Assembly: GCA_965263355.1 (NCBI GenBank)
Contig: CBDHHL010000056.1
Coordinates: 1-64,000, forward strand
Source of the DNA: Leptolyngbyaceae cyanobacterium
GTDB lineage: Bacteria; Cyanobacteriota; Cyanobacteriia; Phormidesmidales; Phormidesmidaceae
Direction: 5' to 3'
Length of the DNA: 64,000 nt
Shown: in pieces, positions 1 to 64,000 of the stretch
Position numbering within the stretch: position 1 is the first letter of the stretch
Layout: each line of letters opens with the position of its first letter
Program-made: the position numbers and the translations under genes
Notes under the pieces: generated by a model
What the model was told of the DNA's origin: nothing
Database searches by the model: none
Seen by the model: only the letters and a program-made list of their open reading frames with translations

Positions 1-3
1 AAG

Positions 4-1929
4 GTGGCTGATATTCTCTGTGAGGAGTCAATTACCTTTTGGGATTCTACCCCAGCAACCCTTCAACAATTGATTTCGTTCTTGCCATCTAAATCCATAG
101 CAAACAGTTCCCTCCGGTTAGGCTTCTTGAGTGGTGACTGGATTCCAGTAGCCTTGCCTGAGCAGGTGAAGAAAGTATTTCCCAGCATTCTTCTTGTCAG
201 TCTGGGTGGAGCAACCGAAGCAACTATTTGGTCGAATTATTATCGGATCGAATCTATCAATCAGAATTTAACCAGCATTCCCTATGGCAGACCCATCCAA
301 AATGCACAGTATTATATCTTAGATTCTTGCCTGACCCCCTGCCCGATAGGGGTGCCTGGCTTTTTATATATTGGAGGAGAATGTTTGGCTGTGGGGTATG
401 ACGATCCGATAAAAACTGCCCAGAAGTTTGTTCAAAATCCCTTTAGTGTTCACCCAGATGCTATTCTTTATGATACTGGAGATAAAGCACGTTATCTTCA
501 AGATGGGAACATTGAGTTTCTGGGCCGAATTGACAATCAAGTTAAAATCCGGGGTTTTCGTATAGAGCTTGGAGAAATAGAAACAGTTTTAGCTACACAC
601 CCAGACGTCAGTTCAACAGTTGTTACTGTTCGAGAAGATATCCCAGAAGATAAACGCCTGATTGCCTATGTTGTCACTAAGAGAGAATCGACAATTGGTC
701 AGTTGCGCGAATTCGTTAAAACTAAGTTACCCCTTTATATGGTGCCCAGTGCATTTATCCGTTTGGAGGCAATACCTTTGACGCCCAATGGTAAAGTTGA
801 TCGTCGCACTCTTCCCCGGCCTAAAGTCGATCTCTCTTTTCCTGTAAGTTTTACCCCACCCCGTACCACTTTAGAATTTCAACTATCCCAAATTTGGTCG
901 GCAGTCCTCAACCTTGATAGTGTCGGAGTACACGATGATTTCTTTGAGCTAGGGGGACATTCCCTGTTAGCGGTGCGACTAATGGCTCAAGTAGAACAAG
1001 AGTTGGGAGTTAATTTACCATTGCCAGTGCTCTTTACTGATCCCACCATTGAAGCCCAAGCTCGACTACTGAACAGCCAAAATGCGATTGTAGACCACTC
1101 TCCCCTCGTTCCGATCCAGCCCCATGGAACTTTGCCCTTACTCTTTTGTATTCATCCAGTGGGTGGAAATGTTTTCTGCTACGCCGAATTAGCCCATCAT
1201 TTGGGTCGAGACCAACCGCTGTACGGTCTTCAATCACCAGAACCATATCATAACGTTACGCCTTTAGACTCAATTAAAACGATGGCCATGACTTATATTA
1301 AGGCCTTAAAAAGCGTTCAACCCCATGGCCCTTATTACTTAGCAGGATGGTCAATGGGCGGTGTTATTGCCATAGAAATGGCTCAACAGCTTCAATCTAT
1401 CGGAGAAGCTGTAGCGCTTGTTGTACTGATTGATAGCTATACGCCACAGGTAATAGCCAGCCCTATAGAGGCATCAAAATCGGCGACATCAGAGGAAATT
1501 GGCACGGCAGATTTACAGTCTTTAATCACTGATTTAAATGGTTTGTTTGATAGTGAGCTGTCGTTAGATCGATTGAAACTGGCAAAACTCGCACCTAATG
1601 CTCAGCTGGAACACCTCTTTGCCGTTGCCCAGGGGATGAACTTACTACCACCGGAAATGACGCCTACGCAAATGGCCTATCTATTCCGCATCTTCAAAGC
1701 TAATCAGACGGCATTAGCACGATATCAGGTGCAACCCTATGGTGGTCGAGTGATACTCTGCTCTGCAGAGGAGGAAACCGATGATCGGGGCTGGGACACA
1801 GTGCTTACAGGAGAGTTTGGTATTGTTCATATTCCAGGTAATCACTATAGGATAATGAAATCTCCTCAAGTTCAGCTACTTGCGAATGCTGTACGTGCGG
1901 CAATTCGTGAAGCTTGCCCTGAGGAATAA
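4..1929 (+). CDS. NRPS terminal module (5' part outside window): C-terminal part of adenylation domain, PCP and thioesterase
   Basis: A-domain motifs SLGGATEATIW, GRIDNQVKIRGFRIELGEIE, PLTPNGKVDR; PCP FFELGGHSLL; TE GWSMGG and C-terminal GNHY. Confidence 0.95.
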   Translation: MADILCEESITFWDSTPATLQQLISFLPSKSIANSSLRLGFLSGDWIPVALPEQVKKVFPSILLVSLGGATEATIWSNYYRIESINQNLTSIPYGRPIQNAQYYILDSCLTPCPIGVPGFLYIGGECLAVGYDDPIKTAQKFVQNPFSVHPDAILYDTGDKARYLQDGNIEFLGRIDNQVKIRGFRIELGEIETVLATHPDVSSTVVTVREDIPEDKRLIAYVVTKRESTIGQLREFVKTKLPLYMVPSAFIRLEAIPLTPNGKVDRRTLPRPKVDLSFPVSFTPPRTTLEFQLSQIWSAVLNLDSVGVHDDFFELGGHSLLAVRLMAQVEQELGVNLPLPVLFTDPTIEAQARLLNSQNAIVDHSPLVPIQPHGTLPLLFCIHPVGGNVFCYAELAHHLGRDQPLYGLQSPEPYHNVTPLDSIKTMAMTYIKALKSVQPHGPYYLAGWSMGGVIAIEMAQQLQSIGEAVALVVLIDSYTPQVIASPIEASKSATSEEIGTADLQSLITDLNGLFDSELSLDRLKLAKLAPNAQLEHLFAVAQGMNLLPPEMTPTQMAYLFRIFKANQTALARYQVQPYGGRVILCSAEEETDDRGWDTVLTGEFGIVHIPGNHYRIMKSPQVQLLANAVRAAIREACPEE

Positions 1930-1971
1930 GCTTCAAGGGTATTAATATAAAGCGAGACGGTTTCTCGATGC

Positions 1972-1998
1972 GAGAAGTCAGAAGTGAGGAGTCAGTAG
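1972..1998. repeat. Short tandem heptamer repeats (STRR-like)
   Basis: GAAGTCA-GAAGTGA-GGAGTCA run; a similar run lies at 35755-35810. Confidence 0.45.
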
Positions 1999-2023
1999 GG
2001 AACTGGATTCTGTATGGGATGCA

Positions 2024-2110
2024 GCCTAACGTTCCTGGTCAGCGGTTGCTAGTGACTTGGTTTCTTTTGTCGATCATGCTGGCCAATCCGCTGCACCAGG
2101 CTTGTTATGG
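2024..2110 (-). other. attC recombination site (87 bp)
   Basis: Minus strand: R'' CCATAAC, arm CCTGGT[G]CAGCGG[A]TTG pairing with CAACCGCTGACCAGG (two extrahelical bases), R' GTTAGGC; begins 28 bp after the cassette stop codon. Confidence 0.9.
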
Positions 2111-2138
2111 CAGATAATCCTCGCTGTCATATCAATGC

Positions 2139-3551
2139 TTATCTTCTTTTAGTTACAGTTCTATTTTTCTCCACCCGCTTTTTCTTCCAATCTTTCAAGG
2201 AGATAAATAATTCTTTAGGATTAAAAGAAGGAGCTTTTCCACTAAAGATCAATTGCAGTAAAAAATTCAACAGGAACCATGCTGAGGTAACGACATAAAC
2301 AGTGGGTTCAATCCAATCCCAGCCTCCTGACTTTGTGATTTTCCAGTAACTCAAGAAAATAAGAGATAACAATACCAGAAAATATAGCATTGACCAGAAT
2401 CTGGCAAAGTCGGTTGAAATCCGGTTTTCAAGTTTAGTCCTTTCATTCTCTAACATTTGAAAATCAGATTGAAGTCGATTTAGTTCGTTTTCAGAGACAA
2501 TTGAACCCTCGCCCAAAATCATTTTGCTTCTAGTATGAGTAGTTTCTGCGAGACAAGTATATGCATATGTCTTTTTGTAATCTAGATTATGAATCAAATC
2601 TCTTTCGTCAAAACTAAGCTTTTTAAAAATTTCAAATGTATGCACTGCGCTAATATTTTTGAATCTTAAAACGACATAGACATCCACTAAATAGCCTTTA
2701 GCAACCGCAGTTACATCAAATATATATTCATATGCATCAGGAGAGTGTATCAGGCTTGAGATCTCTTGCTCTAAAATTTGATAATCTAAAACCTTTGTCT
2801 CGATAGTTAGACCCTTTAAATTTGAATATCTTTTTCGGTCAGCAGGCTCCATCTGGATATCTGATAAAGTCTGTTGACCATCAATGTTTTTCGGATACTT
2901 ACCATTACTTAGATCATCAAGTCGATCGGTAATATTTTGCTTTATCCTTTTTAATCTATCGGTTTCGGAAAGCACTTTTCCTCTGTCCTCTATTATGCCG
3001 ATTAAAGTAACCTGATTAAAATATTGATAATTGGCAGCGCAATGAGCAATTACGTTTATGTAAGGATCTGGACGTTCGGAAGTCGTAAATATATACAGCT
3101 TAGATTGTTTTGCCAAACCGTCTTGGACTTTCAATCCTGTACTTTCCAAAAGGATTTCTCCTTTATTTTGCGACTTGACAGTCATCAAGTTGGCTAGCGC
3201 CTGATTTACATTGCTACCAACGCCACAACTCATGGATAAACCAGTAAAACCATTGAAGATTTTTGTTATTTCTTCTAAAAAGACCTGCTCATTTTCAGGA
3301 AATTCATATTTATCATATTTAACTAAAACGTCATCTCCACCAGAAATCAAAATTTCTGCACCATTCTTTGACTCAACAAAAAGCTCTATTTTGAATATCG
3401 CGAGCTTAATACTTTCTGATAAATGTGTCGCTTCTTTGACTCTGCCACCATTAAGTAAATTCTCTATGGCATTACCAATATTGTCTCCATCGAAAAAGGC
3501 ATATCTAGCTGCTTTAATCTTAGGTAAGTCAGACCAATCAAGAAGTTGCAT
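2139..3551 (-). CDS. Integron cassette protein: mCpol (minimal Cas10-like palm/cyclase) + CARF-like domain + coiled coil + 2 TM helices; putative anti-phage signalling protein
   Basis: FFDGDNIG (aa19-26), SGGDD (aa70-74), SCGVG, KxxxKG fit mCpol; LYIFTTSERPDPY and YIFDVTAVAK (D-x-T-x3-K) fit CARF; hydrophobic helices at aa385-403 and 414-436. Confidence 0.75.
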   Translation of the reverse strand: MQLLDWSDLPKIKAARYAFFDGDNIGNAIENLLNGGRVKEATHLSESIKLAIFKIELFVESKNGAEILISGGDDVLVKYDKYEFPENEQVFLEEITKIFNGFTGLSMSCGVGSNVNQALANLMTVKSQNKGEILLESTGLKVQDGLAKQSKLYIFTTSERPDPYINVIAHCAANYQYFNQVTLIGIIEDRGKVLSETDRLKRIKQNITDRLDDLSNGKYPKNIDGQQTLSDIQMEPADRKRYSNLKGLTIETKVLDYQILEQEISSLIHSPDAYEYIFDVTAVAKGYLVDVYVVLRFKNISAVHTFEIFKKLSFDERDLIHNLDYKKTYAYTCLAETTHTRSKMILGEGSIVSENELNRLQSDFQMLENERTKLENRISTDFARFWSMLYFLVLLSLIFLSYWKITKSGGWDWIEPTVYVVTSAWFLLNFLLQLIFSGKAPSFNPKELFISLKDWKKKRVEKNRTVTKRR

Positions 3552-3689
3552 ACTTACACGCGAGTCTGCATAAGAATAATTTATATTAGCAGATCAGCTC
3601 ATCAAGAAATTGAAGGGCTTTGCTCAGAAATTAACCTAGTCGCCAACGATATATTGCCAGAGGGGCAATCCTCCCTCCGAAAGTCTGCG

Positions 3690-4457
3690 GTCGGGTAAGG
3701 AAGCAGGTTTTAAATATATCCCGCTTCCTCCCCTCAGAACCGTACGTACAACTTTCACTGTATACGGCTCAAGCAATGTCTTGAAATTCAGTTTTTCCGA
3801 TTCTTAACAACCTTTTCAGATTGTCCTGATGGTTACGTTTACAAGCCGAAGCTTGCACCTAACTTTTCCCAATCAGTTAAGTTTCATCTCACCTTCATTC
3901 AAGTCCATCACCTATCCCACGTCAGCCCCCTTTCAGGTTGGGCAAATGCCCTATCTGCCCCGTTATGAATTCCGGTTGCCTTTCGGCTGGCAGCTTTCGC
4001 TTCTTGGGATATCCTGTGCCCGCTAGAGAGTTCAGCTTTGGTTGCCCTCCGCTTACCTGGAAAATAAAGTATTTTCAGGACTCTATCGGGGTTTCCTCGT
4101 TCCGCACGGGGTGGAGATATGATTGCTTTAGGATTCCTCTTTACTCCGAGAGCGGGATGTTCTTGATTGGCATTTAGACGCTACCAACCCCCATATGCTC
4201 CAATATTCTCGTATCAGCCATTTCGAGAACTCACATTAACGAAGCCTCATCAAGGATTCACTTGCGTTATCCTTAGCAATCTTGCCCTAGCCTGCACCCT
4301 CTTGTTGGCTCAGAAGATACTGCGACATTTAACCTCGTCTGCTGATGCTGCCCTCCCATTACTGGTCGAACATTCCGAGGCGGACATCCGCCTGAACACT
4401 GGCGGGGAGAGTCATTTGGGAGTCTCTCCAACTCCCCCGAACGACTTCGAGTCGCGC
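3690..4457 (-). mobile_element. ORF-less group II intron (IIB/chloroplast-like type), 768 nt
   Basis: 5' end GCGCGAC (GUGYG variant); 34-nt domain V GAGCCGTATACAGTGAAAGTTGTACGTACGGTTC at 3737-3770; domain VI hairpin with bulged A ending ACCCGAC; complementary ATCAGC/GCTGAT (alpha-alpha'-like); no RT ORF. Confidence 0.88.
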
Positions 4458-4476
4458 GCATAACTATCGTTTATCC
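4458..4476 (-). other. attI simple site (L box, 5-bp spacer, R box)
   Basis: Minus strand GGATAAA-CGATA-GTTATGC has attI1 geometry; lies upstream of and divergent from intI; TTATGC matches the cassette's own R'' CCATAAC. Confidence 0.75.
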
Positions 4477-4600
4477 AGAAACTTTCTGGATAATACCCCC
4501 AGACTCGGAGTTATCCAGAAACTTTCTGGATAAACACCCTATAAGCGAATATCCCAGAAACTTTCTGGATAATACCCCCAGACTCGGAGTTATCCAGAAA
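4471..4600. repeat. Array of 23-bp palindromes TTATCCAGAAACTTTCTGGATAA on a ~40-bp period (3 full copies + 1 half)
   Basis: Copies start at 4471, 4511, 4550 (variant) and 4590 (half); spacers 1 and 3 are identical (TACCCCCAGACTCGGAG). Confidence 0.95.
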
Positions 4601-4618
4601 GCTTTAAAGTATCTTTAC

Positions 4619-4634
4619 TAGTTCAAGTGAACTA
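4619..4634. promoter_or_regulatory. Palindromic operator upstream of intI, possibly LexA-type
   Basis: TAGTTC-AAGT-GAACTA resembles the cyanobacterial AGTAC-N4-GTACT box with one change per arm. Confidence 0.3.
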
Positions 4635-4686
4635 TTGAGTAATGATTGATACATAGATGTTTTAGTATTTCTACGTATCAATTTAC

Positions 4687-5652
4687 ATGTCATCTAAGCC
4701 AAGGACTCTACTAGAAGCTGTTCGTGATGCTATTCGTGTCAAGCATTACTCATATAAAACTGAAAAAAGTTACATTAATTGGATTAAGCGATACATTCGA
4801 TTTCATAACTGGCAGCATCCCAGAAATATGGGAGGTCCAGAAATTGAGGTATTTTTAACCCATTTAGCCGTTACCAAAAAGGTGGCCGCTTCTACACAAA
4901 ATCAAGCACTCTGCGCCTTACTGTTTCTATACCGTACTGTTCTGCAACTGGACCTGGACTTGAATGTGGATGCAGTTAGGGCTAAACGCTCCCAACATAT
5001 CCCTACAGTTCTATCAAAAGAGGAAGTAAGGGCCGTTATTCAGCAACTTTCAGGTGTCTATCGTCTGGTGATACAGCTTTTATACGGCTGCGGCTTTAGG
5101 CAGATTGAATGTCTACGACTCAGGGTCAAAGACATCCAATTCGCTCAACATCAAATAGTTGTGCGCGATGCCAAAGGAATGAAAGATCGAATCACCATGC
5201 TACCTGATGTTTTGGCCATACCTCTACAAGAACATTTGCAAGGTGTTAGACGTTTACACAAACAGGATTTAGAGAGAGGTCAAGGGGCTGTTGATTTACC
5301 ATTTGCCCTAGCTAAAAAGTATCCCAGTGCGTGTCGAGAATGGGCATGGCAATATGTGTTTCCCTCGGAAAGATATTCTAAAAATCCTCGAACCGGTCAG
5401 TGGCAACGTTATCATCTGCATGAAACAGGTTTGCAAAAAGCTGTTAAACAGGCAGTACGCCAAGCGGGCATCTATCAAAAAGTCGGTTGTCATACCTTTC
5501 GCCATAGTTTTGCGACTCACTTGTTACAAAATGGCTACGATATTCGCACCATTCAAGAATTACTCGGCCATAAAGACGTCAAGACCACAATGGTTTACAC
5601 CCATGTGCTTAATCGCGGCGGACATGGCGTACGCAGCCCATTAGATTTGTAA
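4687..5652 (+). CDS. intI: Integron integrase (tyrosine recombinase)
   Basis: [20 protein letters not shown], integron-specific insert [42 protein letters not shown]...TTMVYTHV. Confidence 0.97.
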
Positions 5653-5663
5653 TCAACAGAAAA

Positions 5664-5690
5664 CGGATTGATGCAATACGCACCAATCCG
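5664..5690. terminator. Hairpin between convergent intI and phosphatase genes
   Basis: CGGATTG...CAATCCG inverted repeat with A/T flanks. Confidence 0.5.
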
Positions 5691-5772
5691 CTTTAGAGTT
5701 ATCTTTTGTCTACAATTAGCATTCAGCAGCAACTACTGGTAAAGCTAATCGCCCTAAACGTAGGGCAAGCAC

Positions 5773-8700
5773 TTAAGCAAAGAACTGCTGGAAGGAAGTC
5801 TCTGCCAGAGGAGCAGTCACCCCTTGAAGTACCGCTAGCGTTTCACTCCCTGTGCCCAACAGTAAGTCATTACCTTGAACAGTCTGAGTGATTGCGCCAA
5901 AGCTCAATCCATCCAGTAGGCCAATGGTATCGATACCCACTTCAAAGTCAGTGATGATGTCAGTACCGTCACCCACTGCATAGGCAAAGGTATCGCTACC
6001 CTCACCATCGGAGAAGTTGTCGCCAGTTAGGGTGTCGTTACCGAGGCCGCCTACGAGTAGGTCAACACCATCGTCACCCCAAATCATGTCGTCGCCTTCA
6101 TCACCAAACAGTAGGTCGTTGCCGCCTTTACCGCCGATGCGGTCATTGCCCGCACCGCCAAAGATGGCATCGTCACCACCGGAACGACCCTGGGGATATC
6201 TGTTATTCAGGTCACCCCGTAAAATGTCGTCACCATTACCACCGCTGATGATTTGGTCACCTTCTCCACCAGCTAGGATGTCGTCACCACCGGTACCCGC
6301 AACGTCAGCATCGGGTTCAACCCCGTCGTCAGTGCCGCTATCAGTACCACCATCGGTACCACCGTCAGTACCACCATCGGTGCCGCTGTCAGTACCACCG
6401 CCACCAGTGCTGCCACCGTCAATTACAGTGTCCTCACGGAAGGCCAGGTTCTGAATGCGAGCATCTTCCTCAGGAGATACATCAGCATCAGCAAAGGCCG
6501 TCTCGGCAGTACCAAAGTTAGCTGCCAGGTACTCAGCCAGAGCATCTTGCTCAGACCCATCAGGGGCAAATGTCGCCACGCCAGTGCGGGCTGCATCATC
6601 CTCTTGGGCCAGCTGAACCACATCGCGCTCGGGGAAGGGATAGCCATCGCCACCGCCTGCCAAGAAGCTAAGGGTAACCATCCGGAATGTACGGCTGGCA
6701 TCGCCTACCAGTTCGCCATTTTCAACAATCACGTCAGCATCGTTGCCCTCTTCATCGAGGACTACCAGAGACTGTACGCGGTCATTGGGTGCGGCACTGG
6801 GGTCAAAGCTAAACTCTAGACCGCTCACCTGAGGGAAGCGACCAGGTGTTTCACCCTCTTCAGTGGCCGCCACACCGTGCTCGATCACAGCCAGTAGTTC
6901 TTCAGCTGTGATGGTCAACAGCGTTAGACCATTGTTAAACCGCAGGGTGTTGGCAATGTCGGTTTCGGAGATACCGCCCTCAGGCTTAACGCCAGGAATC
7001 TCTTCATTGGGTAGTAGCTCAGGCTCACCGGTACCGCCTGCAGGAATAACAACACGACCGATATCATCGCGGATGCCACCACCGTTCTTGAGGGAGATAA
7101 CCACGCTATCATCGGCTTCCTTGGCAATGGCCAGGTTAGCATCAGCAGTCAAGTTACCCAGGTTAGTTTCCTCAGTTCGGACACTGGCACGTACACCGTT
7201 GAGGTATACATCACTGATACCAAAGACGTTGCTTTCCTTGGCAACAATGACTTCTTCTAGGGCATCTACGATGGCCTGAACTTCGGGGTCAACCAACCCT
7301 TCTGCCCCCAGAGCCGCAACACCTTCATCATCGGTGGCATAGGCACCGCTAACTGCGGAGTCGTAGCTCTCAGGAATGATGATGCCATTCTCGTCAAAGT
7401 CAACCACCAGGCGACCGACATACTTGTAGTTACCATCGGTGTTAACAACGGCAACAGGGTTACCATCGGCATCAGTAGTGAAGATAGGATAAGTACCCTG
7501 AGATTCGTCACCATCGCGGAGACGGTCATTCTCATCCGTTAGACGAGTGTTAGAACCACCCGCAACAATGATATCCACACCACTTAGACGTGTTGCTAGC
7601 TCTTGCTCAATGCTGATTTGCTGCATGTGGGACAGCAGAACAACCTTGTTCAGGCCAGGGTTGAGCGCCAGCATCTCATCCACATCCTGCTGGATTTCTG
7701 CAGCCAATGCGTCTAGCTGTTCGGCAGTGGGGGTACCGTCGAAGTCCTCAGGTAGAACAGTGACACCATCGGGGCTAGCAATTATGGGCAGTGTGGGTGT
7801 AGTGGCACCGACAATACCAATCTTCTCACCGCCGACAGTTAGTACAGTAGTTGCTGCCAGGCTGTTAGGTTCGGGGGCTTTATCATCAGCCACTACCAAG
7901 TCAGCCAGGTTTTCATCCGTACTAAAGTCCAGGTTGGAGCTGAGGTAAGGGAACTGAGCACCCACAAAGGATTCATCCACATCGGGAGTGGTTGGATCAT
8001 CGTCTACACCAGCGATGAGATCGCTAAGTAAACCAGTACCCAGGTCAAACTCGTGGTTACCCAGGGCAATGGCTTCAAAGCCTAGCTCGTTCTGGATTAG
8101 GATATCAGCCCGACCCTGACCGCCGAACACTTCTTCACTGGCACTAAAGAAGAGACCCGGTAAGATGGCATCACCAGAAGACAAAGTAACAGTGTTGTCA
8201 AAGTCATCCCGCAAAGCGTTAAGCACTGCAGAGAAGTTTGGCGCATCATCCAAGGCAGGAATTCCAGCTTCTTGGTCAGCGGCATGCAGTAGCTGCAGGG
8301 TGAATGTAGATGGCTCAGGAGTGACTTCCTCTAGGGTGAACTTGGCCACCAGAGGCTCGTGGTCACTGGCGACAACAGTGTCTGTAAACAGGGCACCGTT
8401 GTCATCACGAGTGAAGTCATTGTTGACATGGACGATGTCAAACTCAGCTCCCTCTAGTAATGAGTCAGTAACAAACAAGTGGTCTAGAACTTGGCTGTTA
8501 CCGTCGAAGATGAAGGTATAAGCATCATCAGCAGCAATAGCCTGGTCCACCAGGTTGGTGAGTACCTGCTCATCTCCAGTACCAGGCAGAATTTCAGCCA
8601 GGTCGTTGGTGAATTCAAAGGTATTGAGGTCACCGAGAACAATTACCTTGGCGTCAGGGTTGGTGTCGACAATGCTATCTACAAAGTCGTTTAGGGCCTG

Positions 8701-11700
8701 GGCCTGGGCTTCACGCGCTTCCTCACCTGCCTGAACAAAGGGCTGAGGGCCACCATATACTGGGGAAGAACCAAAGCGAGAGGTGAGGTGGTTATTGACC
8801 ACGGTCACCAGGTTGCCGTTGAAGGTGAAGTTGGCTACCAAGGGCAGACGAGTGCCTTCAAAGGCGGGGTCATTCTCAATGGCGGCAAAGGAATCTAGCT
8901 CAACCCGCTCTGGGTTATACAGGTAAGCGTTGCGGATGTTGCCACCGGGAACGCCGCCCTGGGTGCCGTCTTCGGGAGCGACATCGAAGAATGCATAGGT
9001 AGGACCACCGGCAGCAGCAATGGCATCTACCAGGGTCTGCAATGTTTCAGTGGCGTCCACTGTGCCATCGTCAGTCACACCGTTGTTATCCTGAATTTCT
9101 TGCAGGGCAACAATGTCAGGAGCATTCAGGTTAGTAACAATCTGTTCAGCCAGTAGGGCAAACTGTGCTGTGTCTGTGCCATCGGCTGCCAGGTTAAGCA
9201 CGTTGTAGCTAGCTACTGTCAGGTCACTGTCGCTGCCAGCAATACTAGTTACTTCCTGCTCTAAACCACCGGGAGTGATGTCAAACTCTTCAGTAACATT
9301 GACCTCGAAGTTACCGAAGCTGTAGCCCACAACACCAGTTACATCGCCAAGCTGGTCACCCACATTGAGAGCAGGAATGTCAAAGCCATCGGGCATGGTG
9401 TTGGGGTTAAGCTGAATCTGTACCCGCTCAGGGTTCTGGTCACCAGTGTTGTCGGGACCAGAGTTGAGGTTGATACTGCCGCGAGCAGTGAGACCATCTT
9501 CAGGCGTCACCCCTGCACCCTGGTTGGGTAGAGTAAATGCCTCGGCAGAGAATGGACTAAACACACGGGTGGGAGATACGGCTACGGCATCTTCCACAGT
9601 AACGCGCATACCTTCTAAGCTTTCGTAGAAGTCGATGGCGTCTTCGTTGGGGTCAAAGTTACCGGCGTCTTCCTGGAGGTTAACGGGTAGCTCATCTTCG
9701 CTGATAACAGTTTCGCTGGGAGCCAGACGACCGCTCTCACCAATAACAACTGCAGCAGGTAGCTCATTGTCAGAGGAAAGAACCACTACATCGGGGTCTC
9801 TCATCTGAGTGGTGGAAAGGTTACCAGTGCTAGCACCGCCAGGAATAAATTCGCTGACTACACCAAACAGACGCACCTCATCACCAACGCTAACGGTGGG
9901 GCTATCGCTAGTGGAGATAAACAGACCTTCGGAAGTGGCATCATTGCCATCGTCAGTACCCTGGACATAAAAGCCACGGAAATCTACCGCAGTCACAATG
10001 CCTTCGGTCTGAACCAGCTCACCTTCAAGTGGGGAAATGTGGCCTTCGCCCTGAATCTCAGAGATGGTGGCAGAGTCCACATTGGTTTCGTAGATAGCCA
10101 GGGTATTGGAAACTTCGTTAGCAACTGCTAATAGAGGCTGACCATTGGGGCTATCTTCTGCCGAGATAAAGGTGAGACCCTCGGGGGCGATATCCTCATC
10201 GCTGCGGGCATATTGCACAAACTCAGGATTAGTGGGGTCGCTAAGGTTAAACACCATCACACCGCCACCGGCACGCTCTAGACCTACAAAGGCAAAGGGC
10301 ACACCGCCGATTTCACCGGTAGTTACGGCCTCCGGCTCAGCACCCTTGTTATCAGAACGAGTGTCGAAGTCCTCGGGGCTACCGTTGTTGGCATTAAATA
10401 GGTCAGGCGTCTGCTCAGCCGTAATCTCAGCAATCAGACTGCCGCTGTCATACACCTGGTTGCCGTTCTCATCCCAGATGGAGAAGGAACGACCCCCATA
10501 GGAGAACAGCTGGTCGAGGTCACCGTCACCATCAATGTCACCATCGATAGTGGAGATGGCCAGACGACCCAGGTTCTCATCTTCGGTTAGGGTGGGGTCA
10601 ATGCTCTCGTCTAGGGCTAGACCTGTGCGGCCAAAGGAGATTACATCGGCCAGGTCACCTAGACGAACTGCGTCACCACGCTCGTCTTCGTCAGCATCAC
10701 CGCGATCGTCACCTTCATTCGCTGTGATGTAGAAAGTTTGACCATTGGCTTCGAAGGAGGCGATGGAGTCTGGCATAAACAAGCCAAATACGGGCTGGTT
10801 TTGGATGTTGATAGCACCGTCGCGATCGCTAGCATCCAATCCATTGCTAGCCCCGTCTGCAGCCTCACCGGCAAAGTCAATCAGACCCAGCTGAACCGCT
10901 TCAGCACCGGCTTCTAGACCAAAGTCGTTGTCGTTAAGGACAGCCAAACGACCATCGGGCAGCAGTGCCAAACCTTCGGGCTTATCGGACGGCAAGTAAC
11001 CGATGGAAGGCAGGTTAGTCACCTTGATCTTGTTAACTGGCTGGATACCAGCGGCAGCCAAGTCATCGGGAGTTTGCTGCTCTAGAGTTTCTCCACCAAA
11101 GTCCTGACCTAGAACGTTAGTAGCACCCTTGATGTCCACTTCAAAGACAAACTTCTGAGCAGTGGGGTCCAGGGCAGAATCCCGCTCCATGACAAAGAAT
11201 TTGCCGTCACCTGCATAAACTGCATCACCGATTTTGTCGACGTTGTTGCCTAATTCAGGATCCTGTAGCAGGTAAACATATTCAGCAACGGGCTCACCGG
11301 TTTCAGGGTTAATACCAATCATGCGGATGACGCTGGAGGCATCGCCATCGGCACGGGTGGGGTTGCTCATGGGAGTCTGGATAAAGGCATAGACGATGTT
11401 CTCGTCAGTATCCAGAGCTAGACCTTCAAACCCACGGTTACGGCGACGGTTGAGGTATTCCTCGGGCAGTGTTTCAGTACCAAAGGTGCCCTCTGCAAAT
11501 GTAGTACCAGGGTTGGCTTCGTTTGCCTGGTCAACGGTGCCGTTGGGAACAAACCGGTCAATCAGGGTGCCATCTGCATTGAAGTGGTAGATAGCAGGAC
11601 GGTACTCATCCACCATCCAGAAGCTGCCATCCTCAGCACGGACAATGCCCTCCAGGTCAGCACCTAAGGGGTCAAAGTCAGAACCAAATTCAGCGGCATC

Positions 11701-12861
11701 TAGCTGAGTTAGGTCAGCCAGGTCAACAGGATTCTGCTCAGCGTCAACGGCGGTGCGGTCCACATTGGGAATGTTGGGCAGACCTGTGATTGGCGTACCA
11801 TCGGCCTGAGTTAGGAACAACTCATCGGTGATAGCCACTTCACCAGTGGCTTCGTTTAGCTCCAGGGAAACTACGCGGGACTGATAGTCAGGTAGCAAGA
11901 AAGCACGGGACTCAGTGCTGCCGTCGCCATCCAGGTCTAGGGGGTCACCGTTGGGGCCACGGTCGGGTACGGCCAAGAACTTGAGGTTGCCGTTTTCAGC
12001 GACGCCATCAAACCAAAGACCGGAGAAGCCACCCAGCTCGATGGTCTCACCAGTGGCGGTAGTTAGGGCATCACCACCGTTGGTGATATCGCCCCGGTCA
12101 GTGATGTCGAAAGTAGTCAGGTTGGGTAGACCCTGGCTAAAGTCCTTAGCACCTAGGGGAACAATCCCTTCTACTTCGTTAGTTTCTAGATCGATAACTG
12201 CCAGGGCGTTGTTTTCCTGCAGGGTGACAAAGGCCTGGGAACCATCGGGGGAAACGGCCACATATTCAGGTTCAAAGTCTTGGGCGGCACCGGCATCGGG
12301 GAAGATGCGTACACCATCAGCTCGCAGGTCAGCTTCACGACCGTTAAAGGCGTCAAACCCGACGGTGGTTACACTAGCCTGGGAAAGACCGGCAACACCC
12401 CCGGAGATATCGATAACGCTAACGGAACCATCAGGATCCACACCGCCATCGGGCTCACCTTCGTTGGCGGTGAGAATTTTTGTGCCGTCGGGGCTAAAGA
12501 CAAGGTTGTCGGGTAATGCACCGACTTGCACTACCTGGAATGCAGTGAGGTCACCACCTGCCAAAGCTGCAATGTCGGCAACGGCAACAAACCCAGGGTC
12601 GGTTTGGGGGTCAGCACCGATTGCGATCGCAACCATGTCATTCCCCACAGCAACACTATTCACCCCATCCACATTGGGAATTAAATCGGCTATATCCAGC
12701 ACGCTCAGTAAGTCAGGGTTGCTGGGGTCAGCCAGACTAAACACCTGAACTTCAGTGCTACCACTGACCACAAACAGGGATAACGTGCTTGGGTCAAACG
12801 CGGTAATCTCAGCGCCAATGTCGCTGGTTGCACTACCAATTCTCTCTAAAAAATCTGCCAT
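5773..12861 (-). CDS. Giant secreted multidomain phosphatase/nuclease: atypical alkaline phosphatase (choice-of-anchor I type) with inserted phytase-like domain, OB-fold + EEP nuclease, 5'-nucleotidase, RTX tail
   Basis: TANEGEP, RSDNKGAEPE; DRGPN/DEYRP/NRGFEG/NDNDFG; ASYNVLN, LQEIQD, GDLN, SDHEP; LLHAADQE, GNHEFD, GGGIR, GRFPQVSG; GGxGxD repeats. Confidence 0.88.
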   Translation of the reverse strand: MADFLERIGSATSDIGAEITAFDPSTLSLFVVSGSTEVQVFSLADPSNPDLLSVLDIADLIPNVDGVNSVAVGNDMVAIAIGADPQTDPGFVAVADIAALAGGDLTAFQVVQVGALPDNLVFSPDGTKILTANEGEPDGGVDPDGSVSVIDISGGVAGLSQASVTTVGFDAFNGREADLRADGVRIFPDAGAAQDFEPEYVAVSPDGSQAFVTLQENNALAVIDLETNEVEGIVPLGAKDFSQGLPNLTTFDITDRGDITNGGDALTTATGETIELGGFSGLWFDGVAENGNLKFLAVPDRGPNGDPLDLDGDGSTESRAFLLPDYQSRVVSLELNEATGEVAITDELFLTQADGTPITGLPNIPNVDRTAVDAEQNPVDLADLTQLDAAEFGSDFDPLGADLEGIVRAEDGSFWMVDEYRPAIYHFNADGTLIDRFVPNGTVDQANEANPGTTFAEGTFGTETLPEEYLNRRRNRGFEGLALDTDENIVYAFIQTPMSNPTRADGDASSVIRMIGINPETGEPVAEYVYLLQDPELGNNVDKIGDAVYAGDGKFFVMERDSALDPTAQKFVFEVDIKGATNVLGQDFGGETLEQQTPDDLAAAGIQPVNKIKVTNLPSIGYLPSDKPEGLALLPDGRLAVLNDNDFGLEAGAEAVQLGLIDFAGEAADGASNGLDASDRDGAINIQNQPVFGLFMPDSIASFEANGQTFYITANEGDDRGDADEDERGDAVRLGDLADVISFGRTGLALDESIDPTLTEDENLGRLAISTIDGDIDGDGDLDQLFSYGGRSFSIWDENGNQVYDSGSLIAEITAEQTPDLFNANNGSPEDFDTRSDNKGAEPEAVTTGEIGGVPFAFVGLERAGGGVMVFNLSDPTNPEFVQYARSDEDIAPEGLTFISAEDSPNGQPLLAVANEVSNTLAIYETNVDSATISEIQGEGHISPLEGELVQTEGIVTAVDFRGFYVQGTDDGNDATSEGLFISTSDSPTVSVGDEVRLFGVVSEFIPGGASTGNLSTTQMRDPDVVVLSSDNELPAAVVIGESGRLAPSETVISEDELPVNLQEDAGNFDPNEDAIDFYESLEGMRVTVEDAVAVSPTRVFSPFSAEAFTLPNQGAGVTPEDGLTARGSINLNSGPDNTGDQNPERVQIQLNPNTMPDGFDIPALNVGDQLGDVTGVVGYSFGNFEVNVTEEFDITPGGLEQEVTSIAGSDSDLTVASYNVLNLAADGTDTAQFALLAEQIVTNLNAPDIVALQEIQDNNGVTDDGTVDATETLQTLVDAIAAAGGPTYAFFDVAPEDGTQGGVPGGNIRNAYLYNPERVELDSFAAIENDPAFEGTRLPLVANFTFNGNLVTVVNNHLTSRFGSSPVYGGPQPFVQAGEEAREAQAQALNDFVDSIVDTNPDAKVIVLGDLNTFEFTNDLAEILPGTGDEQVLTNLVDQAIAADDAYTFIFDGNSQVLDHLFVTDSLLEGAEFDIVHVNNDFTRDDNGALFTDTVVASDHEPLVAKFTLEEVTPEPSTFTLQLLHAADQEAGIPALDDAPNFSAVLNALRDDFDNTVTLSSGDAILPGLFFSASEEVFGGQGRADILIQNELGFEAIALGNHEFDLGTGLLSDLIAGVDDDPTTPDVDESFVGAQFPYLSSNLDFSTDENLADLVVADDKAPEPNSLAATTVLTVGGEKIGIVGATTPTLPIIASPDGVTVLPEDFDGTPTAEQLDALAAEIQQDVDEMLALNPGLNKVVLLSHMQQISIEQELATRLSGVDIIVAGGSNTRLTDENDRLRDGDESQGTYPIFTTDADGNPVAVVNTDGNYKYVGRLVVDFDENGIIIPESYDSAVSGAYATDDEGVAALGAEGLVDPEVQAIVDALEEVIVAKESNVFGISDVYLNGVRASVRTEETNLGNLTADANLAIAKEADDSVVISLKNGGGIRDDIGRVVIPAGGTGEPELLPNEEIPGVKPEGGISETDIANTLRFNNGLTLLTITAEELLAVIEHGVAATEEGETPGRFPQVSGLEFSFDPSAAPNDRVQSLVVLDEEGNDADVIVENGELVGDASRTFRMVTLSFLAGGGDGYPFPERDVVQLAQEDDAARTGVATFAPDGSEQDALAEYLAANFGTAETAFADADVSPEEDARIQNLAFREDTVIDGGSTGGGGTDSGTDGGTDGGTDGGTDSGTDDGVEPDADVAGTGGDDILAGGEGDQIISGGNGDDILRGDLNNRYPQGRSGGDDAIFGGAGNDRIGGKGGNDLLFGDEGDDMIWGDDGVDLLVGGLGNDTLTGDNFSDGEGSDTFAYAVGDGTDIITDFEVGIDTIGLLDGLSFGAITQTVQGNDLLLGTGSETLAVLQGVTAPLAETSFQQFFA

Positions 12862-12896
12862 GATCTCTCCACAAGTAAAATCGCGTTATATACAGC

Positions 12897-12947
12897 CCCC
12901 ATATCCCACGGGGAGAAGTTGGGCTGATAGCTTCTCCCCGCATGGGG
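12897..12947. terminator. Strong intergenic hairpin between the two phosphatase genes
   Basis: CGGGGAGAAG (12909-12918) / CTTCTCCCCG (12931-12940), plus outer CCCCAT/ATGGGG. Confidence 0.6.
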
Positions 12948-12950
12948 TCG

Positions 12951-15900
12951 TTAGATTTGAATGAAGGACTCAGGGGCCAGGGACGTTACCCCCTGAACCA
13001 GAGCCAGAGTTTCATCTGCAGTACCTAATAACAAGTCACTACCCTGGACAGTTTGAGTGAGCTGTCCAAGACTCAACCCATCGGCTAGACCCATGAGATC
13101 TACACCGACTTCAAAATCAACGATGGTGTCTGTGCCTTCGCCAATAGCCAGCACAAACGTGTCGATACCGCTGCCACCGGAGTTGTTATCTCCCGTGAGG
13201 GTGTCATTCCCTAAACCACCACGCAGCAGATCGTCGCCATCATCCCCCCAAATTTGGTCGTCACCGGCATCACCAAACAACGTGTCATTGCCGGACTTAC
13301 CGCCGATGCGGTCATTGCCGTTACCACCGTAGATTAAGTCGTCACCGCCAGCTTCACCGGTTTGGGCATCACGGGAGTTGCGATCGCCCCGTAGTACGTC
13401 ATCCCCGTCACCACCGAGAATCACATCGTCACCCAAAGCACCCGCCAGCAGGTCATCCCCAGCTAGACCAGCTAGTTTACTGCTTTCATCACCGTTTACT
13501 AGCGCATCATTTGTCTCAGAGCCACCCAACACATTTGTTTCTGGATTCACCACAAACTGACTGAGAATAGTCGGCTCTTGATTAATGATGGATTCCGGAT
13601 TGGCCAACAGTTCGGCTTCGGTATAGCCATCAATCCCCCAGGTGGTTACAGTTAACGCTTGGGTGACGGGGTCAATTTCAAACTCAGTCCAGGTGGAGCT
13701 ATGACCGACGTAGTAAGAACCCTGTAACAAGGTGGCATCAATTAGTCCCTCAGCCTGGGGTAGATTGTTATCTAAACCGATGGGGTCATAACCCAGGGGC
13801 GTTAGCAGCACATCGTTAATGGCTGCCTCGACAAAGTCGTCTTTATCGTTAGGAATGTTATCTCCATCCGGTGCAATTGGCAGACTGTCATAAAACGCTC
13901 TCAGTGCAGGGTCACCAGCAGTAAAGACTTCACCTAAGAAGCGACCTGTAGGATCTTCATAGGCCACTGCCCCCGTGGTCACCTCAAATGCGCTAGTCGC
14001 AATGTGCTCACCAAAGGGCACTTCCTGATAGGTGATGTTGTTAACCGATGTCATGTGGACATCAGCGGCAACAAACACCACGTTTTCAATGTCATTCGCA
14101 TCGATAAACTTCAGAATTTCAGTCCGCTCAGCGTTATAGCCATCCCAGGCATCGGTATTGATACCAGGGAAGAGATTCTGGAAGGGCTCTGGCACCATAA
14201 TGAACTTCCAGGTCACTCCAGATGCTTCAGCATCCAGCAAATCTGCCTTGAGATCTTCAAGCTGAACCTCGCCCATCAAGGTACGACCAGGGGTAAATGT
14301 AGCGGCTAGTGTAGTGGCTACATCGTTGGGGTCAAAGGCATTGGCAGGTCCAGGAATCGCGGTGTCTCGGAAGGAACGGGTATCCAACACAAATGTAGCG
14401 GCATCACTCCCAAAGGTGTTATAGCGGTAAAGCTTACGCTCACCTTCTGTAACCGGATCGCCGGTCTCACCATAGAATTCATCCCGAATTGGGTTGTATT
14501 CCTGGAAGACCTGGAGACCGTTCTCATAGAGAGTACTGTCGTTGATAAGTGCGTTTGGATCATCGCCAGGAAACGCTTCTAGGAAACGGTCGTCAGTGCC
14601 AAGAGGCTGACCACCCGCAAAGTCGTTTGTCACTTCATGGTCATCAATGGTGGCATAAACTGACGTAGAGGCCCGCACATCAGCCCACACATTTTGACCA
14701 AAGCGCTGACCATAGACTTCATTGTGCTTAGCGCGAAACTCATCCACGGTGACTGCCTGATCACTAGGAGTACCATCAGGATTCAGCACCGCCGGAGAGT
14801 CATCATCGGCATAGATGGTGTCGCCATGGAGCAAGAAGAAGTCGAGATTTTTCTCAGCTACATTGCTAATGGATGGATAGGGAGCAATCTCACCACGCCA
14901 GTCGCCCGTCACACCAAAGTGTAGACCGGTTTGTTCCCCGGCAACAGCGGCAGTTTCAAACCGACCGACTTCGCTATCGCCTGCGGCATCGGTTACCCGA
15001 TAGAAGTATTCAGTGTCAGCGTCTAGACCCTGCACATCTACTTTCACCGGCTGGTTGATTTCGGTCACCGTTGCAGTGGCTGTACCAGCAATAGAGCTAA
15101 AGTCCTCACTGGTGGAGTACTCAAATGTGACCTCACCGGGGAACGTGCTGCGGGCCCATAGCACCACAGAATCTTGAGTAACATCGCCACTGGCCACACC
15201 GTTGACCAGGGAATGTACCCCAGGATTGCGGGGGTCGTAGCTAGTGGGATCAATGTCTAGGGGATTCTCAAAAGAACCGGCCACCGATTCCCAGGGAACA
15301 AACTTAAAGTTGGTGCTGTTGTTTTCTAGCTCTTCGTCATCCTCAACTACATTCTGAGGATCGTTAGCACCATCTTGCAGCACCAATAAGCCATTAGGAA
15401 ACGCAGAGCCCACCGGCACGTTAATCACATCCAGGCCATCACTTTCGTTTACCTGGTCAATGTCGCCATTGCCGCCTACAACAAAGCTGCCCAGGTATTC
15501 GTTAGTGCCCTCACGGCTAAACACTGCGTAGGAGGAATCTCCCTGGCTGTTGGCGATTAGATAACCGCTGCCATCGGCACCATAGTAGATGCTCAGCCCT
15601 TCAATATCGGGGACCAGATAGTCAGCGTCAACGGGCTGAACTACCTGGAAGTCATCACCACCATTGGGTTCCGCAGAGAACTTCAGAATGCCAACTTCGT
15701 CTTCAAGCGCCACGTACAGGAAGCCCAATTCCTGGTCAATCACAATACCCTCGGACTGGGAATCGGCTGCATCCCCTGTGGGCACTGGCAGATCTAGTAC
15801 TCGAACCACATGGGCACTGACCTTACCGCCATCGTCTACCAGCTCTAGCTGAGCCACCTGGTTACCGTCGGCCTGGGTAACAAAGGCATAGGATGTACCA

Positions 15901-18593
15901 GAAACAGGACTGGTGTAAGTGGCTAACCCGTAAGCCGTGGCCTCACCATCGTCCACACCAAAGATAGTTTCGAGAATACCGTCAGCGGTAACGTCCTCTA
16001 GCTGCTGATTGTCAGGGTTCACCTTGAAGATTGCCAGGGTGTCATTTTCGCGATCGCTAGCCACCGCCAGGTCAACGCTCTCACCACCCAGTTCAAAGCC
16101 GTAGACCAAATCCACATTGTTATAGCGGAAGCCACCAAATTCCTCAGGGGCAACAGTTTGTAAAACATTACCCTGAAGATCAAAGGTGGCCAGACCGCCA
16201 TCCTTAAGTGTGCCGATGACCAGACTCTCATCCCCATTGTCAGGGTTCACCCAAATCGCCGGATCATCCGAGTCACCGATTAGGGGAGTCTCTGCCTCTT
16301 CATCATCCTGAGTCAGGGGCGTTTCTACCACTGGCAATACCGCAGGCGTGGTATCAAAATCAACGGCAAAGGCCAGAAACTGAGTGAACTGACCATTGGG
16401 GTTGAAATTGTTGTCACTGGCAATAATCAGCGTCTGACGACCGTCCTCTAATGTAGGACCAAAGGCCAACGCCTCCAGATTATCAGGGGCAATCCCTAGA
16501 TCCGCTTCAATATCGAGAATTTCCCGCTTAATCACAGCCGGATCAATCTCGAAGGGGGCAGGGGGTAACACCTCCCCATCATCCTCTAAGGGCTCCTCAC
16601 GGAAAAGGTCGTCGGTGTTGAGCACATCCAGCGCACCTTGGGTCTGAATCTCAAACAGTTTGACCGTATTGCCCTGACCAACAGAAAAGCCACGCTCTAG
16701 CGCTAGCAATGTGCCATTGTTATCCACCGCCAGTAGCTCAACCAGACCGTTGGTATTAAAGGAATCAGCCGGGATAGGCTCCTCAGGAACAGCTTCTACC
16801 TCGTATACATAGGAGGCAACGGGCTCACCTGTCGTCAAGTCATACTTAAGAATGCGGGACAGACTGCCCTCGTCAACGCTGGCAGCAGGTCCATCCTGGA
16901 ATAGAGCATTCTCAGTCGCTGTATAGAGATAGCGCTGGTCGGGCGTAATCGTTAAACTCTCAAAGGCCAGATTATTGCGAATACCACTAGACTGGTCTGC
17001 TGTGGGGAAGTAAATATCAGGAATAGGCAGATCCTGAATATACTCAGCGGACAGCGAAATCTCACGAATAAAGGGATCAATCAGCGCATTAGCATCCCCT
17101 TCGGAAGACACATAAAGGGTGCCACGACTGGTGAGGGCAATGCCCTCTGGATCGAGATCGCCATCGGCAAACGGCTCACCATCGGTATCCAATAGCTGGG
17201 TGACATCAGAGAAGGTGACATCCCCGTCATCAAGGGTGCCATCACTCAGGTCAATGTCAATGGTATAAAAGCGCGCGTCTGAACTGCGGTCATCGGCCAG
17301 CGCGTAGTAAACATTACGGGTTGCATCATAGGCAAGACCCGACAGCCCCCCCACCTCAGTGTCAGAGAATTCAAATCCTGTTGGGAACTGAACTTCCCCT
17401 AGGAATTCAATCCCACTAACAGATTCACGGTTCTGTGCTGCACCTTCAGACGGAGGAATCGTTACATCCGTATACACCAATCTGTGGTCAGATGTGGGAA
17501 ATTCTGCCAAGGGGAAAAGTGGGTCGGTGCTTTCCTGCCAAAAAACTTGCGCATCTTCAATCACAAGGTTATTTGATGGCAAAACGTAATCTACCCGTAG
17601 ATTTCCAGGGGGATTGTCATTACTTGGATCGTCAAAATTAAAGCCAAAGTCAGCTGTATCAAAAGCAGGATCACCCAAATGAGTAGTATTAGCCCCACCT
17701 TGACGAATCGCTGCATCAGGACCACCTGCACTGGAAGGGGTTGCCGATACATTGACCAGGGGATTATCCAATAGCTGCAAAATGGCATTGTCAGTACTGT
17801 CGCCATCGTAGGGATCGGCGTTTTGATCCCCCATGATGACAAACCGTTCACCATCCCCTAAACCGCCCGTAGCGCCTTGATCGTCATAGATATAGTCACC
17901 GGCACCGGGGGTAATATAGTCACTCCAGAAGCGAATCTCATCATGGTTGCGAGTTCCGTTGCGATCCTCTTCCCCATCAAACACTGGCGGAGTAGGATGA
18001 CTCACCAACACATGCACCGTTTCACCGTCTACCTCAATGGGGACATCCCAGTGACTTTTGGATGAAAGGCGGAAAATGTCTAACTCTGCTTCCGAGTACC
18101 AATCCTGGGGCTCAGGTGTGCTGGGATCATCGGGCAGTAAAGCTCCCGGCATATCTTTCCACAAAAAGTTCTGAAACGTGCGAACGTTCTCAGTATCGAT
18201 GGGATGCTTGGACAACAGCACCATGCCAAACTGACCTGGGAAAAACCCAAACCCAAAGGCGTCGCCTGGGCCATCGGTGGTCCCATCGTTATCAAAATCA
18301 GCTCCAGACGGTATACCTGTGTTGGAGGGAGCAATATAAACGTAGGGATACTCAACCGGAGTTTCACCACTTTCTAAATAGTTTGTTTTGAACAGTTCAA
18401 CGGCTTCACCGCTGTCATCATAATCAAACTCGTTAATCAGTAATACGTCTGGGTTGGCCTGTTGAATAATGGCAGCAACAGATTGAGCTTGAACATCATC
18501 TGGAGTAGAAAGATTATCTATAAGTTCTCCAGAATTGCTGCGGTTGAGAGAGGCATTAAATGTAGCGAATCGAATGGATGCAGACTTTGACAT
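12951..18593 (-). CDS. Giant secreted multidomain protein: EEP-family domain, phytase-like domain, beta-propeller phytase, PhoD alkaline phosphatase, RTX tail
   Basis: ATFNASLNR/INEFDY/SDHR; GGLSGL/NNLAFES/SDNNF; DSDDPAIW/YNNVD/SDGLD; GVASGD/HGDTIYAD/DDHEVTND/LDTRSFR; likely ATG at 18593. Confidence 0.88.
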   Translation of the reverse strand: MSKSASIRFATFNASLNRSNSGELIDNLSTPDDVQAQSVAAIIQQANPDVLLINEFDYDDSGEAVELFKTNYLESGETPVEYPYVYIAPSNTGIPSGADFDNDGTTDGPGDAFGFGFFPGQFGMVLLSKHPIDTENVRTFQNFLWKDMPGALLPDDPSTPEPQDWYSEAELDIFRLSSKSHWDVPIEVDGETVHVLVSHPTPPVFDGEEDRNGTRNHDEIRFWSDYITPGAGDYIYDDQGATGGLGDGERFVIMGDQNADPYDGDSTDNAILQLLDNPLVNVSATPSSAGGPDAAIRQGGANTTHLGDPAFDTADFGFNFDDPSNDNPPGNLRVDYVLPSNNLVIEDAQVFWQESTDPLFPLAEFPTSDHRLVYTDVTIPPSEGAAQNRESVSGIEFLGEVQFPTGFEFSDTEVGGLSGLAYDATRNVYYALADDRSSDARFYTIDIDLSDGTLDDGDVTFSDVTQLLDTDGEPFADGDLDPEGIALTSRGTLYVSSEGDANALIDPFIREISLSAEYIQDLPIPDIYFPTADQSSGIRNNLAFESLTITPDQRYLYTATENALFQDGPAASVDEGSLSRILKYDLTTGEPVASYVYEVEAVPEEPIPADSFNTNGLVELLAVDNNGTLLALERGFSVGQGNTVKLFEIQTQGALDVLNTDDLFREEPLEDDGEVLPPAPFEIDPAVIKREILDIEADLGIAPDNLEALAFGPTLEDGRQTLIIASDNNFNPNGQFTQFLAFAVDFDTTPAVLPVVETPLTQDDEEAETPLIGDSDDPAIWVNPDNGDESLVIGTLKDGGLATFDLQGNVLQTVAPEEFGGFRYNNVDLVYGFELGGESVDLAVASDRENDTLAIFKVNPDNQQLEDVTADGILETIFGVDDGEATAYGLATYTSPVSGTSYAFVTQADGNQVAQLELVDDGGKVSAHVVRVLDLPVPTGDAADSQSEGIVIDQELGFLYVALEDEVGILKFSAEPNGGDDFQVVQPVDADYLVPDIEGLSIYYGADGSGYLIANSQGDSSYAVFSREGTNEYLGSFVVGGNGDIDQVNESDGLDVINVPVGSAFPNGLLVLQDGANDPQNVVEDDEELENNSTNFKFVPWESVAGSFENPLDIDPTSYDPRNPGVHSLVNGVASGDVTQDSVVLWARSTFPGEVTFEYSTSEDFSSIAGTATATVTEINQPVKVDVQGLDADTEYFYRVTDAAGDSEVGRFETAAVAGEQTGLHFGVTGDWRGEIAPYPSISNVAEKNLDFFLLHGDTIYADDDSPAVLNPDGTPSDQAVTVDEFRAKHNEVYGQRFGQNVWADVRASTSVYATIDDHEVTNDFAGGQPLGTDDRFLEAFPGDDPNALINDSTLYENGLQVFQEYNPIRDEFYGETGDPVTEGERKLYRYNTFGSDAATFVLDTRSFRDTAIPGPANAFDPNDVATTLAATFTPGRTLMGEVQLEDLKADLLDAEASGVTWKFIMVPEPFQNLFPGINTDAWDGYNAERTEILKFIDANDIENVVFVAADVHMTSVNNITYQEVPFGEHIATSAFEVTTGAVAYEDPTGRFLGEVFTAGDPALRAFYDSLPIAPDGDNIPNDKDDFVEAAINDVLLTPLGYDPIGLDNNLPQAEGLIDATLLQGSYYVGHSSTWTEFEIDPVTQALTVTTWGIDGYTEAELLANPESIINQEPTILSQFVVNPETNVLGGSETNDALVNGDESSKLAGLAGDDLLAGALGDDVILGGDGDDVLRGDRNSRDAQTGEAGGDDLIYGGNGNDRIGGKSGNDTLFGDAGDDQIWGDDGDDLLRGGLGNDTLTGDNNSGGSGIDTFVLAIGEGTDTIVDFEVGVDLMGLADGLSLGQLTQTVQGSDLLLGTADETLALVQGVTSLAPESFIQI

Positions 18594-18800
18594 GGCAAAT
18601 AACAGCCTGGGGTAAGACAACAGGCAGAGGGATGAAATAGGATTTCTGGCTTGACGCTAAACCACCTCCAAACAGAAAGTTGCCGTTCCTCCATAGAAAA
18701 ACGACGGTCTCAGATATGGAAGAGGTTTAATCAGGAAGCTCTACTGAGCTATGTCCCCTGAGCGATAACTAAAACTAAGTGGTAATTATCAAACAAGACA

Positions 18801-18819
18801 AGGTTAAGAAGAGATTAAT
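18801..18819 (-). promoter_or_regulatory. Pho box (SphR/PhoB-type) upstream of the phosphatase genes
   Basis: Minus strand ATTAATCT-CTT-CTTAACCT: two 8-mers at 11-bp spacing matching the cyanobacterial CTTAACCT consensus. Confidence 0.6.
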
Positions 18820-19065
18820 AAGGCTATCCCCATCTGCTCGATATATCAACGTAGTTAGCTGTCGCCCGACTTGCACGATAGTGAGCTTAGGTAAAGAGAG
18901 GTTTATGGAAACATTATCTCCCTGACAACAATCCGGACGGAAATAAGAACTTCACAAGAACTTTTTATTCAACAATTTTTTATACTTTAATTGTCATTTT
19001 TTTAGGACTCTTGTGTGGTATTGAAACGACAGGTGAGAGTGGGATAAGTATTAATGTTATAAATG

Positions 19066-19731
19066 TTACTCCGAGTGGCGTTGCTCATTCAGCATTTTTT
19101 GTTTGACCGTAGCCTGCTGCATTAAAATTTCTGCATCTATACGTGCTCGTCTAGCTGCCCACACCCGATTAAAGGAAACAGCACCTGCTTCATGGGCAAT
19201 AATTTCGTCATCGTCGAGTCGTTTTGCGATCGCCAGCTGCCGTTTTCTTAATTCAACTTCTTTGGCGTTTACCGCTAATTCTTCTGGGGTGGGCTGTGGC
19301 AACCCTGCCCGCAATAATTCCTGGGCTTGAATTACCTTAATTTCGCAGTCGAGCTGAAATTTTTCGATGGCCAGCACATCTTGCAGCGTCGTGATGGCCA
19401 CTTCTTGATCTAATTTGGCCTGTTCATGAATGTACTTCGCAAAATCAGCCTGGAACTGCCGCAGTTCAAGTTCTTCTGCCGTCAGAATTGATGGAATTAT
19501 CGGCACTGAGCAAGTAGTTGGAACTGAATAAGTGCCAGGTAAGGCTCGGGCAATTAAACGGGAGTCTGATGCATTTAGAGCAGGCAATTGAGCCCCCCTT
19601 CTTTGCGCAGCCAACGTTGCCATACCTACCCCTGATATGACGACGATTAAAATCGCGATCAGTAGCGTTCTCAATAGCGTTCTCAATAATGTTGGTGCTA
19701 GCTTCCAGAATCTCTTCATGGTATTCATCAT
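19066..19731 (-). CDS. Hypothetical exported/membrane-anchored helical protein
   Basis: 221-aa ORF with N-terminal hydrophobic stretch; divergent from the CHAT gene. Confidence 0.65.
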   Translation of the reverse strand: MMNTMKRFWKLAPTLLRTLLRTLLIAILIVVISGVGMATLAAQRRGAQLPALNASDSRLIARALPGTYSVPTTCSVPIIPSILTAEELELRQFQADFAKYIHEQAKLDQEVAITTLQDVLAIEKFQLDCEIKVIQAQELLRAGLPQPTPEELAVNAKEVELRKRQLAIAKRLDDDEIIAHEAGAVSFNRVWAARRARIDAEILMQQATVKQKMLNEQRHSE

Positions 19732-19843
19732 CAGGGATATAAAGATATCAACGCGCTATCTATCTTCTAGTATTTTCAATATCCACCCAAGCCTTTCCTT
19801 ATGTTAATGCTTTGACACTGATACCTAGGCATCGGGCAGTAAA

Positions 19844-22519
19844 ATGCAGATGCGATGTTTTCCCCTATGCCCCATGTTCCTGAACTTTCGTAGATTACAG
19901 CTACGCAGATCACAGCTACGAAAATGGCTAGTCCTCCTCTGGGTAGCTAGCATTACCCTTTGCCTTTGGATCAGCGGTTTCTCAGCGCAACAGCGACTGG
20001 CCCAGGCGAATGATTTGCCGGCCCTGGTGCAAAGCGGTGTGGATGCCTATGGTGCCGGAAACTATAGGGAAGCGATCGCAACCTGGCAACAGGCATTAGA
20101 CCAGGTAGAGGCCGATAATCTTGCTGATCAAAGCATTTTGCTAGAAAATCTAGCCCGTGCCCATCGCCAAACCGGCCAGTTTTCTGAAGAAATTCGCCAT
20201 TGGGAACAGGTGATTCAGCGCCATGAAGACCTGGGCGATCTAACCGCCTTGGGTCGTGCCGTTACCGAACAGGCCCAGGCCTACAATCACCTGGGGCAGC
20301 ATCGCCGTGCCCTGGCTTTACTCTGTGGTGAAGCAGTTAGTGGTGAGGCGATCAGCGATACCAACAGTTGTTCCATGAGTAGTGCCCTGCACATTGCCCA
20401 GGCAACCACCGATACCATCGGCGAAGTCGCTGCTTTGGGCAGTTTAGGCGAAACCTACCGGCTCACCGGAGATTACGACCAGGCCATCATCACTTTGCAA
20501 CAGAGTCTGGCGATTGTGGGCGATGGAAATCCTCAGTTCCAGGCCGCTATCCTAAACAGTTTAGGAAATACCTATGGGGCCTTAGCTGAGGTTAGCCGCC
20601 GTCGGGCCCGCGCCTTAGCACAACGGGGAGACAGCCGGGGTGAAACAGTCTTAATGGCTGAAGCCGACAACCAAACCCAGCAAGCAATTGATTTTTTACA
20701 ACGCAGCAATGGTGTCGCCAGTCAGGCAGTGGACGCTCAGGTTCGGGCTCAGCTCAACCTGATTCCGTTATACCAGCGCTTGAACCAAACGGAGGCTGCC
20801 GCAGACGCGATGAAAACGGTGCAGCAGCTAATGATTAGTCTGCCAGCGTCTCAAGATAAAGCCTTTGCCATCCTCACCCTGGCCAGCTATCTCGATCAGG
20901 ACAGTCAAACCTGTCCCAACCAGACGGCTGCACAAATCCAGCTTTTGAATGAGGCCATTACCATCGCTAAAACAATTGCCAGTCCACGGTCTGAGTCCTT
21001 TGCCCTAGGACAGCTAGGCAATCTATATGAACGCTGTAACGATTATCCCAAGGCGCTGGAGCTGACCCAAAAAGCTCGCTTAATTGCCGACCAGGACCGG
21101 TCGTCCCAGGATAGTTTGTACCTGTGGGCATGGCAGCAGGGACGTATTCTTCAGGCCCAGGGTAAATCAACAGCGGCAGTGGCGGCCTACACCCAGGCGT
21201 TGAAAACCCTGGATGCTATTCGGAGCGACATTCTCAACGCCAATAAAGAACTCCAGTTTGACTTTCGCGATCGCGTCGAACCCATCTACCGAGAATTTGC
21301 CGCCCTTAATCTGAATGAGGTGCCCACGTCGGTGCCCATTGCCAGCAAAAATAAGGCTGTCGATCAGGTGTTGGATACCTTAGATTCTCTCAAGCTGGCG
21401 GAACTCCAAAACTACTTTGCCAATGACTGTGTGATTGTGGCCGGTGAGACTCGGGTGGATACGGTTAGCGAACAATCCGCCACGGCTGTCATCAGTACAG
21501 TCATCTGGAAAAATCGCACGGCGGTGATTGCAAGTTTCCCCGATGGACAACAACAGGTGGAATGGATCAACCTGGATGAACAACGCTTAACCGATGAAAT
21601 CAACACCTTTCGAATCGGCCTTGAGTCGGGGCGTTTTCTGACCCGTCGCAACAACTATGTAGCCCCCTCTCAAAAGCTTTATGACCTACTTGTGCGTCCG
21701 TTTGAGGCCAAACTCGATGCGTTACAGATTAACTCATTAGTATTCATCAATGATGGCATTTTGCGGAGTGTGCCCATGGCCGCTCTTTCCGATGGACAAC
21801 AGTTTTTAATTGAGAAATATGCCCTGGCTACAACACCGAGTTTAACCTTGACTGACCCCAATGCCCTCAATCGTAACAACTTAAATGCTTTAATTTTGGG
21901 ACTGAGTGAAGAATCGTCCGTGGGGAATGTGTTTTTTCCGCCCCTGGGCAAAGTAAAAGAAGAGGTGATTAACGTTAATGCCCAGTTTCCTGACAGTAAG
22001 ATCCTGGAGAATATGGCGTTCTCAGAAGACAACATGCGTCAGGCCCTGGCTGAGAACAGTTACAATATCTTGCACATTGCGACCCATGGGGTTTTTGGGG
22101 CAGCGCCTGAGGACAACTATATTGTTACTGGCCAAAAGCTAGATAACAAAAGCAATAAGGTAATCACCATCAGCGAACTGGACAACCTGATTCGCAGTGT
22201 TACCTCGGTAGATCAAGAGCCCATTGACTTGCTTACCCTGACTGCTTGTGAGACAGCCATTGGTGACAATCGGGCTACCCTGGGTCTGGCGGGGGTGGCT
22301 ATCCGGGCCGGGGTGAGGAGTGCGATCGCATCCCTATGGGCTGTTGATGATGCCGCCACGGCTAATTTGATTACCCGTTTTTACAGCTATCTGTCAGATC
22401 CCAACATTAGCAAAGCAGACGCCTTACGGTCTGCCCAGATCGAGGTAATTCAATCCGAAGGCTTTAATCAACATCCTTATTACTGGGCTCCGTTTATTTT
22501 GATTGGTAACTGGCTGTAA
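19844..22519 (+). CDS. TPR-repeat CHAT-domain (caspase-like) protein
   Basis: TPR repeats; LHIATHG, LTLTACETA, SLWAVDD, HPYYWAPFILIGNWL. Confidence 0.95.
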   Translation: MQMRCFPLCPMFLNFRRLQLRRSQLRKWLVLLWVASITLCLWISGFSAQQRLAQANDLPALVQSGVDAYGAGNYREAIATWQQALDQVEADNLADQSILLENLARAHRQTGQFSEEIRHWEQVIQRHEDLGDLTALGRAVTEQAQAYNHLGQHRRALALLCGEAVSGEAISDTNSCSMSSALHIAQATTDTIGEVAALGSLGETYRLTGDYDQAIITLQQSLAIVGDGNPQFQAAILNSLGNTYGALAEVSRRRARALAQRGDSRGETVLMAEADNQTQQAIDFLQRSNGVASQAVDAQVRAQLNLIPLYQRLNQTEAAADAMKTVQQLMISLPASQDKAFAILTLASYLDQDSQTCPNQTAAQIQLLNEAITIAKTIASPRSESFALGQLGNLYERCNDYPKALELTQKARLIADQDRSSQDSLYLWAWQQGRILQAQGKSTAAVAAYTQALKTLDAIRSDILNANKELQFDFRDRVEPIYREFAALNLNEVPTSVPIASKNKAVDQVLDTLDSLKLAELQNYFANDCVIVAGETRVDTVSEQSATAVISTVIWKNRTAVIASFPDGQQQVEWINLDEQRLTDEINTFRIGLESGRFLTRRNNYVAPSQKLYDLLVRPFEAKLDALQINSLVFINDGILRSVPMAALSDGQQFLIEKYALATTPSLTLTDPNALNRNNLNALILGLSEESSVGNVFFPPLGKVKEEVINVNAQFPDSKILENMAFSEDNMRQALAENSYNILHIATHGVFGAAPEDNYIVTGQKLDNKSNKVITISELDNLIRSVTSVDQEPIDLLTLTACETAIGDNRATLGLAGVAIRAGVRSAIASLWAVDDAATANLITRFYSYLSDPNISKADALRSAQIEVIQSEGFNQHPYYWAPFILIGNWL

Positions 22520-22601
22520 GAGATATCAACACAAAGTGGGATGATTTCTCTAGTAGTCTGTCAAACCTAATTCCAAACTCCGAATTAAGTCCTTAGAAAT
22601 A

Positions 22602-22632
22602 CCCCCTTGTTATTGGCTCAATAACAAGGGGG
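22602..22632. terminator. Hairpin between convergent genes
   Basis: CCCCCTTGTTATTG-GCT-CAATAACAAGGGGG, perfect 14-bp stem. Confidence 0.75.
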
Positions 22633-22720
22633 CTGTCAATGTCAACACACTTAGTTTAGAGGTTTGCTCATCTTGCCATGAGACCGTGTCGTTAATAGCG
22701 CACGGTCTCTACAAACTGTC

Positions 22721-25228
22721 CTAGACAAACACAAAGTCTGCACTGATGATGACGTTTGTAGTGTCTTGAACAACACCGACAACATCACTGCCGTAGTAGA
22801 TCAACGTGTCAGTGGCGTTAGTACCCTCCCAGTCAGCGTAGCCTAAGGAGTAGTCACTGGCATTACCATAGACTTGGATTTTATCTCCTTCAGCCCAGTA
22901 GAAGTCCTGAATAGTAGCATATCCAAAGCCTTGGTAGTAGGCTCCGAAAGCGTCTCCAAGGACAAATAGGTCAGCACCATCATTTGCACCTTGTACGCCG
23001 GGGGTAGAGGAGCTAAAGTCACCACTCAAGAAGTCGTACTCGTACTCGTTACCACCGTATCCATTGAGGATATCATCGCCGCTGTCGCCTAGGAGCGTAT
23101 CATCGCCAGTACCGCCCAAGAGCGAATCATAACCGGAACCACCATTGAGGGTATCATCGCCCGCTTCGCCATTGAGAGTGTCATTGCCAGAGCCACCACT
23201 CATGTAGTCGTCGCCGTAGTAACCATACATAAAGTCGTCACCGCTGCCGCCATACATGAAGTCGTCACCGTTCCAGCCATCCATGTAGTCATTGCCGCTC
23301 TCACCGTACATGGAGTCACCCCCATTGCCACCATAGAGAGAGTCATTGCCGTACCAACCATACAGCAGGTCATGACCAGCGCCACCATAGACAGAGTCAT
23401 CCCCATTGCCACCATCGATGGTGTCATTCCCCGCTTCGCCGTAGATAGCATCGTGGCCATCGTAACCATGGAGATAATTGTCTTCATCGTTGCCGTAGAT
23501 GACATTGTTCAGGGCATTTCCATAACCATTTAGAGCAGAGCCCGCCAGGGTTAAGTTTTCCACATTACTCTCTAAGGTGTAGCTGATGTAGGAAGTAACC
23601 TCGTCGATACCTGAGCTGCTGCTTTCATAAACCGTGTCACCAATGTTATCGACTACATAGGAGTCATTGCCAGAGCCACCACCCATGTAATCACTACCGG
23701 AACCACCATTGAGGGTATCATCGCCCGCTTCACCATAGAGAGTGTCGTTGCCAGAGCCACCACTCATGTAGTCATCGCCGTAGTAGCCATACATGATGTC
23801 GTCACCGCTGCCGCCATACATGGAGTCGTCACCGTTCCAGCCATCCATGTAGTCATTGCCGCTCTCACCGTACATGGAGTCACCCCCATTGCCACCGTAG
23901 AGAGAGTCATTGCCATACCAGCCGTACAGCAGGTCATGACCAACGCCACCATAGACAGAGTCATCCCCATTGCCACCATCGATGGTGTCATTCCCCGCTT
24001 CGCCGTAGATAGCATCGTGGCCATCGTAACCATGGAGATAATTGTCTTCATCGTTGCCGTAGATGACATTGTTCAGGGCATTACCATAGCCATTTAGAGC
24101 AGAGCCCGCCAGGGTCAAGTTCTCCACATTACTCCCTAAGGTGTAGCTGATGTAAGAAGTAACCTCGTCGATACCTGAGCTGCTGCTTTCATAAACCGTG
24201 TCACCGATGTTATCGACTACATAGGAGTCATTGCCAGAGCCACCACCCATGTAATCACTACCGGAACCACCATTGAGGGTATCATCGCCCGCTTCACCAT
24301 AGAGAGTGTCGTTGCCAGAGCCACCACTCATGTAGTCATCGCCGTAGTAACCATACATGAAGTCGTCACCGCTGCCGCCATACATGGAGTCGTCACCGTT
24401 CCAGCCATCCATGTAGTCATTGCCGCTCTCACCGTACATGGAGTCACCCCCATTGCCACCGTAGAGAGAGTCATTGCCGTACCAGCCGTACAGCAGGTCA
24501 TGACCCGTGCCACCATAGACAGAGTCATCCCCATTGCCACCATCGATGGTGTCATTCCCCGCTTCGCCGTAGATAGCATCGTGGCCATCGTAACCATGGA
24601 GATAATTGTCTTCATCGTTGCCGTAGATGACATTGTTCAGGGCATTTCCATAGCCATTTAGAGCAGAGCCCGCCAGGGTTAAGTTCTCAACATTACTTCC
24701 TAAGGTGTAGCTGATGTAGGAAGTAACCTCGTCGATACCTGAGCTGCTGCTTTCATAAACCGTGTCACCAATGTTATCGACTACATAGGAGTCATTGCCA
24801 GAGCCACCACCCATGTAATCACTACCGGAACCACCATTGAGGGTATCATCGCCCGCTTCACCATAGAGAGTGTCGTTGCCAGAACCACCACTCATGTAGT
24901 CGTCGCCGTAGTAGCCATACATGATGTCGTCACCGCTGCCGCCATACATGGAGTCGTCACCGTTCCAACCATCCATGTAGTCATTGCCACTCTCACCGTA
25001 CATGGAGTCATCTCCATTACCACCGTAGAGAGAGTCATTGCCATACCAGCCGTACATTAGGTCATTACCCGTGCCACCATAGACAGAGTCATCCCCATTA
25101 CCCCCATCAAGCGTGTCATTGCCTTCTAAGCCGTAGATAGAGTCGTCACCATTATTACCGAAGATGTAGTTGTTGAGAGTGTTGCCAACTAGGTAGTCGT
25201 TAAAGATGGTTCCGTAGATATTTGTCAT
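22721..25228 (-). CDS. RTX/hemolysin-type calcium-binding repeat protein
   Basis: Almost entirely GGxGxDxLx nonapeptides with NVENLTL spacer modules. Confidence 0.93.
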   Translation of the reverse strand: MTNIYGTIFNDYLVGNTLNNYIFGNNGDDSIYGLEGNDTLDGGNGDDSVYGGTGNDLMYGWYGNDSLYGGNGDDSMYGESGNDYMDGWNGDDSMYGGSGDDIMYGYYGDDYMSGGSGNDTLYGEAGDDTLNGGSGSDYMGGGSGNDSYVVDNIGDTVYESSSSGIDEVTSYISYTLGSNVENLTLAGSALNGYGNALNNVIYGNDEDNYLHGYDGHDAIYGEAGNDTIDGGNGDDSVYGGTGHDLLYGWYGNDSLYGGNGGDSMYGESGNDYMDGWNGDDSMYGGSGDDFMYGYYGDDYMSGGSGNDTLYGEAGDDTLNGGSGSDYMGGGSGNDSYVVDNIGDTVYESSSSGIDEVTSYISYTLGSNVENLTLAGSALNGYGNALNNVIYGNDEDNYLHGYDGHDAIYGEAGNDTIDGGNGDDSVYGGVGHDLLYGWYGNDSLYGGNGGDSMYGESGNDYMDGWNGDDSMYGGSGDDIMYGYYGDDYMSGGSGNDTLYGEAGDDTLNGGSGSDYMGGGSGNDSYVVDNIGDTVYESSSSGIDEVTSYISYTLESNVENLTLAGSALNGYGNALNNVIYGNDEDNYLHGYDGHDAIYGEAGNDTIDGGNGDDSVYGGAGHDLLYGWYGNDSLYGGNGGDSMYGESGNDYMDGWNGDDFMYGGSGDDFMYGYYGDDYMSGGSGNDTLNGEAGDDTLNGGSGYDSLLGGTGDDTLLGDSGDDILNGYGGNEYEYDFLSGDFSSSTPGVQGANDGADLFVLGDAFGAYYQGFGYATIQDFYWAEGDKIQVYGNASDYSLGYADWEGTNATDTLIYYGSDVVGVVQDTTNVIISADFVFV
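23130..25100. repeat. Near-identical 564-bp tandem repeats (~3.5 units) inside the RTX gene
   Basis: GAGCAGAGCCCGCCAGGG recurs at 23533, 24097 and 24661; shadow ORFs recur at 23200, 23764 and 24328; boundaries approximate. Confidence 0.93.
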
Positions 25229-25620
25229 TGTTTTTCCCTCTCAGTCAGTTAGATTTAATTGGGTTTCTCAACCCGAACAACTTAAGAATAATTAGACTGA
25301 ACAGCTGAAGGCAGAGGGATTCCAGCAAACCTAACAGAAAGAATTGGTATGTTGGCTTGCAGAAAAATGTATGGCTCCACAGAGGTTTCTCCCAGCAATG
25401 TACCGAACGTAATGTTGTGGGACGGTTTGGAGTGAGAGGCGTTTAAGGGAATCAAAGAGACTTAATCAGCGACAAAAAAATGGTTTAACCATAGGGATTC
25501 TTAAAAGCATTGAATATATCTCATACACTACTTGCTGCTCACTATTTACCTACAAACCGGTCTGCATGCGTATCAATCGGGAGTCGCTATATAAGTAAAT
25601 TGTCTTGTAGCCCACTTGAC

Positions 25621-25640
25621 ATTTCAACCTGGATTGAAAT
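25621..25640. promoter_or_regulatory. ArsR-type operator overlapping a sigma70-like promoter
   Basis: ATTTCAA-CCTGGA-TTGAAAT (TCAA-N6-TTGA) directly after TTGACA at 25616-25621, upstream of gap-arsJ. Confidence 0.65.
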
Positions 25641-25678
25641 AATTAAGATATAGTTTTGCAAGGTTTTATAGCTAGGGT

Positions 25679-26683
25679 ATGGCAAAAATTGCAATCAACG
25701 GCTTTGGCAGAATTGGTCGTCTGGTGTTACGTGCTGCCTGGCCACACTTGGATTTTGTCCACATTAACGAAATCCAAGGCGGTAGCGCTGCGGCTGCCCA
25801 TCTATTAAAGTTTGATTCCGTTCACGGACGTTGGGCTCCAGAGGTGGAAGCCGTTGGCGATGACCGTATCCTAATTGATGGCAAAGGCCTGAGCTTTAGT
25901 GCCCATGCTACGCCGGGGGATGTCCCCTGGGATGACCTTGGTATCGATATTGTTTTAGAATGCTCTGGTAAGTTTCGCACACCCGAGCTACTAGACGCTT
26001 ACTTCAAACGGGGTGTGCAAAAAGTGATCGTTGCGGCCCCCGTTAAACAGGGCGCGCTCAATATCGTTTATGGCATCAACGATCACCTCTACAAGCCAGA
26101 TGAGCATCATTTGCTGACCGCTGCATCCTGTACGACTAACTGTCTAGCCCCTGTGGTCAAAGTGATTAAGGAGGGGTTAGGCATACACCATGGGGTGATC
26201 ACTACCATCCACGACCAAACCAACACCCAAACCATTGTCGATAAACCCCATAAAGACTTGCGTCGGGCTAGGGCCACTGGCATGTCACTGATTCCCACCA
26301 CTACCGGGTCAGCTACCGCCATTACCATGATCTATCCCGAACTTAAGGGTAAACTCAATGGCCTGGCTGTGCGGGTCCCCTTGCTAAATGCCTCACTGAC
26401 CGACTGTGTGTTTGAGGTATCGCGCCCCACTACTGTCGAAGAGGTCAATCAGCTGTTAAAGACCGCTGCAGAGGGAGAGCTGAAGGGCATTCTGGGGTAT
26501 GAAGAGCGGCCTTTGGTTTCAGTTGATTATAAGGATGATCCTCGGTCATCGATTATTGACGCCCTCTCCACCATGGTGGTGGATGGCACCCAGGTGAAGA
26601 TACTTGCCTGGTATGACAACGAGTGGGGATATTCCTGCCGCATGGCGGAGTTAGCCCAAAAGGTGGCCAGTTTGCTCCCATAG
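25679..26683 (+). CDS. gap: ArsJ-associated glyceraldehyde-3-phosphate dehydrogenase
   Basis: [28 protein letters not shown]; directly upstream of arsJ. Confidence 0.95.
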
Positions 26684-26755
26684 TTTTGTTTTCTTGCTGT
26701 GCTCTCAATACCAACCATCAGGGTCTTTTCCAAAATCAGGGTCTTTTTCAAAATC

Positions 26756-28009
26756 ATGAATTCTTCTACCACGTTTGATCGGACTGGTGTCCGTAACTAT
26801 GCCATTGTGACCGCCGCCTACTGGGGCTTTACGGTTACTGACGGGGCACTGCGCATGCTGGTGCTGCTCTATTTTCACACCCTGGGCTACACGCCTTTGG
26901 AAGTGGCGATGTTGTTTCTGTTCTATGAAATTTTTGGCATTGTCACTAATTTGTTTGGCGGTTGGATTGGCTCTCGCTTTGGGGTCAAACTCACGCTATA
27001 TAGCGGCATTGTCCTGCAGATTTTGGCATTGCTGATGCTAACGCCAGTCAATGATACCTGGGCCATTGCCCTGGCGGTTCCCTATGTGATGGTGGCGCAA
27101 GCGATTTCAGGCATAGCGAAAGATCTGACCAAGATGAGTTCTAAAAGCGCAATTCGTTTGGTGATTCCTCAAAATGCCCAGTCGTCTTTGTTTAAATGGG
27201 TGGCTATTTTGACGGGGTCTAAGAATGCGCTCAAGGGTGTGGGCTTTTTTGTCGGCAGCCTGCTGTTGTCGGCATTTGGCTATGTGAATGCTTTATTAAT
27301 AATGGCGGCAGGGTTGCTGGTAGTCCTTGTGTCAGGGCGATGGTTACCGTCAGGTATGGGTAAGGTTAAGGCTAAGGTCAAGTTTAAGCAACTGTTTTCT
27401 AAAAGTCAGGAAATTAACATTCTCTCGGCAGCGCGATTTTTTCTGTTTGGGGCGCGAGATGTCTGGTTTGTCGTCGGGTTACCTGTATTTCTCTACGGTA
27501 GTTTGAAATGGTCCTTTGAGCAGGTGGGTGGCTTTTTAGCAATTTGGGTGATTGGCTATGGTTTGGTTCAATCCCTGGCTCCTACATTTTTGCAAAAATT
27601 TGGTTCAGGTCGTCCTCCCCAAGCTGGCACGATTCGATTTTGGACCAGTTTCTTAACCGCAATTCCCGCGTCGATTGCGTTGGCTCTTCAGTTAGGGCAG
27701 CCAGCAGGACAAACCATTGTGTTGGGGCTATTGGTCTTTGGCATTGTGTTTGCCTTTAATTCATCTGTCCATTCCTATCTGGTACTGGCCTACACAGACG
27801 ATGACAAAGTGGCGCTCAATGTTGGCTTTTACTATATGGCTAATGCCGGTGGTCGTTTGGCTGGAACGGTACTTTCGGGGTTAATGTTTCAGCTTTATGG
27901 GCTGGTGGGTTGCCTGTGGGTGTCCACCCTGTTTGTGCTAATGGCAGCGTTGATTACGTTGAAACTGCCTAATCCCAAAGTTAGTCAAAAACTTGTAGCC
28001 AATATGTGA
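26756..28009 (+). CDS. arsJ: Organoarsenical (1-arseno-3-phosphoglycerate) efflux MFS permease
   Basis: YWGFTVTDGALRMLVL, KDLTKMSSKSAI, LTGSKNALKG, FLFGARDVWFVVGLP; likely ATG at 26756. Confidence 0.93.
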   Translation: MNSSTTFDRTGVRNYAIVTAAYWGFTVTDGALRMLVLLYFHTLGYTPLEVAMLFLFYEIFGIVTNLFGGWIGSRFGVKLTLYSGIVLQILALLMLTPVNDTWAIALAVPYVMVAQAISGIAKDLTKMSSKSAIRLVIPQNAQSSLFKWVAILTGSKNALKGVGFFVGSLLLSAFGYVNALLIMAAGLLVVLVSGRWLPSGMGKVKAKVKFKQLFSKSQEINILSAARFFLFGARDVWFVVGLPVFLYGSLKWSFEQVGGFLAIWVIGYGLVQSLAPTFLQKFGSGRPPQAGTIRFWTSFLTAIPASIALALQLGQPAGQTIVLGLLVFGIVFAFNSSVHSYLVLAYTDDDKVALNVGFYYMANAGGRLAGTVLSGLMFQLYGLVGCLWVSTLFVLMAALITLKLPNPKVSQKLVANM

Positions 28010-28017
28010 GGTAGCTG

Positions 28018-28284
28018 ATAACTGGTAATTCTTCTTAAGTCCCGCTCGTTCGGGCTGGGGGAGAGTTAACTATAGGCGAGTAGTCATTTTGAGGTTGCGA
28101 TCGCAACTTCCGTCAAGCTCTTCGGCTTCAATTCTGGTGCCGCCCTGGCAACCGTAATCGGCTGATCGAGGTACCGGTTATGATAATGTTAGTGTCGTTC
28201 TGTAAGCGCACTGCCTTTTGGTTTTTCCGCAAACCCCAAAAAGCGACCTTACCCGATCCCTGCTGTATCCGTTCTCAACCGTAG
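28018..28284 (+). pseudogene. acr3: Internally deleted, frameshifted ACR3 arsenite transporter
   Basis: Fragments translate as VRAGGELT (N-terminus-like), then ASSHFEVAIATSVKLFGFNSGAALATVIG and LIEVPVMIMLVSFCKRTAFWF (ACR3 C-terminus), in different frames. Confidence 0.85.
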
Positions 28285-28290
28285 CTAGGT

Positions 28291-28746
28291 ATGCCAGAGT
28301 CTCCCTTGCCTGCCATTCCATGGTGGATAATTCCCGAACGTCTTGCTGGGTCGCACAAACCCACAGCAGAAGAGCTGACCGTATTAAAAGAAAAGGGCAT
28401 CAGCGCCATTGTTTCAGTCCTCAGCGATGACTCTAATCTAGACCTGTATCAGCAGAGCAACATGCCCCACATCTGGGTGCCTATTTTGGGGGGGACCGCA
28501 CCCAGTTTGGAGCAGATCGACCAAATTAAGACCTTTGTCGATGACCAAAACCAGTTAGGCAATGCCGTGGCTATCCATTGCTCCGGTGGTCGACGTCGTA
28601 CGGGTACTGTCCTGGCAGCGTTACTAATAAAAGAAGGAAACAGTTACGAAAAAGCGCTGAATATCATTTTGACCGCTAACCCATATATTGATTTGAGTGA
28701 CACACAAACTACGTTTTTAAAGAGTCTCTTGAATTACAAACGTTAA
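28291..28746 (+). CDS. Dual-specificity/tyrosine phosphatase family protein (ars operon associated)
   Basis: CX5R motif HCSGGRRRTG. Confidence 0.88.
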   Translation: MPESPLPAIPWWIIPERLAGSHKPTAEELTVLKEKGISAIVSVLSDDSNLDLYQQSNMPHIWVPILGGTAPSLEQIDQIKTFVDDQNQLGNAVAIHCSGGRRRTGTVLAALLIKEGNSYEKALNIILTANPYIDLSDTQTTFLKSLLNYKR

Positions 28747-29457
28747 TGGACAAATGCTACAGTTGCTGGCGCTTGATTCTCGGTGAATGCTAAATACCCT
28801 AGCTAGAAAAATCTAAGGCGTTTAGGTAAATATCAAGAAAGGTTGCAATCTTGTACTGCGTCATAGGTTTTACCAGGATTTTACAATTGTCTGCTTTAAT
28901 AAAATCATTCCTTAGAGAAAGTTAATCCAATTTTCTCATCTGTCTTTGTAGCAATTAAGTATCCATGCAAAATCCTTTACAGAGCAATTTTTTGAATGTC
29001 TAAGCAAAATCAGGTATTTCAAGCAAAGTCTTTTGTAATCAATTTTGTATACCTACTAATACTTGGGTATGGATAAAAGAAAAAGCTTGGAAAATAAGAT
29101 GATTTCCAGCGAGAGTTCTAGTAAAAGCAGCTTCTTTGAGCTTTAGTCTCATGGTTCGCTCATTTTTTTTAGTGGTTTCAAGAAATACAGAAACGCTACA
29201 TGTAGTGTAAATCCGATCTATTCTTTCAGTTGCCTGATTAGTCAGGGATACGGAGGCAAAAACTCATGGTTTTGCTTATTTGTCAATAGACCTGAAAACC
29301 CATTGTCTTCGTCGTATTTTTGAAACTCTCCTAAATTTAAGCGAACCGTAAGTTTAGTCTCGCTGGTTAAGCGGAGCAAGCGTTCCAATTTTTTTCTCAA
29401 AACTGCCACTAAATTTGGTAGGCTTGCCTTTTTTTGCTGCTACCACCTTATAGACAC

Positions 29458-30255
29458 ATGAAGTTAACAGAGTGGAAACTAAAATTTGATCCAATGCTTC
29501 AGAACAAACATGTTGCTTTATGGACTTGTCCTAGAAGTCGGTCAACTCTTATGGCTAAGGCATTTGAGCAGTTGGATGGGTGCTTTATATTTGATGAGCC
29601 TTTTTATAGTCCATATTTACTAAAGTATGGATTCGATCATCCTCATCGTCAGGAAATTATGGCAGCCTATGAGGTGGATTACATCAAGGTTATTGCAAAA
29701 ATCACTGGTGATCTACCTTCTGGCTATTCTTTTTCATTTCAAAAACACATTTCTAAACATGTTGTCCCTGAATTCGGAGTGGATTGGCTGAGACATTTTC
29801 ACCACATATTTTTACTTCGAGAGCCAAAAGAAATTATCCTTTCCTGGCACAAAGTTTTCGGAAATGTTACGACCCATGATATTGGCATACTGGATCAATA
29901 CAGATTGTTCAAACATGTAAAATCATTATCCGGTCAAGTTCCACTCGTAATTGATTCTCTAGATTTGGTAAAGAATCCCAGAAAAGTACTTAGTTTAATT
30001 TGTTCAAAATTAGGATTAGACTTTTCTGAAAGTATGCTTTCATGGAAGTCTGCCCTACAAAACTCTCAACTTCTATTTACTGGTGATTTGTCATCATGTG
30101 CACCCACCTGGTATTCCGTCGTAGCAAGTTCTACCGGATTCTTGCCTTACCAGGAAAAGAAACCAGCGAATTTACCTGATTCATTAAAGCCTATCGCAGA
30201 AGAATGCTTACCCTTTTATCAGGAGCTTTATCAGCATCGATATGTCTTTGATTGA
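29458..30255 (+). CDS. Sulfotransferase-like P-loop protein
   Basis: LWTCPRSRSTL, DEPFY, FQKH, FLLREP, MLSW motifs; start codon uncertain. Confidence 0.75.
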   Translation: MKLTEWKLKFDPMLQNKHVALWTCPRSRSTLMAKAFEQLDGCFIFDEPFYSPYLLKYGFDHPHRQEIMAAYEVDYIKVIAKITGDLPSGYSFSFQKHISKHVVPEFGVDWLRHFHHIFLLREPKEIILSWHKVFGNVTTHDIGILDQYRLFKHVKSLSGQVPLVIDSLDLVKNPRKVLSLICSKLGLDFSESMLSWKSALQNSQLLFTGDLSSCAPTWYSVVASSTGFLPYQEKKPANLPDSLKPIAEECLPFYQELYQHRYVFD

Positions 30256-30285
30256 AAATTTAATTGTTTTTAAGTATAGCTAATT

Positions 30286-31278
30286 ATGCCTGATATCAAT
30301 GAAGTTAATCAATTATGCTTTGCCTTTTGGCAATCAGCAGTCTTAAGGTCAGCCATCAAACTGGGGTTATTTTCTTTGTTAGAAAACAACAACCTTTCCG
30401 AAGTTGAAATTGCTGAATGTCTCAGTGCGGATCTTGATTTTGTTAAATCATTTCTAAATGTTTGTGTTAAGCTCAACCTCTTAGAGAAAGAAGAAAAGGG
30501 TTTTCGGAACTCACAAATGACATCCGAATTCCTAGTAGCCCAAAACCCTCTGTATCAAGGAGATTATGTTACTCATATTACTAATTTTTGGCAAACATGG
30601 GGACATTTAGATACTCTAATTCTCAAGGGGATATCAGAGTCTCCACTTGAGAATAACTTTGTTGATGCTCCAAGTTACTGGGAGAGCTATATTAAAGGTC
30701 GTCACAATTTGGCCATGGCGGGCCAGGGGCAAATTCTTGCTGAGGCTATTCCTCTGGAAGATAGATATAAGTTGTTAGATATAGGAGGCGGTTCAGGTAG
30801 CTATAGTATTGCATTATGTAATGCTAATCCTAATCTAAAGGCTGTTGTTGTTGATTTAAAGGAACCTCTAGATATTGCTTCACAACTACTAAAGGAATTT
30901 GACCTTAAAGATAGGATTAAATTATTGGCTGGTGACTTCCATGCAGTTGAGCTTGAGCAAGACTACGACGTTGCTTTATTTTCTGCTGTTTTACGGCTGC
31001 TGTCTGAAGAGGAATGTCTTAAGCTTTTATCTAGAGTGCTTGATGCGCTAACTCCTAATGGATTGTTAGTTATTCAAGAATTTATATCACTTGAGAAAAA
31101 TGTTAATCCATCATTGCACGATGCAATGATGGACCTATTTTTGAAAATAGGTTTTAAGTCAAATTCTGGAAATCGTTCAATGGTAGAAATTGAGAAACGA
31201 GTAAAAGCTGTTGGCTTTAGAAACTTTAGGACTATTTCTCTACCTAATCGAACCACCCTACTACTTGCAAACAAATAG
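30286..31278 (+). CDS. SAM-dependent O-methyltransferase with N-terminal dimerisation domain
   Basis: SAIKLGLF, LLDIGGGSG, VDL, AGDF, LTPNGLLVIQE. Confidence 0.88.
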   Translation: MPDINEVNQLCFAFWQSAVLRSAIKLGLFSLLENNNLSEVEIAECLSADLDFVKSFLNVCVKLNLLEKEEKGFRNSQMTSEFLVAQNPLYQGDYVTHITNFWQTWGHLDTLILKGISESPLENNFVDAPSYWESYIKGRHNLAMAGQGQILAEAIPLEDRYKLLDIGGGSGSYSIALCNANPNLKAVVVDLKEPLDIASQLLKEFDLKDRIKLLAGDFHAVELEQDYDVALFSAVLRLLSEEECLKLLSRVLDALTPNGLLVIQEFISLEKNVNPSLHDAMMDLFLKIGFKSNSGNRSMVEIEKRVKAVGFRNFRTISLPNRTTLLLANK

Positions 31279-31479
31279 AGGTGTTTCTGAGTTGCTGGTA
31301 AAGGAAATCATTGCCACCACAGAAGCGTAAAAAAAGCCTGTCCAGGTCCTGCTTACTTAGGAAGAACATTCAGCTTTCGATGCCTGGTGTTCCTAGGAAG
31401 GTATCACTATGAGTGATTTTATTAGGGATGCCATCACTCAGCCGATTCGTGATGGCCGTAAACTTCTGGAGCAGAATTA

Positions 31480-31974
31480 ATGTCCTCTACCAATGCGCAG
31501 CGATACATTTTAGACAATAAGGTATCCATCCCCTGTCAGGATGAATCTGCGTGGCGAGCATTTATGCGGCATGAAAATAATATTCTAGTGGCCCAAGATG
31601 TTGTCGGCCAGTGCCGCATAATGACTGTTTTCCTCGGCTTTAACCATGGCAATGTCGAGAAACCCAAGTTCTTCCAAACCACCTGCTTTGGAAGTAATTC
31701 CCAAGGTAAACCCAGGTACTCCGGAACGTGGCAACGGGCTTGTTTAGAACATCATGGCAAGATTGCCTGTGCCCAAGGGCTGACAAAGTTCAACGCCGAT
31801 AGAGCAGCAAGGATTGATCGATCGTTCAAATTTATTGACTGCACCTTCGCCCCAGGTGAAATCCAGTTCTTACTGGAGTCCGAAGAAGACGCCATCAAAA
31901 TGATACCCACCAATCGCAAACACTGGGAACGTCGAGGACGGGTGGTTGTTTTTCTAATTCGCCCTAGACAATAA
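31480..31974 (+). CDS. Hypothetical protein
   Basis: 164-aa ORF with GGAG upstream; TVFLGFNH...FQTTCFG segment. Confidence 0.65.
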   Translation: MSSTNAQRYILDNKVSIPCQDESAWRAFMRHENNILVAQDVVGQCRIMTVFLGFNHGNVEKPKFFQTTCFGSNSQGKPRYSGTWQRACLEHHGKIACAQGLTKFNADRAARIDRSFKFIDCTFAPGEIQFLLESEEDAIKMIPTNRKHWERRGRVVVFLIRPRQ

Positions 31975-32058
31975 CTGTCCGGACAAGGGCAGTCCAACCT
32001 CAACAGTTGGCGCTCCCAACTCAATTTATCGCAAGGGCTTTGATGCCTTCGCTGGTTT

Positions 32059-32757
32059 TTATAACTGTTTAGGATCAATGCCTAATTCACGTAGTTTATC
32101 AAAGGCGCGATCGCGTTCTTCCTGGGCCTGGTCAAGTTCCTGCTGCACCTGGTCACGCTCTTGCTGGGCCTGATCACGCTCCTCAATAAACTCACCGGGC
32201 TCCTTAAAGCGTTCCCCATTGGGATAGAACACAGCCAATCCATCATCAAACAGCTCAAATCGAACCTGCAAGATGGGCGAAACCCAGGGAAAATTTAGCG
32301 GCGTAATCGGAGAAAAAAGCTGTCCCTGCTTGCTTCGCACCAATCCCCAAAATTCATAGGACTCTGGATCATAAAAAAACATTTCCAGCACACTGTGGTC
32401 TCGGTAAAAACTTTGCTTTTTCAACATTTCTCCAGCAGTATTGCTAGGAGAAAGAATTTCAAAAACAACCTGGGGAGCAATATTATCTTCTTGCCATTGC
32501 TTGTAACTCCCCCGATCCCCATCAGGCCGTCCTAAAACAACCATCACGTCCGGGGCCTGAGATGGTGCTGGTGGCTCCTTGACCTCAATGGGATACCACA
32601 GTAAATCGCCCGCCACAAACGCCGTTTGGTCTTTTAATAATCGCTTAAGATTAGTCACCAAACGGACAATCCAGCGATACTGAATGGTATTCTCAGCCAT
32701 CGGTTTACCGTCTGAATCAGGGTATAACGCCTGTTCTATTGAAAACGCCTGGACCAT
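32059..32757 (-). CDS. Uma2-family (PD-(D/E)xK) endonuclease-like protein with heptad-repeat tail
   Basis: YPDSDGKPMAEN, APDVMVV, PQVVFEILSPSN; ERDQAQQ repeats. Confidence 0.92.
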   Translation of the reverse strand: MVQAFSIEQALYPDSDGKPMAENTIQYRWIVRLVTNLKRLLKDQTAFVAGDLLWYPIEVKEPPAPSQAPDVMVVLGRPDGDRGSYKQWQEDNIAPQVVFEILSPSNTAGEMLKKQSFYRDHSVLEMFFYDPESYEFWGLVRSKQGQLFSPITPLNFPWVSPILQVRFELFDDGLAVFYPNGERFKEPGEFIEERDQAQQERDQVQQELDQAQEERDRAFDKLRELGIDPKQL

Positions 32758-32874
32758 GGAAGGTGTCCTTGGGTGTGGTTAGTACTATTATTCTACACCT
32801 GGGGCTTTGAGGTGGTGTGGTTTGTTTAATGGTAACTGGGCCGTGCTACGGTCACTGACGGTATCGCGATGAAT

Positions 32875-34287
32875 CTAGAACGAGCCCCCCTGAGAATTGC
32901 TCAGAATTCCGAGGGTCCTCTCACTCAATTTTTTCAATGCCACACTTATTAGACACACCCCTAGAAAATAAATAAGAAACATAAGAACTATTGGACCCCG
33001 AAACAGTAAAAAATCAAAATGAATTAGGAATGTGTTATGGACCAAATAAAGTTCAAAGGAAATCCACCCAAGAAAATGAAGGAACCAGCAAGCACGTTGG
33101 TATTTCAGCAGTAAAACTATTATTAAAGTAAGCGTAGACGCGATTAAAACATTGGCTATACTACGAGTAGGAGCCCAGTACATAAGAGACAAAACTTCCT
33201 CAAACTCCCACGTCTGGAAAACACGACTGAGATAGTTAAAGTATATAGTGAGAAAAACAATAAGACAGCAAATCAACTCCCAAGGAACTGGTTGCTGATT
33301 TGCTTTAATCCTGTATTGATACAGTAGATATATACTTGAAAATACTACAAGTATCCCAGCTATCATAAGAATTGTTTGATAGGCATGGAACCTTAGTGTT
33401 TCCGCCAACCAGAATGACACCCCAGTCAATAATATTAAACCAGCAAGGGAAATTACGATTTTTCTGAAAGGAAATTGAATAAACTCATCCAGCTTTTTGA
33501 TAACCATTGAGTGGTTAAAACCCAACCAACAACCAAAGGGAAAGCTAAAGGCATTAGCTTTAGCCACATAAGGCATATCAGGAATAGTAATAATAGCGAA
33601 AGAGAATATAAGTAGTAAACGCAGTTTATGGGAGTCGCAAAGATTTAGCCTAGCACTGATGTATAGCAAGCAATACCAAAACAGAACAAAGACGATAAAC
33701 CACATTTTTCCGTCGAGGCTTTCCATTGCAAATAAGATTCTGGGTATCTCTGTAAGAAAGCCATTCTGCATTTCGGGTACGAGAATCACATAGAGTGCTA
33801 ATAGCAAAAGCAGGGCGTATATCAATGGAATAAAGATACGAGATAACCTCTTTTTAAAGAAATCTTGGACTCCCTTCTTCTGAATAGAGATGCATGTGCC
33901 ATAACCAGAAAAAATAAAGAAAATAGTCACTCCAACCATGCCAACTTCTGACCAAATTGAGTAAAGCGAAGGCAGTGGTTCAGTGTAGTAGCACAAATGA
34001 TTGAAAAGAATCAATAAAATTGCTAACCCTTTAGCTTGAGTCGTTTGCGTAACGGACAGGGGAGAATCTCTATTTTTTTTCCTTATTGTTAGGAGACATA
34101 GGATAAAAAATATTGCAGCCAAAAAAATATCAAATTGAGGATTCTCAACGGGAAGTTTAGTTTGGTAATGATTGATAAACGTAGGGGATATAGTCATTAG
34201 TGGCCCATAACCGGGGAGCAATATTCCTAACGGTAGGGCCAACCCAAATATTTTGAGGATTGACGTCCACTGCAATAATAAGGGCAT
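32875..34287 (-). CDS. Acyltransferase-3 family membrane protein
   Basis: KGLAILLILFNH, GVTIFFIFSGYG, FFKKRLSRI, LGWISFELYLVH. Confidence 0.85.
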   Translation of the reverse strand: MPLLLQWTSILKIFGLALPLGILLPGYGPLMTISPTFINHYQTKLPVENPQFDIFLAAIFFILCLLTIRKKNRDSPLSVTQTTQAKGLAILLILFNHLCYYTEPLPSLYSIWSEVGMVGVTIFFIFSGYGTCISIQKKGVQDFFKKRLSRIFIPLIYALLLLLALYVILVPEMQNGFLTEIPRILFAMESLDGKMWFIVFVLFWYCLLYISARLNLCDSHKLRLLLIFSFAIITIPDMPYVAKANAFSFPFGCWLGFNHSMVIKKLDEFIQFPFRKIVISLAGLILLTGVSFWLAETLRFHAYQTILMIAGILVVFSSIYLLYQYRIKANQQPVPWELICCLIVFLTIYFNYLSRVFQTWEFEEVLSLMYWAPTRSIANVLIASTLTLIIVLLLKYQRACWFLHFLGWISFELYLVHNTFLIHFDFLLFRGPIVLMFLIYFLGVCLISVALKKLSERTLGILSNSQGGSF

Positions 34288-34379
34288 AGGCTGGATCCTG
34301 ATTGTCTAATGGGACAAAGCGTCTTGTCATTCACCAATGACGAGATTTAACCAGCTAGTATCCCCATTAGACATCGCAT

Positions 34380-35510
34380 TTATGCCACCATAGGGACATC
34401 CATCGCTAAAACCTCTGCATAAAACTTCTGCAATTGCTGAGTTGCCCCACGCCAACCCCAACGTTCTGCTTCAATGCGCGCATTGCGGCGCAGTAGCTCA
34501 ATCTCTGTCCGGGTCGCTAACAACCGCTTGGTTGCCTTAATGGCACCTTCGTCATCCTTAGGGTCAAACAAAAAGCCGTTAGTGCCATCTGTAACAATAT
34601 CCGGAATGCCGCCTGCATTTGCCGCCACCGTCGGACAGCCTGCGGCCATGGCCTCTAGCAATACCAAGCCCAAGGTTTCAGTACGAGATGGAAAAACAAA
34701 TGCATCCCCAGAAGCATAGGCAGATGCAAGCTCCTCACCCCCGAGATAACCAACAAAGTTAGTGTTAGTCCCGGCAAAATGTTCCTCCAATTCTTCACGG
34801 TAGGGACCATCCCCCACCAAGGCCAGACGTGCATCGGGAATGGCTTCTAAAATCGGCTTAATCCGATCGACTTCTTTTTCTGCCGACAGACGCCCTACGT
34901 ATATCAGTAATGGTGCATCTGGATGGCCCTGGCTCAAACGCTCACGCATTTCCCGACTGGCCAAGCTAGGACGGAATAAGTCCGTATCTACACCCCGCTG
35001 CCAGACCTTAACATTTTCAATACCGTGCTCCGTCAGCTCTTGCTGCATAGCCGTAGACGTACACAAGTTAAGACGAGCATTATTATGAACCGCCTTCAGC
35101 AGCTCCCAAAGCATGCCTTCAAACATGCCAAAGCCGTAGTGCTCCAGATACTTCGGTAAGTGGGTATGATACGACGCCACGAGCGGTATCTCCAGGGCTT
35201 TAGCGTAATAAACCCCAGCCAGTCCCAAAACCGCCGGATTCACAACATGGATCAAATCAGGCTTAAACGCTTCTATCCCTTCACCAATTGAAGGCCGAGG
35301 TAGGGCCAACTTTAGCTCAGGGTATAGGGGCATAGGAAAACCGGAAATACCCTCGATTTTTGCGCCTTTATATTCCGTTAAACCGCCTTCTGGACAGAAT
35401 ACGCATACATCATCGCCTAAGGCCTGTAGCTGTTCGACGGTATGCTTGAGGCGAGTTACGATGCCGTCAACTTTAGGCAAAAATGTTTCAGTAAACAGGG
35501 CTATGCGCAT
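34380..35510 (-). CDS. sqdX: Sulfoquinovosyldiacylglycerol synthase (GT4)
   Basis: MRIALFTETFLPKVDGIVTRL, ETLGLVLLEAMA; next to sqdB. Confidence 0.93.
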   Translation of the reverse strand: MRIALFTETFLPKVDGIVTRLKHTVEQLQALGDDVCVFCPEGGLTEYKGAKIEGISGFPMPLYPELKLALPRPSIGEGIEAFKPDLIHVVNPAVLGLAGVYYAKALEIPLVASYHTHLPKYLEHYGFGMFEGMLWELLKAVHNNARLNLCTSTAMQQELTEHGIENVKVWQRGVDTDLFRPSLASREMRERLSQGHPDAPLLIYVGRLSAEKEVDRIKPILEAIPDARLALVGDGPYREELEEHFAGTNTNFVGYLGGEELASAYASGDAFVFPSRTETLGLVLLEAMAAGCPTVAANAGGIPDIVTDGTNGFLFDPKDDEGAIKATKRLLATRTEIELLRRNARIEAERWGWRGATQQLQKFYAEVLAMDVPMVA

Positions 35511-35754
35511 ATGTCTAGCAATAGTTAAAGCGAGGGTATCAAAAAAGACTGAACTGTTGATTATTCAACCGCGAAATTGTCCAGGACTCAAGGTTTCACA
35601 AAAATGCTTTTTTGGCAATATCCCAAATAACAGGAAAAATTGGCAGGCTTAAAAAGTAAAAAATGGAAATTATTGTATGGTAGAGCGGTTTTAGGTTGAG
35701 ATGAATACGGTTTGGTTTCGTAGGCGAGTTTAGAAAATCTGGCTTAAGCGGGAC

Positions 35755-35810
35755 ATCAGGAGCAAGCAGTCAGAAATCAGTGAGCTGACTCCTGACTCCT
35801 AACTCCTGAA
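35755..35810. repeat. STRR-like heptamer repeats forming an imperfect hairpin
   Basis: CTGACTC-CTGACTC-CTAACTC-CTGA with upstream AGTCAG/AATCAG. Confidence 0.55.
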
Positions 35811-35816
35811 CCCTAT

Positions 35817-37016
35817 CTAGCCAGCCGGAATTGGTTTCGGTGCAGGAGCCGCCTTTTTAGTCCACTTCGAAGTACAGATAATCTTCGACGTATCACAGCG
35901 GCCTACGTACTTTTTGGCAATCTCGGTGACTTCCAGCATCAGACCCTTATCTAACTGAGTGGGCTGGAGACCCATATCCAGGAAGCACTGGTTGTCCACA
36001 ACCAGCTCGTTCTCAGCCGCTTCATTACGGGGGTTTTCCATATACTGGATTTCAGCTTCCGCAATATCAGCCACAATCCTGGCTAGATCACGTACTCGGT
36101 GGGTTTCGGTCATCTGGTTTAAGATTTTTACCCGATCTCCCTTCTCAGGCGGATTGTTGATAGCTAGCTCAACGCACCGTACCGTATCTTGAATATGGAT
36201 AAAGGCTCGGGTTTGACCACCGGTACCGTGTACTGTCAACGGATGACCAATGGCTGCTTGCATTAAGAATCGATTTAACACAGTGCCGTAGTCGCCATCG
36301 TAATCAAAGCGATTAATCAACCGCTCATCCATGGCAGTCTCACGGGTATTAGTCCCCCAGACAATGCCTTGGTGTAGGTCAGTCACTCGGACCTTGTCGT
36401 TCTTGTTGTAGTACGCAAAGAATAGCTGGTCCTGGGTTTTGGTCATATGGTAGATACTGCCAGGGTTAGCCGGGTGCAGGATCTGTTTTTCAATTACCTT
36501 GCCAGTATCGGTGACTACCTGGATATCTAAGTATCCCTCAGGAATCTTCATGCCAGCCGTGCCATAGCCGTAAACACCCATGGTACCGAGGTGAACCACA
36601 TGGATATCTAGATCAGATTCAACGATGGCACAAAGCACATTATTAGTACCGTTAAGGTTGTTATCAACGGTGTAGCGCTTGTGCTTAGCCGATTTCATGG
36701 AGTAGGGGGCAGCCCGTTGCTCAGCGAAATGCACGATGACATCAGGGGCATAGTCGCAAATCAAATGGAAGAGTTTGTCATACTCCTGTGCGATATCGAG
36801 ATTATGGAAATCAATGGTCTTACCTGTAATTGCTTTCCAGGTCGACAGCCGTGTAGACATGGAGCTAATAGGAGTTAAAGACCCGATTTCTAGCTCATTG
36901 TCGATATTGCGTCGCGATAGGTTATCAACAATGGCAACCTCATGACCTGCGTTGGATAGATGCAGTGCGGTGGGCCAGCCGCAAAAGCCATCTCCACCTA
37001 ATACGATTACTTTCAT
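35817..37016 (-). CDS. sqdB: UDP-sulfoquinovose synthase
   Basis: GGDGFCGWPTAL, HFAEQRAAPYSM, HLGTMGVYG, YHMTK, DLHQGIVWG. Confidence 0.96.
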   Translation of the reverse strand: MKVIVLGGDGFCGWPTALHLSNAGHEVAIVDNLSRRNIDNELEIGSLTPISSMSTRLSTWKAITGKTIDFHNLDIAQEYDKLFHLICDYAPDVIVHFAEQRAAPYSMKSAKHKRYTVDNNLNGTNNVLCAIVESDLDIHVVHLGTMGVYGYGTAGMKIPEGYLDIQVVTDTGKVIEKQILHPANPGSIYHMTKTQDQLFFAYYNKNDKVRVTDLHQGIVWGTNTRETAMDERLINRFDYDGDYGTVLNRFLMQAAIGHPLTVHGTGGQTRAFIHIQDTVRCVELAINNPPEKGDRVKILNQMTETHRVRDLARIVADIAEAEIQYMENPRNEAAENELVVDNQCFLDMGLQPTQLDKGLMLEVTEIAKKYVGRCDTSKIICTSKWTKKAAPAPKPIPAG

Positions 37017-37305
37017 CCTGTTAGCGCTTAAGCCTCCTTCATGATTAGCAAGAATTATACAGAAAATAGGTATAAATCGTTATCATCTGCGGTCATCTGA
37101 CTTGGGCTGGCACATTAGCTGTACTGATGGCTGCAAGGGTAAAAAAAACGAGAAAATCTGACGGCGCAATCGTTCCAGCAGCTCGTTTTGCTGAGTTGAT
37201 AATATCGCCTTGATGTGTTTTCTATTCTTTTGTCGAGGAAAAAAGTTTTGACTTACGGTCAGATAGTTGGGCGCGTAGCGGGAGACTATTAACGGGGTTG
37301 ATGGC

Positions 37306-38517
37306 TCAATTTGATAAACCGTTTAGCTTGAATAGCCAAATCTGAGTTTCCTGTCGAGTATCGAAGTTATTGTCGCTGACCATAATCAGGCTCTGGCCGT
37401 CATCCCACAGTTTAGGTCCCAGGGTCATGGCTTCGAGGTTGTCTGGTTTGAGGGATGTCAGGTCAGCGACAAGCTGTTTGCGAATAGGGGTAATGCCGCT
37501 GGTGTCGCCTTGCAGTGTGGTGATGCTACTGATATCGGTCGCGACTCCAGTGGCTAGCTGGTAAAGCTTAATTGATGTGCCCTGCAGGCCAAATGCCCGC
37601 TCGATGGCTAAAAAGTGACCGCCCACATCAATGGACAAAATTTCTGAAAGGCCATTAAGGACAGCGCCTAAGGGGGCTGTATCCATGGGGTACAAATGTT
37701 CTGAAAGTAGTATGGATTGTGCTGTGTCAGAAAAGTTAGGGTCAATTAGATAATGCAACCACCGGTTTTTGAAGGGAATTTCGGGGTCTATGTCTAGATC
37801 CTGGTACAGCGGTCCTTCGGTGGCGGCAAATAGCCGAAAGGGTTCGTAGGGACCGCCGGGGGCACTAATCGTGAGGGCTTCAAAGCCAATATTTTCTTGA
37901 ATGCCCTGGGTTTGGGTATCGGAAATTTTGCCATCTTTGGTGGCTAATAGGTACCGATCGGGCACACGAAAGCTGGTTTTTAGGTTTCCGGTTTCCAGGT
38001 CAAATTCTTGTAGTTTTGGAGGAATTTTTTGTCGGGGAGAACCCTCACTGGAAATAATCAAGCTGCGGCTTGGTGTGAGTACCATGCCTTCGGCATCAAG
38101 GGGGGCAATGGAGTTGCTAGTCTCGTCCTTTAGGGGGGTGACGGCTGCAACGGTGGCCTGGGTAATAGCAGTGGGGCTAAGGTCCAGATTTAAGGTGTAA
38201 AACCTGGGTTGCTGGCGGTCGTCGGATAGGGCATAGAAACGGTTGCGATCGCGATCATAGGTAATGGCTGACAACCCGCCTACCAAGGTCCCTGCAAATT
38301 CATCCATGGGCAGGACTATTTGAGCTATGGGCTCCACAGATAAATCTAAAAATAAACGTTCCTCAGCATTGACTTGAGGAACCGTGCAACTACTGATGCA
38401 GAGGCTAATCACACCAATCAAAAGAAATCTGCTTAGCCAACATCTAAGGTTTCTGAAATCTATATGGAGATTAGTTAACATGGCGGGTATTGTCATTAGA
38501 CCCCCATAGCCTATCAA
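37306..38517 (-). CDS. Phytase-like (esterase-like activity of phytase) family lipoprotein
   Basis: GGLSAITYD, ALSDD, DAEG, NIGFEAL, DNLEAM, SDNNF; lipobox-like ISSC; start uncertain. Confidence 0.85.
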   Translation of the reverse strand: MIGYGGLMTIPAMLTNLHIDFRNLRCWLSRFLLIGVISLCISSCTVPQVNAEERLFLDLSVEPIAQIVLPMDEFAGTLVGGLSAITYDRDRNRFYALSDDRQQPRFYTLNLDLSPTAITQATVAAVTPLKDETSNSIAPLDAEGMVLTPSRSLIISSEGSPRQKIPPKLQEFDLETGNLKTSFRVPDRYLLATKDGKISDTQTQGIQENIGFEALTISAPGGPYEPFRLFAATEGPLYQDLDIDPEIPFKNRWLHYLIDPNFSDTAQSILLSEHLYPMDTAPLGAVLNGLSEILSIDVGGHFLAIERAFGLQGTSIKLYQLATGVATDISSITTLQGDTSGITPIRKQLVADLTSLKPDNLEAMTLGPKLWDDGQSLIMVSDNNFDTRQETQIWLFKLNGLSN

Positions 38518-38771
38518 AGTTTTATAAAACAGATACTCTAGAGTTCTGACAGGAGCACGTCAGGAACTGAAGATATCCACAACAGTCGCATCAAACCTAT
38601 AAGAGACTTATATGCCAGTTGTTCCTCTGCATGGATCTGCAGGCTTAATCTATATTTTCTCGATACTCAGCCAATATTTTTGGCGTTTCACTGACTCTGC
38701 CAAGCCTACGAAGATGTTAATAGGGCAACAGGTGTTGGGTTGGCCGTAATTTGGCCATAGCCTATTTCTTC

Positions 38772-40211
38772 CTAAGCAAGAATATCAATAATTGCACCTG
38801 AACGAGCCTGTATTGATAGTGTCTGAGGATCAACGTGAAGAATACCGTTATCCCAAAGAACCTTAGCGGTATTGTTTAATAAAGGTAGGTTAAGGGTTAT
38901 ATCGGTCTCTCCCGTATTAACAGCGACAAGAATTGTTTCTCTATTATTTTTGCGAACAAAACAATAGCCATCCCCATGGGCCATAACCGTTTCATAGATG
39001 CCAGTACGAAGAGCCGCATGACGATGGCGCAAAGCGATAAGTTCTTTGTGTAATGTTAGTAGCTCCTGATTCCACTGTTCAGGGGCTGGAAAGCTGCGAC
39101 GACAATCTGGATCGTCGGCACCTGCAAGACCTACCTCATCACCATAGTAGATGCTGGGTGCCCCAGGAAATGTCATCTGCAACAATACAGCTAGTTCAAG
39201 GCTAGAGTGATCATCACTAATCACAGTTAATGCCCGAGCAATATCATGGCTGGATAACAAATTTAACTGGGTCAGCTGAATCTCCCAAGGATACAATGCC
39301 AACAACTCTTCTATCTTTTGGGCATATCCCTGGGCATCGAGAGCTGGATATGGGAAGTAAGACGGTCGTTCTACCAAAGACATAACTACCCGATCTTTAG
39401 CCGTAAACGCCAACACTGGCCCGGTAAACAAATAGTTCATCACCCCATCAAACTGGCTGCCATCCAGCCACTGACGCGCATCAGTCCAAATCTCACCTAC
39501 AATGTAGGCCTCTGGATTGATCGCCTTGACCCGCTGACGAAACTCCTGCCAAAATCCTTCAGCCTGAATATCAAAGGGGACATCCAATCGCCAACCATCA
39601 ATCCCCTGATGTAGCCAGTGCTCGGCAATTTGCATAATATATTCTCGCACCTGCGGATTGTCGTGATTAAACTCCGGCAGTGCTCGGTTGTTGCACCAAC
39701 TCTCATAGTTAGCGGATTTAGTGCCATCATAGGCAGACAGGGGCCAGCCCTCAACCTTGAACCAGTCTAACCAGGGAGATGTAGGCCCGTTTTCAAGAAT
39801 ATCGTTAAAGAAAAAGAATCCCCGACTAGCATGGTTAAATACCCCATCGAGAACAACTTTAATGTCACGCTGATGAGCGGCTTTTAGGAAGTCATCAAAA
39901 GCGGCGTTGCCCCCCAGTAATGGATCAACCTGGTAGTAATCGTGGGTATGGTAGCGATGATTGCTACCAGATTGAAAGATGGGGGTAAAGTAAATGGCAT
40001 TAATGCCCAAATCCTTTAGATAGTCCAGGTTTTCTGCCACACCCCACAGGTCACCCCCCTTATAACCATTGCCGGTGGGTGGGGTATCCCAGGATTCTAA
40101 CGGCACTTGCATGGTGGGGGGTAGCGGTTGCTGCTGAGTGCGGGCAAAACGGTCTGGAAAAATTTGGTAGAAAACGGCGTGCTTAACCCAATCAGGAGTT
40201 TGGACTTGCAT
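38772..40211 (-). CDS. nplT: Neopullulanase / GH13 alpha-amylase
   Basis: FYQIFPDRF, DGVFNH, GWRLDV, VGEIW, LSSHD, YYGDE. Confidence 0.92.
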   Translation of the reverse strand: MQVQTPDWVKHAVFYQIFPDRFARTQQQPLPPTMQVPLESWDTPPTGNGYKGGDLWGVAENLDYLKDLGINAIYFTPIFQSGSNHRYHTHDYYQVDPLLGGNAAFDDFLKAAHQRDIKVVLDGVFNHASRGFFFFNDILENGPTSPWLDWFKVEGWPLSAYDGTKSANYESWCNNRALPEFNHDNPQVREYIMQIAEHWLHQGIDGWRLDVPFDIQAEGFWQEFRQRVKAINPEAYIVGEIWTDARQWLDGSQFDGVMNYLFTGPVLAFTAKDRVVMSLVERPSYFPYPALDAQGYAQKIEELLALYPWEIQLTQLNLLSSHDIARALTVISDDHSSLELAVLLQMTFPGAPSIYYGDEVGLAGADDPDCRRSFPAPEQWNQELLTLHKELIALRHRHAALRTGIYETVMAHGDGYCFVRKNNRETILVAVNTGETDITLNLPLLNNTAKVLWDNGILHVDPQTLSIQARSGAIIDILA

Positions 40212-40660
40212 GAAACCTATGGCAAACTGCATCGCCCAGAATAGCGGGTTGTGACTCTAATTCCTGTAGACATTAGGATACTTAAAGATATGGCCTAAAG
40301 TCGCGTATCGTTCGGTAGGCTTAGAAGTCTTGTGGAGTAGGTTCTCTACAAAACTAACCCTCGTTTAAAAGACAACTATCCAATAGATCCATAAATAAGT
40401 CGCTAGCCAGAACAGTGGATCAGCTAGTATTTCAAATAAATCTAAAACGAAAAGAACTCCCCGAAATAGTTGACAGGTTGATTTATTCATCATGGTCTCC
40501 GCTTTTAAATAAGACGGTGAGTGGTGAGCTTATCCTGAGTATTCGACTGAGCCCAGGCCAACGTCTTTTGGAAGGGGGTGAGTATTGGGACAACCTACTA
40601 GCAATCGACAGAGATTTCCATCGATTGCTAGAGAAATTCTCGCAGACCTGTTAGCCGAGA

Positions 40661-42883
<2,223 letters not shown>

Positions 42884-42931
42884 CTAGCTAATGCAAGGTT
42901 GAGCAGACAACTTTGCTTGACTTGCTCTTAT

Positions 42932-42948
42932 ATTAGAATAATTCTAAT
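42932..42948. promoter_or_regulatory. PerR/Fur-family operator upstream of katG
   Basis: Perfect palindrome ATTAGAAT-A-ATTCTAAT, close to the Per box TTATAATnATTATAA. Confidence 0.7.
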
Positions 42949-43271
42949 TTAGGGTTTAGTCAGTTATGATAACTATTGTTAAGAGCTGAAGTTGTCATGA
43001 CCTAAACGGAGCGCTTACAGGAAAATCTGGTTGTCTGCTCCTGACATTGCAGGGCACCCTCAAGGGGATTTTGCCCCTACGGGATTGTCCTTTTTTAACT
43101 GGGTTTACTAATTTTGGAGGGTTAGGGGCAGATTCGAACGGATTAAACCGCCTGTTTACGTCTTTAACAGATTAAGCTGACCTACTTAATACTTCCAAAG
43201 TGTTGTTGAATTGAATCTATTGAAATCGCGGATACTCTTCGGTGAACCACTGTCTTACTCAGGTAGAGAAT

Positions 43272-43832
43272 TCAGGCAGAGAGCATTGTCCGCCACATGT
43301 GCATCAGCATGGCGGTCTGTTCAGGCTTCTTGGCCTCCGGGTTAATATAGTTCAACATTGTCTCCGCATTAGAAACCACGGGCATGGTTTCAAAGCCCTC
43401 TCTTTCGACAAACATTTTTTTAATTACCCCGTCTTGAACCAGCATAGAATAGCGCCAAGAGCGTTGTCCCATACCTTTATCAAATAGGTTTACCATCATC
43501 CCCATCTGGCGGGTAAAGTCACCGTTTACATCGGGGATAAACCGCACCTGATCGGCACCTTCTTCTTGAGCCCACGCTGCTAGCGAGAACGGATCATTTA
43601 CCGAAATGCAAAGAATGTCATCCACACCGTTGGCTCGAAATACGCTGGCGTATTTGTTGTAGCCTAATAGTTGAATAGGAGAATACGGACAGGTAAAGGC
43701 TCCTGTTACTGCAAATGCCACCACAGTTTTGTGCTCAAAGAGATCCGCTGTTGAAAGATCGTACCAACTCGCCTTTGTAACTATCCGAAAGGTTGCTGGA
43801 GGAACCCGCTGGCCTTCACGGTTGAACAACAT
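43272..43832 (-). CDS. Type II (Prx5-like) peroxiredoxin homologue with altered active site
   Basis: CISVNDPF, PDVNGDFT, RSWRYSMLV present; GAFTCPYS replaces GAFTPTCS. Confidence 0.85.
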   Translation of the reverse strand: MLFNREGQRVPPATFRIVTKASWYDLSTADLFEHKTVVAFAVTGAFTCPYSPIQLLGYNKYASVFRANGVDDILCISVNDPFSLAAWAQEEGADQVRFIPDVNGDFTRQMGMMVNLFDKGMGQRSWRYSMLVQDGVIKKMFVEREGFETMPVVSNAETMLNYINPEAKKPEQTAMLMHMWRTMLSA

Positions 43833-44223
43833 TTTCTCAGCTCCTTACTTGTGTTCAATACCTACTCGTATTGAGTGTCAACGCCTAATTAAGAGCTTGA
43901 TGGGTAGCGATACTTCCTTAAGGTTCAAAGGTATTTGCCCTACTACGTTTCAAAGAGATCGTGGCAGGTCACTATAGAACCCAAGCCTATGCATTGAGTT
44001 ATATTGATTACGAGTTTGTATACTGCAAGGCTAATCAATCAAATAGATTTTTGCATTTCAAAAATGAGATTGTTTTGCAACACTTAACATCTCGATAAAA
44101 TACGAAATATTCGGCCCTAGGATTTTCGAGGGTATAAAAGATTTTCAATAACTATAACCTGCACAATCCAAATACTATGGTCATGAGCCATGTATTCGAC
44201 TGTGACTCACACCCGCTAACACC

Positions 44224-44868
44224 TTAAGCAACAACTCCAACCTCGCTGTTAAACTCAGACGTCAAAATTGCCATGCCAGTCTTCACTGCCGGACGGGTTT
44301 CCATCGTCTCAACCCAATGCTGCACATGAGAAAACTCAGTCAAGGATACATCCAAATAAGACGTTGTTGCTGCAGCAACCCAGGGGTAAGTCGCAATATC
44401 AGCAATTGAATAATCCCCAGCAATATACTCATGATCCACCAGCTGGCCATCTAGAACACCAAGTAGGCGAAGGGTCTCCTTTTGATATCGCTCAATCGCA
44501 TAGGGTAGTTTTTCAGGCGCAAAATTTTTGAAATGACCAAATTGACCAAACATGGGACCCACACTGGCCATTTGGAACATCAGCCATTCCATCACGCCCG
44601 CCCGTGCTGCTGGTTCCGTCGGTAACAGTTTGCCAGTTTTCTCAGCCAGATAGATTAAAATCGCACCGGACTCGAACACTTTAATATCGGCCTCACGGTC
44701 GATGATGGCTGGAATCTTACTATTAGGATTAATAGCCACATATTCAGGGGAGAACTGGTCCCCCTTACCAATGTGAATTTCGTGAATTGTGTAAGGTAAA
44801 CCCAGCTCTTCGAGAATGATGGCGGGTTTGCGACCATTGGGGGTAGTGAATGTGTAAAAGTCAATCAT
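44224..44868 (-). CDS. Glutathione S-transferase (YfcG-like)
   Basis: TPNGRK, INPNSKIPAI, FESGAIL, YSIADIA. Confidence 0.92.
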   Translation of the reverse strand: MIDFYTFTTPNGRKPAIILEELGLPYTIHEIHIGKGDQFSPEYVAINPNSKIPAIIDREADIKVFESGAILIYLAEKTGKLLPTEPAARAGVMEWLMFQMASVGPMFGQFGHFKNFAPEKLPYAIERYQKETLRLLGVLDGQLVDHEYIAGDYSIADIATYPWVAAATTSYLDVSLTEFSHVQHWVETMETRPAVKTGMAILTSEFNSEVGVVA

Positions 44869-45074
44869 GAGCAAACTCCACGTTGTTTTCTTTGTTTGAA
44901 GCTTTAACCAGCATCAAATTATAAGGAAAAATAGTTTTCAGCAAGTGGCAGGTCGGGGCACAGGAGCCCGTGCCCCAAGCGATCGGTTACATTTCAGGGA
45001 CAACCAGGTCACCTTTGGCCCAGGCGGCATCAGCATTTGCTTTCATGGTGATTTCGTCGAATCTATGTAGTATG

Positions 45075-46049
45075 CTAGCTAGCCCAAGGGCCAGTTTTCT
45101 CTAGAAAAGGGGACTGTTCTGGAGCAGACCAACTTAATGGAAGGCTACCTTCAACGTATATCCCTCGATGGAGATAGAATTTGAACAGGCGTTCGGCACC
45201 GGGATAGCGAGCAATGTCAGGATCGCCATCCCAAATAACTTCGGCCCGTCCAGTCAGATACAACAGATTGCCCTTTGCAAAATCAATGAACAGTAATCCG
45301 GCGTGAGGATTGACTTCAATATTACCAAATGTATTAAAGATACAGTTGCCTGCAAGGTCAGGTATTGTCAGGGTATTGCCATCGACGCCCACAAAACCGG
45401 GGACTCCCCCTCGATGGGAAACATCGACACCGTTGGTGACATCAGCCTCGTTATCCAGGTAGGCTGTGGTAATGAAAAGAGTGTCTGCTGCCGTGATAAC
45501 ATCACGTTTCACGTTATCCAGCATAGTGAAGGCATAGACAGGCTTGGCAGTAGTGCTATCAAAATTTTGAAGATTGAACTGCCGTGCCTGGATGTATTTG
45601 GGACAGTTGCCAAAGGTTTGCTCCACCGCCACAGAAAAGCCATCTGGTGTGATTTCACTCACTATTCCATTGACCCGGTTACGACGACGTGTGTGGAGTT
45701 CGATGCCGAGGAAACCAACCTTACTACCGACAGCGAGATTCTTGGTTAGAGGGTCGCCAAAGAGTGGCTGGGCTGCAATGTGAAGTGTACGATCGTCCGG
45801 TGTGGAGATAAATCCAGGGTCGCCAACCAGAATCGATGCCCAAGGATTACCCTCTGCATCGACCGTGCCGACCAGAAAATGGGGAAGTTGAGCGTAAAAT
45901 TGGCGATGTTGCTCAGGTAAGAACTGACGAATTACTTTCCGTCCTACCGCTTCCATGCGATCGCGCGCGCCCAACCTTGTTTGCACAGCTTGTTCTCCTG
46001 GGTGAAACGGAGATTCATCTTTTTGCCAACCGGGAATGGCCATAATCAT
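45075..46049 (-). CDS. Pyridoxamine 5'-phosphate oxidase-like flavin-binding protein (tandem domains)
   Basis: FHPGEQAVQ, RRRNRVNG, FGNCPKYIQAR, DVSHRGG. Confidence 0.88.
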   Translation of the reverse strand: MIMAIPGWQKDESPFHPGEQAVQTRLGARDRMEAVGRKVIRQFLPEQHRQFYAQLPHFLVGTVDAEGNPWASILVGDPGFISTPDDRTLHIAAQPLFGDPLTKNLAVGSKVGFLGIELHTRRRNRVNGIVSEITPDGFSVAVEQTFGNCPKYIQARQFNLQNFDSTTAKPVYAFTMLDNVKRDVITAADTLFITTAYLDNEADVTNGVDVSHRGGVPGFVGVDGNTLTIPDLAGNCIFNTFGNIEVNPHAGLLFIDFAKGNLLYLTGRAEVIWDGDPDIARYPGAERLFKFYLHRGIYVEGSLPLSWSAPEQSPFLEKTGPWAS

Positions 46050-46123
46050 TAAGCTCCTGCGATAAAATAGGAGAGTTCTAGCAAGCGTCCTGCCTGGGCA
46101 AGACATTTACGCATCCACTGATG

Positions 46124-46525
46124 CTAACTACCAGGGGCCATCAGTTCCAAGCGGATACCACCGGGAATGTAAGCCATCAAATGTTGAGAAGGGCCACCGC
46201 TCGAAAGCTCAGGTGGAAATTCAATACTGACACCCTCAGTTTTAATCAGGGTTTGATAAATGCTATTAAGGGTATCTATGTCTGTTACCTTCAGCGCAAG
46301 ATGGTGTAGCCCAATGTTATTTTTCCGATCAAAGGGGATAGCGCTATCCGGGTCGGTGGCTTGCCAGAGGGTTATAAATACAGTGCCGTCTGAAACAAAA
46401 TAGGCTGGGTATTCAGGTCGTTCACCCACTTGCTTGAATTCCAGTACGTTCACGAAAAAATCTCGGGTAGTGTCAATGCTAGGAACAGTGAGGCCAATGT
46501 GATGAGCACCTTGGGTAATTGCCAT
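46124..46525 (-). CDS. VOC/glyoxalase family protein
   Basis: HHIGLTV, GLHHLAL, GGIRLE. Confidence 0.9.
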   Translation of the reverse strand: MAITQGAHHIGLTVPSIDTTRDFFVNVLEFKQVGERPEYPAYFVSDGTVFITLWQATDPDSAIPFDRKNNIGLHHLALKVTDIDTLNSIYQTLIKTEGVSIEFPPELSSGGPSQHLMAYIPGGIRLELMAPGS

Positions 46526-46617
46526 GGAACAACTCCTTTAGTGAAAAAACAAACTAAGCCTGGAAACAGATTAAAAAGGGTGGTTACTCAAGATATTGCG
46601 GTAGCAACCACTGGTAT

Positions 46618-46637
46618 TGTACCAAACGGTCGGTTCA
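46618..46637. promoter_or_regulatory. Probable TetR-family operator between divergent genes
   Basis: Imperfect palindrome TGTACCAAAC-GGTCGGTTCA. Confidence 0.5.
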
Positions 46638-46672
46638 CTCCGATGAAAAAACTATATCGATGGTTTGATAGA

Positions 46673-47251
46673 ATGTCAACAGTTCAATCCAAAAATGCTG
46701 AAATGCCCAAAGAGGACTACGTTCCGATCTTATTTTCACTGTTTCGCCAGTACGGTTATGACGGAGCTACACTCTCTAAAATTTCAGCGGCAACTGGATT
46801 AGGTAAGGCCAGTCTCTACCACCACTTCCCTGGTGGGAAAGAGGACATGGTGGCATCAGTGCTGGACCATTCTGACTGCTGGTTAAAAGAAAAGGTGCTG
46901 CCACTTTTGGCTGGTGAAGGGAGTCCCCAAGCACGTTTGCAGGAGATGTGCGATCGCATCCATGAACTCTATGTAGGCGGTACCCAGCCTTGTTTGACAG
47001 CGATTTTGGCAGCAGGCACAGGACGTGATCTGTTTCACGATAGGGTTAAGGCTTTATTGACAGCCTGGATTGGAGCCATTGCCGATGTCTTAGTTGAGTC
47101 GGGTTTTGATAAAGATCTGGCCCTAAAACGTGGCCAGGATGCACTGATCGCGATTCAGGGAGCATTGATAATATCTCAAAATCTGGATGATGCTTCTCTC
47201 TTTCAGCGAACAATACAGCAGTTACCCCAGGTCTTGTTGCACACTGAGTAA
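46673..47251 (+). CDS. TetR/AcrR family transcriptional regulator
   Basis: GYDGATLSKISAATGLGKASLYHHFPGGKE HTH; start at 46673 or 46703. Confidence 0.92.
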   Translation: MSTVQSKNAEMPKEDYVPILFSLFRQYGYDGATLSKISAATGLGKASLYHHFPGGKEDMVASVLDHSDCWLKEKVLPLLAGEGSPQARLQEMCDRIHELYVGGTQPCLTAILAAGTGRDLFHDRVKALLTAWIGAIADVLVESGFDKDLALKRGQDALIAIQGALIISQNLDDASLFQRTIQQLPQVLLHTE

Positions 47252-47350
47252 GAAATTAAGTAGTGGGAGAAAGTATGCTTTCTTTTTTTACAATTACTCA
47301 AGCTATTTGATTTACATTTAGTTGATTGGGATGTTTGTTATAGGCTTGAC

Positions 47351-47758
47351 TCAATTTTTACGGTTCTCATATATCTCATTAGCGAAATCTAAAAGCTCAC
47401 TATTAAGCTCAAATAGTTTATGTTCAATTTCGTTTTTTAGTTTGCTAGAGTCATATCCACCACAAATTTCAATCGAGTATGTTTTACCATCGCTATTAAT
47501 TTTAATTGTGGAGGACCCAAAATCATCCCACCCGCTAACGTAGCTCTCCTTTAACAGGTCAAGCTTTCCAGAGGTGATTACATTAAAGATTTTCTCAAAT
47601 AAATCCTCTGCCAATACGTCACCAGCCTCACAAATACCTGGAAACGCTTTAATGGAATAGCTCAGATTTCCATTCTCATCCATCGATAGATTACCCGACA
47701 GTAATCTACCGGTAAAACCTTCGTGAAAGCTAAATCCGAATATCTCTTTAGGACGCAT
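47351..47758 (-). CDS. Hypothetical protein
   Basis: 135-aa AT-rich ORF with no recognisable motif. Confidence 0.6.
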   Translation of the reverse strand: MRPKEIFGFSFHEGFTGRLLSGNLSMDENGNLSYSIKAFPGICEAGDVLAEDLFEKIFNVITSGKLDLLKESYVSGWDDFGSSTIKINSDGKTYSIEICGGYDSSKLKNEIEHKLFELNSELLDFANEIYENRKN

Positions 47759-47791
47759 ATTTCACTTATTTTGCCTGTGCGGGGCTATGCG

Positions 47792-48154
47792 CTACCGTCG
47801 ATTTTTAATATATGACCTTTTCGACTTTATCTTTCCGTTTTCAAAGGTAAATAGGTCACAGCCATCAACATCCATTTTGGTACCGTCTTTTCTTGTGCCG
47901 ACAATTGTCCATTCTGAACAGCCATAGTTGTCTTGGGAAAAATGGATAGCATTTTCAAATCGTACATCTGGAATGTCTGTCCAGACTTCTATAAATCTTT
48001 CCCTCACGGCATCGTAGCCTTCATATCGAGTGCCAAATCTCTCCGGACCACCGCCAGGTTCAAACACACAATCTTCCGTCATAAATGCCATGATTTTATC
48101 GATATCGTGCTGATTCCATGCATCACTGTAGTCTTGCAACTCTTTCTTATTCAT
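47792..48154 (-). CDS. SnoaL-like / NTF2 family protein
   Basis: AWNQHDIDKIMAFMTEDCVF, GCDLFTFENGKI. Confidence 0.88.
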   Translation of the reverse strand: MNKKELQDYSDAWNQHDIDKIMAFMTEDCVFEPGGGPERFGTRYEGYDAVRERFIEVWTDIPDVRFENAIHFSQDNYGCSEWTIVGTRKDGTKMDVDGCDLFTFENGKIKSKRSYIKNRR

Positions 48155-48247
48155 GGTTCTTTATAAGTATCCATAAGGGGCACTGGCTGTAAGTATCCTA
48201 TCGGGCAAAACAGATCCTAAACAAAACAGTCCAAGGGTAGGCAAATG

Positions 48248-48778
48248 TTAGGCAATAAACGATGCGTTGACGTCTGTCACCATCACCAGATCCCGCTGCG
48301 GATCGCTACCGAATTGAAATATATGCTCACCCACAACGCTGAATCCGTACTTGCCGTAAAAAGCAATGGCCCTTGGGTTGTGTTCCCAAACGCCAAGCCA
48401 GAGAGCGTCTGCTGGAGCAGACGCTGCTGTGGATAGGATCTGAGCCATAATTTTATGCGCTAACCCTCGGCCATGCCACTCTTTTGAAACATACAGCCGA
48501 TGAAGTTCTGAGGGATGGTTGGCAGAAACACAGTCTTTGGGTGAGTACAGCCGAACCTGTGCAAAGGCGACTAACTGGCTATCTACCTCAGCCAAAATTG
48601 TGGCACAGTTGGGATCTAGAATCTCCTGCCGTTGAATCTCCGCACCAAAGTTCTTTGCACAGTGGAGTGCCATATCGGTGGGGTTGTTTCCCGTGGTAAA
48701 CGTCTCTCGAAATGTATGCTCGGCTAAATAAGCTAGGGCCTCCGAGTCGTCTAGATGTGCTCGCCTGATAGTAGTCAT
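48248..48778 (-). CDS. GNAT acetyltransferase (PaiA-like)
   Basis: ELHRLYV, HGRGLA, LWLGVWEHNPRAIAFY. Confidence 0.9.
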   Translation of the reverse strand: MTTIRRAHLDDSEALAYLAEHTFRETFTTGNNPTDMALHCAKNFGAEIQRQEILDPNCATILAEVDSQLVAFAQVRLYSPKDCVSANHPSELHRLYVSKEWHGRGLAHKIMAQILSTAASAPADALWLGVWEHNPRAIAFYGKYGFSVVGEHIFQFGSDPQRDLVMVTDVNASFIA

Positions 48779-49318
48779 AAGGATTGAATTTTCCAACGTT
48801 ACAAATAGTTTGGACTAATGGAAACAAACCCTTGTAAGTTTCAAGACCTCCTAAATTACATGGTTTGTATAATTTTTAGAGCTTGTTAAGAATGATATTT
48901 AAACTCTTTAGAGAAGCTTTTAAGGTAACGTAGCGTAGAATTTTGGTGAGGAGTTTAAAGGTGTTGCTTGGGGTCCTTTCGAGTTCCCCAAACCCCCTGA
49001 GCAGGGCCGGTACGCTGCCCTACAACCCAGCGTACTGAGTTATCTCAAATAGCATAGGTTTGGAGGTACGGCGACGTTAATTATATAGGTTCTGGACTGG
49101 TTGTTACAAACCATTTAGGGGATAAACCTCAAATCATGTATCTCAATTAGACATAGTGGGGATTTTCCAAGTTTGGTGGGACACAACTCAAAGCCCCCAA
49201 ACTATAGCCTAAGGGGCATTTAAGCAAGGGGGATTTGGGGGCCTGAACATTTTTTAGCTACGTTGGCAGCAGATCACCCATAGAAATTATCTTTCGGTGA
49301 AAGCATCACCCTTGCCTG

Positions 49319-49393
49319 TTAAACCTGTTCCACCTCCAGAACAGCCGGTTTCCCGTAAATGAAACTACAGGGTTCAACTTGGACGTGGTTTAA
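49319..49393 (+). repeat. 75-bp dispersed repeat, copy A
   Basis: TTAAACC...CCACCTCCAGA...AACTTGGACGTGGTTTAA. Confidence 0.8.
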
Positions 49394-49453
49394 GGGAAAC
49401 ACAAACGCTGGTGATGCTTCAAAAAGATGGCTGCTTAGCTGTTCAGTTCTCAT

Positions 49454-49936
49454 CTACTGCAACAAACTGCGCAACATCCACGCATTTTTCTCGTGAATCT
49501 GTAGCCGCTGGGTCAATAGATCAGCGGTGGGTTCATCATTGGCCTCATCGGCGATCGCAAATACCTCACGGGCTGTGCGGGCAACGGTTTCTTGACCTTC
49601 TACCAACAGAGCAATCATCTCTTCTGCAGTGGGGACTCCCTCAGTTTCACTAATGGAGCTGAGTTTGGCATATTCGCTATAGGTGCCAGGGGCAGGGAAC
49701 CCAAGGGCACGGATGCGCTCTGCGATCGCATCCACCGCCAGGGCCAGTTCATTGTACTGAGTTTCAAACATGAGATGCAATGTTTGGAACATTGGCCCCG
49801 TTACGTTCCAGTGAAAATTGTGAGTTTTGAGATAAAGCGTGTAGGTATCCGCCAAAGCACGGGATAAACCATCGGCAATCGCCTGCCGATGGTCGTCACT
49901 GATACCGATGTTGATAGGAAGAGTTGACGTAGACAT
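49454..49936 (-). CDS. dps: Dps family ferritin-like DNA protection protein
   Basis: [35 protein letters not shown]. Confidence 0.95.
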
Positions 49937-50095
49937 GACTAGTCTCCTTTTAGTAAGAGGGTGAGCCTTTTGATAAACCGCAGCGATAAACAATTTAGTG
50001 CAGCTCAGCAATTATAGATATCAGAAACTTGCCTGGCTGTATTTTATGGACACCTTAATCATACTCATAACGACTTCGACTTGCAATATTTTTTA

Positions 50096-50170
50096 TTAGA
50101 CCTTGTTTACGTCCAGACCTGTTGTTTTGCCATAGAGAACATTGCAGGTTTCACCTTGGACATGGTTTAG
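50096..50170 (+). repeat. 75-bp dispersed repeat, copy B
   Basis: TTAGACC...ACGTCCAGA...CTTGGACATGGTTTAG. Confidence 0.75.
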
Positions 50171-50188
50171 TTCGAGTGCAGCAAAAAC

Positions 50189-52075
50189 ATGACTGGCTAT
50201 GCCTATAGGACAGACCTAAAACTCCAACAAATTACCAACACAGTTGATCGGGGTTTGGGCTATGGTTTGAAAGTTGCTGTAGATGGGCGTATGGTTTTGG
50301 CTGATTGGCGATTGGGAGGTCATTCCCTGGGTAAACGAGCAGTACTCATTGCTTTTGGACTGTTAGCTGTCATGTCCGGTGACGCCTATGCCCAGGCACC
50401 GCTCAACCCTGACATTCAGATTGGTCTGGTGCAGCGGTTTGGTGAAGAGACGGGCGACAAACTTGTGCTTACGCCCTTGGGCGGAGACACCTTAACGGTA
50501 ACCTTTGAAACGGGGGGACAGCCCCAAGCTATTACGACCCAGGCGCTGACCCTGGAGGTGGGATCTGAGCCCCTGGACCAGCCTATTTTGCAAGAGTGGG
50601 TGGTATTGAGCAGCCACCGCAGTTTTGAAAGTGCAGAAGAGAGTGCCAATCAATGGCAAGCAAAGGGGATTGAAGCAGAGGTGGCCCAACCCAGTTCCTG
50701 GCAAGTGTGGGCTAAACGAGAAAATTACAATACGCCCCTGCTGCGCCGACTGTTGTTAGAAAGTTTGCATGAGGCCGGTCATACCAATACATTTATCGAT
50801 AGCCGTGTGCTCACCGAATCTCCTAGAGCTGCGTTTATCGCTAATGGCTATCGGTACAATCGTCATGCCTTTAGAATCACCAGTGCCAATCGTCGAGTAC
50901 ACATTGCTGAAAATGGTGGCTCTAAAAAACTGTTTGGGGGAGACTTTAAGCTCCAGCCCAATGCCTATGGCACCTACACGCTGGTAAACCAGGTACCCAT
51001 AGAAGTGTATCTGCGCGGTGTGGTGCCCCATGAGATTGGCCCCGGTGCCCCTCAATCGGCGGTTGAAGCCCAGGCTGTTTTGGCCAGAACCTATGCGCTG
51101 CGAAATCTGCGACGGTTTGCCATTGATAACTATGAACTATGTGCCGATACCCAATGCCAGGTGTATCGCGGGTTAAGCGGTGTGGTCGCTAGGGCAGATC
51201 GTGCGATCGCAGCCACCCAAAGCCAGGTACTCACCTATAACGGCGAACTGATTGATGCCCTATATTCCTCTACCACAGGCGGAATCACGGCTCGCTTTAG
51301 TGATGTATGGAACGGATTTGACCGTCCTTATCTGCAGCCAGTGGTCGATTCCCTGGCCATTACCTGGGATCTGGCCGCACGTCCCCTATCCGATGAAAAT
51401 AACTTCCGTTCCTTTATCAATTTGAAAAATCAGTTTAATGAAGACGACTGGCCTACATTTCGTTGGCAGCGGCCTGGTACCTTAGCCAATATCACCGAAG
51501 GTGTTAAGGAATACTTGACAAACCGCAAGAATCCCATGGCGAGCCTGAAAGCTGTTACGGGGCTCACGGTAACCGAGCGGTCAGACTCAGGACGAGTACA
51601 AACCGTTCTAGTCAATACGGATATTGGTGATTTTGAACTGCACAAAAACGAAGTCGTCAGTGCCTTGATCCCACCCCGCAGCCAGCTATTTTACTTAGAG
51701 CCCTGGTATGAAGAAACTGAGCAAAAAGAGAATAATGCCAGTGGTGGTAATGCCCCAGTAACCGATGCCAACAAGACCACGACCAGTCCACCAGATGCTA
51801 AACAAACGCCACCTGTACCTGTACTCAAAGGCTATACCTTTGTCGGCGGTGGCTTTGGTCATGGTGTGGGGATGAGCCAAACAGGCTCCTATCGATTGGG
51901 AGAAAGCGGTTGGCCCTACCAGCGAATTTTGCAGTTTTACTATCCCAATACCCAGTTGCTACCCATCAGTAATGACATCGTATTTTGGCAGGAGCCTGAA
52001 ACAAAATCGGCTCCGGCTGACCTAGAAATCGAGCCAGTTACTGAGGCCGAGGAGCCAGCATTTTCCTTACCATAG
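50189..52075 (+). CDS. SpoIID/LytB domain protein
   Basis: YLRGVVPHEIG, AQAVLARTYA, CQVYRG, GFGHGVGMSQ; start uncertain. Confidence 0.92.
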   Translation: MTGYAYRTDLKLQQITNTVDRGLGYGLKVAVDGRMVLADWRLGGHSLGKRAVLIAFGLLAVMSGDAYAQAPLNPDIQIGLVQRFGEETGDKLVLTPLGGDTLTVTFETGGQPQAITTQALTLEVGSEPLDQPILQEWVVLSSHRSFESAEESANQWQAKGIEAEVAQPSSWQVWAKRENYNTPLLRRLLLESLHEAGHTNTFIDSRVLTESPRAAFIANGYRYNRHAFRITSANRRVHIAENGGSKKLFGGDFKLQPNAYGTYTLVNQVPIEVYLRGVVPHEIGPGAPQSAVEAQAVLARTYALRNLRRFAIDNYELCADTQCQVYRGLSGVVARADRAIAATQSQVLTYNGELIDALYSSTTGGITARFSDVWNGFDRPYLQPVVDSLAITWDLAARPLSDENNFRSFINLKNQFNEDDWPTFRWQRPGTLANITEGVKEYLTNRKNPMASLKAVTGLTVTERSDSGRVQTVLVNTDIGDFELHKNEVVSALIPPRSQLFYLEPWYEETEQKENNASGGNAPVTDANKTTTSPPDAKQTPPVPVLKGYTFVGGGFGHGVGMSQTGSYRLGESGWPYQRILQFYYPNTQLLPISNDIVFWQEPETKSAPADLEIEPVTEAEEPAFSLP

Positions 52076-52157
52076 GAAGCTCAAGTATCAACAAAATATT
52101 CCAGGGTATCTACAAGGGAATGCCCCTACTGCAAGGGTAATGAATTTGGATCTGGTA

Positions 52158-52232
52158 TTAAACCTTATCCGCATCCAGACCTGCAGTTTTGCCGTAGACG
52201 AAACTACAGGTTTTAACTTGGACGTGGTTTCA
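52158..52232 (+). repeat. 75-bp dispersed repeat, copy C
   Basis: TTAAACC...GCATCCAGA...AACTTGGACGTGGTTTCA. Confidence 0.8.
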
Positions 52233-52238
52233 TCCCAA

Positions 52239-52278
52239 AAAAATGAAGGGCTCTTACAACGAAGAACCCTTCATTTTT
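52239..52278. terminator. Bidirectional terminator-like hairpin
   Basis: AAAAATGAAGGG...CCCTTCATTTTT between convergent genes. Confidence 0.7.
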
Positions 52279-52302
52279 CAACTAGCAGTTGACATTAAGA
52301 GG

Positions 52303-52465
52303 CTAGTGGTCTGTCAAGCCTGAGATTTCGGATAAGACGGGTAAAGAGTAGAGAGTTTAAAGGGATGAAGAGTCACCTTTTTACCCTATAGCCCTGGGGG
52401 CATGGCTAACGCTAGCACTCTTTATCAGTGACCAACCCGAATTTTTAGCTTTGACGCCGCACTAG
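52303..52465. mobile_element. Possible 163-bp MITE
   Basis: Ends CTAGTGGTCTGTCAA / TTGACGCCGCACTAG (11/15 inverted match); similar left end CTAGTAGTCTGTCAA at ~22550. Confidence 0.45.
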
Positions 52466-52502
52466 TCTCACTAACTGATTATCGAAAACAGTCGAGATAG
52501 GC

Positions 52503-52949
<447 letters not shown>

Positions 52950-53222
52950 TTATAAATTTGGGCTACTTTTACTCAAGTTGGCTGAATGGTATTCGTAATA
53001 GGAGTAACACCTTTCCTAAGGTTTTACTTATAGATGAATAATAGTGACTTTAAAGGCTATAGAAAACTCTTCTCCACAAATGCCTTAAAACTATGATTGA
53101 TTGGTACGTAGCCTACGATACTCAAGTTAAACTATCACTAATTAATATTCTTGTTAGTTATTTTTATGTTGCTTTATATCTCTATTTATTGATAGAAATT
53201 TGAGAAATAGTTAAGGTTACTT

Positions 53223-53522
53223 CTAATAAAGTGACGCCTCTTGATGAGTCAAAATAGTGCAATTGGATGTGGGATACGCCACGCAAGTTAGTACAAAACC
53301 TGCTTCGAGTTGGTCATCTTCTAAAAAGGACTGGTCAACTTGGTCAACACTCCCCTCAGTGATTTTGCCAGTACAATTGGAACAATTGCCTGTACGACAG
53401 GAATAGGGAAGATTAAGACCCTGAGCTTCTGCAGCACTTAGAATGTAATCACTGTCAGCCACTTCAATAGTTTTATCAAGCCCTTCAGCGTTGTTTATCA
53501 GCCTAACCTTATAGCTTGCCAT
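53223..53522 (-). CDS. petF: Plant-type [2Fe-2S] ferredoxin paralogue
   Basis: [15 protein letters not shown]...VLTCVAYP. Confidence 0.92.
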
Positions 53523-53674
53523 ATTGATTCATTTATGCATAACTTTGGTGATTTTACTTCTATTAACGCTTAGTAATTCCTATTTAAGCTGCCTATGAAA
53601 TCTGCTTTAGTAAGACAGTAAGGATAGTGACGTTATTATCGTCTACTATTACTTCTTAATGCTTGTATAAAAAG

Positions 53675-53708
53675 CAAAAATTCCCCTCAAAATTGAAGGG
53701 AATTTTTG
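53675..53708 (-). terminator. Intrinsic terminator after the upstream ferredoxin
   Basis: CAAAAATTCCCCTCAA / TTGAAGGGAATTTTTG. Confidence 0.7.
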
Positions 53709-53863
53709 TTGAAAGCCTACAACTTAAACGTACATTTAAGCTGCCTAATATAACGTCTCTTACCCAAATAAAGTGCATCAGAACTACTAACTGAAAAGCT
53801 TTCTAGCTTCTACTATGCAATTTACCAGATAGAGAAACGCTACAAGGGGCCATTAAAAAGTAC

Positions 53864-54223
<360 letters not shown>

Positions 54224-54691
54224 CTATAGAGCCCGATAGCAGGCAATCTATTAGAGCAACATCATTTCTGATACTACGAGAAAATCATTGTGGTTCGCTA
54301 CTTTTCTGAGCAGTGGTTGAATGGTTTTCGTAATCAAACAACCGTCTCTGACATAATTTTACTTATGGAACCCTCGAACAATAAATGTTTGAACCTTACA
54401 AAGTGCTTTTCCTACAGGAAATACAGCATTTTAGCAGCCCTAACATGTGTCCAAGGACACCCCAAACGAATTATCATTAATTAATCTTCTTATAAGAAAA
54501 AATTATAGTGTATTTTGACCATACATTCTTGATAGTTAACCTTAGTTCAGTCTGGGTTTCTCATACTATAAAAGGTGGTTCATATTGCGATGAACTTTGT
54601 AGTCTAATTAACCTTTTTAAAGATTGGTCAAACTTACTTCAACAATGGCCTCTCTGCTAACAAGACTTTGCTGTATAAGCCTAGAGCCTCG

Positions 54692-55663
54692 ATGACTATT
54701 TATGTCGCCATTATTGGCACTGGCTTTGCCGCTCATAAGCGGGTGGAAGCTCTACAAAAAATCCCCCAGGTCGAGTTAGTGGCCGTAGCCAGTCGTAATG
54801 CAGAGCGGGCCCAGTGTTTTGCAGAGCAACATCATCTATCTGCTGTTAGTAGCAGTGCGCAACTCTGGAAAATTCAACAACTGGATTTGGTTTTTATTTG
54901 TACTGTGAATGCGGACCACGGAGCGTTGGTGCAGCAAGCGTTGGAGTGTAATAAACATGTTGTTGTTGAGTATCCCCTAGCGTTAGATGTAACTCAGGCT
55001 ACTCAACTGATATCGCTAGCTCGTAAACGTCAACGGCTTTTACATGTTGAACATATTGAGCTGATTGGTGGCTTACATCAATCTATGCAACAGCATATGG
55101 TGGCTGTGGGTACGCCTTATTACGTCAACTATCGTACCTTTGCCCCGAAACAGCCAGCCCCTAGAAAATGGAGCTACTGTCCAGAGTTGGTAGGTTTTCC
55201 ACTGATGGCTGCGCTCTCTCGCATTCAACGCTTGACGGATCTGTTTGGGGCTGTGGAGTATGTGACTTGTCAAGAAAGGCTGCAACAGCAGGACGCCCAC
55301 TACTTTTGTAGTTGTCTATACAGTGCGCAGCTACGTTTTTGCAATGGTATCTTAGCCGAACTTACCTATGGTAAAGGTGAAGGTCTCTGGCAGCGAAGTC
55401 GCTACATAGAAGTTAGGGGCGATCAAGGCTGTCTGATCTTTGACGGTAATCAAGGAACCTTAGTAACAGCAGCCGGGGAACAATCTATTGCCGCAGTGCC
55501 CCGGCAAGGCTTATTCCAAAAAGACACTCACTGGGTGGTGGAGCATTTGGTAAAAGGTAAGCCAATGTATGTGCAGCCGGAGGAGAGCTTATACGCGTTG
55601 CGGGTCGCAGCGGCGTTAGAACAAGCGGTGACGTTGGGCGAAAGAGTTAGGGTTATCGATTAA
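54692..55663 (+). CDS. bvdR: Gfo/Idh/MocA oxidoreductase, probable biliverdin reductase
   Basis: [47 protein letters not shown]. Confidence 0.8.
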
Positions 55664-56387
55664 CCAAAACGCCTGGGCTCTCCTGTTCCGGTACGATGTC
55701 TGCTATGTCCATCTGGGCGCAGTATTCAAGATCGGCGGTGTTGTTAAGACGCAATAGCCGTTGGCCATGGGTTGCTATCTGCATGAGTTCCAGCATGCGA
55801 TCTTGCCATTGTTCGTATAGCCCAACGGCAGCGACGGCGGAGTCATTGCCAGTGCAGTCCACAAACCGTTGACCTGTTTTTGCCATCAGGGCATGGATAA
55901 TGGCTCCGGCGCAGACAGTGTCTTCCAGGGAGTAGGTTCCTTCCCAGCCAGAACCCACTAGCCAGACAGACTCGGGCTGTTTAGCTAGCAATTTATCGAC
56001 AACAGCTTGGCGGGTAGTTAGGGCTGCGGTCATTACCAATGGCACGGCCTGAATCCGTTGCAAACAGCGAGTGCCATTGGTAGTGCTCATAAATAAACGC
56101 CGACCGGCAGTCCGCTCAGGGGCATGATCGCGGGGGGAGTTGCCGAGGTCAAATCCATCTACTCGTTGACCGCCACGTTCTCCTGCAAGAATGCGTTTTT
56201 CTGCGGGCCATTGCTCACTAGCTTGAACTAGTTTATCTAAATCACTGAAGACTTCAATTGCTTCGGCACCTGCTGCAAAGGCTGCTGCCATAGTTGTGGT
56301 AGCTCTGAGAACATCAATTGCGATCGCACAGACAGGCAGAGCATCGGTTGGTGTCTCTTCAGGGGTGTGGTAGACAAATAGTTTCAC
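55653..56387 (-). CDS. comB: 2-phosphosulfolactate phosphatase family
   Basis: [33 protein letters not shown]. Confidence 0.93.
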
Positions 56388-56488
56388 AAATTTTTCGCAA
56401 ATATATTTAGTTAGAAGGAGGCACGGACAGACCTGACTATTCTATGGGGGAAAGTACGCATAAAGGTATGAATACTTGATTTTGAGTT

Positions 56489-56563
56489 TTAAACTTTGTC
56501 CACGTCCAGAACTGGAATGTTTCCGTAGAAAGCCCTATAGGTTTCAACTTGGACGTAGTTTAG
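56489..56563 (+). repeat. 75-bp dispersed repeat, copy D
   Basis: TTAAACT...CCACGTCCAGA...AACTTGGACGTAGTTTAG. Confidence 0.8.
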
Positions 56564-56649
56564 GCTTGATTGAATAAAAACCCTGTCCAGGTTTTTAAGG
56601 ATAAGGGGTTTTACCTTAAAACTCAAAGTAAAAAAACTACACCCTGTTA

Positions 56650-57897
56650 TTAAAGGCCCCCAACAAATCGTCCTGGATTTAAAAGACCATGGGGGTCAAA
56701 TTGCTGTTTGATGGCTGTCATCATCGATAGGGCATTACCGGTATACCCCCAGGGTTCTAACGGTAGCGGGGCGGGGGCTTGCAGAATTGTCAGGTACCCT
56801 TTGTGGGCGTTGCAATGGGATCGCAACTTTTCTAGTATGCTGACGGCGGCTCCATCCATTGACAGCCCAATTAAGCCTAGACCACTAGCATTGTGCAATC
56901 GGGCCAGCCAAGGGACAGAAACGGTGTCTAGCAACTGTAGCAGGGGCACTAACTGGGTGGGTAACAGACCCACTTTGCACAAAATCCTGGTTGGATTTGC
57001 TAATTGCAGCGCCAGGGACGACCAGTAGGTATCCTCTGCTACATCTTCATAGGTTAACCCTGTGGTGGTTGCGATCGCTTGAAAGCGCTTCACCTGTTCA
57101 TTGACACCAGCCGCAATCCCCTGAAATCGTCCAGCTAACTGTAGGCCCTGCTCGGTCGCAACTACATCCATGGCACTGACGGTGAGTCCCTGTAGTCGAG
57201 CCTGTAACGCGGCCTCGGCGATGGCCGCCGCTGTTCCCGATAACACCACTGTCTGGGATTGCTCTGCCATGGGATAAAGCCTCAAGGTGAGCTGACTGAG
57301 AATGCCCAATGTGCCATAGGCCCCGGTCATCAGCTTCATCAGGTCATAACCAGCGACGTTTTTGACAACCCGGCCACCGGCTTTAGCTACCTCACCGTCG
57401 TAGCGCACAAACTGCACACCGATTATCGTATCGCGGACGCTGCCATAGCGCTGTCGTAGAGACCCGCCATCGGCGGTGGCCACAACCCCTCCTACGGTTG
57501 CCTGTTGTGCATATAGCGGATCCACCGGCCAGAATTGTCCCTGGGGTTGCAACTTGGCCCGTAATGCGGCAATTCCCATACCTGCTTCCACCCGCATCGT
57601 AAAGTCATCGACCCAATGGTCTACCAGGCGATTGAGACGGGCGGTGCTGATCACCAGGTCAATATTGGTTAACGAGTATTGCCCCCCCCAATGTAATTTG
57701 GTCCGTTGACCGCAGCTCAGCATACGCCAACGCTGTTCATAACAGGTACGCACCACTGCCGAGAGCTGCTCAATGGATTCGGGAAAAACGACACTGAGTT
57801 GGTCAGACACCTCAAAGCGAGCATCGTTGAGACTAGACCAGGACACTACCTGGTCGGTACCAAGCAGCGATTGAAATTTATTGACTACGGAACTCAT
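56650..57897 (-). CDS. glcE: FAD-binding oxidase, glycolate dehydrogenase subunit GlcE-like
   Basis: ATVGGVVAT, GGRVVKNVAGYDLMKL, FDPHGLLNPGRF. Confidence 0.85.
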   Translation of the reverse strand: MSSVVNKFQSLLGTDQVVSWSSLNDARFEVSDQLSVVFPESIEQLSAVVRTCYEQRWRMLSCGQRTKLHWGGQYSLTNIDLVISTARLNRLVDHWVDDFTMRVEAGMGIAALRAKLQPQGQFWPVDPLYAQQATVGGVVATADGGSLRQRYGSVRDTIIGVQFVRYDGEVAKAGGRVVKNVAGYDLMKLMTGAYGTLGILSQLTLRLYPMAEQSQTVVLSGTAAAIAEAALQARLQGLTVSAMDVVATEQGLQLAGRFQGIAAGVNEQVKRFQAIATTTGLTYEDVAEDTYWSSLALQLANPTRILCKVGLLPTQLVPLLQLLDTVSVPWLARLHNASGLGLIGLSMDGAAVSILEKLRSHCNAHKGYLTILQAPAPLPLEPWGYTGNALSMMTAIKQQFDPHGLLNPGRFVGGL

Positions 57898-58060
57898 GGT
57901 GATGCGCTGACTGCGCCTTACATTTTATCGGCCATCGGGGAATGGATAATGAACAATGGATAATCTTCTTTGCTTACTAGCCGTAGGGTGGGCACACCCA
58001 TTGGTGAATGGATAGTTAACAATGGCTAATTTTCTGGGCCCACCAGGCCAGTGTTTAAGA

Positions 58061-58855
58061 TTATTCAATGCCAATTTTTACCGGGCCGCTACCCGAGTTT
58101 TTAGGGGGTTCCGTACGCATCTTACGGTAGTCGGCGTAGAGGCGATCGCGCCAGGTCCAAAACCGTTCATAGTCAGGATTGTCGGCTAGACCGGGGACAC
58201 CTTTTTCGCACAAACCTGCTGGTAGGTCTACATAGCGCTGGCCTGGAAACTTGAGATACATGGAAATTCCAGCGACGGCAAAGTCTGCCAGGGTGGGCTG
58301 AATGCCTACCAGGTAGGGATGCTCTGATAGGACAACACAGATGGATGACAGGGCCTGTTGCAAACTGAGGCTGGCGGTTTTGATATCATCTGGGCCAAAG
58401 CCGATGCCGGTGCCGAGTAGATTGAGTAGATCTCCAGGGACGGCACTGACCAGGTCTTTTACTAGATCTGGTGTGGATGCGGGCAACAGCGATGTCCGAA
58501 AACTAGGATGTTGGTTAAAGGCTCCGATCATGGCTTTGCGGGCATTGGGGCCAATGGACTCGTCGGCCCAGTCCTCAATCATGCAACATAGACCCCGCAT
58601 GGCACCATCGGCGGGTAAAACTGGACGTTCAGGGTAGGCATCGTCGAGATAGGTTGCGATCGCAGTAGAATCTGCCACCACCGTTGTCCCATCCTTAAGC
58701 ACAGGCACTTGTCGTTGGCCTGACAGACGATATAGCTCTACCTGCCCCACACCCGGTGTAACCTCCACCGTTTTATAGGGCAGTTGCTTGTAGTCCAAAA
58801 CTAATCGAACCTTTTCACAATAATGAGATGCTTCAAACTGGTGTAGCTCTAACAT
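58061..58855 (-). CDS. Glutathione S-transferase family protein
   Basis: SHYCEKVRL, QVPVL, DSTAIA, PTLADFAVA. Confidence 0.9.
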   Translation of the reverse strand: MLELHQFEASHYCEKVRLVLDYKQLPYKTVEVTPGVGQVELYRLSGQRQVPVLKDGTTVVADSTAIATYLDDAYPERPVLPADGAMRGLCCMIEDWADESIGPNARKAMIGAFNQHPSFRTSLLPASTPDLVKDLVSAVPGDLLNLLGTGIGFGPDDIKTASLSLQQALSSICVVLSEHPYLVGIQPTLADFAVAGISMYLKFPGQRYVDLPAGLCEKGVPGLADNPDYERFWTWRDRLYADYRKMRTEPPKNSGSGPVKIGIE

Positions 58856-58877
58856 TTTGGGAGAGAAGAGTTAGGGG

Positions 58878-59642
58878 TTAAGAACATCCTTTTGGTTCAG
58901 TCACCTTGACGGTCAAATTGCCATAGCCCAAGGGTTCAATCAGCTGACGCATGGTTACTTCAGCCCGCTCGCTGGCCATGGTCAAAATGCCCTGGTCACA
59001 GGCACCCTGGCGGATCCGCTTGAGGGCTTCCTGCTGGGCCAATGTCTGCAATTCGGGAGCCCGATCTGGCCCTAAACTAAGAAAGCCACGATTGTAGTCG
59101 TAAACTTTTGAACGGGTGACATCCAGCTTGCTGTCCAAAATTTTAGGAGCAGGGAGGGTGACCACTAAGCTGGGCGGCAGCTCTTCAGAATCGTCAATTA
59201 CCTGGATATTATCTTCACTGATGGCATCGAGGTCGATGCCTGCTCGAACTTCGCCATGGGCAATGTATAGCAAATTGGTTTGACCAATAACATAGTTGCC
59301 CACGGTACGATTACTTTCTGTGGGCACCACAGCTTCCATGGAAAATATGGCAGTGGTTAGTTCGCTGGCCCCCTGAACTTGTTCGACAATCAGGGTGCGG
59401 GTATCCACCTTATCTTCCGCTGGTTTCGGCGTAAACATTAGCTTCACACCATCCATAAACTGATCTCCAGTGCGCCACAGACCGTAGCCTGCCACTGACG
59501 CCACTATCAAACCGCCCCCTAAAAGGGCCATAGATAGCATTGATAAGATCCGTAAACGGCTGGGCTGAGGCCTTTTATCTTTCTGTCTATCCGGTTTACG
59601 AGATCGACTGCGGTTAGCAACACGAGAGGGACGAGTAAACAT
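58878..59642 (-). CDS. DUF4230-like membrane-anchored protein
   Basis: TM helix, then ASELTTA, AHGEVRAGIDL, TLPAPKIL; likely ATG at 59642. Confidence 0.8.
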   Translation of the reverse strand: MFTRPSRVANRSRSRKPDRQKDKRPQPSRLRILSMLSMALLGGGLIVASVAGYGLWRTGDQFMDGVKLMFTPKPAEDKVDTRTLIVEQVQGASELTTAIFSMEAVVPTESNRTVGNYVIGQTNLLYIAHGEVRAGIDLDAISEDNIQVIDDSEELPPSLVVTLPAPKILDSKLDVTRSKVYDYNRGFLSLGPDRAPELQTLAQQEALKRIRQGACDQGILTMASERAEVTMRQLIEPLGYGNLTVKVTEPKGCS

Positions 59643-59715
59643 GAAGCTGCCTAGAATGCTAGGGATGATTCTAGCGTCAGTTGCCAAGAATGAACGGTCA
59701 ATTCGGTCAGTTGTA

Positions 59716-59790
59716 TTAAACCTTGTCCACGCCCAGAACGGCAGTTTTACCGTAGAGCAACCTCCAGGATTCAATTTGAACTTGGTTTAA
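59716..59790 (+). repeat. 75-bp dispersed repeat, copy E
   Basis: TTAAACCTTGTCCACGCCCAGA...AATTTGAACTTGGTTTAA. Confidence 0.75.
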
Positions 59791-59892
59791 ATGTCCTATT
59801 TTTTGTACGACTTTATTGGATGCAAGTATGGTTCCATACAATTAAGGCAAACACGATAAGGTGGGTAAAGCACTGCCCTATCTTGCTTGTTT

Positions 59893-60300
59893 ATGACCTC
59901 CTCTGCATCTGAGACCAACCGACAGCGCCTTCAAACGTTCCGCAACAAACTACTCAAACTTCACAAACTGCTCCTAGACTCAGAGCGTGTGCGCTATGAG
60001 CAAGTGAATGGTCCAATTAAGAATAAGGGTGAATTTTTTCAGCTGGTGATTGGAGACGACGCCTTTAGCTGGCTGCGACCCATTTCTCAATTTATTGTGC
60101 AAATTGATGAGTTTACTAGTGCGAAGGAACCGCCTGAGAATCCTGAAGAGACTGCGGCAATTTTGCTGGAGAAAGGTCGTTTAATGCTGAAGCCTGATGA
60201 ACATTCGGTAACGCCGTTGGCGGCTAAGTATTTTGAAGCGATTCAGAGTAATCCCCAGGTGGCGCTGATGAATGCGGAGATTACTAAAGTTTTTCGTTGA
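59893..60300 (+). CDS. Hypothetical helical protein
   Basis: LLKLHKLLLDSER...FSWLRPISQFIVQIDE; clean ORF. Confidence 0.75.
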   Translation: MTSSASETNRQRLQTFRNKLLKLHKLLLDSERVRYEQVNGPIKNKGEFFQLVIGDDAFSWLRPISQFIVQIDEFTSAKEPPENPEETAAILLEKGRLMLKPDEHSVTPLAAKYFEAIQSNPQVALMNAEITKVFR

Positions 60301-60392
60301 TGGATGATGGGTTTAACTGGCCAGTCTGAATCAGGCAATGACGTTCAACCAAACGCTTTGGTCGATTGGTTTTGAGTAAGGCCAATGTTGCT

Positions 60393-60590
60393 CTACCAAT
60401 AGGAGTTAAGCGAGCAAGCCAGTGCTAGATTCTCTGCAGTTGTTTGTCCGCCATGTTTTTCTGCAATGACATGATCGATTTGATGTGCGGCTAATGCCAT
60501 TACTTTGGGGATGAGGCAATACTCGCAGCGACTTTGGGCACGATCATAGGCTAGCTTACGCAGACTAACTGGCACATAGGTTTTGCTCAT
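60393..60590 (-). pseudogene. C-terminally truncated HNH endonuclease
   Basis: RCEYC, HQIDHVIAEKHGG, NLALAC, then a stop where the second CxxC/N motif should be completed. Confidence 0.75.
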
Positions 60591-60799
60591 GCAGCATTTT
60601 GTAATTTAAGCAAGGCCTGGGCTTTTGCTATACGGACAAGATGTTCGACAAATTCATACTGTTGCCAGAGAACTTGCTCTATGGAATTCAATTCACCATT
60701 TTGATTTTTTTCAAGCAGTGTATTGATCTGGGCTTGAGCAGTTTCTGATAAGCGCAGGTCTAAGATTTCTTGAGGTGAGGGTAAGTTGGCCACCCTCAA
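60587..60799 (-). pseudogene. Small HNH-partner protein, probably N-terminally truncated
   Basis: LPSPQEILDLR...LLEKN...EHLVRIAKAQA; stop overlaps the HNH start (ATGA); only a TTG start. Confidence 0.55.
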
Positions 60800-60871
60800 A
60801 GAAATTATTCCATGCTATTCGCACTATAGCCAGACCTAACCACGTCCAAGGTTCAACCTATTTGTTGGGTT

Positions 60872-61051
60872 TTATGGGGACAAGACAGTGTAAGACAAAA
60901 TCTCCTGGGCGAGATTACCCATATTTTTGAATAGATGATGGGCTCCTGCTTGGGTTAGTCGATACTCTTTCATTAATTCAGCATTGGCAATGTGCTCGCT
61001 ATCAACAAGTACGCCATCGCAATCAAAGATTATGAGTTCAAAGCCATTCAT
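60872..61051 (-). pseudogene. Internally deleted HAD-family hydrolase (59 aa)
   Basis: MNGFELIIFDCDGVLVDSEHIAN (HAD motif I) joined in frame to LTQAGAHHLFKNMGNL (HAD C-terminus-like). Confidence 0.8.
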
Positions 61052-61321
61052 GATCTATGCTTTATGTCTTATTTGGTCACCTACTTATAACAACCTATTT
61101 GATATAGAGCTTCACAACCAATCTTGTCGCTTGAGCGATAGTCCTTAATTCTTGAGCTTTATAACCGACTTTGTGCAGGATGCGAGTACTTTAAATTTGG
61201 ACGTTGATTTAGTAAAAATCAGTAAAATTCAGGCTTAAAATTGGTAATCCTATGAAACGTTAGCTCAGTTTAATGCCAATCTATGGAAGTTGACAGTGAT
61301 GGATGATGGCCGATAGCTCCC

Positions 61322-62377
61322 ATGGTGTCTGTTATTCTACAGAAAATCTTTTTAGGGAATACCGTTAAAGCCTATGGTATTGCCCTGCTGAATATTGGTG
61401 TGGGTATTGCGATCGCACATCTCCTAAAACACCTCATTCTGCGCCGCCTTCAACGCTGGGCCAAACGCACGACAAATACCCTGGACGATCAACTTGTCCG
61501 CTTGATTGAGCGGCCCACCCTGTGGCTGCTTTACCTGGGTTCCTGCTATATCAGTTTGCAAAACTTGACCCTATATCCCACGGTTTACCAACTGCTGAGA
61601 GGCACTGGCGTAATTTTTGCCACCTTGTTATTACTGCAGCTAGCGGGGTCAGTGGCTGAATATAGCCTGCGTATTTATGGCTTTATCCACCGCGATCAGC
61701 CTAACATCCGTCAAAGTCTCAATGCCCTGATTCCAGCGGTGCGAGTGTTTCTGTGGGCCATTGGTATTGTTTTTGTGCTGGATAACCTGGGGTTTGACAT
61801 TTCGGCTGTAGTCACGGGTCTAGGCATTGGGGGGGTGGCCATTGCCCTGGCTTCCCAAGGGATTTTACAAGACCTGTTTAGTTACTTTTCCATTTTGTTA
61901 GATCGCCCCTTTGAAATTGGTGACTTTATTGTTATTGCCGATATGGCGGGTACCGTCGAACAGGTGGGTATCAAAACCACACGTCTTAAAAGTCTTGACG
62001 GAGAACAACTTGTATTTGCTAACACCGATCTCACATCTGCGCGGCTCCAAAATTTTCAGCGTATGGCCCACCGACGGATTGCCTTTAATCTAGGCGTTAC
62101 CTACGAAACTAGCATGGACCAACTGGAGCAGATCCCCACCATCCTTCGTCGCATTATTGAAGAGATTCCCCAGGTCACATTTGACCGGGCCCATTTCGCT
62201 AGCTTTGGAGACTTTAGCCTCAACTACGAAGTTGTTTACTTAGTGGACACCAATGATTACACCCTCTATCGAGATGTTCAACAACAGATGAACTTAGCCA
62301 TCAAACAACAGTTTGACCAAGCAGGCATAGAGTTTGCCTATCCGACCCAGGTGTTATACCTAAATCAGAACTCATAA
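61322..62377 (+). CDS. mscS: Small-conductance mechanosensitive channel family
   Basis: GLGIGGVAIALASQ, DRPFEIGDFI, GIKTTRL, GIEFAYPTQ. Confidence 0.93.
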   Translation: MVSVILQKIFLGNTVKAYGIALLNIGVGIAIAHLLKHLILRRLQRWAKRTTNTLDDQLVRLIERPTLWLLYLGSCYISLQNLTLYPTVYQLLRGTGVIFATLLLLQLAGSVAEYSLRIYGFIHRDQPNIRQSLNALIPAVRVFLWAIGIVFVLDNLGFDISAVVTGLGIGGVAIALASQGILQDLFSYFSILLDRPFEIGDFIVIADMAGTVEQVGIKTTRLKSLDGEQLVFANTDLTSARLQNFQRMAHRRIAFNLGVTYETSMDQLEQIPTILRRIIEEIPQVTFDRAHFASFGDFSLNYEVVYLVDTNDYTLYRDVQQQMNLAIKQQFDQAGIEFAYPTQVLYLNQNS

Positions 62378-62381
62378 CCGC

Positions 62382-62903
62382 TCAAATTGCAATATTAAAA
62401 CTGTCTCGACGATGGAAGTCGGGTTCTTCGCCTGGATGTTCGAGGGCCCAATGGGAGATGCTATCGGTTTTGAGGACGGTGCTCACACCGAGTTCCAAGG
62501 GTTGATCAAGGGCGAGCCAGTCGTCTGTGGAGAGTTCCAGGGTTAAATAGTAGCCCTTGGTGAGGGGTTGCCAGGTACTGGCAACCTGTTTGCACGCAGG
62601 TTCAGCTACCATGGCTTGACGGTAGTCGTCAAAACGATAAACGTTCCAGTCCCCGTTAGGGGCCGCATTGACTTCCCAATAGCGAGGTGAGTCGGGGATG
62701 CCGATAAAGACTTCAAAACAAGTGTCTTCCCAAAGATGATCGCGACGGCTAGGGGATTGACCGGTGGGAGGAACTTGCAGGGTTTCGACGGCCCCTGTGA
62801 GGGTGTACTCGATGGTGAGGGAGGATTGCGATCGCACTACCCGGCCAGAAATCACTAAATTAGAGACGGGTTCAAACGGTTTTAGCGAAAATGGGATAGC
62901 CAT
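62382..62903 (-). CDS. DOMON-like domain protein
   Basis: LWEDTCFEVF, YWEVNAAPNGDWNVYRFDDYR, HWAL.H...PDFH. Confidence 0.85.
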   Translation of the reverse strand: MAIPFSLKPFEPVSNLVISGRVVRSQSSLTIEYTLTGAVETLQVPPTGQSPSRRDHLWEDTCFEVFIGIPDSPRYWEVNAAPNGDWNVYRFDDYRQAMVAEPACKQVASTWQPLTKGYYLTLELSTDDWLALDQPLELGVSTVLKTDSISHWALEHPGEEPDFHRRDSFNIAI

Positions 62904-63066
62904 AGATGTCAGATGTCTCCTAGGGGCATAAAAATTAGGTAGATAGGGTCTAGAGAGGCGGACGGAATATCGCTTAAATTCCCTATAAATAAGGCTTAGG
63001 GGTAATAGTCACCAGGCACTGATGGTCACTGAGTGGTTTTCAGAACTCAGTACATACTTAATAGTT

Positions 63067-64000
63067 CTATGCTGCACGGTCTGCTTCAGTACAGTAATGG
63101 GCTTTTAGTTGATTAATTACCCTTTGAATCGCCTGTCCCTGATTGCGAATGCTCTCAGCCAGCTGAAATTGGACCATTGCCCGTTCTAAATTATGGTTAG
63201 GGCGCTGGGTCTTAAAATAAATGTCCCCTGCCAGGTGATCACTAAAAAAGCGTAAGCCTAGCTCAAAGGTGATCAACCAAATGGCATCATAAATATAGTC
63301 ATATTCCACCCTGTTAAGAAATGCGCTGGCGCTAGACAGATACCCCCGGAGGACAGCTGCACATAGGGTGACATCAAAGCTGACAGCCTGCCAATTTGGG
63401 GTTTCTTCTCCCAGGGCATTGCAGCTAGAGCGTAAACAATCGCCAATATCGTAGTGGACAAGCCCTGGTTTAACCGTATCGAGATCAATCAGGCTAGCGG
63501 CCTGTCCCGTGGCTGTGTCAATCAATATATTATTGATTTTTGGATCTCCATGAATGGAGCGTAGGGGTAACGTGCCATCGGCTTTGGCATCTTCTAAGAC
63601 AGATAACCGCTCTCGATGGTTGGCGATCAAGCTACAACAATGCTGCTCCTCCAGGGACAGGGAGTCGGTTTGCTGCCGAACAGCGTCGTATTGATTGAGA
63701 TAATGGGGGGTAATGTGGAAGCCAGGTAGCGTATCTGCCAGGTTTGTGGAGGGCAAATCGCTCAGCAAACTGTGAAAACAACCGAGACCGTAACCAATTT
63801 CAGTGGCGTGTTCCTGGTTTTGAATCGTATTGAATGTAGTGGTGCCTTGGACAAAGCTCAGCCCCCGCCAAACATTACCCAGGCCATCTATCCAGTGGTG
63901 TTGGTTATGCTCTGTTCTGAGTACCGTAGGCACTTCCCAACGCCGCTTTAGGGGAGTTTTGTCTAGACGTTCACGGGCATGGCTAACAAATTGACAGAGG
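63067..64000 (-). CDS. Aminoglycoside-phosphotransferase-like kinase (5' end outside window)
   Basis: IHGDPKINNIL, IDLDTVKPG, YDIGDCLRS; frame stays open to the window edge. Confidence 0.9.
   Translation of the reverse strand, partial: LCQFVSHARERLDKTPLKRRWEVPTVLRTEHNQHHWIDGLGNVWRGLSFVQGTTTFNTIQNQEHATEIGYGLGCFHSLLSDLPSTNLADTLPGFHITPHYLNQYDAVRQQTDSLSLEEQHCCSLIANHRERLSVLEDAKADGTLPLRSIHGDPKINNILIDTATGQAASLIDLDTVKPGLVHYDIGDCLRSSCNALGEETPNWQAVSFDVTLCAAVLRGYLSSASAFLNRVEYDYIYDAIWLITFELGLRFFSDHLAGDIYFKTQRPNHNLERAMVQFQLAESIRNQGQAIQRVINQLKAHYCTEADRAA

What the first reader, a model, noticed from the sequence alone, without database searches (positions are those of the whole stretch)
2139..3551. Single-chain mCpol-CARF-2TM protein: a candidate one-gene cyclic-nucleotide immune system in an integron cassette
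Seen: aa1-135 carry FFDGDNIG, SGGDD, SCGVG and KxxxKG; aa151-335 carry LYIFTTSERPDPY and YIFDVTAVAK; then a coiled coil (aa354-381) and two TM helices (aa385-403, 414-436). No cas genes or CRISPR array occur in the window, and no partner gene is in the cassette. Established: these motifs match the mCpol (minimal Cas10 palm) family and the CARF D-x-[ST]-x3-[RK] motif. In the Panoptes (OptS/OptE) system, mCpol makes a cyclic dinucleotide that keeps a separately encoded membrane effector off until phage sponge or nuclease proteins deplete it. mCpol-CARF associations have been noted bioinformatically. Inference: synthase, sensor and membrane effector are fused here, giving a self-contained tripwire (or a phage-activated pore) that fits in one mobile cassette. 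I do not know of a characterised example of this fusion.
Basis: partly seen in the sequence, partly recalled or inferred. Interest (0 to 1): 0.92.

Follow-up and report, generated by a model that had tools for sequence, protein, structure and literature searches.

The report
Fused phage tripwire with uniporter-like pore
One mobile bacterial gene joins a signal-making enzyme, its sensor and a membrane part into a single anti-virus tripwire that is already catalogued but untested, and its membrane part unexpectedly carries the signature of the mitochondrial calcium channel.

The parts
2024..2110 (-). attC site ending the cassette
   Evidence: R''/R' boxes and hairpin; arms 96% identical to the attC behind homologue L003/L025
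2139..3551 (-). mCpol-CARF-2TM fusion gene, 470 aa, 35% GC against 47.5% for the window
3135..3509 (-). mCpol palm domain, aa 15-139; catalytic D21 and D73/D74
3111..3134 (-). flexible linker, aa 140-147, at the former gene junction; the junction Met is lost in this protein
   Evidence: pLDDT under 50; Met kept in 32 of 53 fused relatives
2517..3110 (-). CARF domain, aa 148-345, with D279-x-T281-x3-K285
2334..2492 (-). coiled coil (aa 354-381) running into TM1 (aa 382-406)
2295..2321 (-). WDxxEPxxY motif (aa 411-419), the MCU selectivity-filter signature, at the start of TM2
2145..2309 (-). TM2 (aa 415-437) and basic C-terminal helix (aa 445-469; 12 K/R after TM2, so probably cytoplasmic)
3690..4457 (-). 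ORF-less group II intron inserted just past the attI crossover, same strand as the cassette
   Evidence: Rfam RF00029 66.4 bits at 3690-3772; stops in all three sense frames; contigs break at 3690 and 4458
4458..4686 (-). attI region: core site at 4458-4464, then a cluster of palindromic repeats at 4469-4607
   Evidence: the attI assignment is inferred from position and the GTT core
4687..5652 (+). integron integrase IntI, divergent from the cassette
   Evidence: TIGR02249 468 bits

Best explanation
A single-chain type II Panoptes guard carried as an integron cassette. Step 1 (inferred from homology): the mCpol domains make cyclic tri-adenylate from ATP slowly and constantly. Step 2 (inferred from the two-gene system): cA3 binds at the CARF dimer interface and holds the protein in an inactive dimer. 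Step 3 (shown for two-gene systems, inferred here): phage sponges or nucleases such as Acb1, Acb2 or a ring nuclease remove cA3, the CARF domains multimerise, and the membrane module arrests growth. Step 4 (my inference, least certain): the membrane module is an MCU-type hairpin, so four subunits form a pore with a ring of E415 on the periplasmic side and let Ca2+ or other cations run down the membrane potential. Fusion fixes synthase and sensor at 1:1 and lets the system move as one cassette. Odds: guard logic about 0.75; cA3 as ligand about 0.65; MCU homology about 0.6; MCU-type ion pore as the killing step about 0.45.
For: Catalytic and CARF residues are invariant in 39 aligned proteins; 53 of 56 fused proteins keep all three motifs. 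GGDD matches type II mCpol (D63/D64) and differs from type I OptS, which has AADG. Both domains align with a two-gene Nostoc plasmid system that has Asp at 11, 63 and 64, as the characterised enzyme does, and lies beside a SMODS nucleotidyltransferase (hhalign 99.96% and 99.2%). Fused forms nest among tightly coupled two-gene operons, need 3 label changes, and are rejected as one clade (p-AU 0.024). A stand-alone Fischerella thermalis CARF-TM is sister to the query's subclade (support 96), and a F. thermalis system is listed as two genes in print. Pore: exact WDxxEPxxY (10 of 200,000 shuffles); W, E, P at least 90% conserved in 49 rows; MCU is 6 of the top 8 PDB hits, best E 2.3e-4; Pfam MCU is the commonest family for the module, 8 of 24. 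Topology matches MCU: coiled coil, TM1, filter at the start of TM2.
Against: No activity was measured. Short N- or C-terminal His tags abolished toxicity of the characterised CARF-TM (S5 legend), so an N-terminal mCpol could change its behaviour. The two-gene proxy for the characterised system is distant on the tree and has a different TM module without the motif, so ligand and killing mode are extrapolated. Of 13 genomes with an intact fusion only 2 have a SMODS hit and 6 a RAMP hit, 7 with either (many are incomplete MAGs), and no CBASS or cas gene lies near the fusions. MCU scores stay under the Pfam cut-off (best 22.8 of 30.8 bits); they fall to E 0.036-0.22 with a longer 49-row profile; the halves without the motif do not retrieve MCU; PsbZ, an unrelated hairpin, reaches E 0.016. 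The Asp is variable: full WDxxEPxxY in only 7 of 76, W[DN]xxEPxx[YF] in 49 of 76.
Confidence: 0.68

Rival explanations
1. Same guard system, but the 2TM part is a generic membrane disruptor and the MCU likeness is convergence or chance around a W...EP helix cap.
For: Scores under the Pfam cut-off; signal lost without the motif; PsbZ and K2P channel pieces also score; the Atlas match to an MCU cluster is TM 0.45, sixth of ten rows and under its bar; the characterised CARF-TM causes growth arrest, and its likely relatives lack the motif.
Against: The conserved residues are exactly those that build and brace the MCU E-ring; position 9 is aromatic (F/Y) in 61 of 76; three separate searches (Pfam, PDB profile, Atlas structure) all return MCU; the printed alignments extend over the coiled coil and the segment after TM2.
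Confidence: 0.4
2. Positive signalling: mCpol is silent until a phage trigger, then makes an oligoadenylate that opens the CARF-gated pore, as in type III CRISPR membrane effectors such as Cam1 (recalled).
For: A tethered synthase keeps the ligand locally high, which could blunt a depletion sensor (inference); Sullivan 2025 leaves the sign open for other effectors; fusions lack CBASS neighbours.
Against: No extra sensor domain is present; the same dCARF label covers the characterised inhibitory systems; repeated fusion and fission argues for the same logic in both forms.
Confidence: 0.13
3. The fusion is partly formal: an internal start at the old junction yields free CARF-TM as well, and the free form is the killer.
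For: Junction Met in 32 of 53 fused proteins against about 4% expected from the linker (rows are related, so not independent); TTG at codon 146 in the window; tags block toxicity of the characterised effector.
Against: The query's subclade has lost the Met, and L001 has CTA where the window has TTG; 21 of 53 lack it.
Confidence: 0.12
4. In this genome the cassette is silent cargo: the ORF-less intron between attI and the gene blocks expression.
For: The intron lacks its own maturase; the promoter scan is at chance level, 9 found against 8.7 expected.
Against: The ORF is intact and in the first cassette position; intron domains 5 and 6 score well; the intron ends join other flanks in two runs, so a maturase elsewhere is possible.
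Confidence: 0.12

Closest known systems
mCpol+dCARF+TM+TM fusions in Sullivan et al. 2025, Supplementary Table 3 (PMC12657218)
   Same: Identical architecture and length; 15 rows, including Baaleninema simplex WP_017662074.1 (466 aa; the B. simplex hit P0005 is 466 aa and 65% identical).
   Different: Listed only. No experiment; no MCU or uniporter term in the table; no integron mention in the main text.
Type II Panoptes, two-gene mCpol plus CARF-TM (Gruschow et al. 2026, PMC13577387)
   Same: Same mCpol and CARF families and order; catalytic Asp spacing conserved; translational coupling in the native operon.
   Different: Two polypeptides. A Nostoc system with the same Asp numbering has a shorter TM tail without coiled coil or WxxxEP. 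I could not fetch the characterised sequences themselves.
Type I Panoptes OptS/OptE (mCpol plus S-2TM-beta)
   Different: Makes 2',3'-c-di-AMP; AADG in place of GGDD; beta-barrel sensor, not CARF.
Mitochondrial calcium uniporter pore subunit (PF04678; PDB 6d7w, 6dnf, 6c5w)
   Same: Coiled coil, TM1, WDxxEPxxY at the start of TM2, both termini on the inner side.
   Different: Weak similarity, below cut-off; Asp often Asn or Ser in the family; N-terminal part is CARF and mCpol; tetramer and Ca2+ conductance untested.
CARF+HEPN+mCpol single-protein fusions
   Same: One-gene synthase, sensor and effector, noted in print.
   Different: RNase effector, with mCpol at the C-terminus.

Membership tests
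mCpol | Pfam PF18182 / NF033576 above cut-off | tested here: met
   68.6 against 26.4 bits; 45.3 against 40 bits
mCpol | Minimal palm fold closer to OptS than to GGDEF or Cas10, with two catalytic Asp sites | tested here: met
CARF superfamily | CARF Rossmann fold with D-x-[ST]-x3-[RK] (motif as given in the finding) | tested here: met
Type II Panoptes | mCpol coupled to a CARF-2TM effector | tested here: met
   Fused rather than two genes
Type II Panoptes | Constitutive synthesis of 3'3'3'-cA3 | not testable with these tools
   Needs LC-MS; GGDD is consistent with type II
Type II Panoptes | Effector toxic without ligand and triggered by sponges or nucleases | not testable with these tools
   Shown only for two-gene systems
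MCU family | Two TM helices with WDxxEPxxY at the start of TM2 | tested here: met
   aa 411-419 of the query; full motif in only 7 of 76 relatives, W...EP..[YF] in 61 of 76
MCU family | Pfam PF04678 above the curated cut-off | tested here: not met
   Best 22.8 bits against 30.8
MCU family | Homology to solved MCU chains by profile or fold | tested here: inconclusive
   Top PDB hits, E 2.3e-4 to 0.11; weaker with a second profile; absent without the motif; the TM part was not folded or searched alone
MCU family | Tetrameric Ca2+-selective pore | not testable with these tools
   No tetramer model was made; needs structure and conductance data
Integron gene cassette | ORF followed by attC, downstream of attI and a divergent intI | tested here: met
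   attI is inferred from position and core sequence
GGDEF diguanylate cyclase | GG[DE]EF motif and GGDEF family match | tested here: not met
   Motif is GGDDV; no GGDEF Pfam hit at E up to 1; lower Z than OptS

The most novel reading that the evidence does not exclude
A clade of type II Panoptes effectors, fused and two-gene alike, uses a true prokaryotic homologue of the mitochondrial calcium uniporter pore. Here one polypeptide makes its own cyclic oligoadenylate, senses its loss through CARF, and assembles a tetrameric MCU-type Ca2+/cation channel that arrests the infected cell. That would give bacterial MCU-like proteins a function in immunity and suggest that the uniporter pore is related to, or derives from, a nucleotide-gated defence effector.
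Probability: 0.4. Interest if true: 0.92.

Novelty: new variant of a known kind. Interest (0 to 1): 0.66.

Why it matters
The fusion alone is a modest addition: a catalogued but untested one-gene form of type II Panoptes that asks whether a depletion sensor still works when the synthase is tethered to it. The pore matters more. The killing mechanism of CARF-TM effectors is unresolved in the 2026 paper. An MCU-type filter gives a precise test (E415, W411, P416, Ca2+ flux) and, if real, links a bacterial immune effector to a central eukaryotic ion channel. The cassette setting shows that a complete guard system can move through cyanobacterial integrons.

Tried and rejected
No whole genome is held for the window, so I could not ask what this copy would guard. 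No relatives in IMG/VR or the phage collection. A homodimer prediction gave no verdict. The ESM Atlas gave no feature hits. My first attC scanner was too loose and gave many chance matches; a tighter pattern was used instead, which misses the degenerate attC behind L004 seen by eye. The promoter scan was at chance level. No RNA holder was listed. The first motif census mis-picked WxxxQP strings and was redone. The module profile found only the centre genome strongly among 401 cyanobacterial-phylum genomes (plus two weak hits, not examined) and among 401 Bacteroidota-phylum genomes. Pfam MCU found 2 of 401 Bacteroidota genomes, both under cut-off. Two look-ups in earlier findings returned nothing. 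Burroughs 2015 and Makarova 2020 are not held. GGDEF cyclase reading rejected. Assembly artefact rejected.

Full report

2. Setting. The window reads as cyanobacterial; the nearest named protein in the same 90% cluster is from a Leptothoe sp.. A divergent integron integrase lies at 4687-5652 and an attC at 2024-2110. The array holds one cassette and ends at a converging NRPS gene. A 768-nt group II intron without an ORF sits just past the attI core; its ends coincide with contig breaks, and in two runs the same ends join other flanks. None of the 39 other window ORFs scanned, and none of 85 ORFs near the fused genes of the 13 genome loci, matched a cas or CBASS family. Four of those 13 loci show integron features: L003, L004, L006 and L015.

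3. What is already known. Sullivan 2025 (PMC12657218; I saw passages, sections 6 and 12, and Supplementary Table 3 rows through term searches; six supplementary files and the figure images were not seen) says mCpol is sometimes fused to HEPN or 2TM domains. Of 23 places with 'mCpol+' in the table, 15 rows read mCpol+dCARF+TM+TM: 11 cyanobacteria, 2 Acidobacteriota, 1 Bacteroidota, 1 Desulfobacterales. Gruschow 2026 (PMC13577387; abstract, sections 4, 12, 14, 31 and two of three parts of the Results) shows that two-gene mCpol plus CARF-TM makes cA3 at about 1 per hour, that the effector is toxic without it, that Acb1, Acb2 and Crn4 trigger it, and that apo-CARF multimerises. Its only 'fused' passage concerns mCpol-Csx1. 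Doherty 2025 (term searches and passages only) has no CARF or fusion term. Two 2026 reviews (passages) describe type II as two genes or do not link Panoptes to integrons. Searches for a tested fusion or an integron link found none. Burroughs 2015 and Makarova 2020 could not be read and may bear on priority.

4. Relation to two-gene systems. Of 48 loci, 22 are fused, 19 split, 6 mCpol only and 1 CARF only, with several duplicates. Most split loci have overlapping or closely spaced stop and start codons. A tree of 74 concatenated cores (58 fused, 16 two-gene; duplicates and 8 incomplete rows left out) needs 3 label changes, at least 2 forced by starred branches, and the fused set is rejected as one clade (p-AU 0.024). 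In a CARF tree of 88 rows a stand-alone Fischerella thermalis CARF-TM is sister to the query's subclade (SH-aLRT 96), and the published table lists a F. thermalis system as two genes. The old start Met survives at the junction in 32 of 53 fusions but not in the query. Fusion and fission therefore look easy, which argues that both forms work alike (inference). A Nostoc plasmid system with Asp at 11, 63 and 64, the numbering of the characterised enzyme, aligns with both domains and lies next to a SMODS nucleotidyltransferase; it is my proxy, not the characterised protein, and it is distant on the tree. Among 13 genomes with an intact fusion, 2 have a SMODS hit and 6 a RAMP hit.

5. The membrane module. 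The first Pfam scan gave a sub-threshold MCU hit at aa 353-435 (E 7.5e-4). The loop and start of TM2 read WDWIEPTVY (aa 411-419), the full WDXXEPXXY motif quoted for MCU subunits (PMC6727756, start of abstract in the listing). In MCU the Glu of four subunits forms the Ca2+ site, braced by the Trp and Pro, with the Asp as an outer ring (bioRxiv 2020.05.26.117242, passages). The motif arose in 10 of 200,000 shuffles of the query, and among 178,838 residues of open frames in my loci it occurred only in this family (the test was chosen after seeing the motif). W, E and P are the only columns at least 90% conserved in 49 modules. A 118-position profile of 24 bacterial modules ranks three fungal-type MCU chains first in the PDB (E 2.3e-4, 2.8e-3, 7.6e-3), with MCU as 6 of the top 8. 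Pfam MCU is the commonest non-mCpol, non-Cas10 family in 12 of 39 full proteins and in 8 of 24 modules. The Atlas structure search of the Fischerella effector also lists an MCU cluster (TM 0.45, under its bar). Against: all scores are under the Pfam cut-off; a longer 49-row profile keeps MCU on top but only at E 0.036-0.22; neither half without the motif finds MCU; PsbZ reaches E 0.016; the Asp is present in 20 of 76 relatives with an aromatic ninth residue, and the full motif in 7 of 76. The words MCU, uniporter, calcium, channel and pore do not occur in Gruschow 2026, MCU and uniporter not in Supplementary Table 3, and three searches found no paper, by title and listing, tying MCU to phage defence or treating bacterial homologues. 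From memory, MCU-like proteins in Bacteroidetes were noted in 2012 without a function; one such module turned up here in L051.

6. Mechanism. Shown here: domains, folds, conserved residues, cassette structure, nesting among two-gene systems, and the motif. Taken from the two-gene system: constitutive cA3, inhibition through the CARF dimer, activation by depletion. Inferred: that on ligand loss CARF dimers pair up and four hairpins form an MCU-type pore with the filter on the periplasmic side. The basic C-terminal helix and the cytoplasmic enzyme put both termini inside, as MCU's are in the matrix (recalled). OptS forms a dimer of dimers, so a fused mCpol could scaffold a four-subunit assembly. 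The main cautions are that tags disabled the characterised effector and that its killing mode involved a different TM module.

7. Verdict. The feature is real. As a fusion it is a catalogued, untested one-gene form of type II Panoptes, so the first score of 0.92 is too high on that ground alone. It works like type II Panoptes; membership awaits the ligand and toxicity tests. It is not filed as an MCU family member, because the Pfam cut-off is not met, but it may work like one. That possibility, which I did not find in the papers searched, carries most of the interest. Novelty: new variant of a known kind. Interest 0.66.

Noticed in passing
window 3690-4457: ORF-less group II intron inserted on the cassette strand six bases past the attI crossover. 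In run X1 the intron's 5' end joins a flank that looks by eye like the 3' end of an attC, so this intron family may target integron core sites. The attC-targeting introns named in a review are class C; class was not determined here.
   Followed up: partly
window 4469-4607: Cluster of palindromic repeats in the attI region, not shared with related loci by blastn; many loose contig ends here suggest a dispersed repeat.
   Followed up: no
L014 10365-11429; L017 10385-11329; P0025: The same mCpol-linked CARF carries other C-terminal parts: a nucleoside deoxyribosyltransferase-like domain (L014, under cut-off), EAD11 (L017), and a TIR domain added after the 2TM of a fusion (P0025).
   Followed up: partly
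L051 1429-2496 (-): Bacteroidota ORF ending in a coiled coil and 2TM module that hits MCU structures (best E 0.001), directly after another ORF in a transposase-flanked region; possibly a second defence context for MCU-like modules.
   Followed up: partly
L012 10001-10825; L016 10001-10983: Decayed copies in which both mCpol and the CARF part are broken; P0038 has mCpol intact and CARF broken. No copy with broken mCpol and intact effector was seen, as a guard model would predict, but the sample is small and biased.
   Followed up: partly
L023 1247-4622: Nostoc plasmid carrying a two-gene mCpol plus CARF-TM operon divergent from a SMODS nucleotidyltransferase gene.
   Followed up: yes
L001: A 66%-identical fusion lies on a contig assigned to a Phycisphaeraceae MAG yet nests among cyanobacterial copies: transfer or mis-binning.
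   Followed up: no
window 5773-18620 and 22724-25228: Two very large multi-domain phosphatase/nucleotidase proteins (2362 and 1889 aa) and an RTX-repeat protein built of four 564-bp units.
   Followed up: no
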